Shown here: positions 1 through 64,000 of the stretch, in pieces
Position numbering within the stretch: the first letter of the stretch is position 1
How the letters are laid out: the number at the start of each line of letters is the position of its first letter
Assembly (NCBI GenBank): GCA_030704615.1
Contig: CM060732.1
Span: 14,012,001-14,076,000 of the forward strand
DNA: 64,000 nucleotides
Source: Takakia lepidozioides
Lineage: Eukaryota; Plantae; Bryophyta
Reading direction: 5' to 3'
Notes under the pieces: generated by a model
Seen by the model: the letters and a program-made list of their open reading frames with translations, nothing else
Told to the model about the DNA's origin: nothing
The model's database searches: none
Program-made: the position numbers and the translations under genes

Positions 1-3000
1 ATACTCCTCAGACCCTGCCCTTGATCTCGTCCAATGGCCTCCTTTCTTGCTTGCCAGCAAGGTGAGAGGGCACTCTAAAGTGTATACATGTATCACCTTA
101 TGCACTATTTCTGTGTCTGTGTACTACTGCAGTGCTGGTTGAATGCGTGACTAGTTGTATAGACCTAGTATTGATGTGCTCGGTACAGCTGTTCCAGGAT
201 TTTGTTTTGCATATGCAGGCAAGTCTCTAGCTATGGAGTTAACATGGCCTGCTTGAACCATTCTTTGTTGTTGAATGAGCAGGTGCCGATTGCCATGCAA
301 ATGGCGAAGGAGGCAGCAGAGGATGGAAGAGTGGCAGATTTGTTTCGTAAAATAAGACATGATGACTATATGAAGTCTGCAGTAATTGAATGCTATGAAT
401 CTTTCAAGCGCATTCTACGGGTGCTTATTGTTGGTGAAGTTGAGAAAAGGTACACCATTAGGCTTACCAGAGCTACATATGTATCAGTCTGCTTTGGATG
501 CTATTGAAAAGCCAGGAGTAGGACACACTCCACGCACTCTCCCATGAGGCCTCGGGTCCCTGTGTACACATGTTCAAATCGTCCTGCTTTCTTCATGCAA
601 GCCCACTTCTTGAATGCAGGGAGTGCATAACTTGACTTGTCACTTGAACAAGCAGGGTTATTGAAGGGCTTCTGGAAGAGGTGGAAAAAAATATTGAAAA
701 AGGCACCCTCCTGGTCAACTTCAAAATGGATGCGCTTTCCATCTTAAGCGCCAAGTTTATTGAACTTCTGGAGCTCCTGGTACATGGACTTCCTGATGTC
801 CTGTCTGCACAGGGTGTTATTTTGGGTGACAGTCATCTCAGCAGTACAGGTTTGGATTTCCTATTAGTACGTGGTTCTTGTTTTGCATAGTGAGAGGCCT
901 GAAGAGTTGTCGTTCCCCTCTCTCTAATTTCTATGTGCAATGTTTACCTCATACTTTTGCAGGAAGAAAATCATGGAAATGATGAGGGAGTTGAGTCTGC
1001 ACGCGACCTTGCAGTGTTGAAACTCCAGGATATGTACGAGGTGGTCACACGTGATATGATGATCGAGTCTCAGAGGTACTTAAGTGATCCAGAGATTAAT
1101 CAGCATTGGTTGCTATTCTGCAAGCTGTTGCATCATGTTAATTGCCTTGGTTCCAAATGCCTGGAATGTGAAGAAGGCCCCTTATCAACCTTATTTTACT
1201 TTGCTATTATCAAGGTCAGAAACTATTTTTGTATTATTACTACTCCAAATTGTGTAAATATCCATGGTGAGTTTGTGAGCAGGGATGTATGGGAATCAAG
1301 CTATGGATCACTGGCACGTGGCCAAGGGAAAGACTCAGATTTCCATCAACTCTTCAAGTCTGCTAAGGGAGCAAAGCCTGCAGTGCTTTTTCCCCCACCT
1401 GCATCGGATGCATGGATTGAGCAGGTTTGTATCGTACTTTTGCTGGAAAACATTTTCTTATTTGCAGTCTGAATTGTAAGAATATCAGCACTAAAGCTTG
1501 AGCTTGAAACTCTAAGCGAATGCTAGTTCGGAGGACTTCAATATCATAAAACTGTCTGCTCGGTTGCAGATTAAAAGGCTCCACCTTTTGATGACAGAAA
1601 GGGAGGCGGCCATGGATGTCCCTCGTAATCTTGAGGCTCGTCGCCGCATTGCTTTTTTCACCAATTCTTTGTTCATGGATATGCCTCGTGCTCCTCGAGT
1701 ACGGAATATGTTGTCCTTCAGGTTCCCCCTCTCTGCCTGTTTCCACTTCCCTTCGACTTCCCATTTTTTCCTGATTTTGTTTCTTAAGTTCCTCAGAAAA
1801 TTTGAGCTGCAGGGAAGTTGTTCTGAAGTGGTAGTGGGTTTGTAGTAATTCCTCAGCCACTTTCCCTTTGCATCTTCGTTTTGATTGTGCAGTGTCCTGA
1901 CTCCCTATTACATGGAGGATGTTGTTTACTCAAAGGACAATCTGAATAAAGAGAATGAAGATGGCGTTTCAGTCTTGTTTTACCTCCAGAAAATCTATCC
2001 AGGTTGGTGAACACCAGTGTTGTTTCTAAAATGCGTTGTCACCTAGTAAAGATAGCATTGCTTTGCTAGTTGTGCTCCATCATGGTTCGCCTGTCAGCAA
2101 TAAACTATTGATTAGAACCTGTGGAAGTGAGGGTGATGTTTGGAGGTCTCTCGGAGAGGAGGGGAACTTGAGATAGGTATGTGCATGCTTCCATATTTTC
2201 TTTTCAGAGCACTGGGTATGTATAGGAAATTACCTGGTTAAGCCCACCTCCGACCCGGCAGTATCATAGCTTTCTAGGAGAAGTGGCTCTTTTCTAACAT
2301 GGCTCTCTCTCTATACCTGGTTGACTCTACAGTCCTTATGTGTGTACTGCTCTGTGATAGATGAATGGGACAATTTCCTAGAGCGCATTGGTTGCACTGG
2401 CCCAGATGCCGAGGCTGAGGTTTTTGGAAATGAGGACCTTGAAAATGAGCTTCGGCAGTGGGCTTCTTATCGTGGCCAAACCCTCTCTCGAACAGGTCTC
2501 ATGGTTCACACACGTTCTGTGATTTTGTTTTCAACGTTTCTTGTGTTTTGATGAGAATGTGCAAGATATCAACTCCAACGCCAATTTCTTGAAGTTCACT
2601 ATGGCAGACATGTACCTTGTTATTACAGTGCAGGCTGCTGAGGTTCTTTTTACTGTCTTTTATTCCGCATGTAATGTATTGTTGTCATGGTCAGTCAGAG
2701 ACTATCATGTTTTACTCATGTTCGTTTTGAATTTATCTGTTTTGTGAGGAAACTTGAGTCTAGGAATGATGGGACTTGACATAATAGGTAAATCCTTCTG
2801 ACTCCGTCCTATGTGGCGATCTTTTATTTGTTGCAGTGAGAGGTATGATGTATTACAGAAGAGCTTTGGAGCTGCAGGCTTTTTTGGACATGGCTACTGA
2901 GGATGGTATGACACTCATCACCCCTATTTGTGATATCTGGACTCTGAGGATTGACCTACACTCTTGCTCAATCTTTGTAACACATGTTTTGTCGATTGGT

Positions 3001-6000
3001 TGAAGTCGGGTATGTCATGTTCACAATCGGCTTAAATGGTGGGGCAGGCTTCTGTTATCTGTTTACCTGCTCTACTGAAAGGGCCAAAACAATTGTGGTA
3101 ATGTTTTATCACATGAATCGAAATGGATAGTGCTGCCTATGTTCTGAATGGATCCAGAGTTAGCACTTTCTGGTTGTTAGGTCATTGCTTGACTTATCCA
3201 GTGAGCTTTCAGGAGACCTGACGTCTACTTTAAATTCTTTCATCTTTTATCAGCATTTGAATAGCTTTGTTTCGATCACTAGGGTAGCGTGTATATAAGA
3301 CAGGACGTGTTTTATGCCCCTTGCATTTGGAGAAGTCGATAGTTCTTTACTTGCTAATTGGATTGCCACTTTGTAAGTGTAATGAAAAGTCTAAGATTGG
3401 CCTTTTGTTCTCAATAGAATAGCTATATCTTAATAGATCCACCTTCCATTATATGATAAAATGTATATGATGTGCAGAGCTTGTAGAGGGTTACAAAGCG
3501 ATCACGAATACTCCTGTTGAGCAGAAGAAGAGCCAGCGCTCAACATGGTCACAGCTAAAAGCTATTACAGACATGAAGTTCACCTATGTAGCGGCTTGTC
3601 AAAGCTATGGCGATCAGAAACGCCAGAGTCACCACAACGCTACGGAGATTCTCAAACTCATGCTTAAGTTCGTCCAAATCCCTCTTCGCTGTACCTGAGA
3701 GATAAATGGATGTCTTGTTTTAATAAAAGTAATACACCCCAGGCTGTCATACATGCCTGGACTTTAACAGTTGAGAAAGCTGTTTACCTCGTGAAATAAT
3801 CATCCGTGGGTGTAAGCAGGCATCCCTCACTTCGTGTGGCGTACATTGACGAGGTGGAAGAGAGGCATAAGGACAAAGTTGAGAAGGTGTATTACTCTGT
3901 CCTGGTTAAGGCTGTGAATGGACTTGACCAAGAAATTTACCGGATCAAGTTGCCTGGTCCTGTGAGGCTGGGAGAAGGCAAGCCTGAAAACCAGAATCAT
4001 GCCCTCATCTTTACAAGGGGGGAAGCCCTGCAAGCTATTGACATGAACCAGGTGGCTTATGTTGCCTTTGGCTTCTTTACCTTTCTTCTAGGGATTTCTC
4101 TCTGGATAGGCCCTACGGTCGGTTCTCCAATGGATGTTGTCGATTTCTTCCTTTTCTTCTTGTTTTTCACATGATATGGAGTATCACATTTACCTTTTAG
4201 TAGTTGTTTTCTAGGAGTGGTTTTCTGAGTTTTTCTCCTCCCCTTTTATATAGTGTTAGTTATTTACGTCTTATATTTGTTTGTAAAGTACGTGGTTGTT
4301 GAAAATTATTTGTGGCTCTATGGACGGAGAAGCCGCTCCTATGCTAGTGTTAGCCAGCTGCTAAAATCTGTTGGAAGGCAATCCCCCTGAATACTGCCCT
4401 GCCTCCAGCAGGACAATTACTTAGAGGAGGCTTTCAAGATGCGGAACTTGTTGGAGGAGTTTCATGAGCCACATGGAGTTCGTCCACCTACTATACTTGG
4501 TGTGCGGGAACATATTTTCACTGGCAGGTAAAGCTTCACCATCGCGTCAATATTTTTGATGGTGCTGAATGTCATATGGCAAAAATGAAAACTGCAGTTA
4601 TGAACAGGAATATTGGAGATCTATAGCTGATTGTACAAAATTAACCAGAAGATTTGAGTCTAAGATGCGCTGCAAACCATGGACAACATCGTGAAGCATC
4701 TACCACAGACCCCAGTGTATCTGTAGGACATTTCTGATTTGCTTGGAACGTTGGACTTGGGGCTGCAGTGTGTCATCCCTGGCTTGGTTCATGTCCAATC
4801 AGGAGACAAGCTTTGTCACAATTGGGCAGCGCGTGCTTGCAAGCCCATTAAAGTATGCAATTCTTCAGTTTGGAACCTTCGAAGGACACATAGGGCAGAT
4901 GTTCTCTGCGAACTAGTTGCTGGGGTCTCTGACAGCCTAATACGGCTTTGTATGTCTGAGCATATGGCACTTGACGATTAATAGTGATACTGTAGAAATC
5001 TAGTCCTGGTTTATGTATGAGGTATTTTGACATGCTAGTTTGGCCGGTATGCATTCGTCAATTGGCCTATAATTAAACTTCTTTTTGGAAGAGATGGAAT
5101 GCCTTATCCAAACAGATCAACCTGTGAAATTAAAGGTGTGGGCCTGTACAGGGTACGGTTCCATTATGGTCATCCAGATGTGTTTGATAGACTGTTTCAT
5201 ATCACCAGAGGTGGTATGAGCAAAGCCTCATTAGTCATCAATCTGAGTGAAGACATTTTTGCAGGTAAGCCTGCATCTCTTCTGTCGCCTCTTTCACCTC
5301 TTTCTACCTTGGGCCTCATCTGCTGTGGTGTTTGTAAAGTCTTTCTTTCGTGTATCGTTTTTCTTCTATTGCAGAATCTCTTTGTGTTTCTTTTGGACGT
5401 TAGGAATCGAAAGTGAAGAACATTTCTTCTTTCACTCGCCAAAGATACTATGAGATCCATGGGAGATTCAATTTTCTAATCCAGGATACCCAATAGCTCA
5501 CGGAGGTCTTCCATTACGAGGATCCGAATTGTTCGGCATCTTACCTGCATGAGGCATTGACTCTTAGACAATCCCTTCTGCAATAGCTGCTTTTGGGCTG
5601 CTTGTGGCCCTCTTCCATAAGCTCTTTGAGCTTTCTGCTGAACGATCTTGCTTTGCCAGACTATTGTCTATTCCGAGATAATCGTCCCTCAAAGGTCTTC
5701 CATGACAAGGATCAGAAGTGCTTGGCAGCATATCTACAAGAGACGTTGACTGTTAGACAATCCATTCGTCAGTAGTTGTTTTCGGATTTCTTGTGAGGGT
5801 CCCACACTCTAGTTTCACACTGGATTGAGAGATTGGAGTGACACGTCCTATTTCTTTTTTAATTCTTCCTGCTTTGTTCTATTATCACTTTAGAGATCTC
5901 CCATATTACCTGCATGAGCCAATTGGTCTTTGGCATCAGTTGTTGTTTTCTGCAGGGTTCTTGTCCTATAAGCTCTTTGAGCAGCTTGCGGATGTTAAAA

Positions 6001-9000
6001 AGTACAATTTCATTTAATTTCATTTTGTTGTCCTTTTTGTTTCTCGATGTTGTTCTTCTTCGTCATCTGTTCCTCGTACTTATTGCTTCTTGTGTTTCAT
6101 CCGGTCGGTCTTTTAATGTTGGCGATGTTTTTTCCATAGACTGACACAGATTGAGCTTATGGGAGAGGAGTAGTCTACAAATTATAAGGACTTGTGGTCA
6201 ATAAACAACATCACTTACTGTGGAGTATGTCCAGGTTTCAATTCAATACTACGGCGAGGCAATGTGACGCATCACGAGTACATTCAAGTAGGAAAGGGAC
6301 GAGATGTGGGGCTAAACCAAATCTCTCTCTTTGAGGCCAAAATTGCTAATGGCAATGGCGAGCAGGCACTCAGCAGGGATATTTATCGGCTCGGCCACCG
6401 ATTTGACTTCTTCCGCATGTTGTCATGCTATTTCACAACTGTTGGATATTACTTTAACACCCTGGTGAACCCACATTCCTAAATATACGTTCAGGACCGG
6501 CAATTTGCGCCTCATAAGTGCTGAATGTGTTGTAAGGTGGATTTGTAGCAAGGCTGTTAACTTGCTCTGTTTTGGTAGAATGGAGGAAGTTTACAAATTA
6601 TCTACCCTTGAACTTACGGCTGCAGCTTTGTCTAGATCTTTCAGTGTATACGGTTTACTCTGAAATTAGATCCTAATAGTTTTATCCTTTTTTCCACCCC
6701 CCACCACTCATTTATATGGTATGGGTTTGTGTTGCAGATTGTGGTCCTCACTGTCTATGTGTTTCTGTATGGTCGGATCTACCTTGCACTTAGTGGAGTG
6801 GACAAGTCATTGCGCCATACAGCAGACAACACCGCATTAACCGCGGCACTGGCTTCCCAGTCCCTGGTACAGCTAGGGCTTTTAATGGCTCTACCTATGG
6901 TTATGGAGATTGGACTGGAAAGAGGGTTTCGGACTGCCCTCAGTGACTTTATTGTCATGCAGCTCCAGCTTGCATCAGTTTTCTTTACTTTCTCTCTAGG
7001 AACCAGGACTCACTACTTTGGCCGGACAGTGCTACATGGTGGTGCCAGGTACCGGGCCACTGGCCGAGGGTTTGTTGTGCGGCATGAGCGCTTTGCTGAG
7101 AATTACAGGCTCTACTCTCGGTCGCATTTTACAAAAGCCATTGAATTGCTGATTTTGCTCGTGGTATACACTATCTATGGTTCATCAGCCAAGGGTGCTG
7201 TTACGTACATCTTGATCAGTTTTTCAATGTGGTTTTTGGTGGCATCATGGCTGTTTGCTCCATTCTTGTTCAACCCTTCAGGCTTTGAATGGCAGAAGAT
7301 AGTGGAGGACTGGGATGACTGGAACAAGTGGATTAACAACAGGTATACATTATATTAATGTTGCTAATTAGCACAAAAGTAGTCAAATTTAGGTGTTGGA
7401 GTTTTGCATGACTGTACAACCTGTCATCATTTTCTGGCTTCTTTGCTCCATGTCAGATGAAGTGTGATTAGCTTGTCAGATCTGGTATTTGTCTTTTTGT
7501 TGCTTCGTGCCGCCTTTGAGTGAAGTGGAGTTTAATAAGTTTCTGGTCTTCATGCGGCAGGGGCGGCATTGGCGTGGAAGGAAATAAGAGTTGGGAATCA
7601 TGGTGGGACGAGGAGCAAGAGCATCTCAGGAGTAGTGGAGTTCGTGGATGTGTATTGGAGATTTTGCTCTCCTTCCGGTTCTTTCTTTACCAATACGGGA
7701 TCATCTACCACCTAAACATCGTGAAAAGATCAACAGGAAGTCAAAGCATCACGGTATGTCAGCCTCAAGAATATTAATCTTGCTGGGGTAACGAGCTAAT
7801 GTTCGGTACTCTTAGTGAGGTGCAATTAAGGTGCTGCAGGTTGGTTATGCACTGGTTCTACATAACATACTTGTGGTTACTAATGAGATGTGATTGGTAT
7901 GTCAGCCTCAAGAATATTAATCTTGCTTGGGTAACGAGCTAATCTTCGGTACTCTTAGTGAGGCGCAATTAAGGTGCTGCAGGTTGGGTAAAACTATCCC
8001 AAAAGGGAGAAGCAAAATCTCATAGAGCTAGATATAATGATAAATAGAAGTCAAACTGTTATGCACTGGTTCTACATAACATACTTGTGGTTACTAATGA
8101 GATGTGATTGGTGCCAGATATATGGACTCTCATGGCTGGTTATTGTTGCTGTTCTCACTGTACTGAAGGTGGGTCCTCTTTCATTTTGAATCTAAGTTTA
8201 AATTGTGAGGTGCTGTCTTGGTTTTGAAAGCACGGATTGAATGAATGCATTAATGTCTTTGAGATGCAACATCTCAAAAACCAATTTGAGGCTTGTCAAA
8301 TGATGGTTATTTAGTTTGTGGCTATGACTGGTGTGCTTGCAGATAGTATCTATGGGAAGGAGGAGGTTCAGTGCAGATTTCCAACTCATGTTTAGACTGC
8401 TGAAGGCAATGCTTTTTATCGGCTTCATTGCTGTTATTGCTGTTCTATTTGTGCGTCATTTCACTGTTGGCGACTTGTTTGCTAGCATTCTGGCCTTCAT
8501 ACCCACGGGATGGGCACTGTTGCTGGTAAGGTTCTCTTTTTCTGTTGACATTTTCCTCTAGACCTTGATTGGTAAGAACCATCATATGTTCAGTGTTTAG
8601 CCTGTCAATAATAAGATGCTGTCCCATGCAGAAATAGGTTTTACTGACTAGTACTAAGCATTCTGTAGATAGGGATATGCTGGCATCTCCGTTAGGAGTG
8701 TCTTTTGGTTTGCCACTAGTTTTGCATAGAACTTTGAGCTAAGAGAGAATGTGAGTGAACAAGAGAGGTGTACATCGTCAAAGCAGATACCAAAGAAGGA
8801 AATTGTTATGCTGGGGTCCTACAGGAAAAGGAATGTCGAATTCGGCATAAACTGAACTACAGAGGTGGGTTATTCGTATTGACTGCAGATTGCTCAAGCA
8901 TGCAAACCAGTAGTAGTGCACGTTGGATTTTGGGATTCAGTGAGAGCGTTGGCTCGAGCCTACGAATTCATGATGGGACTTGTTCTGTTCACACCCGTGG

Positions 9001-9116
9001 CTATTCTTGCTTGGTTTCCCTTTGTGTCAGACTTCCAGACACGGCTCCTCTTCAATCAGGCCTTCAGCAGGGGGTTGCAAATTTCACGCATTCTTGCTGG
9101 AAGAAAAAAATTGTAG
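1..9116 (+). CDS. CalS: Callose synthase (1,3-beta-glucan synthase, GT48), 3' portion; 5' end lies outside the window
   Basis: Hand-spliced GT-AG exons: <1-61, 283-449, 656-779, 963-1075, 1283-1424, 1570-1721, 1893-2002, 2361-2495, 2837-2905, 3478-3667, 3820-4051, 4412-4527, 4769-4852, 5152-5264, 6235-6464, 6738-7342, 7561-7753, 8118-8168, 8343-8525, 8889-9116 (TAG). Hallmark motifs QWPPFLLASK, NLEARRRIAFFTNSLFMDMP, WASYRGQTLSRT, GEGKPENQNHA, RFHYGHPDVFDR, HHEYIQVGKGRDVGLNQI, FQTRLLFNQAFSRGLQISRILAG. Confidence 0.97.
5371..5775 (+). mobile_element. Two degenerate LINE 3'-end fragments within a callose synthase intron
   Basis: Translates with indels to C..C..LGIESEEHFFFH.PRYYEIHGRF...YEDPNCSASYLHEALTLRQSLL (5371-5580) and YCLFRD...DQKCLAAYLQETLTVRQ (5660-5775). 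These resemble the C-terminal Zn-finger tail of non-LTR ORF2. Confidence 0.5.
7754..8110 (+). repeat. Tandem duplication of nearly a whole intron
   Basis: Copy 1 is 7754-7896 and copy 2 is 7897-8110. Both start GTATGTCAGCCTCAAGAATATTAATC and end GAGATGTGATTG; copy 2 has about 70 extra bp. Confidence 0.9.
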
Positions 9117-9804
9117 GCATAACATACCATCTTGTTACGGTACTCTTCTTCATATGTCATACTGTTCCTTTCATTGACTGCGGAGGTAGCTGGCATGGTA
9201 CATTTTAGAGCCAAAATTAACCTAGGGACATTCTCGGATGTTAGTTGGACTGTAGTATGTGGGCATTTTTCAGCCCATCTTGCAATCCAGAGTTGCAATG
9301 CAAAACCGCAACAGATACATTGGGTGGGCTTGAGCCTAAGATGTGCTTAATTCCAACTGTTGTGGCAAATTGTATGTCTTCAGATGATTGTTTTTGTCGG
9401 AAGGTTGCTTTGCCAGTTGATCCTTTGCACGTCAGTACATCTTAAAAGCTGCAGTACACTAATTCACTTGTGATATATGCATCTTCATATTCGGTGCCTG
9501 TCACATTCCAGATGTGACATGGCCATGAACATGAACATGAGGAGTGTCTGCAGTATTGGATGGACTTCTTCAATGTTCTGCTACTTTCTCACTCCTTCAT
9601 GTCCTGACTTTACCAAACATCCCACATGTGTGAACAACCAATCCATCACGCAAAGAGCCTCTCATTTTTCTGCTTGTGTTGGTTTCATAGTCACTTCACA
9701 ATCTTCAAAAAATCATTCCATGGGCATACAATGTGAGAATGAAACTTAGAGAAGTGCATCGCAAAGCTAATTTCCAGCAGAAACTCAGTGTCTCATAAAG
9801 ATAA

Positions 9805-12215
9805 CTAGGGTAGCCTGTGCTGTTGGAGGATAGCTTGTGCCATTGGCCCAAGTGTCCATTGTCATCTAAGCCCAAGTGCAAGATCTCCTATGTATCCCAG
9901 TGCGTCTCCTATGTGGAGGCCTGAATGCGACCTCTAGGGTAGCCTATGCCGTTGGCCCATGTGTGAAGAATTGAAATCTAAGACCAAGTGCAATTTACTA
10001 TGTATCCCAATGCGTCTTCTACGTCGAGGCCCATCTAAGCACAGATGCAATCTTCTATGTATCCAAGTGAATCTCCCATGTAAAGGCCCAAGTGGCCAGT
10101 GTCATCTAAGCCCAAGTGCAATCTCCTATGTATCCAAGGGCATCTCTCATGTCGAGGCCCATCTAAGCCCAGTGCAATCTCCTATGTATCCGAGTACATC
10201 TCCCATGTCATGACCCAATTTATTTTTTTCCATGAATTTATTGAGTAGTAATATATCCAATCATTATTTGATACTAGGGTAGCCTGTGCCCTTGACCCAT
10301 GTGTCGAGTGTCATCTAAGTGCAATCCCCTATGTATCCAAGTGCGTCTCCTACGTCGAGGCCCATCTATGCCCAAGTGCAATCTCCTACGTATCCAAGTG
10401 CATTTCCCATGTAGAAGCCCAAGTGCAATCTCCTATGTTTCCAAAGGCATCCCCCATGTGCGTCTCGTATGTCATTGTTGCCAATCATTGTTATGATCAA
10501 TTTATTTCTTTTTATGAATTTCTTGTGCAATCCCTTATGTATCCAGCGACCCTGCAGTTTGGGAGATCTAGGGTAGCCTATGCCATTGGCCCATGTGTGA
10601 AGAATTGAAATCCAAGCCCAAGTGCAATCTCCTATGTATCCAAGTGTTTCTCCCATATAGAGGCCCAAGTGTGACCTCCAGTGTCCAATGTCATCTAAAT
10701 CCAAATGCAATCCCCCGTGCAGAGACCATGCAATTTGGGAAATCTCCACGTCATTGTTCCAACAAAACCCACTTTGCTATTTTCGCAATCTCCCCTGTCG
10801 AGGCTTCATATATTGATATATCCACTTTGCTAAGTGGTCTTAGCCTACGACCAGATTTGAACCGGAGACCTTTCCTTGATATCTCTCCTGTCGAGGCTCC
10901 AATCATTGTCCCAGCAAAGCCCACTTTGCTATTTTTTGTGAATTTCCAGCGACCAAAGTACTTGAAATTCCACATCTCCCACACCGCGCCCGGTCCAAAA
11001 ATTCTGAGACCAAGCCCGTGCACCCCTCCTCATTGAGGACTTTCTAATGGTACCAAGCACCAAGGCTGGGCCCTCCCAGTTTGGGACATCTCAACGTGAC
11101 AAAACAAAACAAAACAAACAAACAAATTGTAGCCCAGGTGTGCCATTGGCCCAAGTGTCCAATGTCATCTAAGTCCAAGTGCATCAATATATGAAGCAAG
11201 CCATATCTAATCATTTTTTTTCCACAAAGCCTACGACCAGATTTGAACCGGAGACCTTTCCCTTGATATCTCTCCTGTCGAGGCTCCAACCATTGTCCCA
11301 GGAACGCCCACTTTGCTATTTTTCGTGAATTTCCAGCGACCAAAAGTACTTGAAATTCCACATCTCCCACACCGCAAGTCCAAAAATTATGAGACCAAGC
11401 CCGCGCACCCCTCCTCGTCGAGGGCTTTCCAATAGTACCAAGCATCAGGGTTGGGGCCTCGCGTAACAAAACAAATTGGCTTCATTCATACTAGGGTAGC
11501 ATGTGCCGTTGGCCCAAGTGTCTAGTTCATCTAAGCCCAAGTGCAATCCCTTATGTATCCAAGTGTATCCCCTATGTCGATGCCCATGTGTGAAGAATTG
11601 AAATCGATATACTAAAATGAAGTTGGATGTTTGTTTAGTTACAAAGAAATGTGTGGTACATGAATGAACAACAAAATGAGCAACAATGTAATGTGATTCA
11701 GAGATTGGAATTTGGTGAAACAAAACAAAACAAAACAAACAAACAAATAGGCTTGCTTCATATATTGATTGAGTAGTAATATACCCAATCATTGTTGGAG
11801 GAAAGCCCATTTTGCTATTTTTCGCGAATTTCCAACGATCAACATGGAATTTGATCAATGTGAAGCAAGGTAGTCTATTTTTTTCCATGAATTTAGTGAG
11901 TAGTAGTAATATATCCAATCATTGTTCAAGGAAAGCCCACTTTGCTGTTTTTCGCGAATTTTCAGCGACCAAAAGTACTTGAAATTCGATCAATATGAAG
12001 CAAGACAGTTTGTTTGTTTGTTTTGTTTTGTTTTGGTTCCCCTGAATTTATTGAGTAGTAAGGCAAACCAATCTATTGTTTTCCATGAATTTAGTGAGTA
12101 GTAGTAATATATCCAATCATTGTTCGAGGAAAGCCCACTTTGCTGTTTTTCGCGAATTTCCAGCGACCAAAAGTACTTGAAATTCGATCAATATGAAGCA
12201 AGGTAGTTTGTTTGT
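9805..12215 (-). mobile_element. Non-autonomous Helitron-like repeat array with multiple 3' termini
   Basis: Repeated unit CTAGGGTAGCCTGTGCCGTTGGCCCAAGTGTCCAATGTCATCTAAGCCCAAGTGCAATCTCCTATGTATCC. On the minus strand it reads as an imperfect hairpin CTTGGGCC-AAC-GGCACAGG followed by CTACC-CTAG|T, the Helitron 3'-end signature. A|CTAG junctions occur at 9805, 10274 and 11491, with internal duplications at 11765-12215. The same family recurs at 36510-36843 and 38161-39120. Confidence 0.6.
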
Positions 12216-12422
12216 TGGCTCCTCCCTAAAGAGGAGACTACCCATCAGTGTCAAAAAAATGTCAACTCCCTGTTACACCTTCGCCAGATAACACCTTCCC
12301 CAACTCCAATTACACCTTCTCCAGATAACACCTTCCTCAAATGAACACCTAATACATACTTGAAAGTTATTTTTACGTATCTAAATATATACATATTTTA
12401 GGGTTGTATTTCAAGATATGAG

Positions 12423-12485
12423 TATACTATAGTGGTAAGGGTTATGTTCGTAAGGCGCAGGCATGCGGGTTCAAATCCAGGTTCG
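12423..12485 (+). other. tRNA-derived Pol III A-box/B-box sequence (SINE-like or tRNA pseudogene)
   Basis: TATAGTGGTAAG (A-box-like) lies about 35 nt upstream of GGTTCAAATCC (B-box, 12468-12478). No complete cloverleaf could be drawn. Confidence 0.45.
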
Positions 12486-13081
12486 TGCTTTTGTTTTATC
12501 CGCTGTTGGTCGACCCTATGTACATGGCACGCATGCAACTGCCATCTCTCTCTCCCCTCGCCTTTTCCTCTCCAATGCCGCCGCAGCTCCACACGCATGA
12601 AAACTCACTGTGAGTGTCTCTGTCTCTTCTCTTTTCTTCCTTGTTGATGTAAGTTGTTTCTTTTTTGTTTTGCATCGCCCTAATCCCCCTTCTATTTTGT
12701 TGTGGCAGCTTATGCCAGCGTCTGAGAATATAAAGACTATAGATGGTGGGAGGCTATGATTGAAAGTTGGTATTTCCAGAAGATCAAACATTGGATTGTC
12801 ATGTGATTTCTCCTAAATATATCCCCAGTTTTATGCAGAACAGGAGGGGATAACACATTCAACCAGGAACCGGGTTCTACCAGTCCTAAACCTATGTGTC
12901 AGTGGTTGGTAGACATGGCTAGCGGCCGATGGACAACGAAGAGTTTTACTCTGGTAGCCACAAGTATTCTTTAGATCATGGAACTTTAGGTTTGTATGTC
13001 CATTTACCATGGTTGAGTTGACTTCTTGTTTGATTTGCTCATACTTCAAAGTTTTGAACTTGTAGGGTTTCATGTGTCCAG

Positions 13082-14100
13082 TTCCCAGGGGAATCCAGAT
13101 TTGTGTGGAACAGTGGTTGGTAAGCAGTGTCCAGGACAACCCCCATTACCTCCCCCTCCTCCATACGAGCCACCTCCCTCTCAATCCAATGACCTATGTA
13201 AATGCCTCTTATCCTCAAATTCCTAGGTTCAGGCACTGGTCTTGCCCTCTAGTGTTCTCCCTCCTACAGCTTTAAGTTTTTAATGGAAGCTTAGGGTTAC
13301 TGCTGATTATGCTTTTCTTTCAGTGTCTTTAAAGCCATGTTGGGAGTAAGCTTTAGTTGTAATTTAGTTAACAAGCATCCTCACCAGCCTGTATTCCAGC
13401 TGTATGTTGCCCAGGGTGCGTTGGGTACAGAGAACGTTGATAGGACAACTGGCCTGGGTTAGTGCTCTAGTACTTTGGCAGAGCATTTTGTGTCGAATCA
13501 CCTTAATCAAGATCATGTGCTCATGCAGCACGAAATTCGCAATCATCAAGTACAGGAACAATTGCTGGGGGGGTGGCTGCGGGTGCCGCTTTGCTGTTCG
13601 CGGTTCCTGCTATTGGCTTTGCCTGGTGGCGACGACATCGGGCCTGTGGAGGCCTTCTTAGATGTTCCTGGTATATATAAAACAGTGCATTTGTGCAAGA
13701 ACAACACTGCAAGTGCAATCTAAATTGATTCCTGTAAATTTAAATTCGTGTCTATGTACACTGCTCGAATTTTGTTTCTGAGGTCTGTGTACTGATAGAT
13801 AGTATGCCACACATGACTATCGTTTGCTTTGTAGACAGTGATTAAATCGTGCAGAAGTAAACAAGCTCTCAAGTAGCAGAAATTTTCCAGCAGATCTGTT
13901 GACCAACTTCTAGGCTGGCTTATCTGTTATTTCTCTTAAAATGAGTCTGGAATGAGATTGTATATCCTCTTCTGGTTTCAATACGGTGACACGTTGCTAG
14001 GAAGAAAACACAAGGATTGGCTAATGGGTCACTGGTGGCTGTCAAACACTTAAAAGAGAAGCGCAACCCTGGTGGCGAGCTGCAGTTTCAAACAGAGGTC
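13082..14100 (+). pseudogene. SERK: SERK-type LRR receptor kinase gene fragments (SPP, TM, kinase subdomains II-III)
   Basis: 13082-13197 SQGNPDLCGTVVGKQCPGQPPLPPPPPYEPPP; 13529-13670 [28 protein letters not shown]-(frameshift)-PVEAFLDVP followed by a GT donor; about 14012-14100 [28 protein letters not shown]. Introns are retained and the rest of the gene is missing. Confidence 0.85.
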
Positions 14101-15492
14101 ATTTTTGGTCATTCATGATTGCATACAGTACTTCACCACTACTCTCTGATCCTGTTGACATGAGACATGATATTTACATGTGTAAGGAGAGTCCACATAA
14201 GAGCAATTTGATAATAGGAATTAATGGGGATGGAATAAATTGTGGGTTCCAAACTGATTAAGTGTTCGTTTTCTGCCAAAAAGGGTGGTCATGGTTTCCA
14301 TTACAGATGGATATCTTAGCATTCCACTTGACTAGGATCCCGATGAAGCTTCTTGCAAGATCATTGTGGGTGTCTATTATCTACTCTCATCTTCCTATTT
14401 CTTTTCTTTTCATGGTTTTATGATGAAAGGTGTAGGAGCCCCCTCCAGAATCAGGCTTAGCTTCAGCATCGCAATTCAGTGTCATTGGGTTTGCATTCAA
14501 GTATTTTGGGTTTTCCTAAGGCTGTCGCTGATATTCTTTCTGGTCAAGTTTTGAAACCTCTCTTGAATATCAAGTTCATTGTGTGTTCAATTCCTGATAC
14601 ACTTTTTGAAACCATGCTGATTGCAGTAGTCTCTGGAGTACTGCATAGTCTTCATGGCTATTTTGATCTTCCCTTATGATGCATGGCCCCAAGACGAGAG
14701 CTCCTATTCTGTCAGTTACTCACGCAATTCCATCAGTGACGAAGGTCAATGAAGGTGAACAAGAACATTTCAATCTGCCCAACGAACCTGCCCAAAAAAA
14801 AGTAAATTTTAGAGTTTGAAATTGAGGATAAGATCACATTCCAAAAAGCGAAAAGTATCTTATACAAGGACAGAAGAGCCACCTTCGTTCAACTTAGGTC
14901 CAACAAATATATATATATTTTTCACCAGCATCCCTGGACATTTCCGTAGCATACGATAATACAAGTTAGAGATTAAAATGGCTAAAAAACATGCAGAATT
15001 CTTCCACGTTAGAAGTCCATTATCATGTTGGGTTTTTTTTTGTTTTTTTTTTCGACATCCATTTATTTCGTTTTTACCTTTATGTTCTCCCGCTAAATCT
15101 CCACCTAAGGTGGCGTGTCAGTACAATCCCGTGTCATTTTTCATTATTGTTTCTCACAAATCCAAGCATACAATTACGGGCAGCCCGAGAAAAATATTAT
15201 ATTGCCACGTGGCCGCCGTTTCCGCATCCATGTCACACTGATGGCTAATTGTTGATGACTGATGGCTGATAGCTGATAGAATAGCAAATCCCCCCCAAGA
15301 CACCCCTCTGACGCCATTGGACATTTCGCAAACACCATTTTGTGGTCTGGTTGTTTCAAGCGTTCAATTCTGAAACTCTTTCTCTTATGGTTGTAACATT
15401 AATGGTGCTGCTTTTGCTTCAATTTGCTGGAACGTTTGTGAAAAAAGCAGTGCTTATTCATGTTTGGCATGTATACAGGTGGTAAACAAACT

Positions 15493-15622
15493 GAGGTAAT
15501 GTTTGTCAGCAGTGCTGGAAATAATGGACCACCGTTGACCACTATGGGTGCACCAACTTCTAGCATCTTGGGCATAGGGGCCTATGTGTCCCTTGCAATG
15601 GCAACAGCCGCTCACTCGATGA
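15493..15622 (+). pseudogene. TPP2: Tripeptidyl peptidase II gene fragment
   Basis: [43 protein letters not shown] matches the TPP2 subtilase segment ([41 protein letters not shown]). Confidence 0.8.
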
Positions 15623-16306
15623 TAGTTTTAGTTTACTCAGATCTCAGATCCCTTCAGGTCCCTTAAGATCCATCAATTTATATACAAATAAAAAATTGAT
15701 TTAAAAAAAAACAATTGAGTTGTAAATTAAGAACTACTTTTTTAAAAGAAATAATTTAATTTCAATATATTAAGTCTTTATCATATTTATATTCTTTAGA
15801 AGCTAATACATTATATTATATACTATAAACTCATTTTGTTGTGTTATCTTCTTGAAATTATTATATTATTTTAAAAATAATAATTAACATGTAACATGTT
15901 TACTCTATATAAAAATTCTCTTATTTATCAATCTAATTCTTTTTTAAATTTGTTACAAATCTATATGTAGATGAATGTAGGTGTTTATTTTAATTTACAT
16001 ATTTAATTATTAAAAGATTTTTTCAGTCTACCTAGTAATATCTATATGTTTTCAACTTTTCAAAACCTCTAGTTTTCTTCAGATCTTAGATCCCTTCAGG
16101 TCCTTTAGATCCATCAATTTATATACCATTTCACATCTACTAACATTAATATTACAAAATCATTTTTTTAATATTTCATATGCTCTTAAGATTTTTATTA
16201 TTATTTATCGTATATTTCTTATATATGTCATTTATAATTTATAATCTAACTCATGATGATCTATATTCATCGACACAAATGACTTGTACGAAAAAAATCA
16301 AGCAGT

Positions 16307-16865
16307 ATGTCATTTTTATTATCCGTTACCTCCTATGCATTTAACTTTGATTTTAGAACCTTTTCAACAAGACTTAGATGGAGCTTAGATGACAATGATA
16401 CAAGACGATATGCAAAGATAGCAAACGATATATTTGATACACTAAAAAAAATGAATGTTAATACAAATATTTCATTCAACAAACTTATTGGATTATTTAA
16501 TTTAGAAATGGACACATATATTAAAAAAAATTACGAATCGACTAAAAAAACCAATAATATTTTTAAAAAGAGCATGTAAAAATATTTGCACACATGTTAA
16601 ATTAGCAACCAAGCGGGAATCTGAATATATAGCTGCAACATTTAATTTGAATACCAGGAAAATAATTCACATAATTGCGGTGTATAAACCTCCAACACTA
16701 CAATTAACTATTTTCTTGTATTCTCTCAAAAAGCTCATTGATAATTTCCCACATACATGTCCAACTATAATAATAAGGGATTTTAATGTAGATCTTTTAC
16801 AGAGTAATACCGTAACAACAAATCATTGCAAAAATTCATTGTCTTCTTTTCACATGCAACTCTAA
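16307..16865 (+). mobile_element. AT-rich TE remnant with apurinic-endonuclease (EEP) motifs, possibly Helentron- or LINE-derived
   Basis: ORF 16647-16865 reads IHIIAVYKPP...PTIII(R)DFNVDL, matching the EEP motifs YxPP and GDFN. It lies in a very AT-rich block (15666-16870). Confidence 0.55.
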
Positions 16866-17339
16866 TTCTCAAGTAGTACTTCAGAGCACAGGGGGAGGAA
16901 GCTGCTCCAAGATTTCGCCAGCACCTGGGGTAAAAATGACATGCTCGAGTCTGTCTTCCCAACTTACGCATTCAATGGCAGCAATCCATCCCCGCTCAAT
17001 GGGAGGTCCCTTGGTGATGGGGAGGACACTGAATTCAACTGGCATCACAAACGAGCTAGAGACCCTAAGTGTAAAGCGCACTTGAAATTCTAGTACCTCC
17101 AAGTTACTATGCAGATAATACTCACCACCCCTGCAATCGCCCCACTTCACTACAACAAATAAGTGTTTTTATGACTTCACATATGACTATTTTTTCAGTC
17201 TTATATGCGTTCATGACTACATCACTCTGTAGTGAAAAAAGCCCTGTCATAGCGACTAGTATTTAGGACTGCGTTTTGCAAGTCATATCCATGACTGCTT
17301 GCGTGGCACCTGGAGTCCTGCTGCAGAGAGGGTTGTAGT

Positions 17340-17850
17340 CACAACTATATGACTACATTATCTGTTGAGCGCTGCCTACATGGAGAGGCTTCAGCGGGAC
17401 ACGTGCGCCACTGCGCAAGCGACACGTCATGCATTCGTCAGGGGATCATATGACTATATGTCTGCAAAGTGATGCCTACATGGAGAGGCGACGGATGGAC
17501 ACGTGCGCCACTGCGAATTTGACATGTCACGACTTCTTGCCATGATCATATGACTACGTGTCTGCATAGTGATGCCTACATGGAGAGGCGCTAGCGAGAC
17601 ACGTGTGCTATGGCAGATTTCACACGTGGTGACTACATGACTCGCTCATATGACTACAGGGATGTCTACATGGAGAGATATTAGCGGGACACCTGTTGCA
17701 CTTGAGATGTGACATGTGGCACACAGACAAAATATATGACTAGCATATATGACTACGGATCTTTACACGTGGTGAAAATATGGATAAAGAATGTCGTGTC
17801 ATATACTGCCACGTGTTCTGGTTTGAGCAAGAGTGATGCCACGTGTCATC
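17340..17850. repeat. CACTA subterminal ~100-bp tandem repeats rich in CACGTG
   Basis: Units contain ATATGACTA...GCCTACATGGAGAGGC...GACACGTG. CACGTG occurs at 17400, 17500, 17600, 17623, 17766, 17810 and 17840. Confidence 0.8.
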
Positions 17851-18313
17851 AAGATTGTTTTCCGAAATAGTTTATATTTTTAATGTTCATAATTTAATTT
17901 TTAGTTTTCATTTAATATTTAAAAGAACAGGGAGATTGCAGCCTTGGATTTTTTTTTAATGGTATTATTTTTAATATTATTATTTAAAATGAAAGTGAAT
18001 TAAATGATTTAAAATCTTCATTACATGGTGAAATTCCAACATGAAAACAGAATGGATCCCTCCTGCATACTATCAACCACAAGGAGAATGAAAATAGTCA
18101 ACTACAGGGCAATACAAGCCCTATAAATCACATTACAAAAATCCAAATGAGACCAATATCCCAATGGACACCTCAAAAGCCACAAGGTCAAAAAATCCAT
18201 GCCTCAAAAGGCCCAGCCAAAAACAAGCAAGCCCACACATGGGCTGAATTGTTGTAGCTAGTATGTTCTAGTGCTATTAGAATCAAGAACTCTGTTAAAC
18301 AGTGCAATACTGA

Positions 18314-21300
18314 CTATCCCTTCCGCAGCTCCATAAGTTTCAGTAACTTTAGACTCCAAAGTGTTGTCTGGCCAACCACCTGCCCCAACTCGGTCTGTTT
18401 CCTAACACCATTCACATATGGTAGAGGGGTGTTACTGACACATGCCTCTTTGATGTACACACAGGCATAATCAAGGGGCACAGCAGGGTACCCGTAACCC
18501 ACCACAGCACCTTGAAGAGCAACAATCAGCCCTACTCCACATTTCTTGCGTTTGGAGTTCACATCCAACAGCCGAACCTCGTCACCCACCCTGAACTGTG
18601 ATCCCAACTCCACACAAAAAAGAACACGATGTGAAAACCCATGACATACACACGACTAGGACACTCAACATTTGCGAGTTAAAGAGAGCCCCAAGGTTGG
18701 AAAAAATATAACAGACAAAACAACGGCCTGGACTTACTCCATTTGCAGTCTCCAGTGGTGGTGAGACCTCTTTTGGGGGGCTACTCGCCGGGTCGACACT
18801 CTTGCCCCTCGTCTGTACCGGCTTGTCGACAATATCACCTTTGTTTGTCACAAGTTCCTGTGTCACAGACCAGAGATCAACCAGGAAAGCAATGAGAAAC
18901 AGGAATAGTGAATAGAAACAAAATCCAAGTATGAATCAAACAAAAAAAGCCAACATGAAAAGCTGCAAAGAAAACCTAGCATTAATCAAGCAACCGAGGA
19001 GAAGCATCCAGGAAAGCAATGCAATGAATGAACCCACAAAAATGTAGCCTCTGGAGCACTGTCAGAATGTTTGTACCTTCACAGTAGCAGTGTTGTATGG
19101 TTGTTGTCCGAAAACAGGCTGAGACTCCAAAAACTTGGGAATACTGGCAGCTTTCGATGCCTTCCACAAGAAAGGCCACAACACCTCTGTTAGATACTCA
19201 TCAGTTGGTGAATCTGGTTGCACCTTCCATGGCTCTGGAAAAATCCCACTGAAGGGAGGATTGTTTGCCGCCTTTCTTGGTGTGTCGTCAACAAGAACAG
19301 TGTCCTCATAAGTCCATTCTGGCCAGTCTGCCCACACTGTAGACAAGTTCTTGAAATATAATGGCTTTGAATCAGACCCCTTACGGCATGGGAGGACTGG
19401 ATCCTCGTCACAGTGAAGGGCATCCCACTGGAAAACCAGGTTAGTGTGGGCTGCAAAAATATAGTCCACCATTGGGAGAAGTTGCGAGCTTGGCAACAAG
19501 ACCACACCGCCACCTCAAAGTGTTCAAAACACTTTTGCAAAAAGTCATAACAGCGTGGTCTCAAAACTACCATCTTCTTGCCACACATCTTCCCCACAAA
19601 ACCTTTGGGAAGGGATGCAGGCCCATTAGCAGAATGAAAAGATTCACATAACAGACCATTTAAGTCCAGAATTAGTAAATGCTTCCTCGTTGGTCCAGGA
19701 AGTAAACTGACATTTGGCTTCAACATGTGAGCAGGAGAAATTAAAGCAACCTGCTTGTTTGTTTTGTCCCCGTCTGCATCTTCCTCCCCATCTAAACTCC
19801 CACATACCTGCATACCAGAATCCGGTGTGCCGGCGGCTCTGTCACCATTGCCCCCTGGACTGCTACTGCCTTTGTACGTGGCAAGGGCTGAATTTCCACG
19901 TGTACCTCACAGCTGGCCTTCCCTGTATCCTGCTGCTGCTCGGTCAAATTCAAAAGATCATCAGTGACAGGAAGACATAAGGGCTTAGAGTGAGCACCAG
20001 TTACCGTCTGAAATTGGGATTCCAAACATTTTGATACTGTCACAGCAGACGTATCCATCGTAGATGTCACTGGTCCTGCGCCTGGTAGATTAATCCCCAA
20101 TCTGGTCACAATGGCTTTCTGGTACTCAATCATACTCTGCATCTGTAATTTTAATTCTGCCATGTCACGTCCTTGTGATTCCACCAGTTTGTCCAAGCCA
20201 TCCATCCTGCCAACTACTGTAGAATATGCGAGACTTCCCTCCTGCCAATCCATGAAAACTTGCCCAAGTATGAATCAAACCAAAAAAACCTAGCATGAAC
20301 AACCATTGGAAAGAAAACCCAGGCCAAAAGCCGTGAAAAAAACCCTAGCAACCTATGATGCAGCAACCACTCTAGCAAACGTGGAAAACACACTTACCCG
20401 CCTGTCACTCCCAGCTGACAACCGTGACACTGAACCCTCTTGAATTTCATATAATGTAGGAGGGCACCCTGATAGTGTTTCCTACAAATTAATCCATGCC
20501 ACAAACAAACCCATGCCACAAGTCAGTAAGCAATGTGAGGGCTGACTATATACACATAGCAATTCAATGAGGAACAAAATACAGAGTCGTGATGATGCCA
20601 CTTACCAAGCGTGCTTCCACCATTGCCTTCCCACCACGGCCAGTCTTGGTAGGATTCAGAATTGCACCATTTGCCTTCTTCATGTTGCCCGACACTTTGT
20701 GGAACACCTCTGTCTGCCAGTAACTTACAAGCTTGTTCCATACCTCGTCAGATACAGTAATGGGTTTCCCCTTACCACCCAACCACGCAGTGTGTGCTTC
20801 ATAACGCTGGCTCTTCATTATTCTGCCAATTGTTTGTTTTAGGTGGAAGTCTTTTAACTCGTGCGGCGTATATGAAAATAGCTTAGCCAGGTGATCTCTG
20901 ATTTCGTATACAACTTCATCAGGTTGGTTGTTGATGGCAAGGGAACAATCTAGCTTGCGATAAGCCTGTCCTTTAAGGGCAGCGTGCCATACATTCCGGG
21001 TCTGACCATACGGGGCTCCTTTGAGGTTCGTCAAAATCACCGTGGGAGGAAGACCTGCAGCTATTCTCTCTTCCTTGACCTTGGCAGCTTCAATTTTGGC
21101 TGAGCTATTAGCCCTCCTTAAAGCATTGGTTCTATCATTCTTTGAAACGGCACCCTCCCCTCCTTCAGAGACCTCCGTGCGCTCAGGAGAATTCAAAGCA
21201 GGATCCTGCCAAGTAGGGACTGGTGGCCATGGTTGTTGGCCAGAAGGCCGAGGACCATACTGTCCATAAGCAGGAGGATATTCCGGTGGCCTGCCACCCC

Positions 21301-22845
21301 CATAGCTATTAGGGGGTGGCAAATATGGTGGAGGAGGATACTGGCCATACTGCCCATATGGAGGAGCACCATATTGACCCTGACCATACTGAGTGCCAGA
21401 CTGTGGGTACTGAGGCATACCATAATAAGGTGGGGGTACTGGTGGCACAGAACCCACAACGTTGGGAGAGTTAGGGCCACCTCCTGCGTTCTTGTGGGCG
21501 CCATCTCCATTGCTAGCAGCAGGGATCGTGGATCCAGTGCGCTTGTGCTTGCCCTGAAAAGAAATTCCCCCAGTACAATGTGGGTGATTACAAGCAGCAA
21601 ATCCTTGAATTCAGGCAAAACAAACTGGAAGCACATATCATTTGTAAAGACAAGATTACCCAAAACTCAGTATGATCTTGGGCAGTAAATCTCCCAAATT
21701 TGATTGGCCCCAATGATGTCCTCCCAGTACATTTTTGAGCCCTCTTAGGTATGGGGTGTTCCTGAAATCCATAGCAAGAATTCAAATGGACAAACCTGAT
21801 GAAGTATCCCTCCAAGTTTTACTGATATTCTGGGTGCATAAGTAACCCAAGTATCTCTATAAGTAGCCATTGTAGCTTAGTACCAGGACGTTGGTTTCAT
21901 GGGGCAAAGAATTTGAACACACCTGAAGTCTACATTGGCCTGACATCATGCCTTTGGCACTTCAACTTGTCTAGTGGAAATCATTTGTGATTGTGCCTTG
22001 GCTGACCCCTGCATTGTCCAACTTCCCTGTCTTGACAGACATACCCTATCTCTTCGTGATTTTACCAAAAACATACATAATTAGAATCATGGTCATTGTG
22101 AAGAACTATAACTCACAGACGGAGAAGGTGTTCGTAGTGTAGATGATGGGCGTTTTTGTCCTGCGACATGAGCATGGGCATGTTCTCCTCGGCTTGCCGT
22201 GGCATCCGCCGACGACGCACTCGCCTCGCACTGGCGTGGGAGGAGTGGATCGTCCTCATCGTCCTCAGAAGAGCCCTCATGCAGAATCGTAGTCTTCATC
22301 GTCTTCAGTCTGGCACTTTGCCTTGCAGGACCTTGATCCCTACCTTTTTCCTTCGGAGCGCGTGGCTTGCGAGGGCGATTCGCTCCCGCAAGCCTGCACA
22401 AACACCTCCATGACCTCCCTCTCAAACAATCACAAACAAATGTAAGCATACATACCCTAATACTCTTAAGCCTACGCTGAACCACAGCCGCACCCTACCA
22501 GGACGTAATGCTTGCCCACGAATGACGGCGGACATCTCCCGCCTAATGACACACCCTCCTCAAACCTAATCGTCACTCACTGCATGTTGTTTGCCTCTCT
22601 GTTTGTACAAGTCGCAGCTACTCGCCCCCATTTGTGCTATGAAGCTTATGATCGCTGTAGGAAGGTTAGAGGATAAGGCAAATCGCAAGTTTAGTGGGTG
22701 GGTCCAAAGTCAGGAACTAAACTCACCCATCTATCGACTGCTTGAACGTTGCTTCCACCTCCTTTATGGCAGCAATCCGGCGCTCTCGGAACTTCTCGTA
22801 CTCAGTGAGAGGGACTGTCACTTCGAAGACCTTCCGCTTCACCAT
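18314..22845 (-). CDS. CACTA TnpA-like gene: Transposase_24-like + coiled coil + FCP1/NIF-like HAD phosphatase + Transposase_23-like C-terminal domain (two frameshifts)
   Basis: Phase-consistent exons on the minus strand: 22845-22727 (MVKRK..LTEYEKFRERRIAAIK), 22393-22117, 21553-20606 (Pro/Tyr/Gly-rich, then KPITVSDEVWNKLVSYWQT...NPTKTGRGG), 20481-20398, 20241-19077 (LLILDLNGLL...RPRCYDFLQKCFEHFEVAVWS...YFKNLSTVW...TVLVDDTPRKAANNPP), 18857-18738, 18595-18314 (VPLDYACVYI...PLPY...TELGQVVGQTTLW). Frameshifts lie near 19875 and 19480. Confidence 0.8.
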
Positions 22846-22970
22846 GGACACTCAGAAACGATACTTATAGTATACTATAGATATAGAAATAGCACATTGG
22901 CAGCTGGTGCAAAACTAGAGACAATGCACTGTGCGTAGCATGCAAAGAGGGAAGGGGTGACGTTCAAAGC

Positions 22971-25900
22971 ATGTACAGTGCAGGTGGCGAACGGATGCGT
23001 AGGCGTAGAATAGATGACCGTCTATGGCGAATGGAAGAAGCTTATGCCACAAGGAATGGGCATACAAAAATGCTATGCAACTGCGATGAGTGTCATGGAG
23101 GAAAAGTACTCTTGTTGGAAACAGTGAGGAATCATTACATGATACACGGGAGGGATCCTCTTCTCCAACGCTGTTCTCTTCCGGTAAGATCGTCACTTTC
23201 CCTTCAGCACTTTAGTTTGAATTTTGAATGCAACGATCCTCTTCTCCACATGTCGACATTTCGTTGGGTGATTGTAGTCAAGAAGTCATAAGATACAGAC
23301 GTGAGTATGACTACGCCACTTCCGTTATCACTTTAATTAATGCACATGTCGTGTTTTCATTGGTCATGTGTAGTCATGTAGTCATATATGACTAAGTAAG
23401 TGACTGCAACTATGACTTCAATGGTTACAAATGTCGTGTTTTGATTGGGTGTATATTCATAAGATACATACGTAAATATGACTGCATCACTGCAACGTCA
23501 CCGTGCCTCCTATGTCATAATATGAACAAGTGTCACATCGTTGTTGGTCCACTCACAAGATGACTATTGGGATGCAGGGATGTGAATATTCAGATGATGA
23601 AGACGAAGGCCCTGCGGCACAGCGGGAGCCCAATGTCACAGAGAACGCAGATGAGAGTGGTGGATTGGAGGTAGAAATGCAGCGTGCATTGCAGGAAGCG
23701 TTTCTCTTTGCAGATGCAAACAGAGAGGACCCCATTCATGGTGGAACCGATCACACATTTGCCGATCATGACGATGATCTCGACGATTCCGGAGACAATG
23801 AATTTGATGAGAATGCTCACCTGCACGTTGATCCCGAGTATGATAAACTCTTCCGAGCGTCGCAATGTCCACTTTTTGAAGGGTGCTCCATCAGCCGGCT
23901 GCAAGCAACTTTGACGTTGCTGAACGCATGCACTACCCACAAGTGCACCAATGCATTTGTGGATGAGCTTCTGGGATTGTTGCGTAAGAGTTTTTTGCCT
24001 AAAGAGAATTCATTGCCGAAAACTCACTATGAAGCAAAAACCATGATTGCCAAGATGGGATTGCAGTACACGATGATTCATGCCTGTGAGCGTGGTTGTG
24101 TACTCTTCCGTGGGGAGTATGAGAATGTAGACATTTGCCCAGTGTGCCGCAGTTCCCGTTACATTCCAGGTCGTGGAAGTGTGCCCAAGAAAGTATTGCG
24201 ACACTTCCCTGTCATTCCAAGGTTGAAACGTATGTACCGATGTAAATCGATCGCTAACCTCATGACATGGCACGACAGACATAAGAGCCAGGATGGGTTG
24301 GTTCGACATCCAGCTGATAGCAAAGCATGGAGACACATTGACCACATTTGCGGATTTTGCTGCAGAGCCACGATCTCTGCGATTTGGATTGGCCTTAGAC
24401 GGTGTAAATCCCTACGGAGCTCAATCCACAAGTTGGAGCACATGGCCCGTTCTCTTGGTCAATTACAATCTGCCTCCGTGGTTAATGACCAAAAAGTTCT
24501 TTGTCATGTTAGCGCTACTGATTCCTGGTAAGGAGTCTGTTACCTCGGACAACGTAGATGTTTACCTGATGCCCCTAGTGGAAGAGCTATTGGAACTATG
24601 GAGAGGGATTGCAGCTCATGATGTTTCCCGTCCTCGTGGTCAACGCGAATTCACACTGAGGGCAGTGTTGATGTGGTCAATCCATGACTACCCTGCATAT
24701 GGCTTGCTCTCAGGTCAAGTGACGAAAGGTTATGCTGGTTGTCCAGCTTGTGGACCCGGGGTGACTTCACAGCAGTTACACACATGTGGAAAAATTGTTT
24801 TCCTAGGCCACCGAAGATTTTTGGCCCGCAATCATCCATATAGAAGGTCAAGAATGTTCAATGGCGCTACTGAGCATGGAACTCCTCCAAAAACGCAGAC
24901 TGGAACACAAATCAAGGACCTTGCAACAGCTCGCACTGCATGGGTGGAAAACGGAGGGACGCCAGATAGCAGGACAGACCCAGCAAAAACTCATGGAGTT
25001 AAGCGATTGTCAATTTTATATGTCTTACCTTATTGGGAGGTAATTCCTTCATGGCCTTTAAATTGGCTGTGTACATTTTTGCGTTTTCTGTTTAAATTGT
25101 GATGAGTAAATGCTCAATTGCTTATGTGTTCATTTTGTAGGGTCTCCTCATCCGCCACACGTTTGACGCAATGCATTGCGAGAAGAACTTGGCTGAAAAT
25201 ATTATTAAAACTATCTTTGGTGAGAAAGACACATTGAAAGTTCGCCGTGATTTGGAGCTACTTGGGATGCGCCCGGAATTGTGGCTACAACGTGATCCTG
25301 ACAGAGCAGATACGTTAATTATGCCTCCTGCCCCTTATGTCCTCACTGAGGCTGAGTTACAAGTCTTTCTGGAGATTGTGCAGAACTTGAAAGTGCCAAC
25401 AGGCTACGCATCAGCTTTCAAAAAGCATGTGGTGGTTAGGCATGAAATCACATGACTATCATGTGCTCATGCAGCAAATTATACCGCTTGCTATCCGTGG
25501 GCTCATGCCAAGTGGTCCTCGAAGGGCCATTTTGCGAGTATGTCGTGTATTTAAGAAGTTGTGTGCAAAAGTGGTGAATCCTGTAGAGTATGAGGAATTG
25601 AGAACTGAAGCAGTTCTCACTCTGTGTCTTATAGAGAAGGAGTTCCCACCATCATTTTTTGATGTGATGACACATCTGGTTGTTCACCTAGTGGATGAGT
25701 TGTACTTATGCGGGCCCGTAGCATCTCGTTGGATGTACCCCATGGAGCGGGCAATGAAAGATATGAAGGGCTACGTAAGAAACATGGCAAGGCCCGAGGG
25801 GAGCATGGCAGAAGGATACCAATTTGAAGAAGCATTGGGTTTTTGCACAGAGTATATGGCAGGATTTGATGGAAGTGTACGAAGGGTGTGGGATGCAGAT

Positions 25901-27110
25901 GAGGCAAAATCTGTGGAACGTGAAGTTGTGGAAGGAAGTTCTAAAGCCCGAAAATTGAATGACCTGTGTGATATTGTACATGAGTACATCATTCAGAACC
26001 ATCCTCGTCTATCAGTCATGTTGGGGTAAGAAATCTACTTCATTGACATTCAGATTTCCAAGTTTTAGTCATTTATCATTAGTTGGCATATGGCGTCTTT
26101 TCAAATCTCCCACGCCACCTCTGTCAATCTCCTGGCTGACCCTCGGATTGTGACAGGATATATGAAGCAGAGTCCACACGGATAGAAGCCAGACGACGCT
26201 TGTTTCGTGAGGAGCAAGGGCTGGAAGGCATGAGCAATCCCACGGCAATTCAGTACCCTCCTAATTTGCATCCTTGTCCTCCATTTGCTGTTTGGCTCCC
26301 TCAAGGTGTACGGGATCATCTCTCAATTCAATCAGATGGGCTTGATCCTACAACACGTGAGGAATTACTGGATCTTTCAAGGCCTCCATCATTTACTGCC
26401 CTGTCATTCAAGAGTATGACAGCGTATGGTAACCATTACAGGGTTACATCCCCCGGCATGAACACAACAAGTATGGTGTCTTTTGATTGTGGAGTCTCAT
26501 CTGTTTTCCAGCACCAGCCCATTACCAACAATTCAGGCAATGACATGGAGGAACCTACAAGATATGTGGGTCTTATAAGGGAGATTTTGCAAATTGACTA
26601 TGGCCAAACACAACCTATAGTGTTTTTGTGTTCGTGGTACGGGCGAGTCGCGTGGGTCGTCAACCTATGTCAATGAAGCAGGATGATGCTGGCTTCACAC
26701 TTGTCAATTTTAACCGTATGCTTCCACCTTCTGAGCAACCTTTTGTGTTTCCTGGCCAGGTTGATCAAGTGTTTTTTTCTGATTGTGTGAAGGAGCCGGG
26801 GTGGAAAGTCGTCCTGGAGAAGAGCCCCCGAGCACGTAGAGTGGTCTGCGACATATCAATTGATAATGATGATGTGGCGGAAGTGGAAGGATTGTTAGCC
26901 CCACAAAGACTAGAGGAGACTGTGGTTACTGATGGCCCAACATGCAGCCGAGCGGTACCGGTTACTCCAGAGCAGGTGGCCTCCTTGTACCTCCGAGCAC
27001 CCCGTATACGTGGTGATGATGTTCAGCCAACCCTTGGAGAAGATGAAGTCTGTGATGAAGACAGTGATACATGTAGTGACCCAGACATAGATGAGGATGA
27101 TGAAGATTAG
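22971..27110 (+). CDS. CACTA transposase (TnpD-like: transposase-associated, Transposase_21, DUF4218, DUF4216), frameshifted
   Basis: Exons 22971-23183, 23578-25039, 25141-26025, 26157-27110. Motifs LCNCDEC..VRNHYMIHG, IHACERGCVLFRG, FAAEPRSLRFGLALDGVNPY, YNLPPW, MHCEKN, MKSHDYHVLMQ, FPPSFFDVMTHLVVHL, WMYPMER, EQPFVFPGQVDQVFF. Frameshifts lie near 24345, 25432 and 26640. Confidence 0.93.
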
Positions 27111-27333
27111 ATATGCGCGATTTGTGCACTCCAGTTATAGACCATGCATGATAGTTTAAGGTGGTAACACTCCCTTCGCATTCCCATTAAGATATCATGC
27201 TTGGACACTGGATTTTATGATCAATTATGGAGTGCTTTCCTTTCAGCACCCTTTATTCATTTGTTGTTGCAATTGGCTTTGGACCAACCCGTGCTGGTAC
27301 CATTGCCATGGGTTTTGCCTGCAATGTTTTCTT

Positions 27334-27930
27334 GCCATGGATTCGGCACACGCCACGAAAGGCCATCCAGACCATCCTCTGGAAATGCTCCAATGTTGTT
27401 TCAAACATCTCCACATTGCAATGGATACAACACTGACATTAGATGAGTGAAAGTGAGACTAGACCTCCAGCCAGCCGGCTTTCCCACATCAAATTGAAGG
27501 GGATCTGTAGATTATAGATAACGGCTGTTGCCTTCTCAATGTCTTTTCCAATGACCTCTGCAATGAACTGGGGTATAAGATCCTTCAAATCACAAGTTTG
27601 AGCATCACGCACAAGCCACTTACGGGGATAGAGTTTCCAATGCGAACCATTGGTCTTTTATTGATAGCATTGTTGTAAAATACATGGACCAACATGGTCA
27701 ATTTCGGGAATGACATATAGTACGCTTTCATGTACTATGTAAGCATGCAACTATGTACCAGTGACGTGGCTTGTTCGCCACTTAACCTGTTTGCCCATTC
27801 AGCCAGCTCCACATTGTCATGGATTTTGCATGCTGGATTGTGAGGCCATCCACACCGTCCTCTGGAAATGCTATCATGGGGTTTCAGCTATGTCCACATT
27901 TCCCTGGATTATGCCTGCACGAAGCAAGGC
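27334..27930 (-). pseudogene. Captured PPR E-motif fragments inside the CACTA
   Basis: Minus-strand MVWMAFRGVCRIHG (27375-27334), IHCNVEMFE (27426-27400), TVWMA..ACKIHDNVELAEWA (27858-27792) and ALLRAGIIQGNVDIAE (27930-27883), compared with the consensus VWxALLGACRIHGNVELAE. Confidence 0.65.
27464..27612 (-). pseudogene. RPS3A: 40S ribosomal protein S3a (eS1) fragment, copy 1
   Basis: VRDAQTCDLKDLIPQFIAEVIGKDIEKATAVIYNLQ matches the eS1 C-terminal segment. Confidence 0.75.
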
Positions 27931-28220
27931 CAACTGCATTCAGCACCCTCCACTTTATTATAGTATTGCAGCAACATTCAAAGCACTTCAATTTGTATCC
28001 ATCGAAAACATCTAGGCTGGAAAAAGACATTGTTGCAGCAGAACTTAGGAAAGTACTTCTCCCCTTCCACTACACACGTGAAATGAAAGAAGCCAACCAA
28101 CAGCATACCAGCCAAGAAAATATGAAACCAGCCAAGAAAAGAGCCAATATATGCAGTGAAGGTCGACACTAAATGAAACTTATCCAACACTTACATTAGA
28201 GGAGGGAAGCTAAGTCTTAC

Positions 28221-28332
28221 CTCCATAAGCTTGCCCACATCAAATTTGGGAGCTTTCAGAATTTCTCCTTTCCGGTTGAATGAACTTGGCTACAAGATCC
28301 TTCAAATCGCAAGTTTGAGCTTCACACACAAT
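28221..28332 (-). pseudogene. RPS3A: 40S ribosomal protein S3a (eS1) fragment, copy 2
   Basis: IVCEAQTCDLKDLVAKFI..(deletion)..ILKAPKFDVGKLME followed by a GTAAG donor site. Confidence 0.8.
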
Positions 28333-30255
28333 GAACTTGCAGGGATTGAGCTTCCAATGCGAACCAGGAGTCTTATATTGATAGCATTGTTGTAAAACAC
28401 ATGGACCAACAATGACAGTCTCTGGAATGACATATAGTACAGTAATGACATATAGTACAACATGCCGCTTCCAGTTGACCATCTACCCATGTAGGTTTCT
28501 TGTACCTATCCTTCCACAGGGAATCATAGGTAATGTGGAGCTTGAAATCCAGCCCTCTTGGATGAATGTGGACCCACACTCTATCCCTGCTCCTTCAGCT
28601 ATCCATGCCTCTGACAGCCTACAATTCTACCAGCAAACACCCCAACCATACTGGTGTGGAGTTCTTCCCCAAAACACCCCAACCCTACTTATCACAATCT
28701 GAAATGCATCTGCTTCTCTCTGTAGTCCAACAGGCATTCGCCTTTTTGTCTCCATTGTCCCACCATTGGGGTCGGAAAGTGTTCACCCCAAAGCTTCTCC
28801 TCACCTCTATTATATGTTTTTGGATACTTCCCTGCTGCCACACTGGCAGTAACTTGCCAAAGTCACTCCAAACCACCACAGATGTACCCAACGACCTAAC
28901 TTACAGAATTCAATATGCATCTTGCGGCCGAGTCTGATGAGAGGGCAACACAGGCTGAAATAGGTTGAAGAAGAAGGTGCCCTACCACATTGTCCTTGAC
29001 CTGTCCTGACCCATGGAGGATTTGACCGATGACCTCTTGTGTGTGCTGCTTGTGTCTGTAGTCAGTAATGTTGGATTGGTCTGTCAGATCGAACCACTAC
29101 GGCGTAGATGAGTAGTCAGAGATTGAAACACGCTTGCTAAGACCAAGCTGACTCTCCCAAGAACGGCGAGCTCGCTTGTCCTCGTCTCGTCTCCTCCTCC
29201 TCTTCTCCTTCGTGCATCATTTGCTCAACGCCTCCATCCCACGCCCCTGCATATCCTGCTATCATCGCGTTCCATCCCTCAGCTATGTGGTGTGGCGCAG
29301 GAGACAAAAAGACGCCAAGTCCCAGCCCTCCTTTCTGTTCACGATTACACTAATGGGCAACCTTATTAGCAAAAAATTTAATTTTTTTAAACCTAATGGG
29401 CAACCTTATTTGCATTATATGTGCCTTCAAAATGACACGTGTAGTGATGTAGTCGTATAAATAGAGCTCTGAAACCATCTTCAGTCATGGAGTCATAAGA
29501 TTCCATGAAACGTCGTCCACGTGTAATCAAACATATCACACTAGTCATATAAACCATCCCTGTCATCATGGTCAACAATGTTTGACCAATGCTCCCTAAC
29601 TTTCCGGAGTCATATAGTGATATCCATTACTACAAAGTCATAAAACTAAAACTGTAATGCATTTCAGCGCTCTGTAGTCATGTACCTAGTGCAGTTTTTA
29701 TGACTCCGCCAAACCCGTAGTCCTAAAAACGCTCATCTCTTGTAGTGCTTCTTCCCGAGGTGTGGTTCTAGCTCCAGGCACTTGTTGATTCTGTGCTGCG
29801 ATGTCTTCTCAATTCTCCACTGCTTTTCTCTACGCTCTTCTCAGATTCTCTTAGAAGAGGTCTATCCTCTATTAGTAGCATTTCCACCTCTGCTTGATCT
29901 GGCACCAGCCTCTATAGCTCGTCTCTCTTCTCTGATCAGTTTAGCTAGCTAGTTTGCTAGAGTCACGGGAAAGTTTCCCCCCAGTAAGCCTTCACGGCCC
30001 CAGAAAATGGTTATTTTTTTCACTAATGTGACACTTCTTTTATTAATTTGTATTTAATTAACTTGTGTTATAAATTTTATAAATTTATAATTAGTACTAC
30101 TATTTATGGATCTCAACTAGACCATGTTTAGACAAATGCACCTCACAAGGAACTTTGACTTTGGGAAAAGGGTCGAATAAGACTACTCTACAAATGTATC
30201 CTGAGACTCAGGAGGTGAAGTTTGAGTTTACTTTTGAAGCAGAAGGGTGGACCAG

Positions 30256-32358
30256 TAATGCCCCTGCTACTTTTCAACGGGTGTTGACTGCAGCGTTTGA
30301 AGACTATTTGCGATTGTTTATGGAGATCTTCCTCGATGACTTATGTGTCTATAGTGATAAGGCCATCCATGCTGAGATGTTGGAGTTGTGCTTCCAGAAA
30401 TGTCAAGAGTATGGAATCTCTTTGAATGCAGGCAAATGCCAATTCTTGATTACAAAAGGGAAGTTATTGGGCCATATCGTATCTATTCGCGGTATATCGA
30501 CTGATCCCACTAAGGTTGAAATTATTATCCAATTGCCCACTCCCACTACAGTAACAGAGATAAGGGCGTTTCTTGGGCGTGTTGGTTATTATCGCCGTTT
30601 CGTCCATCGATATGCTGAGATTGCTTTACCTCTTACACAATTACTAAAGCACGATACAGAGCCGCAATGGACGCGAGAGTGTCAATGCTCTTTTAATGAA
30701 TTAAAGGGACGATTCAATAAAGGCACCGATTTTGATTTCCCCTGATTGGAATAAGGAGTTTCAAGTATATGTTGACGCCTCAAACTATGCAATTGGTAGT
30801 GTTTTGAGCCAGAAAGATGAAAAGTCTTTTGATCATCCAATTTATTTTGCGAGCCGTCAATTGGCTGCTGCAGAAGTAAATTATACTACCACCGAGAGGG
30901 AAGGTTTGGGCATGATCTATTCGGTTCAAAAGTTTCGCCATTATCTATTGGGATACCCTTTTGTTTTTCACGTGGATCACGATGCATTGAAGTATCTTAT
31001 AAATAAACCTCAATTGAGCAGACGAGTGGCTCGATGGGTTATTTTGTTACAAGAGTTTACTTTCAAAATCGGTTCGCCCTAGGCGCAAGCATGCCAATGC
31101 CGATCACTTAAGTCGCCTATCGAAGGAAATGGGAGAAGAGCCGATAGACGATTCCTTCCCAGACACCGCTTTTTTTGTGATCAAGATGTTATGACGGGGG
31201 AATACGCCCTTATTTTCAATTATTTGTCATTACAACAATTCCCTGAGGAGTACAAACAGAAGCGTCGATTGGTTGAAAAATCGTCCCCTTACTCAATTAT
31301 TGGAGAAACTTTATATAAGATTGGAAAAGATGGAGTTTTACGGCGTTGCATTATGGAAGCGGAAATTCCTACGATACTTGAAGGTTGTCATGCCGATTCT
31401 TGCGGTGGCCATTTTGCTGGCGATGCGACCGGCCGGAAGGTGTTATTATTAGGGTATTGGTGGCCCACACTGTTTAAAGATGCTTTTGCTTATGTACGTT
31501 GTTGTGATGCATGTCAACGAGTAGGAAAGCCAATTCGTTCCAGTTCAATGCCATTGGTTCCTATCTTGGCACGAGCGCCCTTTGAGAAGTGGGGCATCGA
31601 TTTTGTTGGACATATTGCTCCTCGCAATGGCCAATGTGTACGAAAATTCTTGTAGCAATAGAGTATGTGACTAAATGGGCCGAGGCGATGGCCACCCGTA
31701 CCGTAACTGCCAAAGTGGTCGCTCAATTTTTGTACAAAAATATTATTACGCGATTTGGATGCCCTTGCGAACTGGTGAGCGATCGTGGCACAATTTCTTG
31801 AATTCTACCATTGAGCAATTGACTGCTAAGTATGTGATTAAGCATCAGAAAACTACACCTATCATCCTCGTGCTAACGGGCAGACTGAGAAGACCAATGG
31901 GCTATTATGTGGAATTTTGACTAAAACTATTTCTGGAGCCTTTTCAACTTGTTTATGGACAGGAGGCGATTTTGCCTATCGAGTTGGAGATACCATCTCT
32001 CCGTATTGCTATCGAAGAGCGTCTAGGCCATAGTGCGTCCCTATCGGCTCGTTTGTTGCAGCTGGTTAAATTGGATGAACTTCGTCGACAGGCGTTACAA
32101 ACCATTGAAGTTACCCAATTGCGGCGGAAGGACTATTATGATAGCCGTCTTAAATCTAAAACGTTTAAAGCCCAAGATCTGGTCCTTATTTATGACAGCC
32201 GATTTCAAAAGTTTCCTGGCAAATTAAAGATGTGATGGCTTGGTCCATACCGCGTAGTGGAAGTTTTTCCAAATGGCTCAGTTCAATTGGCTACAATCAA
32301 TGGAGATCCTTTAATCACTCGCATTAATGGCGACCGTCTCAAATTATTTTATACCTAA
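30256..32358 (+). mobile_element. Degenerate Ty3/Gypsy (Athila/Tat-like, non-chromovirus) pol: RT-RNase H-integrase
   Basis: NAPATFQR, FLDDLCVY, FLGRVGYYRRF, VDASNYAIGSVL, NYTTTEREGL, CH..CGGHFAG..C..C, FEKWGIDFVG, YVTKWAEA, GPYRV. Domain order is RT-RH-INT, with multiple frameshifts and a truncated 5' end. Confidence 0.93.
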
Positions 32359-32708
32359 AAGCTTCTATGGGCACAATCTAGGTTACAGTGTGTGTGTGTG
32401 TGTGGGGGGGGGGGGGTCAGTTCTTTAGCCCTTTTTACTTATATACTTTTATGGTGCCATCATTAGTTGGTTAAAGTGCCACCGCCGTTTATTTCAGCCG
32501 ATAGATATGATAGTTATGATAGACGGTTAGCTTCATCGACTACAACGGAACGATCGTACCGGCAAATGTCAGCTGTTAGGTTAAGCCATCTTGTGTAATA
32601 AATAGGAGTGGGGCCATTCTTTCCATTCTCGTTTCATTGTTATGCATTGTCTTTTTTTGGGTTTGGTAGTTTGTTTCTAGTGTTGAGAGAGAGTTGCTAT
32701 AGGAGGAG

Positions 32709-32740
<32 letters not shown>

Positions 32741-32745
32741 TCAGA

Positions 32746-33392
32746 ATGGTGAAGAGAGTTGCTCAGCCGTCATTGCCGGGACCAGTCTCGGATGATGGTA
32801 GGAGAGTTGAGAACTTGTGACCTTACTATGATTCTGGGCGATCGGGAGCAGAAGGCCCTGTGGCGACAAGCAGGGATGTTGGAGTTCTTGCTTTTGACTG
32901 CGAAGGGTTTGCCGAAGGCCAGTATGGCCGCAGTCATGCAATTCTACAATTCTTATGATTCTAGCACTAAGAGTGGGGTAGTCAATGGGATTGAGATAGT
33001 GATTGATGCACGTACTGTTACAGAGGTCTTGCTATTTCCCTCAGCGGAGCATGAAGTCGATGGTTTTAAGGATGAGTCCTTTGTTCCTGAAGACCATTTC
33101 AAGGAGAATGCTTTCAATCAGTTTAGGGGGTTGGGCGATTTAGAAGGCATTGAAGCCAGAGATGATGGAGTGGATGAAGTTTGCTGCAAGTCGATTGGCA
33201 TTGAAAAGGGTAGCTACTTACATAGCCAGTTCGCAATTGAACTCTATAGTGGCGACATTTCTTGGGTTACAAATCAACTGGGCAGAGTTTGTTTGCGGAA
33301 AGATTCATGAGGAGGTGATGTCGAAGGGGAGGGGTGGGAAAACTGACATTCTCTTATGTGCGACCTATTTGTCCATGCTTTTGCAACATTGA
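32746..33392 (+). CDS. Accessory ORF downstream of pol (plant-transposon / plant-mobile-domain-like), frameshifted
   Basis: AVMQFYNSY...VNGIEIVIDARTVTEVLLFP...QINWAEFV...LLCATYLSMLL resembles the 3' accessory ORFs of Athila/Tat-type elements. It is in the same orientation as pol and about 390 bp after the integrase stop. Confidence 0.55.
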
Positions 33393-33419
33393 TTGAAGGT
33401 ACGTACTAAGTCACGAACT

Positions 33420-34116
33420 AGCGGTTAACACAGCTACCCATACAATAAATATGCCGACACAACCCCGCTTCTATATACCCCCCTCATGACGACTACCCAT
33501 GTCACCCCCCTCTTACACTATCACACTGGCTATACACAAATTCCCACCATCCCCAGTCCACACGTTCCGTCCCAGTCCCATGTGCTCACACCGCTAACCA
33601 CAACCCCCACGGATTCGGTCACATCTCTTCATACCTATTTACCACAACTACTCCCACACAAATCCCTATATCTGGTCAGCTCAATTGACCCTCCCTTCCT
33701 CTACCCCTCGCTAGACCACCCCTCTTCCCGTTGTCTGCCCTCCAGCTCCAGTACCCTCACCCTTTGGGACCACCTTAATTCAACTCCACCACATATTACT
33801 CCACGCAACCCCATCAAGATACCTTACAGACTACCCGTCAGTGATCCTCTCATCACCCACAGCCCCCACGGGCGCTATCTTCACCACCCCATGAAGTCCA
33901 AGCACCAACTTTGTCATCCCACTTTGCATGAAACCTCATATCGTAACTTATGCGTCACACTCACACTGCTTCGATGCGGAGATATCCACCCCCACCCGGG
34001 CCCCTCCTCTATTATTGACATTATCAGCCAACTACCTGATGACCCATAGGAACAATATGCACTCTATTTTCAACCGACACCATATCCCTTAAGCTCACCT
34101 ACCGACATCTATCCGA
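33420..34116 (+). mobile_element. 5' remnant of a C-rich non-LTR retrotransposon with a 2A-like motif
   Basis: Pro/Thr/His-rich ORF 33486-34049 containing LTLLRCGDIHPHPGP. It has the same sense-strand C-richness as the Dualen-like LINEs. Confidence 0.5.
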
Positions 34117-34127
34117 CCACTTCAGAA

Positions 34128-34435
34128 CGGAAATGTCGTGCCGCATTTCTATCCCGACTCATTGAAAGGAAGAGCCCGGACGGAAATGCGGCACCGCATT
34201 TCCATTCCACCATTTCATGAGTTACACCCAGAATGGAAAGGCGGTGCCGCATTTCCGTTCCACCTTTTCGTAAGTGAAGACCCCGGACGGAAATGCGGCA
34301 TCGCATTTCCATTCCACCCTTTCGTGATTTAGACTCAGAACGAAAATGCGGTGCGCATTTCCGTCAAGATGCTTTGAAAGGAAGACCCCGGACGGAAATG
34401 TGGCACCGCATTTCTGTTCCACCCTTTCGTGAGTT
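34128..34435. repeat. Array of six ~53-bp units, each with a palindrome of consensus GGAAATGCGG-CA-CCGCATTTCC
   Basis: Units start at 34128, 34181, 34234, 34288, 34341 and 34393. Spacers alternate between two related types. Confidence 0.9.
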
Positions 34436-34473
34436 ACAGAGAGAGAAGACTCCGGCCGAGGCCGGCGTAACTA

Positions 34474-36505
34474 AGAGCCACTTCGCCTTGCGGCTACTGC
34501 CCCCTTTCGGGGGTGGGCCCTATAAGTAATGCGGGTGTCCAGGGGACACCAGAAACCTGGGGATAGAGGTACCAGGGGGTACGCCGGGTACCCCAGAGTG
34601 GTACCCAGGGTACCCGAGGGTATCTGGAGTGTTGCGGGGGGCTATGGAGCCAAGAGTGGGTTAGATTCAAGTTGCCGCTTGTTTGTAATGATGGCTGTGA
34701 GAGAGCGAAGGGCTGTGAGGTGAATTGCCTTTAAACATTTGTGCATAGGGAATATGGGGATGTGGAAGTTATTGTGTAGTGCCGCTATGCTAGCATTGTG
34801 GATACCTCCTCGAGTGCCGGCTGTGATAACAAAGAGGGGGCCGGTATTCCAGCCCCTGCGGCGAAGAGCAATGATAAGTGGTGCATACTTTTGTCGTTTT
34901 TCTAAAATGGAGGAGGTGGGGTAATGATCATTGCAATTTGTGAATTCGACAAAATAGATGGTGACGTGTGGGGATGGGGAGGTAGGTGGCTGGGTGTTGA
35001 TGGGTAGTCCGTGAACGAGCAGGATGTCCGGGCATAGCCGGGCAGGACAGGTGCAAGGAGAGCGCGGGCATATGCATGGGAGTAGCCTTGGTGGGACAGT
35101 ATGGTCTGGAGGATTTCCTTGGTAGGTGCCGGCATTAACAAGTGACAGCCAACGGGTTTCTTTGCGTTGCATAAGGAGTTTGTGGATGTGCCAAACTGCC
35201 TGGTTATGACGGGTTATATGTAGACCGTGGATGACCCGGTGGGTACATTGGCTCAGAAGATGCGGCCATGTGTCTCTGACTTGGTGGGTGTGAGAGCATA
35301 GAGGGCAGTTTGGTGAGGGAAATAGGCGCGGCCAGAAGACATGTTTACGTTGGTGGCCCATGTATTGAGCGTATCGAAATTTAAGCGTTTGTTTAATTTG
35401 AGCATCAATCGCAGCTTTGGAGTGCCAGAATTAGTTGGAAGGTTTGTGATGGAGTATAGTGGAGAGTATCCATTTTTGAATGTGGATTTTGGTATGACTC
35501 ATAGATTTCCTAGCTTGCTGATTGGCCTCCTTAGTGAGGATGGTAAGGAGGTTACGTATAGGCTTAGGGTCTGGGGGGTTTGGGACTGGGTGTATTAGCC
35601 AGAATGGATGGGTGTGCGCAGTGTGAATAGGATCATTGGTGGGATCGACAAGGGGCTCGAAGCGCCAGTTTGAGCAAGGAGGTCAGCCTCCTCATTGCCA
35701 GCAATATTGGTATGTGAACGTACTTTCAGGAAGTGGATGGGTTGGTCCAAGTTTATTGCAAGTGTGATTATGGCTGCAATGAGGTTACGATCTAGGTGGT
35801 GGTGGTATGAGGAAGGGCAGGAGAGGTGGTTATGTATAAGGAAAAGTGATGTGAGACTGTCCGTGAAGATGTGGGGGGGGGGGGGGAGAATGAGGGTAAT
35901 TGGGAGAGAGCCACGTAGATGGCCATAAGCTCAGCATGGAGTATTGTAGCAGGCCCGGGGAGTCTAGCGGTTGTGCCTTGGTTTGAGGCAGTGGTTATGT
36001 ATAAGGAAAAGTGATGTGAGACTGTCCGTGAAGATGTGGGGGGGGGGGGGGGGGGGGAGAATGAGGGTAATTGGGAGAGAGCCACGTAGATGGCCATAAG
36101 CTCAGCATGGAGTATTGTAGCAGGCCCGGGGAGTCTAGCGGTTGTGCCTTGGTTTGAGGCAGTGGTTATGTATAAGGAAAAGTGATGTGAGACTGTCCGT
36201 GAAGATGGGGGGGGGGGGGGGGGGGGGGGAGAATGAGGGTAATTGGGAGAGAGCCACGTAGATGGCCATAAGCTCAGCATGGAGTATTGTAGCAGGCCCG
36301 GGGAGTCTAGCGGTTGTGCCTTGGTTTGAGGCAGTGTGATAAACGCCATACCCGACGTTGGCTCCTGTGTGGGAGCCATCGGTATAGTGAGAATGAAGCG
36401 ATAGGTACTTGAGGGGTATGTTGGTGATATGACGGTGGGGTAGCTGGTGTAGATGAGGGGACAGGGGGTGGGCGGGATGGTGCTTTAATCCAGGTTTTGC
36501 TCAGG
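34474..36505 (-). mobile_element. Dualen/RandI-like LINE 3' part: RNase H, CCHC, restriction-like endonuclease, structured 3' UTR
   Basis: RNase H motifs HYTDGS (about 36390-36373), TILHAELMAI, IFTDSLTS, KVRSHTNIAGNEEAD. These are followed by CPLC..HLLSQC..ITRHN and RLE CPDILL..FVEFT..KRQKY, with a stop at 34642. Confidence 0.8.
35826..36335. repeat. Near-identical triplication (~165-171 bp units) inside the LINE RNase H region
   Basis: Units start near 35826, 35991 and 36162 and differ almost only in poly-G length. Confidence 0.9.
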
Positions 36506-36509
36506 TTGA

Positions 36510-36843
36510 TTTTGGACATGGGCCGACGACATAGGCTACAGTAGAGGTCGCACTTGGGCCTCGACATAGGAGACGCATACATAGAAGATCTTACACTTGG
36601 GCCAATGGCACATGCTACCCTAGAGGTTGCATTTGGGCCTCGACATAGGAGACGCACTTGGATACATAGGGGATTGCACTTGGACTTAGATGATGACACT
36701 GGACGCTTGGGCCAACGACACAGGCTACCCTAGAGGTCGCATTTGGGCCTCGACATAAGAGACGCACTTGGATATATAGGGGATTGCACTTGGACTTAGA
36801 TGATGACATTGGAGACTTGGGTCAACGGCACAGGCTACCCTAG
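36510..36843 (+). mobile_element. Helitron-like 3'-terminal repeats (plus orientation)
   Basis: Reverse complement of the 9805 family; ends CTTGGGTCAACGGCACAGG-CTACC-CTAG|T at 36843/36844. Confidence 0.6.
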
Positions 36844-38160
36844 TGTTTTTATCTTTACTAGGGGTATGTGCGAGTACACATAGAACCCAGTTTATTATAG
36901 CTTATAGGATCTTATAAGCTTGTCTTCAGTCCCAGGGTTCTAAACAGTTTAGAATTCAGTATGCAAATTCAGGGCCGAGTCTTTGGTTTGGTTCGTCTTG
37001 GATATCTTTTAAGATATCTACAAGGACTTAACTTAACCATCCCTAAGATGCTACAATTACCCTACACTGCAAAGGTTTCGCTTTATGAGGCCAAAGAAAG
37101 AGTGAGAGATTACCGAGGCAACATGACATCATGTGTTGGCAAAAGCACAACCCAATGCGTGCATGAACCCAATGCGCACTACTACATTAGCATTGAATCC
37201 AATCTAGTCATCTGCAAAGGGCAAATAGAGACAACTCTGCTAGATGACTTAGTACAGTGAGAGATAAATGCAGCTTCGAGGGGTGATGGTGGTAGCAACC
37301 TGAATGCACAATACAACATTTGTGCGAGGCTTTGAGCTCTTAAACCGCATACCTCTTCTGCACGGCAACATACTGACCCTTGATACTGAGAATAGAAAAC
37401 GGACAAATAAAACTAAACTCCTAACCAAGCCCATGAAATGCCCTCACACACAAAGGCAGAATTTACCTCAGGATCAGATGTATCATGCCATTAAACTGCC
37501 CCTTAATGCCGTAAACAACCTGAAAACGAGGATCAAAATTTGGTTATTTTAGAGGTGATTTGGTATCTTCCTAGTACTTCCCACACTAGTGCAACAAGGT
37601 CTGGAAACTAGCACATACTGTAACATGTAGACCATAGGTCTACATGTACCATGATGGTCATTCATGGACGAAGATGAAACATATCCATGTTGTTACTTCA
37701 AGGTACCAATGCACAGTATCCTTATAGAGTGCAAGTATAAAGAAAGTAGGGCTCCAGTAGATCTGTCACTTGATGATTGGCAGCCAAGCCCGGCCCTCTT
37801 GGAAAAGTGTTCATTCCAACGCTTCTCCTCATCTCTGTTATCTGTTTTTGGATACATCGGCATAAACTTGTCAAAGTCACCCCAAACCACCACGGATCCA
37901 CCCAACGAGCTAACTTACAGAATTCATCATAGGTAATCTCGTGCTTGAAATTTGGCCCTCTTGAATTGGATGAATCTGGACCCACACTCTATCCCTGCTC
38001 CTTCAGCTTTCAGTACTGCCTCTGCACAAATCATGCATACATCCTTGCCTTGCTGCTAGCAGCTGACAATGACAGCCTACATTTGTTCTAGGAAACACCC
38101 AACTCAACTTCTCACACTAGTTCCTATGCTTAATTGCATCTGCTACTCTCTGTAATCCAA

Positions 38161-39120
38161 CACCGTTGGCCCAAGTGTCCAATGTCATCTAAGCCCAAGT
38201 GCAATCCCCTATGTATCAAAGTGCGTCTCCTATGTCGAGGCCCAAATGCAACCTCTAGGGAGCCTTTGCCGTTGGCCCAAGTGTCCAGTGTCATCTAAGC
38301 CCGAGTGCAATCCCCTATGTATCGAAGTGCGTCTCCTATGTCGAGGCCCAAATGTAACCTCTAGGGTAGCCTTTGCCGTTGGTCCAAGTGTCCAATGTCA
38401 TCTAAGTAAGTTTTTTTCCACAGAGCCTACGACCAGATTTGAACCGGAGACCTTTCCCTTGATATCTCTCCCGTCGAGGCTCCAACCATTGTCCTAGGAA
38501 TGCCCACTTTGCCAATTTTGCTATTTTTTGTGAATTTTCAGCGACCAAAAGTACTTGGAATTCCATACACCGCAGCTCCAAAAGTCATGAGACCAAGCCG
38601 GTACACCCCTCCTCCTCGAAGGCTTTCCAACAGTACTAAGCACCAGCGTCGGGGCCTCGCGGTTTGGGACATCTCAACGTGACAAAACAAAACAAAACAA
38701 AACAAACGTTTTGCTTCATAGATTGCGTCTCCTATGTCGAGGCCCAAATGTAACCTCTAGGGTAGCCTTTGCCGTTGGCCCAAGTGTCCAATGTCATCTA
38801 AGTAAGTTTTTTTTCACAGAGCCTACGACCAGATTTGAACCGGAGACCTTTCCCTTGATATCTCTCCCCTCGAGGCTCCAACCATTGTCCCAGGAATGCC
38901 CACTTTGCCATTTTTGCTATTTTTTGTGAATTTCCAGCAACCAAAAGTACTTGGAATTCCATATCTCCCACACCGCAGCTCCAAAAGTCATGAGATCAAG
39001 CCGGTGCACCCCTCCTCCTCGAAGGCTTTCCAACGGTACCAAGCACCAGCATCGGAGCCTCGTGGCTTGGGACATCTCAACGTGACAAAACAAAACAAAA
39101 CAAAACACACGTCTTGCTTC
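38161..39120 (-). mobile_element. Helitron-like repeat family, third block, with an internal ~400-bp duplication
   Basis: Same units as 9805-11470; about 38325-38720 is duplicated at about 38724-39120. Confidence 0.65.
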
Positions 39121-39965
39121 TTGCACGGAGTCTCTCGGCATTTTTTTTTTTGGCGAATTTTCGCCAAATGGCGACCTCAAAAAATAGAAAAGAATATTCC
39201 GTAGCAAATTCCATGTTTTTTCATGGATGAAATCGCCAAATTTCTCCAAAAATAATAATAATAATGGATGAATTCGCCAAATATGGATGATATGAATGGA
39301 TGAAATTACGGATGTGGATGATTCTGTCCTAATTTGAATGGATGAACAGAATATATGCCTAATCTCTGCAAAAACTCTGTAGCCACTCGTGCTATTTTCC
39401 GAATTTAAAAAAAAAACTCTGGCACGGACCATAAACGTCCTATATTTATTGTTTTTAAATTACCTAATTACATTCCTTGCTACCAACATATATCATCATT
39501 ACTCTAATAGGTAGTCACTAGTCACCATAAGGAGAAGCCATTGCGCGCGCGACGACCCGCTTGTTAGACCACCAGATCTCGTCGTCTCCCTCGCAGTGTA
39601 AGTTAGATCGGTTTGGTGTGCAGTTCAAGGCAGGGATGGAACACCGAACAGATGTTCGTGTCTCGCAAAGTTGTTTGAAAAGCAGACGTGCGAATCGCAT
39701 TCAAGTGTCAGTCATTCTGCACCCCCCCGTGATACTAAGCTGCCCTAAGCCAAGACTACCCATCTTTCCTTTTCTTTCCACAGTGACGCACTGCATGCTA
39801 CAATAAAATGTGTGGAAACGAGGGTACACGACAAATTAACAATTTGGCCGGCATTCACCCTGGTTAGGGTTTATAAACCTGGCAAAAATCCAGTTGTGGG
39901 AGAGACGGTGGAGTTCGCCTGTCATGCGAACGCATCAGCCCCACAGCCCTGACTTGTCTCCGGCT

Positions 39966-42466
<2,501 letters not shown>

Positions 42467-44435
42467 ATCGTGGTTTGGATTTTAGCTATTTTTGGCATCT
42501 TGGTGAGTTACCAAACCTAACGAGTACTGAACTTGAGTGATGATGGAGTAGTTTTGTTGAACTTAGTAGACCTGGATTTGAATCAGTGATTTTGGCTTGA
42601 GAGATTTCAGTTATGGACAAGAACCATTGAGGTTCTTGTGTGACCCATGGAAATCACCTATTTTGAATGAGAGAGGATCTTATTATACTATCGTACATGC
42701 ACAGCCATCGGCCTTCACAAAAGGAAGTGAGAATATCAAGGGTTTGTTACAGGTGTAACGAACGTGGATCTGTCAACGAACGTGGATCTGAACGTGGATC
42801 TGTCAATGAACGCGGATCCTTCCAGGGCATGGGTATCTTGTCTTAGTACAATCTTTACTCTCAATACTGTGAGATGGGAGGCAGAGTGAGACACATCCAA
42901 TATCAGCTGGAAAGGAGTTCACCTATGGTCTAGAACAGGAGGGAGGAAGGGTGTTTTAAGTGGGTCTAACTTATCCCATGTCTCTTAAGTACCCGTTTGG
43001 CTGCAAGAGCTGCCGCTTCTTTTGCATGCAAGCTGTTATAAGCCATTAGGTTGGAAAACTCGTGCTGTATCTCCTCCTCAACTCTTGTGCGGGTTTCACT
43101 GAATGAGTTTTCTGCCACATCTGGTGATCCTCTGCACCAACACAGAGGATTGCCTGCACCAACACCAGCACCTTCCTTCTTCTGCCCTTTCTTTGTGCCA
43201 TGAATCTCATAGGGTGCAGGTTCAAATCCTGTACAGGCAGAGGATGGACCATGATCTCTCTCTCTCTCTCTCTCTCTCTAATCTTGGGTAGAATATTTCA
43301 GGTGGGATAAAAATGATTTTTTCCTATGTATATCCTGAAATTGACAAGTAGACACCTGCTGCAAAATTCATTCCCTGGCCTACTGCCTTGTGGATTTATT
43401 GTCCATGTGCTGGTTTAAATTTAGGGGTTCAGAACCCTAACCCTGCAATTTAGTGCTCATTTACGAACGTGGTGTAAGCTGCTACCTGAAACTATGACAG
43501 TGTCGGATACACAGCTCACCGAGCTCTGCCTTCAAGACTTTTTCACCAAGGCTGCGGCTAGCAAGATTTAAGCGCAGCCTAGCCTTCATTATGCTGGTCG
43601 AGCTTCCTTTGCAGTTTTGTGTAATATCACACCTTTACTATTACTCTTCCAATCTTTCACTTGCTTAGAAATATCATGTTGGACAGCGATAGCAGGTGTG
43701 AAGACCTGCTACTCACCTCGCGCATCCTTACTACGCGAGGGTCCTTCACTTTTCATGGATTTCTAAGGTGTAAGTTTTGCTACAGAGTACACTGGATGGA
43801 TGATGGAAATCACCTATCGCATGAGGCAGCCACTGCCTAAGAAGAATGACAGCGCTTGACGACAGCCTCAGGTTTCCTTGAGGGAAGTATTTTACGGAAG
43901 TAATCTGCCCTTGGGACCTGTTACCAGAAGGTTCTGAAGACCTATCTTGACTTGGATCAATCTCAGTCTACAGATCAGCTGAGTGGTTCATTTTGAATAC
44001 TGTGCTTGCTTTGTTTTAAGACATGGAAGTACACCCCTTTTGGGCTATGGTGGAAGACTTGGTTTTTCTCAGTTTTGAGATGTGCGATTTTCAGGGAAGT
44101 ATTCATTTTGACGCTACTTTGATGAAACCGAATTATGACCTGCTAAAAAGCACGAATTTCGGCTTTCTGGAAATCCCAGTGTGACAGTATAGTGAATACG
44201 AATGTCAGTATGATGTCTGTCACTAAGAAGAAAGGTGGGGGGTTTTGAAGGGTTTCTAACAAACCCCACCACCCACCCCGATCACCCAGAGGTGTGAAAC
44301 AAATCAGGAGCAAGCCTGTGGTTTAGGAGAAGGGTGATGGTGCCTTGCAATGCGAGGCTGTTTTGTCTTAGTTTTTAAAAAAAAAGCCTTTCTGATCTGG
44401 TCAAGTCCTTTCTTGTCATGACAAGACAAGCCCTA

Positions 44436-44473
<38 letters not shown>

Positions 44474-44935
44474 GGTTTCTGCACCTCTGTCCACCAACTT
44501 TCAAAATCTCGAGGCCGAGCCTAAAGCCTTGGACCTGTCGAGGTCTAACTTTTGGGCTGCTCGCACACAGCAGATTGATGCTTGTGTGAAGGGCTTTCTA
44601 GAATTCTCACCAGAGTACTCTCTTCAGGAACATCAAGAACATTGTACCTGTACCTCCATTCACCAACTTTGAAAATCTTGAGGCTGAGCCTAAAGCCTTG
44701 GCCCTGTCTGGGTCTAATGACTGGGCAGCTCACACACGGCAAGTTGATGCTTGTGTAAAGGGCTTCCTAGAGGATATCTGGAAAACCCCCAATTAATTGT
44801 CTTTATCATGGTTCGTCACACTACTGGAGTGAGCCCCTCATAAAGGTAGTTTCTGTTCCCTTTTGTTTTTCCCAAACTCGGCGTGGGTCTATGGCCACAA
44901 GGCTACCGCAAAGAGCATCTTATGAGTACATTCTT
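44474..44935 (+). mobile_element. Two diverged 3'-end fragments of the same LINE family as 45730-48485, in opposite orientation
   Basis: NFQNLEAEPKAL..NFWA..TQQIDACVKGFLE is repeated twice and ends GGCCACAAGGCTAC...CTTATGAGTACATTC. It follows a (TC)n(AC)n microsatellite. Confidence 0.8.
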
Positions 44936-45729
44936 TCTCTGCTCCTGGGGTCTAGAGCAGGAACTCAGCATTGCTTGATATCAATACCCGCTGAATTCTT
45001 GTCAGCCAGATTATGGTTGGGTGTGGGGAACTGCTAAGGCATATTGGCAAGCCATGGCAATAAATCCTTAGGCAACACAGTATTGGGTGAATATCTGCAC
45101 TGGAGAGGCCCCGTTCCAGTGCTCATTCTGCTCAAGTTTTGGGGTCTTCCTGATCCTTGATGTTTATGCATATTATTGATATTCCCCAATCTTCAAGTAA
45201 AATGCAACCCTCAAATTATTGCTTGTGCCGCATTTCCATGTCCAAGTTGTCTTAAGAAAAATCTTATTTGTGCAGATTGGTTGAAGGGCAAGCAGTGTAT
45301 CACCAGAACAGAGGAACTCTCCTGGGGAAGATGCTTACATTTGAGAGGAAAGAATGAAAGGACACATGACCTAAGATGCATAAAGAGCCTCTTCAGACAT
45401 TTGACGGTTTTCCAGGAAACCCACATGACATGCCCACACTTTGTTTACCATCTGAAGCTCCTGGAGTTGTCTCAACAGGGCAAATTGTCAGCTGTTTGTT
45501 GCCATGATCGGGCTTTGGATAGGATGACCTAGTAAGCTGGGTGTTGGTGGGATTTTCTCATGACGCAAAATATTCTCCAGTTGTCGAATCATTGGTCCTG
45601 CTCCACATTAAACACAATGACACAAATTCAAAGGTGTCTCTCAACCATCCACACAAGGCTGCTGGAAGCAAGAAAGTGCTCACATATTTGGTCACAATGG
45701 ATCCTCATGCTCTAGGATTCATAGAGAGA

Positions 45730-48485
45730 TTATACTCATAAGACGTTGTTTGCCGTAGCCTTGTGGCCATTGACCCCGCGCCCAGTTTGAGCGGGAACAA
45801 AGGGACAGAACCTACCTCTGTCAGGGGCTGACGTTGGTAGTAAGACTTACCTCCATATAAAGAATTAATCCGGGTTTTCCAGATATCCTCTAGAAATCCC
45901 TTCACACAAGCATCAATCTGCTGTGTGTGATTTGCCCAAAAACTAGGCCTCAGGAGGGCCTGGGCTTTTGGCTCAGCCTCGAGACTTTCAAAGTTGGTAA
46001 ACAGGGGTACAGGCACAATTCCCTTAATAGATTTGAAGAGAGCGTCTCTTTGGTGAGAGAACCCCGGACAGTGTATCAGAAAATGAATACTGTCTTCAGA
46101 TTGCCCACACAACGGGCAATTGCACTCTCCCTTTCCTCTCTGCTTCTGTTTGCTGTTCAAAGGTAGGCTTCCTGCCCTGAGTTTAAATTCCAGATCTCGT
46201 CGGGAGCTTAAGGACGGAATGCCAAACTCACCCCGAACAGCCACATTGGCTGTTTTGGAGCATGCTGACATACACTCCTTAAGCACCCCCACTTGAATGG
46301 ATTCTAGAGACTTAGCCTGGTTGGAGTTATCAACCCATATAGCAGATCCGTACTCCACGGCAGGTCTAATAATGCGACAACGCATGGTTTTCTTAACCTC
46401 AGAGTTGACCCCTCTGCAGTGGAAAAATTTAGTGAGCCCCAGAGCTTTGCCCTTGCCAGTTTGAATAACTTTCCGGATATGTGCATCCCAATTACAATTG
46501 GAGGAGAACTCAACGCCCAGGTAAGTGTAGGAAGGGAGGACCGGATCTCTTGGCTACCCCACTGCCACTTAAGATCACTTCCTCCCTCTCCTCTGTCGTT
46601 GAATGCTACCACTGCACATTTGCTGACATTAGCCTCTAGCCCCCAAAGATCAAAGTATCTCTTCGCGCAATCAATCAACTCCTGGAGATTGGTTGGAGTC
46701 TCCCCTATGCCTGCGAAGTCATCCGCAAACATAAGGGCTGGTATGGTGGTATCACCCACCCTTAACCCAAATCCCTCACTTTCCACATCCTCGAGGAGTT
46801 GATTGATGAAAACATTGAAGAGCAGAGGGGAGAGAGTACATCCTTGAGCTACACCTTGGTCTATGTCAAAGAAGTTGGACTTCTGTCCGTTAACAGTGAC
46901 ACAGCTTTTGGTGTGAGCATACAAGTTGTGGACAACTCTCCACATCTTTCCCTTGATCCCACAAGACCAGAGGCGGAACCATAGGCCATCTCTCCACACT
47001 GTGTCATAAGCCTTTTTGACATCCAGGAAAAAGACATAAGTGGGTTTCCCTTCTTTTTTCCTTCCCTGGATAATCTGGCTAGAGTGAAGATATGATCCAC
47101 ACAGCCCCTGTTTCGCCGAAAGCCAGCTTGGCCTTCGTGGAAACAACCTCTAGACTCCAGATCAACCTCGAGACGAGTACTTATAACTCTGCAGAATGTC
47201 TTGCCAACAGCATTGAGGAGCGTGATGCCACGGTAGTTCCCCGGTTCTTCTCTGTCACCCTTCTTGTATAGATTGACAATGACCCCCTGTCGCCAGCGAA
47301 AGGGGATCATTTCAGTCTTCCAGATAAGGTTAAAGAGGAGAACTAGGGCCTCTATCATGGGATCGCCACCGTGCTTGATAAGGTCGTTGACAATACCATC
47401 AGGTCCACCAGCTTTATATCCATTTAAATGTTCAATTGCTTCCACAATCTCAGAAGAACTAATGGGAGCATTATAAGCCATTGAAATATACTCCAGTTCA
47501 TCAGGGCTGTTTTGAATCATAGGAACAGTTTTTCCAACTGTGTCCCTCCATTCAGCAGAAGACCCCTCACTGTTAGCTGACAAGGATACTGTAGTGAGTG
47601 TCAGAGGTTTTGACAATGTCAACCGATGAAGTCACCACTGCACCTTTAGTAGTCTTCAGCGCTTGTACTTGCTGACCGTTTTCGGCTTGTACAAACGTTG
47701 AAGGGCCAACCAGAATTTCTTGTCATTACCACCATGGTGGTTTGAGTTTATTTCACTGTATAACTTGTCCCAGTATAATTTCTTCTGAGACCTAACAAGC
47801 TGATTGATATCTTTACGGAGCTGGTAGTACCTCGCCCACAATTCTCTGTTGGTTTCCAAATTGCAGCACTCTTTATAGAGGGCTCGTCTCTCAGCTATCT
47901 TGAGTTTAATCTCATTAGTCCACCAATTAACTGCTCTACCGCAGACAATTAGTTTCTTCCCAATCATCTTGTCAGCCACGGAGGAAACGAAACTCTCCCA
48001 AGAGTCCACTGCTCTTTCGACTTCATTTATTGCGTTAACAGAGCGTGACTGAAGTTCTTGGAGCGATTGGACAAAATGAGGGAGAGCATCTTGCAAGTCC
48101 TGGACGTACTCAGCCTTGACCTCCTCATTGTGGAATTTTTCTATGCGCCACTTCCGAATCGAACGTTTCACAGATCTCTTGGTGGTGGGAAAACACCTTT
48201 TGATCTCAGTCCAAACCAGGAAGTGGTCAGAGGTACCAATATCAGTTCTGTCGATCAACACATTGGCACACTGGGGGAACAAAATTTTGTCCATTATGAT
48301 ATAGTCCACAATGGAACGTTCCCCAGTTTGGGGTTTCTCACGAGTCCACTGCACTTGGTCACCTCTTGTCCTGTTATTCAAGGTCAAAAGCTGAAGCTCT
48401 TCTAGACAGTTAATTAACTGTCTTCCATTAGAATTCAGCACGTCCTCACCAAAAGGTCCAATGATATCGTCCTGGTGGATCCCTT
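45730..48485 (-). mobile_element. 5'-truncated APE-RT LINE with a 12-bp target-site duplication
   Basis: APE tail SIVDYI..SDHFLV; RT motifs GPDGI, YKKGD..PGNYRGITL, QAGFR, DVKKAYDTV, GVAQGCTLSPLLF, FADD; C-terminal CPLC..HFLIHC. TSD TTCATAGAGAGA is at 45718-45729 and 48486-48497; several frameshifts. Confidence 0.93.
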
Positions 48486-51400
48486 TTCATAGAGAGAGAG
48501 AATAACAGAGGAGTTTAGGAAGACACTCACTAAGGATGGTCCCCATGCAGTTGTTTATCATTTCTTCTGGCAACTGGAGAATGTATTCCGGAACACCAGA
48601 TCCAACCAGGAACTGTGACACCTCATTTGAAAAGTGATTGCAGTTGTGACTTATAAGGTTGTAGGTCTCCTGGGTGTAGCATGGTTGAATATCTTGCAAA
48701 ATCTTCAAGTAGCTCTTTTGGCACCTGGGTGTATCCCAACTGTTCAACCTTTACTGGTGATCCATGAGGGCTCTGGCCTTTGGGTACGTTTTTAATGCCC
48801 CCACCAAAATAGTACTCGCGGCCATAAACTCCCACACCAGTATGCCTGTATGGCATAGAACACAAAAGCAAAAATGCAGTTTACAGAGACAGAGACATTG
48901 CGTGATACTGCTGTTTAAGTTAACCTTAAGAGAGCAGATCAGAAGTTTCCTGCTCCAGAACACATGTGACACAGGCAATCTCAACTGCAGATACTAAGAT
49001 GTTAAGATGTGTACCATATCCCCTCAATCACCCTTCCCAAATAAGTGGTGGAAAGCTTGAGTGCCAGGCCATGGCTTAAATCATAGATGTAAAGGACCAC
49101 TTTCTGTTCTCCTCCATAAAACACATACAATCTGAATTAGGTTTCTGGTAACCAAGGGAGCAACAGATGATTCAGTGTCTACCCTCAACTCAATTCAAGC
49201 TACCTAGTCTGATGCAACACTCTGGGACAGTGCCCACAAGACCATAAACATTGCTGTGTGTGGATACTCATTTCTATCTGCTGCTGTGTCTCAGGTACTA
49301 AATTTTATGCTGACATGTTAAAATCATCACAGAGAGGTTGATCGGCAACATCATGTTTGATGCCAATGCCAATGACTAGGATCCTTAGAAGGAAAGAAAG
49401 GCTTGCCAGCAGTGAGCGACAAAAGGATTACTCAATACAACTGGTATAGCTGCTGTCTGCCGTTGGACTATCCAAATCTTTCTATGTCAAAGTGAACAGC
49501 CCTAGAAAGTTCCTCTCGCCAATCAATGCTGTCTGCTGTCACATTCACTGCTATATTTTCAGCTTCGCAAGCAATCCATATTAGTTCTCATGTTGGAAAC
49601 CAGCAGTAAGGAATTCTGTGAGTGTATGTATGAGGGGGGGGGGGGGGGGAGATTGGGGGAGAGGGAGGAAAAAAGACAAAGGAGAGTTTTTTTGTAAAGA
49701 ATTTGTAAAAATCATACCACCGATTGTCTGGAGAAGCATGACCCACAGCCCTGAGAAAAACATTTACCCTTCACAGAGGGAGATTTCCTGAAGATTAGAG
49801 CCAATGTACCCAATGTCAAGAACTAAACAACGAATCAGGAGACCCTTAGTCAACCATGGGAACCAAACTAGAAAATACACAGCGGACTGAATACAGCCTG
49901 TTTTGGCCTCTGCCTTTGCATGTCATAAAGGTTACTTTCTCCCTCCCTCCCCCCATGACTACAAGTCTATGTCTCGCCAAATTACTTCACACCAAACAAT
50001 TCATTACTGGGCACATAGATCTCTCTCCATTTTGTGAAGGGTGGCCTAAAAGGGAAGATATGAACCTGTCGAATGGAACCCTGATCCCTACAACAGTCCA
50101 TGCAAAGGGCTTGCATATAACAGCATTCTGTTTAGGTAGGAGCAAAGATCCACACACTCAGTAGACAGCCCCTTGTCTTGGGATAAGAAAAGAGTAAGAC
50201 CATATGTTTTTCTCCTTCTCCGTCTCTACGACCCGGAAGACAAACAGAGAACAGAGTTAAGTGTCTACCGCAGAACTAAAATTTACATGTGGGGCATGAG
50301 CGTTTTGCTTCCTTGTTCAGAACATATTAGGGTACATTGTGTAAAGAATTGAAGGATCCAACTGCTTTCTTACGCACATGAGAGACCCGCTTCAATTTGA
50401 GAGTGAGAAAGGCTCTTGCGAGTCGCAGCGGTATAGCCATCAGGGGGGGCCAACGGTGGTTGCTAATCCCATTTACCAACTCCTGAGTGATTCTGGGACA
50501 CATTATTAACAAGCATTGGCCCACATGACAACAAAAGACTGTAACTTGATACTGGGACATAATTTGGTTTCTTACGCTGGAAAATTCATATGGCGCACGG
50601 TGGTTATGTTCCAAGAGAAAAACCTCAACACCCACAATGAGATTTGGGGTCGATGCCTACTGTTGTGCGTTGTTACTTATCGAATTGGCTAGCCTTGTGC
50701 GAAAGCCATATAGAACGCAACCTGCTTCCTCACCTCAGAAAACTTGTTGCTGCAAATGTATGTGGAATTAAGACCAGCAGTGAAAGCTTGAAACGACCCA
50801 GATCGCATTGTATTTGGAGAAAAATTAAAAAAAATCCATGAATTCAACTGTATTTGATGTAGGAATGCAAGGAGGTGTCTTCATCGAAGATTCACTGGCC
50901 GCTCCAAATTGCGAGAATTGCAAAACACGCGATGAGAGAGAGCACCCGTTCCGGTCCCAATGGATGAATCAATAGATGAATGAATACCCTCGACAGTTCA
51001 TCCATTAGGGCCTCCGTTCACATCCAGGCTCTCATTTTGCATCGTATCCTTCCGTACAATGGGCACTATATCCCAGACAAACGGGATAGTGTCGGGGCAG
51101 CCCCGCCTGCCACCTGCCCGCTGCGCCACGTCCTCTACGCCACGCTGGCGCACAAGCCCTCCTGCGGGACCGCCCTGCTACCCGCCCCTCTGCGCCACGC
51201 GGGCGCACAAGCTACGGGCACTCCTTGCCACGACACTATCACCTATGCTGCGGGACCCGCTGCCGCATACACTACCTCACAAATATATGGCTCTGAGGCC
51301 AACTTATAGAAGATATATGCTATTGCCAAATAGTGACTATCTTACAAGTGTCTATTTTTCTGGTTTTATATGTGCATATTAATATCTTTGATACATGGAA

Positions 51401-52294
51401 GTATATAGAAAACCTAATTATAGTGTGTGTGTGTGTTTTTCTTTTTTCTTGGGGAAGGGGATGATATCCTGAAATATAACGAGAAATTACATTTTTTTTT
51501 AAAAAGGATAGATTGTACTAAATCTATCTTAAAATAGATATATGAGTGATATAATTACTATTTAAAATGAACTTGATATACATGAGTAATTCTATATATG
51601 AGTAATATTTTTATATATTGTTCAACAAGTTTTGTTTTGTTTCTAAACAACTATGAAAGAGAGACATTATGTTTTGACATATAGGATTGTTTACATGTTC
51701 ATTAGATATTGACGCAACATGTGCCACTAGTAGATAAAAATTGATGACCATACGTAACACATGTACTCTTGCACATTTTAACAATAGTATATATAGCTCA
51801 CACTTAAGATGTATATTTTACATCCCACTAAAATTAGGCCATACACTTTTGAAAATGTATAAAATATCAACATCAAATGTAATACAAGCCTAGTCAAATG
51901 ACCCAGTTTTCATCACTTTTGCATATGGGTATGGCTACATGTATGCAAAATTGTCATACATTTTAAACCCTAAACCCTTATACATATGTTGTGTAACGTA
52001 GCACAAGCCCACTTAAATGACATTTCTAAATCCATTTTTGCACAATTTTATATATGTGTAGGGTGAGATATATGAGAATGTGATATACACTTTTGTGAAT
52101 ATGTATGAAATATCAACATCTAATGTAACACTAGGCCCCCTTAAATGACACCCTTAAACCCATTTTTGCACATTTTTCCATGTGTGTATCGCTCATTATA
52201 TGAAAATATGTCATTCAAATTGTTAATATATCTGAAATATTAACATTGAATGTATTACTAATCCTCACTTAAATGATGGCATTCCTAAAACCAC

Positions 52295-53480
52295 GTCTCC
52301 GTGAGGGTTTGGATGAAAGCGTCCAAGGGCGGATTCTTCACCTCACATGTGGCACGAGCAAGCCTTCACGTGCACATTTTGTCCCCTGGCCCGATTGCAG
52401 TACATGGGACGTTGACGCCCGAGGTCCGTGAGACAATCTACAGATTGGGAGGCTTGTTCCGGTGGATTTGCTCCAAAGAGTTGGAGGAAGCGGATTTTCC
52501 ACGCATGAAGAAGGAGGCGGCGGAGGTAATGTGTATGTTGGAGATGAACCTTCATCCCTCTTTCTTTGACATCCATGTGCACTTGGTAGTGCACTTAGTG
52601 GAAGAGGCTTTGATCGTCGGCCCCGTTTATTCCTGAGCGTTACATGAAGACTTTGAAAGCATTTGTAAGACAAATGGCGCACCCGAAGAGTACGCCGCAG
52701 AGTGCATGCGGAGGGGTAATACATTTCAAGAACTATTTTCTAATTGCATTTGAAGTACATGGTAAGGGTGGATGATAAGCCCCTCGGATGTGGAAGCAGA
52801 GGAGGATGCACGAACCAATACATCGTGTTGCCCAAAAATCGAAGAGGGTAAAATTGTCGACCTTGGTTATTGGGCAAGCGCATGATTCATGCTGAAGAAC
52901 ACCCCATCCATACATGAGTGGAGGCAAGATACAATAACCTTGTTCAACACCAGAGGAGGGATGCTTGCATGGAGGCGGAACCATCCAAGGCCGGTTACTA
53001 GACGCCGTCGACGAGGAGCGGGCGCCGGAATGTTCTTCACAAGATTTGCCCGTGGAATTGCAGCCTTTAAGGTTCATTCCAACAGTGGCTCAAGACTCAA
53101 TTTATACGTCGTTTCTCAAGGGTGGGTGTTTCAGATATGGTGCAAGACCTTGCAAAGGGCTCATCTCAATTCGTGACCTCATACACACGGCGTTTTTGGA
53201 TCACGGTTGTCATTTCCGCATTCGTGCTCTGACATGAAGCGCAAACAACGTTTGATTTTGGCTGTGTGCCACATATTGGCAAGACTCCGTGTGGGGTAAG
53301 GGAGATACACGACCTGCTATGAGCAAACTTGAGTCATTGGAGAGCTTGAGAGCATACTCCAACTTCAGTATACAAGTACCGGACTCTTCTCTTCAAGGGA
53401 AGGTAAGTTCCAGCCACACTTGTGGGGCCCGCCACAACATAGTGCGAGATGATTGTGGGTTTCATGCACGTCAATGCAGA
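52295..53480 (+). mobile_element. Degenerate CACTA transposase remnant (DUF4218/DUF4216 region)
   Basis: FRWICSKE..LEMNLHPSFFDIHVHLVVHLVEEALIVGPV..ERYMKTLKAFVRQ; many stops and frameshifts; no TIR identified. Confidence 0.8.
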
Positions 53481-53485
53481 TAGGC

Positions 53486-55240
53486 TCAACCCTCGGAAAT
53501 GGGGAGGTTAAAGTTAGTGTGTAAAGCGGAGATACGCGCTGTGTGTATCCCTCCCCTGGTACCGGCAGTAATGACGATCAAGGGGCCTGTGGACCCATCC
53601 TTCGGCGGCGGAAGGCCAGGATGAGCGGGGCGTATTTTTTTTCTTTTCTCAAGCGTGGATGAGCTAAGGAACCGTTCATTGCAGTATGTAAACTCAATAA
53701 AATGTATTGTAAGGTGGGGGGAGGGGGCGTCCGGGGGTGGGGTGTTGAGGGGGAGCCCTTGCACAAGCAAGATGTCAGGGCAGAGCCTGGCTGGGCATTT
53801 ACAAGGTGAGGGTCGTCGGCATGTGCATGGTAGAAGCCAGGAGGGGACTGTGGGATCCGAGAGCCTGCCTTGGTATGTGCCTGCATTAATCAATGAGAAC
53901 CAGCGAGTTTCAGGTCTACGTAGGAGGAGTTTATGAATGTGCCATACGACATGGTTATGCCGGGTGACATGGAGGCCGTGGATGATGGGGTGAGGGCATT
54001 GACTGAGGAGGGTGCGGCCGTGTGCGATCAAACTTTGACAAGGTGAACTAGTTGCTTTAGAGATATAGCAAGATGCACGATTGCGGAGATGAGATTCCAA
54101 TCCGGGTGGTAAGTGAAGGAGGGTCGAGATAGGTGGTTGCGAATGAGAAAGATGGAGGTAAGACTGTCAGTGAAGATGTAGTTGGGGGGGGCGAGTTGGG
54201 TGAGGGCATCATGAATGGCCCTAAGCTCGGCCCGCAGTATGGTGTCTGGGCCAGGGAGCCGCATGGCACACCTTGGCATGGGTCGGCATGATAGATGTCG
54301 TAGCTGGCACTAGAACCCATAAGGGAACCGTCAGTATAATGTGAGTTAGCTAGTGGGTATCCATGAGTTAGAGGAGACTCGGATACTGGGGGGTTGGTGG
54401 GGGTTATCACAGGAAGTGGGGCGAGGGGGCGGGGAGGCCGCCTTAGACTAGGATGTGCATGGGACGATCCCACGGGGTGAGATGGTAGTGGTGGGTTGGG
54501 GAGGAGGACATGGGGAAATGGTAGCCTGCATGCTATATGTGTCTGTTAGAAGGCGTGAGAGGTGGTTAGAGAAGTCGGTAGGTATGGTTAAGTAGTTGCG
54601 GGGGCTGTGGATAATATATATAAGGGTCAGGGTAGGTTCCCGATGTTTTAGGTATTTGGGGAAGGGTGGGGTACTGTGGTACTGGGTCTGGTTAGGGTCA
54701 TTGGCAGCTAAGGGAGTGATTTCAGGGGGGAGCTGGAGGAGAGGGTGCGCGGAAGATGGCAACTGCTGATTAGTTAAGATGAGGATGGTGGCGGCTATTG
54801 GAGAGGACTGGGTGGCAAGGCACGCCCATTGGAGAGCGTCATGCATAAATTCCCCTGGGGGGGTTGCGTCAGGCCATGACCAGACCATTTATGATGTGTG
54901 AAGGGGCCGGAGGCACCAAATAGTCTCGGGGGTGTGGGCTTGAGTCTGAAGAGAGCTCCATTAGGCAAGTGAGGGGGCTGGAGAAGTATGAGTGTGTAAT
55001 TTGGAAAGAGGTTATAATAAAGGAAAGTAGATCAGTTGGGAGGGTAACATGGGCGTAAGCTTGTGTTAGTTTAAGCGGGGTGCGGGGTTTTTTCGGGGGG
55101 GTATCTTTCAAGTATCGTTCGACAAGCTAGTGGAGTTCTGTAGCGAAGTCTTTCTTAGGAGGTAATAGATGGCTGGGTGGTGGGTCAGAAAGAGAGAATC
55201 TATGCCATAGCCAGTCTTGATTTTCTTGTGTTTGGATCCC
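53486..55240 (-). mobile_element. Second Dualen/RandI-like LINE remnant: PCIF1-like MTase region, RNase H, RLE
   Basis: YFSSPLTC...RD-LFGASGPF..WSGHGLTQPP (about 55000-54860); HYTDGS, TILRAELRAI, YIFTDSLTS; LLSQC..VTRHN..CPDILL..FIEFT..VITAGTRGGIH. Clearly paralogous to 34642-36505. Confidence 0.8.
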
Positions 55241-55499
55241 CTCCACACTTGCATGCTTGACTGTGCGCCATGTTAGCTTTGTGTAGGCGCTTGTTTTCAT
55301 AGGAGGTTGGTCCGGATTTGATCACCGGTCAATCCTAGAGCGTGCTGTCGGTGGTGAGGCTGGGGTGATGACCAGTCAGACCATCATTGTTTCTCTTATG
55401 GCAAGGCTGGGTTGATGACCAGCAGACCATAGGAGTGCTTGCGGTGGATGCAGGTTGCAGGTTTATGTTACGAACCTAGTAGTCTAAGCCATAAGCCGC

Positions 55500-58400
55500 A
55501 ACAGGTTCTCTACCCGGTTACCTTGTAGAAAGGGGATTAGAGACAAGTTTACAACAGGTGTGGTTGTGAGTTTTCATCACGGAGGTGCCACCAGTTGCTG
55601 ATGAGAGTGCTGGTACGAGCACCAGCGATACTAGTGGGTATACAAGACGAGGTGTGCGGTTTAGGCCACATTCACCTTCAGTGTCTTCTGAGGAAGGTTC
55701 AGACTCAGAGTTAGGAGGATTCTCGCCGAGGGTGCAAGCCATTTCTGTGTCATTGTTTGTGGATCGATGGAAGAAATGTATGGAGCTACCAAGGGGCCAC
55801 GTCGGCTCTGGAGCTGTGGGCACCATCGAGCTTGATGATTTCATACAGGAGTTTGATAGTTGGTGTGATTTGCAGCAGATGTGCAATCCACAACTGTTGA
55901 CGTCTTTTATGGCATGGAAGGGGCTGTTTCAACACTTTGAGGGGCCGCCCATGGATGACTACCATGAGTTTAGGCGGGGACATGAGGTGGAGATTGAGGA
56001 ATGACGGGTGTATTGGTCACCTGACTATGTTTCCACTAGAGGCACAAGGGCAGTAGTGACACCGGCAGCTTCTGCAAGCAGCAGTGGGATGTCAAGTGGA
56101 ACAGGAGCTGGGAGGTCCACCCAAGCTCCTGCTGCAGCACCAACACCCATGCCTGCCTTTAACCCTTGTGGGGTTCTTCGAGGAGTTAAGGAGAAACTAC
56201 CAGGGGATAATGACGGAGAAATTGCGGAACTTGCAAGAGTTCCAACGAAAGCCTATTGAGAGTTTGAGGGAAAATTACACGCGCATGAGGCGATTGATAA
56301 ATGTAACCCAAGGGGTTATGGAAGCTCAAGCAGTCCAATTCTGGTATGGGATATTGGACAAGGAGCTGAGGAGAAGGGTGCGGGATGTAACTCTCCTACA
56401 AGTGGCCCAACCCACCTTAGCAAACGTGTTTTTGCTGGCAGAGCGGATAGAGCTCAATATGGTGGAGGAACGAGTGGTCATGGTGGGGTTCAGTAAGGAG
56501 ACACAATGAAGTGGGGCTCCTAGCCAACAACAACCACTACCCCAACGTGCTCAAGACAACAAAGGGGCTCAGACGAAGCCCTGGGAAGGACAGAGAGGAT
56601 CTCAATTGCAGAGGTCACTTCCTTTATTCTCAGACCAACAACAGTCGGGAGTGACATGTTGGGATTGTGGAGGACCCATGTTAAGAGATATTGCCCAGAG
56701 AGAGGCAAAGGGCCGGCACATGCACAGCCTACACAACCACAGTGTAGGCATTGTGGCAAGTATGGGCATGAAGAGACCCATTGTTATGACTTGCATCCTG
56801 AGCTACGGCCAGGCCAGTTCCAAGGAAACAATGGTGGCCAAGGATGAGGTAATGTATTCCAGAGAGGTAGAGGAGGCAGAGGTCGTGGTGGAGGTCGTAA
56901 CCAAAACCAAGGAGCACAGGGTCAGGGTCAAGGTCATGACCAAGGCATGGTGGATAGGCTTGCCCAGCTAGAGCAACGTCTTGCTACCATGGCCACTACT
57001 CATGTTGCGCCAGCTCCAAGGCGTGAGGTTCAAGCCCCACCTGCACAACCTCCTATGCCTAGGGAAGACCAGATTGGTATGGGCTTCATGTGTGGAGCCG
57101 CACTTGCAGGACCATTGCATGTGGACTCTGTAGCTGCTGTCACTCAAGAAGCAACGCGTGCTCCTGAGCCAAGAGGAGCGGATGTGGATTTTGATCCACA
57201 AAGAGGGGAAGCAAGTCGGCAGACAAGGCTTCCATAGTCTTTCACATTTGGCTGAGACAGTGCCAACTATGCCATCGATGGCACCCGCTCGCCCAAGTGT
57301 GTCAGAGGTAGAGCCACGAGTGCCATTGGGGAGATTTGATATGGCCTCGGGAAATGCCAATGGGTGGTACTGCAAAGCAAGGTGCGCCAGTACATTGTTG
57401 GGGCGGCTACGACAATTTTCCAAGCTCCATTGTTTTCTGCCACGACAATTGCAATGCCGGAGATGCGGATAGCTGTAGTGTTTATACTGGCAGCTGCACT
57501 CTGTGAGAGTGGTGATGCATCGGCATATCTGCGGGGATAGCGGATCAGGTGTAGTGCATGGATGCCCTGGATTCAAGGGTGAAGATAGCCACAGTTGCGC
57601 CATGGCAAGCGGCAGCTGCAAGGTTGCAGGAGTTGCCAGCTAGCCCAGCTATTGAGCGTAGTATGGTGATTCCTCGGGTAGTCCTGGTGGACAATCAGGA
57701 TGGTGTGTTTCAGTTGGGTGGCCCAGCCGGGAGGAGGTATAGGCCACTGCGGGTCTTGTTGGACTCGAGAGCACAGCCATTGATGTTGGGGAGAGCAGCA
57801 ATTACAGGCTTGGGCCTTACAGCGGCGGATTTGGAGCCTTGCCCTTTCCAATTCAAAACATCTTTGGGCGGTTCAGAGAAGGCACAAGGGATTACACGCC
57901 ATTAGCTCTTCATTCGATTGTAGCCAGATCATTCTACAGATGGCTCTGTCATGAGAGCTAAAGCCATTGTTACGGACGCGATGTCTTATGATGTGCTTGT
58001 TGGTGGGGCTGTGTTATACCTGATGGGCTTTACTTTGGACTTTTGGGAGGAAACAACATCCTATAGGCCGGAATGGCAGTCAGGTGATGGTCGACGTGCA
58101 CCGCTCCCAGTGCGGTTTATTGGGAATGTAGCGGTGGATCATAGGAACATGATGCCCACATTGGCTGCATTCTCAGAGATGGTGGCTTGGGGTGGTGAGC
58201 TCTTGGAGGGCAATAGCCATGCAGATGATAGGCCACCACCTGATGAGGACAAACAATTGGCATACAAGGCTGATTTGCTTCATCATGTGCCTGTTCATAC
58301 TCCACTGTGGAGTACAGTTGGGAATTTGCATCGAGTAGCAGGCGAGTGTGTGTACCAAGCATGGCAGGAGGCCTATCCATTGGTGAGTGAGGGGAGTTCA

Positions 58401-61400
58401 GTGACATCACCTGGACATCCTCAGTTAGCTCCTTTGGACACAATGCCCATTACCTGGCAACCACCTGACTCAGGGATTTGTTTTGCTGACCTGTTGGAGG
58501 CATGAACACTGGGCTTGCAGGAGTGTTGCAAACAGGGATTAAAGTACGCAAGTACTTGTATGTGGAGAAGGATGAGATAGCTCAGCGTATTTCTATGTGC
58601 CACATTGCCTTGCTCACACACCGGTATCCTGAGTTGTTGCCTCTCTCAGCAATTCAAGGGTATCAAAAGGCTTTGCCAGCAGACATTACCTTGCTGGGCG
58701 GCGATGATTTGGACCGGCATGGTGCCATTGACTGATGATTAGTTAGATGGCCTTGCCAATGACACTCCTCCCGCAGGTCATGGGAATGGCTTCATGATGC
58801 ACGATCGCATTTGTTTTGGGAGATGTTGAGAGTGTTGCGTGACTTGCAGACAATGCAAGTGCAACCTCTAGCCTATATCTTGGAGAATGTTCCTCTTATG
58901 GGGGCCAGGGTTATGGCCAGTGTGCATCAGGTGCGGTCTTGGGATTGGATCGGCGGTGCTATTGGATGTAGCACGTGGGATCACGCGCGCATCGACCTCA
59001 ATTATGGTGGACCGATCTTGCAACCACCAGAGCTGCTCAAGAGAGCATACGACCGTTCATTCAACGGCCACCCAATCTCACGGTTGAGGGCATTTTGGAC
59101 TAAGGGAGGCAACCACAGAGGGTGCGACATGATGACCATCCACCTCTAGCTGTGGTCAATCGAGTGGGGCATCCACGTACGGCCTGGCCTATGCTCATGA
59201 GCTTTCCCTCGTCTCATGCTTTTCGAGACAATGGTTCGGGGTTGATTTGGGACAGTGTGGCACAACATTGGTGGAGCCCAATGCAGATAGCGAGAGCGGG
59301 CAATGGGATTTGCCACGGGCACTACAGCTATGCCAGCTCTGTCAGAAGCATCACGCCGACATTTGTTGGGTCAAGCAATGGATTTAAATTTCTTGATATG
59401 GGTCATTGGCTTGTGCATGGCTGAGCAACAGAGGTTGCAGATAGTGGTGGCTACTTGTGCACTCCCATTTGGTATTGTATCCCCTCTGCCAACCGGGACG
59501 GTTGAGGCAGTGAGTGGGGGCGAGCACATGATCATGGGATGCAAACACCCATGGCAGATGTGGGATGAGATGCGGACAGAGAGAGTCCTTGGATCTCTCA
59601 AGCAGCAATATAAGGAGTGGGGAGAGCCATACACTGAGGATCATATGGAGGCCAAGGTGGCCAATGTTTTTGAGAAGGTTGAGAATGTTCTTCTTCTTTC
59701 CCTAGAGATGTTCGCAAGGTGGCTATGGCAGAGCAAGTGGAGGCTACGCCACGGTCAGGGTGGGCGGATAAGGTCCAAGAGGTTGCTATCTAGCAACCAA
59801 AGGATGCGTCTCCTACCTCCAAGCCCGGTGTACCCAAGGTTGCAGTCACTGAGGACAATTGGGAACCAGATGTTGGACCTACAGTCACCAGAGGAGAGAG
59901 ACGGAGGATCCAACGATTTCTAAGGGCTTATAGAAATTGCTTTGCCTTCAGTTTGAAGGATTTGGGGAGTTTGAAGGGCCAGGAGATTCGTATTGATTTG
60001 GCAAGTGATACGCCAATTTTTCGAAGGCCCTACAGGTATAGTGACATGGAGAGGTCTTTGATCTAGTCACGGACTATGAAGTTATTCAAAGCTGGATTGG
60101 TGGAGTTGTCAGGCGGGGAGTATGCCTCGGCAACGGTGATGCCAGCTAAGAAGGATATCTATGGCAATTGGACAGAAAGAAGGATGTGTGGGGACTATTG
60201 TCCTATGAACCGTCAGACTAATTCCGATAGATATGCCATGCCAACTCCAGAGGAAATCTTTGATGCCATTGGGCATGCGAAGGTGTTTAGCACATTGTAC
60301 TTGCGATCCGGTTACCACCAGTTGCCAATCAAAGAGGTTGACAATCAAAAGATGACATTCTGGGGGATTGACCAACATGGGAAGGATTGCTTGTACCAAT
60401 GGCGCTTCCTACCATTTGGGTTGAAGAATGCTCCTGCCGAGTTTCAGAGGGTCATGGATAGGATTCTTGCAGGGCTAGACTTTGTCCGGTGCTACATTGA
60501 TGACATCATCATCTTTAGTGCCACGGTTGAGGAGCATGAGAGACACCTTCAGGTGGTGTTTGAGCATTTGAGGGTGCATGGATTGAAACTGCACCCTGGA
60601 AAGCGCAAGTTCTTCCACGATCAGATTGAGTATCTGGGTCACATGATATATCCTAGAGGATTGGTGTGTTCAAAAGACGAAGGTGGAGGCCATTGCACGC
60701 ATTCCACGCCCCATCGATGTTAGCAGAGTTTGTGCTTTCATGGGGTTGGCAAACTACTATCGACGGTTTGTCAAGGGATTTAGTAGCATTGCAAAGGCTC
60801 TTACCAAGTTGACCAAGGTGGATCAGGAGCGGCAGTGGGAGGAGGAGCAGGAGGAAGCCTTTGAGGAACTCAAGGCTCGATTGACTTCTGCACCTATTCT
60901 GAGGCGGCCTATTCGGGGGCGGCCTTTTCAGCTACATACGGATTGGAGTATGTTGGGGATTGGAGCAGTGCTCACACAGGTGGATGACAAGGGAAGAGAG
61001 TTCGTAGTGGCATATGCCAGCCGCTTGAACAATGATGCTGAGGCGAAGTATAGCTCATATGAAGGGGAGTGTCTAGCTGCGGTATGGGCAGTGGCACATT
61101 TCAGATGCTACCTCTATGGCAACCTCTTCATCCTTGTCACGGATCACCAACCATTGAAGTGGTTGATGGAGTCAGACAAGCTTACAATGAAGCTTGCACG
61201 GTAGGCACTTATGCTTCAAGAGTACGACTTCCAGGTGGTGCATCGAGCCGGTATAGTCAATCGGGATGCAGATGGGTTGAGTCGTAATCCATGCACAAGC
61301 GAGCATGATGATACTGGAGCTCGGTGGCATGGTGAGACGGATGAGGAGATGGTGCCAGGATGGCATGCATCTGCCTTTTTGTGCATCCTAGCAATGGGAG

Positions 61401-62066
61401 CTCAATCTGGTCCATCCCATAGGATTGGTCATGAAGATGGTGTGCATGACGATCCGGAGATCAGTGAAGAGCTTGGTGGTGCTAAGGATTTGCATGAAGA
61501 TGCAGCAGTGTTGGCCTACCTTCGTACAGGTTAGACAACAGCCAGTGTGACTGCTAAGGAGAGAGATCGGATCCTACAATACGCCAAGAGGTTCAAGTGG
61601 GAGAGGACTCACCTACTCCGAGTATGGGAGGATGGACGAGTGAGGATTGATCTCATTCAACACAACGAGCGCGATTGGTACGCCATGCCATGGGGAGTTG
61701 GGACATTTTGGGATGCGGCGCACTCATAGTTTGCTGCAAGGATAGTACTGGTGGCAAGACATGCACACGGATGTGCAACAGTTAGTAGCAAGGTGCATGG
61801 TGTGTGATAGAGTGCGGGCTTCTTTCAATGCACCTACTCCACAATTGCATCCGTTACCCATTATGGGTTTGGGCTATTGTTGGAGTCTTGACTTCGCAGG
61901 CCCATTGCCACTAATGATTCGCCATAACAAGTATGTGCTGGTGATGGTGGAACATTTCTCCAAATGGATTAAACTGGTGGCATTGCCTGACAAGGCAAGT
62001 GAGGGGGCTGCGTATGCATTCTTAGATCGAGTGCTTAGCCAATTTGGTGCTCCAGCCGAGGTGCTC
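55500..62066 (+). mobile_element. Degenerate Ty3/Gypsy retrotransposon carrying a cytosine-5 DNA methyltransferase domain (gag-CCHC2-PR-DNMT-RT-RH-INT)
   Basis: Gag (LQEFQRKPIESLRENYTRM), Zn knuckles CWDCGG-HVKRYC and CRHCGKYGHEETHC, PR VLLDSRAQ, DNMT 58450-59420, RT (LPFGLKNAPAEFQR, YIDD), RH (LHTDWS..YEGECLA), INT (C..C, WSLDFAGP, HFSKWI). Interrupted at 62067 by a younger LTR. Confidence 0.9.
58450..59420 (+). pseudogene. DNMT3-like C5 cytosine methyltransferase domain within the Gypsy polyprotein
   Basis: After correcting single-base indels: motif I DL(F)GGMNTG, II YLYVEKD, IV IDL.I..WPCQ (PCQ 58751-58759), DARSHLFWEM, VI YILENV (ENV 58883-58891), VIII GSRAHRPQLWWTDL, IX EPNAD-RERAMGFATGTT, X SRRHLLGQAMDL. 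Confidence 0.88.
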
Positions 62067-62790
62067 TGTCGCGGCCCTTTGCCTTGAGGGCAGGGGGTCG
62101 GGACACATGAGGGGCTGCCCCTGTGGTGGGGGCAGCGGCAGCGATAGGTATGGGGGGGCTGAAGCACCCTTGAGTGCCCAAGGCACTCAAGGAGGCGGAG
62201 GCGCTCACTAGGTGGAGCCCCGCACACCGGGTTGCGGTGGAGGTGGCTCCACAAGGGGTGGTGGTAGCTTAGTGGGACTTAGTGGGGTGGCATAGGACTC
62301 ACCATGGGGTGGAGACCTCGAGGTGGGAGTCGTGGGGAGTCTTGGGACTCATCACGGTCCATTGGGGCCGCGGTGAGTGGGCCAAGACTCACCGCGACTC
62401 ACCACCGGGAGTCGAGGGTTTTCGTGGTGGTTCGCCATAAAATGGCATGGCTGGTTATGAAACCCCCGCGGACAGCTACAGAAGTATATATAGGGAGTAG
62501 TAACCCCGAGAACGGTGCAAGCCCGTTGGTGACCAAAAACTAGTGAGTAAGCGAGCGAGCCGGAAAGCGACCAAAGAGTGGGGAGCTGTTCCGGACTGCC
62601 ATCTACCAAAGGGAATTCTCCTAGTCCCAAATAGGTGGAGGGTTTAGAGGGAAGCGGAAGGGGACCGTTATGTCCCGGTGAGCAGCCGAAACTCCAAGTT
62701 GGCCCGGCGGCCAGGTTGGGAGTCAGGCGCGCGCATCAAAGCGAGTAACTATGACTTGAAGGGGAGTTTACCGAACTGAGGTGTGCGACA
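62067..62790 (+). repeat. 5' LTR (724 bp) of a young Ty3/Gypsy element
   Basis: TGTCGC...GCGACA inverted termini and an internal TATATATAG. It is immediately followed by a PBS and abruptly interrupts the integrase ORF of the DNMT element. Confidence 0.9.
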
Positions 62791-62792
62791 TT

Positions 62793-62804
62793 TGGTATCA
62801 GAGC
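62793..62804 (+). promoter_or_regulatory. Primer binding site complementary to tRNA-iMet
   Basis: TGGTATCAGAGC, 2 nt after the LTR terminal CA. Confidence 0.92.
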
Positions 62805-62845
62805 TTAGAGTTCAGTACGCGATCGTCCTTGGGATTGGCCTCATC

Positions 62846-64000
62846 ATGGGGTCGGGCAAGCCGAAGCGAAAGCGGAACGGCCCAAAAGATGATGATCCCG
62901 GTGAGCCCGATGGGGGCGACGTGTCACCGAGGCGGCCGTTTGAGGAAGCGATTAATGTTTCCGAAAACGAGGCCGCTCAGGAGCGGGAGGAATCCGAGGA
63001 GTCGGAGCCCGAGGAATCTTTGAGAGCTCCGACAAACCAAGAGATGCCTCCCATGCCGGCAGCCTTTTGGGAAGGGTTGTTGGCGCAGTTTGGCGGGACG
63101 TTGAAAGACGTGTTGAAGGCGGCTAATGCCACTTCCACCAAGGCAAAGTTTAAGGTGAAGCCTAAGGAACCCGGCACCTTCGAGGGCGTTCGAAACCGGA
63201 AGGCACTCAACACCTGGCTCCTGGAGCTAGAGCAGTACTTCCGGGCGGCCAAGTTGAGTGACGAGGATCGGGTGGAAGTGGCTCCCACCTATTTGAGGGG
63301 CTATGCTCAACAATGGTGGCAGAAACGCCTTCACGACCGAGGCCCAAGCCCGGAAACCTTGAACTGGAGTGAGTTCAAGGAATTGATGAAGAGACAGTTT
63401 GTGCCCCTCAACGCGTCCTGGCTTGCCCGGGACAAGATGAGGAATTTGAAGCAAACAGATGACATTCGGGGGTATGTCCAGGCTTTCAATGTGCTGTTGC
63501 TCGAAGTCGCGGACATGGCAGAACCAGAAATGGTCTTCAACTTTGTGGCGGGACTGGCCCCATGGGCTAGGCGGAAGTTGGAGGAGAAGCCACCCAAGAC
63601 TTTGAACGAGGCAATTGAGAGAGCTGAATGTTTCTCGGATGTCCCTAGGGGTGAGAGACAAGGCCGTACGGAGCTGAACCACAAGAAGACCCGGCGGGAA
63701 GGTGACTCCTCCCGACCGGAAAAGAAGTGGGATAGGCCACGCGGCGAAAATGGCACGTGGAAATCGAAGGGAGGTCCTTCACACGTCAAGGCGGCACCCG
63801 GTGCTTCGAAAGGAAAAGCGGGTGGAGCGACTTATGGCGGACAGAAGGCGACCTTTGATGGAGTGTGTTTCAATTGCGGGGAGCCCGGGCACATGGCCAA
63901 GAAGTGCACGAAGCCCCGGCAATTGAACATGACTCGGGCGACCACGGAGCTGTCGGAAGATACCATCAGTCGCTTGGTGGAAGCGGTGGTCGCCAGGACT
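62846..64000 (+). CDS. Intact Gag(-pol) ORF of a chromovirus-like (Galadriel-type) Ty3/Gypsy element, running off the window
   Basis: Open frame from ATG 62846: KPKEPGTFEGVRNRKALNTWLLELEQYF...YLRGYAQQWW...LKQTDDIRGYVQAF...FVAGL...CFNCGEPGHMAKKC; no stop before the window end. Confidence 0.9.
   Translation, partial: MGSGKPKRKRNGPKDDDPGEPDGGDVSPRRPFEEAINVSENEAAQEREESEESEPEESLRAPTNQEMPPMPAAFWEGLLAQFGGTLKDVLKAANATSTKAKFKVKPKEPGTFEGVRNRKALNTWLLELEQYFRAAKLSDEDRVEVAPTYLRGYAQQWWQKRLHDRGPSPETLNWSEFKELMKRQFVPLNASWLARDKMRNLKQTDDIRGYVQAFNVLLLEVADMAEPEMVFNFVAGLAPWARRKLEEKPPKTLNEAIERAECFSDVPRGERQGRTELNHKKTRREGDSSRPEKKWDRPRGENGTWKSKGGPSHVKAAPGASKGKAGGATYGGQKATFDGVCFNCGEPGHMAKKCTKPRQLNMTRATTELSEDTISRLVEAVVART

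Follow-up and report, generated by a model that had tools for sequence, protein, structure and literature searches.

A stretch of 64,000 nucleotides of Takakia lepidozioides DNA, referred to here as the window, contains a decayed Ty3/Gypsy retrotransposon in which a DNMT3-like C5 cytosine methyltransferase (DNMT) lies between the protease (PR) and the reverse transcriptase (RT); this identity of the element is almost certain. The order gag-PR-DNMT-RT-RH-IN, where RH and IN are RNase H and integrase, is a family trait: proteins of Sphagnum, Marchantia and Calypogeia have it, and so do most of 80 metagenome loci. The overall explanation that fits best, and that we regard as fairly likely, is that the DNMT3-like enzyme is packaged and methylates the element's own cDNA before insertion, in an element that would use stop codon readthrough and a circular integration route. 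The features of the window copy are the following:

55222..55758, + strand: remnant of the 5′ leader; same-species contigs show a jump in depth at about 55222-55245 and a loose end at 55222
55759..56713, + strand: gag, broken; 54-64% identity to the gag of Marchantia Mp4g09160, weak PF03732 match (E 0.055)
56677..57525, + strand: zinc-knuckle and linker region, broken; 32% identity to Mp4g09160 (E 3e-21)
57678..58079, + strand: aspartic protease (PR), broken; 56% identity to the family protease (E 3e-44)
58469..59401, + strand: DNMT3-like C5 cytosine methyltransferase, broken; motifs I to X in canonical order, with frame changes and stops inside
59791..59799, + strand: conserved in-frame stop, TAG followed by CAA CCA; it ends the Gag-PR-DNMT frame in a TMV-type readthrough context
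59941..60663, + strand: reverse transcriptase of Ty3/Gypsy type; PF00078 (E 4.6e-29), best solved match Ty3 RT (E 1e-31)
60920..61285, + strand: RNase H; PF17919 (E 6e-34) and PF17917 (E 2e-30)
61746..62066, + strand: integrase, zinc-binding part and start of the core, interrupted by a nested insertion; 84% identity to the S. fallax integrase
62067..64000, + strand: nested, separate Gypsy element, no part of the DNMT element; LTR at 62067-62790, tRNA-Met primer binding site at 62793-62804, gag up to the end of the window

The assignment to Ty3/Gypsy, already made by a sequence-only reading of this DNA, is established by the domain order gag-PR-RT-RH-IN and by the Ty3-type RT, which in a quick tree falls with bryophyte elements (12-row group, support 90). 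The same reading had placed the DNMT between PR and RT and had called the copy dead; both statements are correct, the latter because of several frame changes and stops within the DNMT domain. In the window the integrase matches to PF17921 (E 8e-5) and PF00665 (E 2e-6) are under the Pfam cut-offs, while the protease family PF13650 is present in two relatives (P0023 and P0036). The left terminal repeat of the copy appears to be lost, with a truncation near 55222; about 0.55 kb precedes gag here, compared with about 1.5 kb in Sphagnum-like copies. The nested Gypsy element, whose TGT...ACA ends and TGGTATCAGAGC were read from the sequence and whose gag matches PF03732 at E 7e-16, sits in the integrase at 62067, and the 3′ end of the DNMT element therefore falls outside the window. 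Near the start of the window there is a callose synthase gene (PF02364, E 2e-48), indicating a plant host.

By the linear order of its motifs (I, IV, VI, VIII, IX, X) and by its predicted fold, the domain is a DNMT3-like C5 methyltransferase domain. The motifs had been described as canonical in order and in the orientation of the polyprotein, and this is borne out by the translated frames and by the match of a Marchantia family domain to the window pieces (53-80% identity, E 2.6e-85; the next best match elsewhere in the window has E 1.5). They comprise YVEKDE (58559-58576), WPCQ (58748-58759), LENVP (58880-58894), AHRPQLWW (58987-59010), ERAMGF (59294-59311) and LLGQAM (59363-59380), all on the + strand; the catalytic Cys is retained, the PC pair being at 58751-58756. 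Only the reading of “LFGG” as motif I fails: it is not readable in a single frame, since the motif is split by a frame break into ADL (58485-58493) and GMNTG (58499-58513). The domain spans 933 nt, compared with 939 nt in uninterrupted relatives; thus it holds no introns, as had been proposed. A match to PF00145, suggested as a check, is obtained with the homologs, which pass in 6 of 9 cases in one set and in 17 of 21 in the set of long proteins; the fragments of the window itself stay below the cut-off (one of five matching, best E 0.045).

The DNMT3-like, unpermuted character that had been read from the motifs holds also at the structural level. The best solved structures matching the Calypogeia protein are DNMT3A/3B (E 8e-11), followed by DRM (4e-7) and, further down, by bacterial enzymes (4e-4). 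For P0021, folding from the sequence alone was uninformative (pLDDT 33), and an alignment-based fold was used instead: the AF2 model of the domain from the relative L027 (pLDDT 88.9) matches DNMT3A at E 2e-17 with a TM score of 0.73, and an Atlas model agrees with the DNMT3 fold (TM 0.77). Four residues, Cys95, Asn139, His177 and Arg180, are invariant in 22 aligned sequences. Identity of the element domain to DNMT3A/B is 21-24%, and phage methyltransferases, at 22-28% among the 25 matches listed, are about as close in sequence as DNMT3A, so that the donor may have been a phage or a host. An identity with plant DRM was considered and rejected, because DRM is circularly permuted and the motifs here are linear. 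Pfam scans of the family proteins revealed no PWWP, ADD or plant N-terminal domain.

The family extends well beyond the window. A 77-aa fragment of the window retrieved 17 homologs with 64-72% identity, of which one (P0012) is named from Sphagnum troendelagicum; a second search gave 21 long proteins, of which 14 belong to Marchantia polymorpha and one each to Calypogeia fissa and S. fallax. The Marchantia gene Mp4g09160 codes for a 1278-aa Gag-PR-DNMT frame, and P0115 is an unbroken polyprotein of 2811 aa containing DNMT, RT, RH, IN and a PHD finger. The metagenome scan yielded 80 loci, corresponding to 62 distinct ones once near-identical loci were collapsed; where enough flank was available, 54 of 58 loci have PR upstream and 45 of 51 have RT downstream, at near-constant spacing, these figures for domain order, like those for motif retention, being biased by a search that used patterns over motifs IV and VIII. 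A search with RT only gave 50 proteins, nine of which carry PF00145 and RT in one chain, with RT identities as low as 48%; many of the other matches start just before RT and cannot show the upstream region, and members of the family without DNMT are possible. Summed depth over same-species contigs shows that the family is abundant: it reaches 70,000-86,000 in the DNMT bins, against about 60 on the flank, and is continuous across PR-DNMT-RT, although such a sum is not a copy number. The comparison of dN/dS across copies, which had been proposed as a check, indicates that the DNMT is under purifying selection between lineages, with values of 0.08-0.23 for seven pairs from different lineages (the window being a member of two) against 0.48-0.91 in four pairs of close dead copies; these are rough values, as dS is close to saturation and conserved stretches are favoured by the codon filter. 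No relative turned up in a scan of viral contigs. No RNA record was listed as carrying the window element, which has no bearing on its expression.

More distant relatives are found among green algae. An exhaustive search gave 215 clusters at E up to 1e-30; among the best 150 of these, 91 have another retroelement domain, with DNMT after PR or before RT in 17 and after RT/RH or before IN in 74. The PR-DNMT type includes KFL_013780020 of Klebsormidium nitens and a Closterium protein, while the RH-DNMT-IN type is found in Scenedesmus; of 20 clusters looked up, 5 had an organism name. In a FastTree phylogeny of the domain, which omitted rows of unknown architecture, domains shorter than 270 aa and eight near-duplicate Marchantia rows, the family and K. 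nitens share a group of 103 rows (support 89) within an element clade of 109 rows, the root being provided by four phage enzymes only, without host DNMT3 rows. With this phage root, the RH/IN-side type forms a single clade (73 rows, support 99) nested among the PR-DNMT type, which suggests that the DNMT moved once within the polyprotein. KFL_013780020 has a gag-PR-DNMT arrangement and is collinear with Mp4g09160 over PR, linker and DNMT (29% identity over 569 columns, E 1e-54), substantiating the link to Klebsormidium drawn by the sequence-only reading; DNMT identity to the K. nitens protein is 38%. A Coleochaete scutata transcript contains an RT-IN-PHD part with 67% identity to the RT of one metagenome locus (L080). 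On these sequence comparisons, and with the same PR-DNMT order in KFL_013780020 and Closterium, the element is filed with the KnitGypsy-Dnmt3 lineage, which would then extend into land plants. The spread over Closterium, Klebsormidium, bryophytes and a chlorophyte suggests a single old capture in green plants, rather than an oddity of one lineage.

In relatives, PR-DNMT and RT share a frame and are separated by a conserved stop. The expectation of PR-DNMT-RT in one open reading frame is therefore right for the order, which is family-wide, and wrong for a plain single frame in the branch to which the window belongs. An in-frame stop is present at the homologous place in 46 of 52 sequences (34 TAG and 12 TAA, all followed by CAR-YY), most of which are close kin representing about four independent lineages; the six exceptions comprise one sense codon and five disrupted sites. 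The stop is followed by CAA CCA in the window, CAG TTA in L079, CAA TCA in L080 and CAA CCC in the Sphagnum-like elements, and in 219 same-species contigs covering an 86-base stretch no alternative letter reaches 5% at the nine places of the stop context. The deeper lineages represented by P0057, P0077, P0080, P0083 and P0115 have no stop. The sequence CAR YYA after UAG is the TMV readthrough signal (PMC2754532); here the sixth base is C, not A, in 42 of the 46 cases. Judging from this context, the TAG-CAR-YY stop is probably read through, Gag-PR-DNMT being the abundant product and RT-RH-IN the readthrough product. Since the DNMT lies upstream of the leaky stop, in the Gag frame, many DNMT molecules per particle would be expected.

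The ends of the element can be studied in Sphagnum-like loci, about 70% identical to the window, which provide all the terminal evidence, the ends of the window copy being lost; their terminal repeats find no match in the 5′ region of the window. These loci have two repeats, A (339 bp) and B (113 bp), arranged either as A-coding-purine tract-B-2 nt-A-junction-B or as A-coding-B. Among 15 independent loci with downstream repeats, six end in B-A-B, five in B alone and four are cut or deleted, while a complete A at the host junction occurs in none; B is likewise absent upstream of all 21 independent 5′ ends, and the relatives accordingly lack the pattern of two identical complete LTRs, one per end. 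The element is thus Gypsy in its enzymes and non-canonical in its ends. The termini are TGT...ACA, and all five elements with both host junctions have a 4-bp target duplication, a sixth being cut by the contig end. The internal joint between B and A is the palindrome ACA-GC-TGT or a close variant; the joint between A and B is variable and resembles an end-joining scar, and one locus (L037/L040) keeps there the sequence that follows the 5′ A. A G-rich polypurine tract precedes the first B. In repeat A, a TATA-like box is followed by a segment complementary to the sequence after A, forming in L066 a 17-bp duplex (fold z -2.7); this self-priming complementarity is perfect in 5 of 20 5′ repeats, the others having 10-13 of 14 positions versus 7-11 in control windows. 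With the start site and the 3′ end of the LTR in A, and with B coming after the purine tract, B-NN-A would be the true LTR.

The observed end forms would be most simply explained by integration from a circle, which the arrangement of the repeats makes somewhat probable. DDE enzymes of the IS3 and IS30 type act at circle junctions. A symmetric two-LTR circle is also expected to give the mirror form A-B-A-coding-B, which is found at none of the 21 5′ ends; a preference for the palindrome nearer the circle junction (113 versus 339 bp) must consequently be assumed. The missing mirror form counts in favour of split ends that arise without an integrase cutting a circle, namely by recombination of the DIRS/Ngaro kind, by template jumps giving a linear A-coding-B-A-B cDNA or, for the short form, by later B-by-B recombination, which could account for the five B-only copies. 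A-coding-B-A-B is, moreover, the layout of PAT and Ngaro elements (PMC7192593, PMC5890265). However, the relatives encode a DDE (rve) integrase, their Pfam scans reveal no tyrosine recombinase, the TGT...ACA ends are accompanied by 4-bp duplications in each of the five cases, and the 2-nt spacer of the internal junction is what paired cuts after CA would need; we therefore regard these routes as plausible but unlikely.

If integration from a circle is adopted, the life cycle may be outlined as follows. The ribosome would mostly halt at TAG-CAR-YY, making Gag-PR-DNMT the abundant product and leaving RT-RH-IN to readthrough; the protease would then free the DNMT inside the particle. Reverse transcription, likely self-primed as in Tf1, would give a linear cDNA with the true LTR B-NN-A, which would then be closed to a circle with one or two LTRs. 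Cleavage of the palindrome ACA-NN-TGT within the LTR by the DDE integrase, after each CA, would produce A-coding-B or A-coding-B-A-B insertions. The DNMT would put 5mC on the extrachromosomal DNA, which would enter the genome already marked like host DNA.

Self-methylation of the cDNA seems to us the likelier role of the enzyme, although only modestly so: the position in the Gag frame, the putative extrachromosomal circle and the activity of the related SymbioDIRS-Dnmt3 domains, which methylate CG de novo in yeast (PMC5890265), fit with it. It is rather improbable, but worth considering, that the domain is conserved for another task, i.e. that it binds DNA or RNA in the particle, methylates RNA, or methylates the insertion site or host chromatin in trans. 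The K. nitens domain gave no methylation in yeast, a result called inconclusive in PMC5890265; human DNMT3B also failed there. CpG depletion does not set the DNMT element apart from other repeats, either in the window, where the observed/expected CG ratio is 0.47 for the element, 0.45 for a LINE, 0.61 for a CACTA element and 0.81-0.89 for two other Gypsy stretches, or in the Sphagnum-like loci, where the elements (0.53-0.59) are not below their flanks (0.23-0.65). The commonest motif IV among the best 150 distant relatives is GWECQ (57), not GWPCQ (38), and the position of the DNMT is not fixed, given the large clade with the domain between RH and IN. Against such an alternative task, the catalytic Cys fits the motif IV pattern in 118 of these 150 relatives, the four residues mentioned above are invariant, and SymbioDIRS-Dnmt3 is active on CG. 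A broader reading, which is speculative and on balance doubtful, is that of a green-plant-wide class of Gypsy elements without linear-end integration, in which cDNA would be circularised, the DDE enzyme would cut at an internal palindrome as in bacterial IS circles, and a DNMT3-like enzyme present at capsid stoichiometry by virtue of the leaky stop would methylate the circle; the choice between the two palindromes might even depend on the methyl mark. On this reading, the release of copies in Marchantia could add de novo methylation to the host genome.

A one-time landing of a processed fragment of host DNMT3 in a dead Gypsy copy, as an intronless DNMT3-like domain and the presence of host DNMT3 genes in bryophytes (PMC6453930) might suggest, has a negligible probability and is refuted by the recurrence of the PR-DNMT-RT order across the family, where position and spacing are the same from mosses and liverworts to Closterium and Klebsormidium, by the unbroken contig depth and by the between-lineage selection on the DNMT.

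A DNMT-bearing Gypsy element as such is already published for a charophyte (PMC5890265). In the literature searched, which mostly did not extend to subscription journals and Repbase, no report was found of such elements in land plants, of the readthrough stop or of the integration route, and the portions consulted of PMC12344493, PMC6453930, PMC8885841, PMC10952607, PMC11982613, PMC9940879, PMC6673714, PMC7192593, PMC5784723 and bioRxiv 363937 likewise contain no land-plant report; PMC12344493 speaks loosely of “streptophytes”, citing the 2018 paper, and supplements or Repbase may contain bryophyte copies. Why retrotransposons carry the enzyme that silences them has been a question since 2018, and the hosts known so far are experimentally difficult; as the family occurs in Marchantia polymorpha, where Gag-PR-DNMT frames such as Mp4g09160 are annotated, the question becomes testable in a genetic model. 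If the proposed route is true, regular integration of an LTR element from a circle would depart from the textbook route by linear cDNA. In addition, counts of bryophyte DNMT3 genes need to exclude element copies.

Among known systems, the closest is KnitGypsy-Dnmt3 (de Mendoza et al. 2018, PMC5890265), in which, as described there, the Gypsy Pol contains a Dnmt3, the repeats are DIRS-like and yeast assays showed no activity. It shares with the bryophyte family the Gypsy domain set, an intronless, unpermuted Dnmt3-like domain in the polyprotein and purifying selection; its A-coding-B-A-B repeats (Fig. 4c legend) are also found in the family, with six complete B-A-B ends in 15 loci, all of them from relatives. 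Its host is a charophyte, whereas here an abundant family is found in land plants, and no entry of the PMC5890265 species table matched Marchantia or Sphagnum. The capture is presented there as independent in the K. nitens lineage, while relatives are found here in Closterium, bryophytes and, between RH and IN, Scenedesmus; readthrough stop, target duplication, self-priming and integration mechanism receive no mention in the sections of that account covered here.

SymbioDIRS-Dnmt3 and SymbioLINE-Dnmt of Symbiodinium (PMC5890265) are likewise retrotransposon-borne C5 methyltransferases, and SymbioDIRS has A-coding-B-A-B repeats like those of the family. However, DIRS elements rely on a tyrosine recombinase and LINEs lack LTRs, whereas the family has a Ty3-type RT, a DDE integrase and 4-bp duplications; membership in DIRS, PAT or Ngaro is rejected, on the presence of the rve integrase and the lack of a tyrosine recombinase in Pfam scans. 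Host DNMT3 enzymes (animal DNMT3A/B, moss PpDNMT3; PMC6453930) have the same fold and motif order, but the family domain is embedded in a retroelement. Self-priming chromoviruses of the Tf1/Sushi and Tcn1 type, which occur in mosses, have a primer site complementary to the predicted RNA 5′ end instead of a tRNA (PMC6317226); unlike them, the relatives end in a PHD finger, with no chromodomain found, and have split ends. Finally, the foamy virus integrase cleaves the palindromic junction of two-LTR circles (PMC1180852) and, as in our proposal, it is a DDE enzyme cutting a palindrome in circular DNA to give processed ends; in the virus, however, the site is the LTR-LTR junction and the route is a side one for retroviruses, while in the family the site would lie inside the LTR and the route would apparently be the regular one.

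Among the proteins homologous to the DNMT element, the Ty3/Gypsy copy with a DNMT3-like methyltransferase between protease and RT, a second arrangement was found: in P0141, P0158, P0207 and about 70 further relatives, which include Scenedesmus "pol" proteins, the DNMT sits after RNase H and before the integrase (RT-RH-DNMT-IN-PHD). In a FastTree DNMT tree with a phage root, these proteins form one clade, nested among the PR-DNMT forms. The relatives vary also at motif IV, where WECQ takes the place of WPCQ in homologs such as P0054, P0068, P0076, P0077 and P0080; in the best 150 of the 215 clusters from the exhaustive search, WECQ occurs in 57 and WPCQ in 38, and the WECQ variant retains the Cys.

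As for the bryophyte elements, a quick RT tree joined those of Marchantia and the Sphagnum-like ones in a group (support 93) that leaves out the liverwort Calypogeia, which also has a second, distant element lineage (P0067); the DNMT-region identity for the Marchantia/Sphagnum-like grouping is 72%. This grouping could reflect either horizontal transfer or old paralogous lineages. In Marchantia Mpmet mutants, a preprint reports that "methyltransferase activity" is enriched among up-regulated genes (bioRxiv 10.1101/363937); the genes behind this signal might be DNMT models carried by the elements.

Besides the DNMT element, the window contains the following features:

903-7358, host callose synthase exons (PF02364)
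9832-12216 and 36508-39134, two clusters of a family of 50-110-bp repeats, some copies inverted
19062-27110, CACTA-type transposon (PF02992, DUF4218)
30095-31792, plus strand, decayed, unrelated Gypsy pol
34642-35430 and 53486-54166, a pair of related minus-strand ORFs that contain a CxxC..HxxxxC knuckle and a PD..(E)xxxC stretch
45705-48486, minus strand, LINE (endonuclease and RT)
about 52289-52636, second CACTA remnant
62067-64000, nested Gypsy element (LTR of 724 bp, tRNA-Met primer site)

The CACTA-type transposon carries a divergent minus-strand ORF cluster including a NIF-family phosphatase domain (PF03031), and the gag frame of the nested Gypsy element is open and continues past the window end. 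The two related minus-strand ORFs gave no match in a Pfam scan; they resemble the tail of a restriction-endonuclease-type retroelement.

Finally, two metagenome loci with Sphagnum-like relatives, whose split terminal repeats A and B are usually laid out as A-coding-B-A-B or A-coding-B, have altered 5′ ends, in which an inverted B with adjoining 3′ sequence stands in place of the 5′ A:

L030, 6583-6993
L034, 6348-6758

These ends resemble the product of an intramolecular integration.
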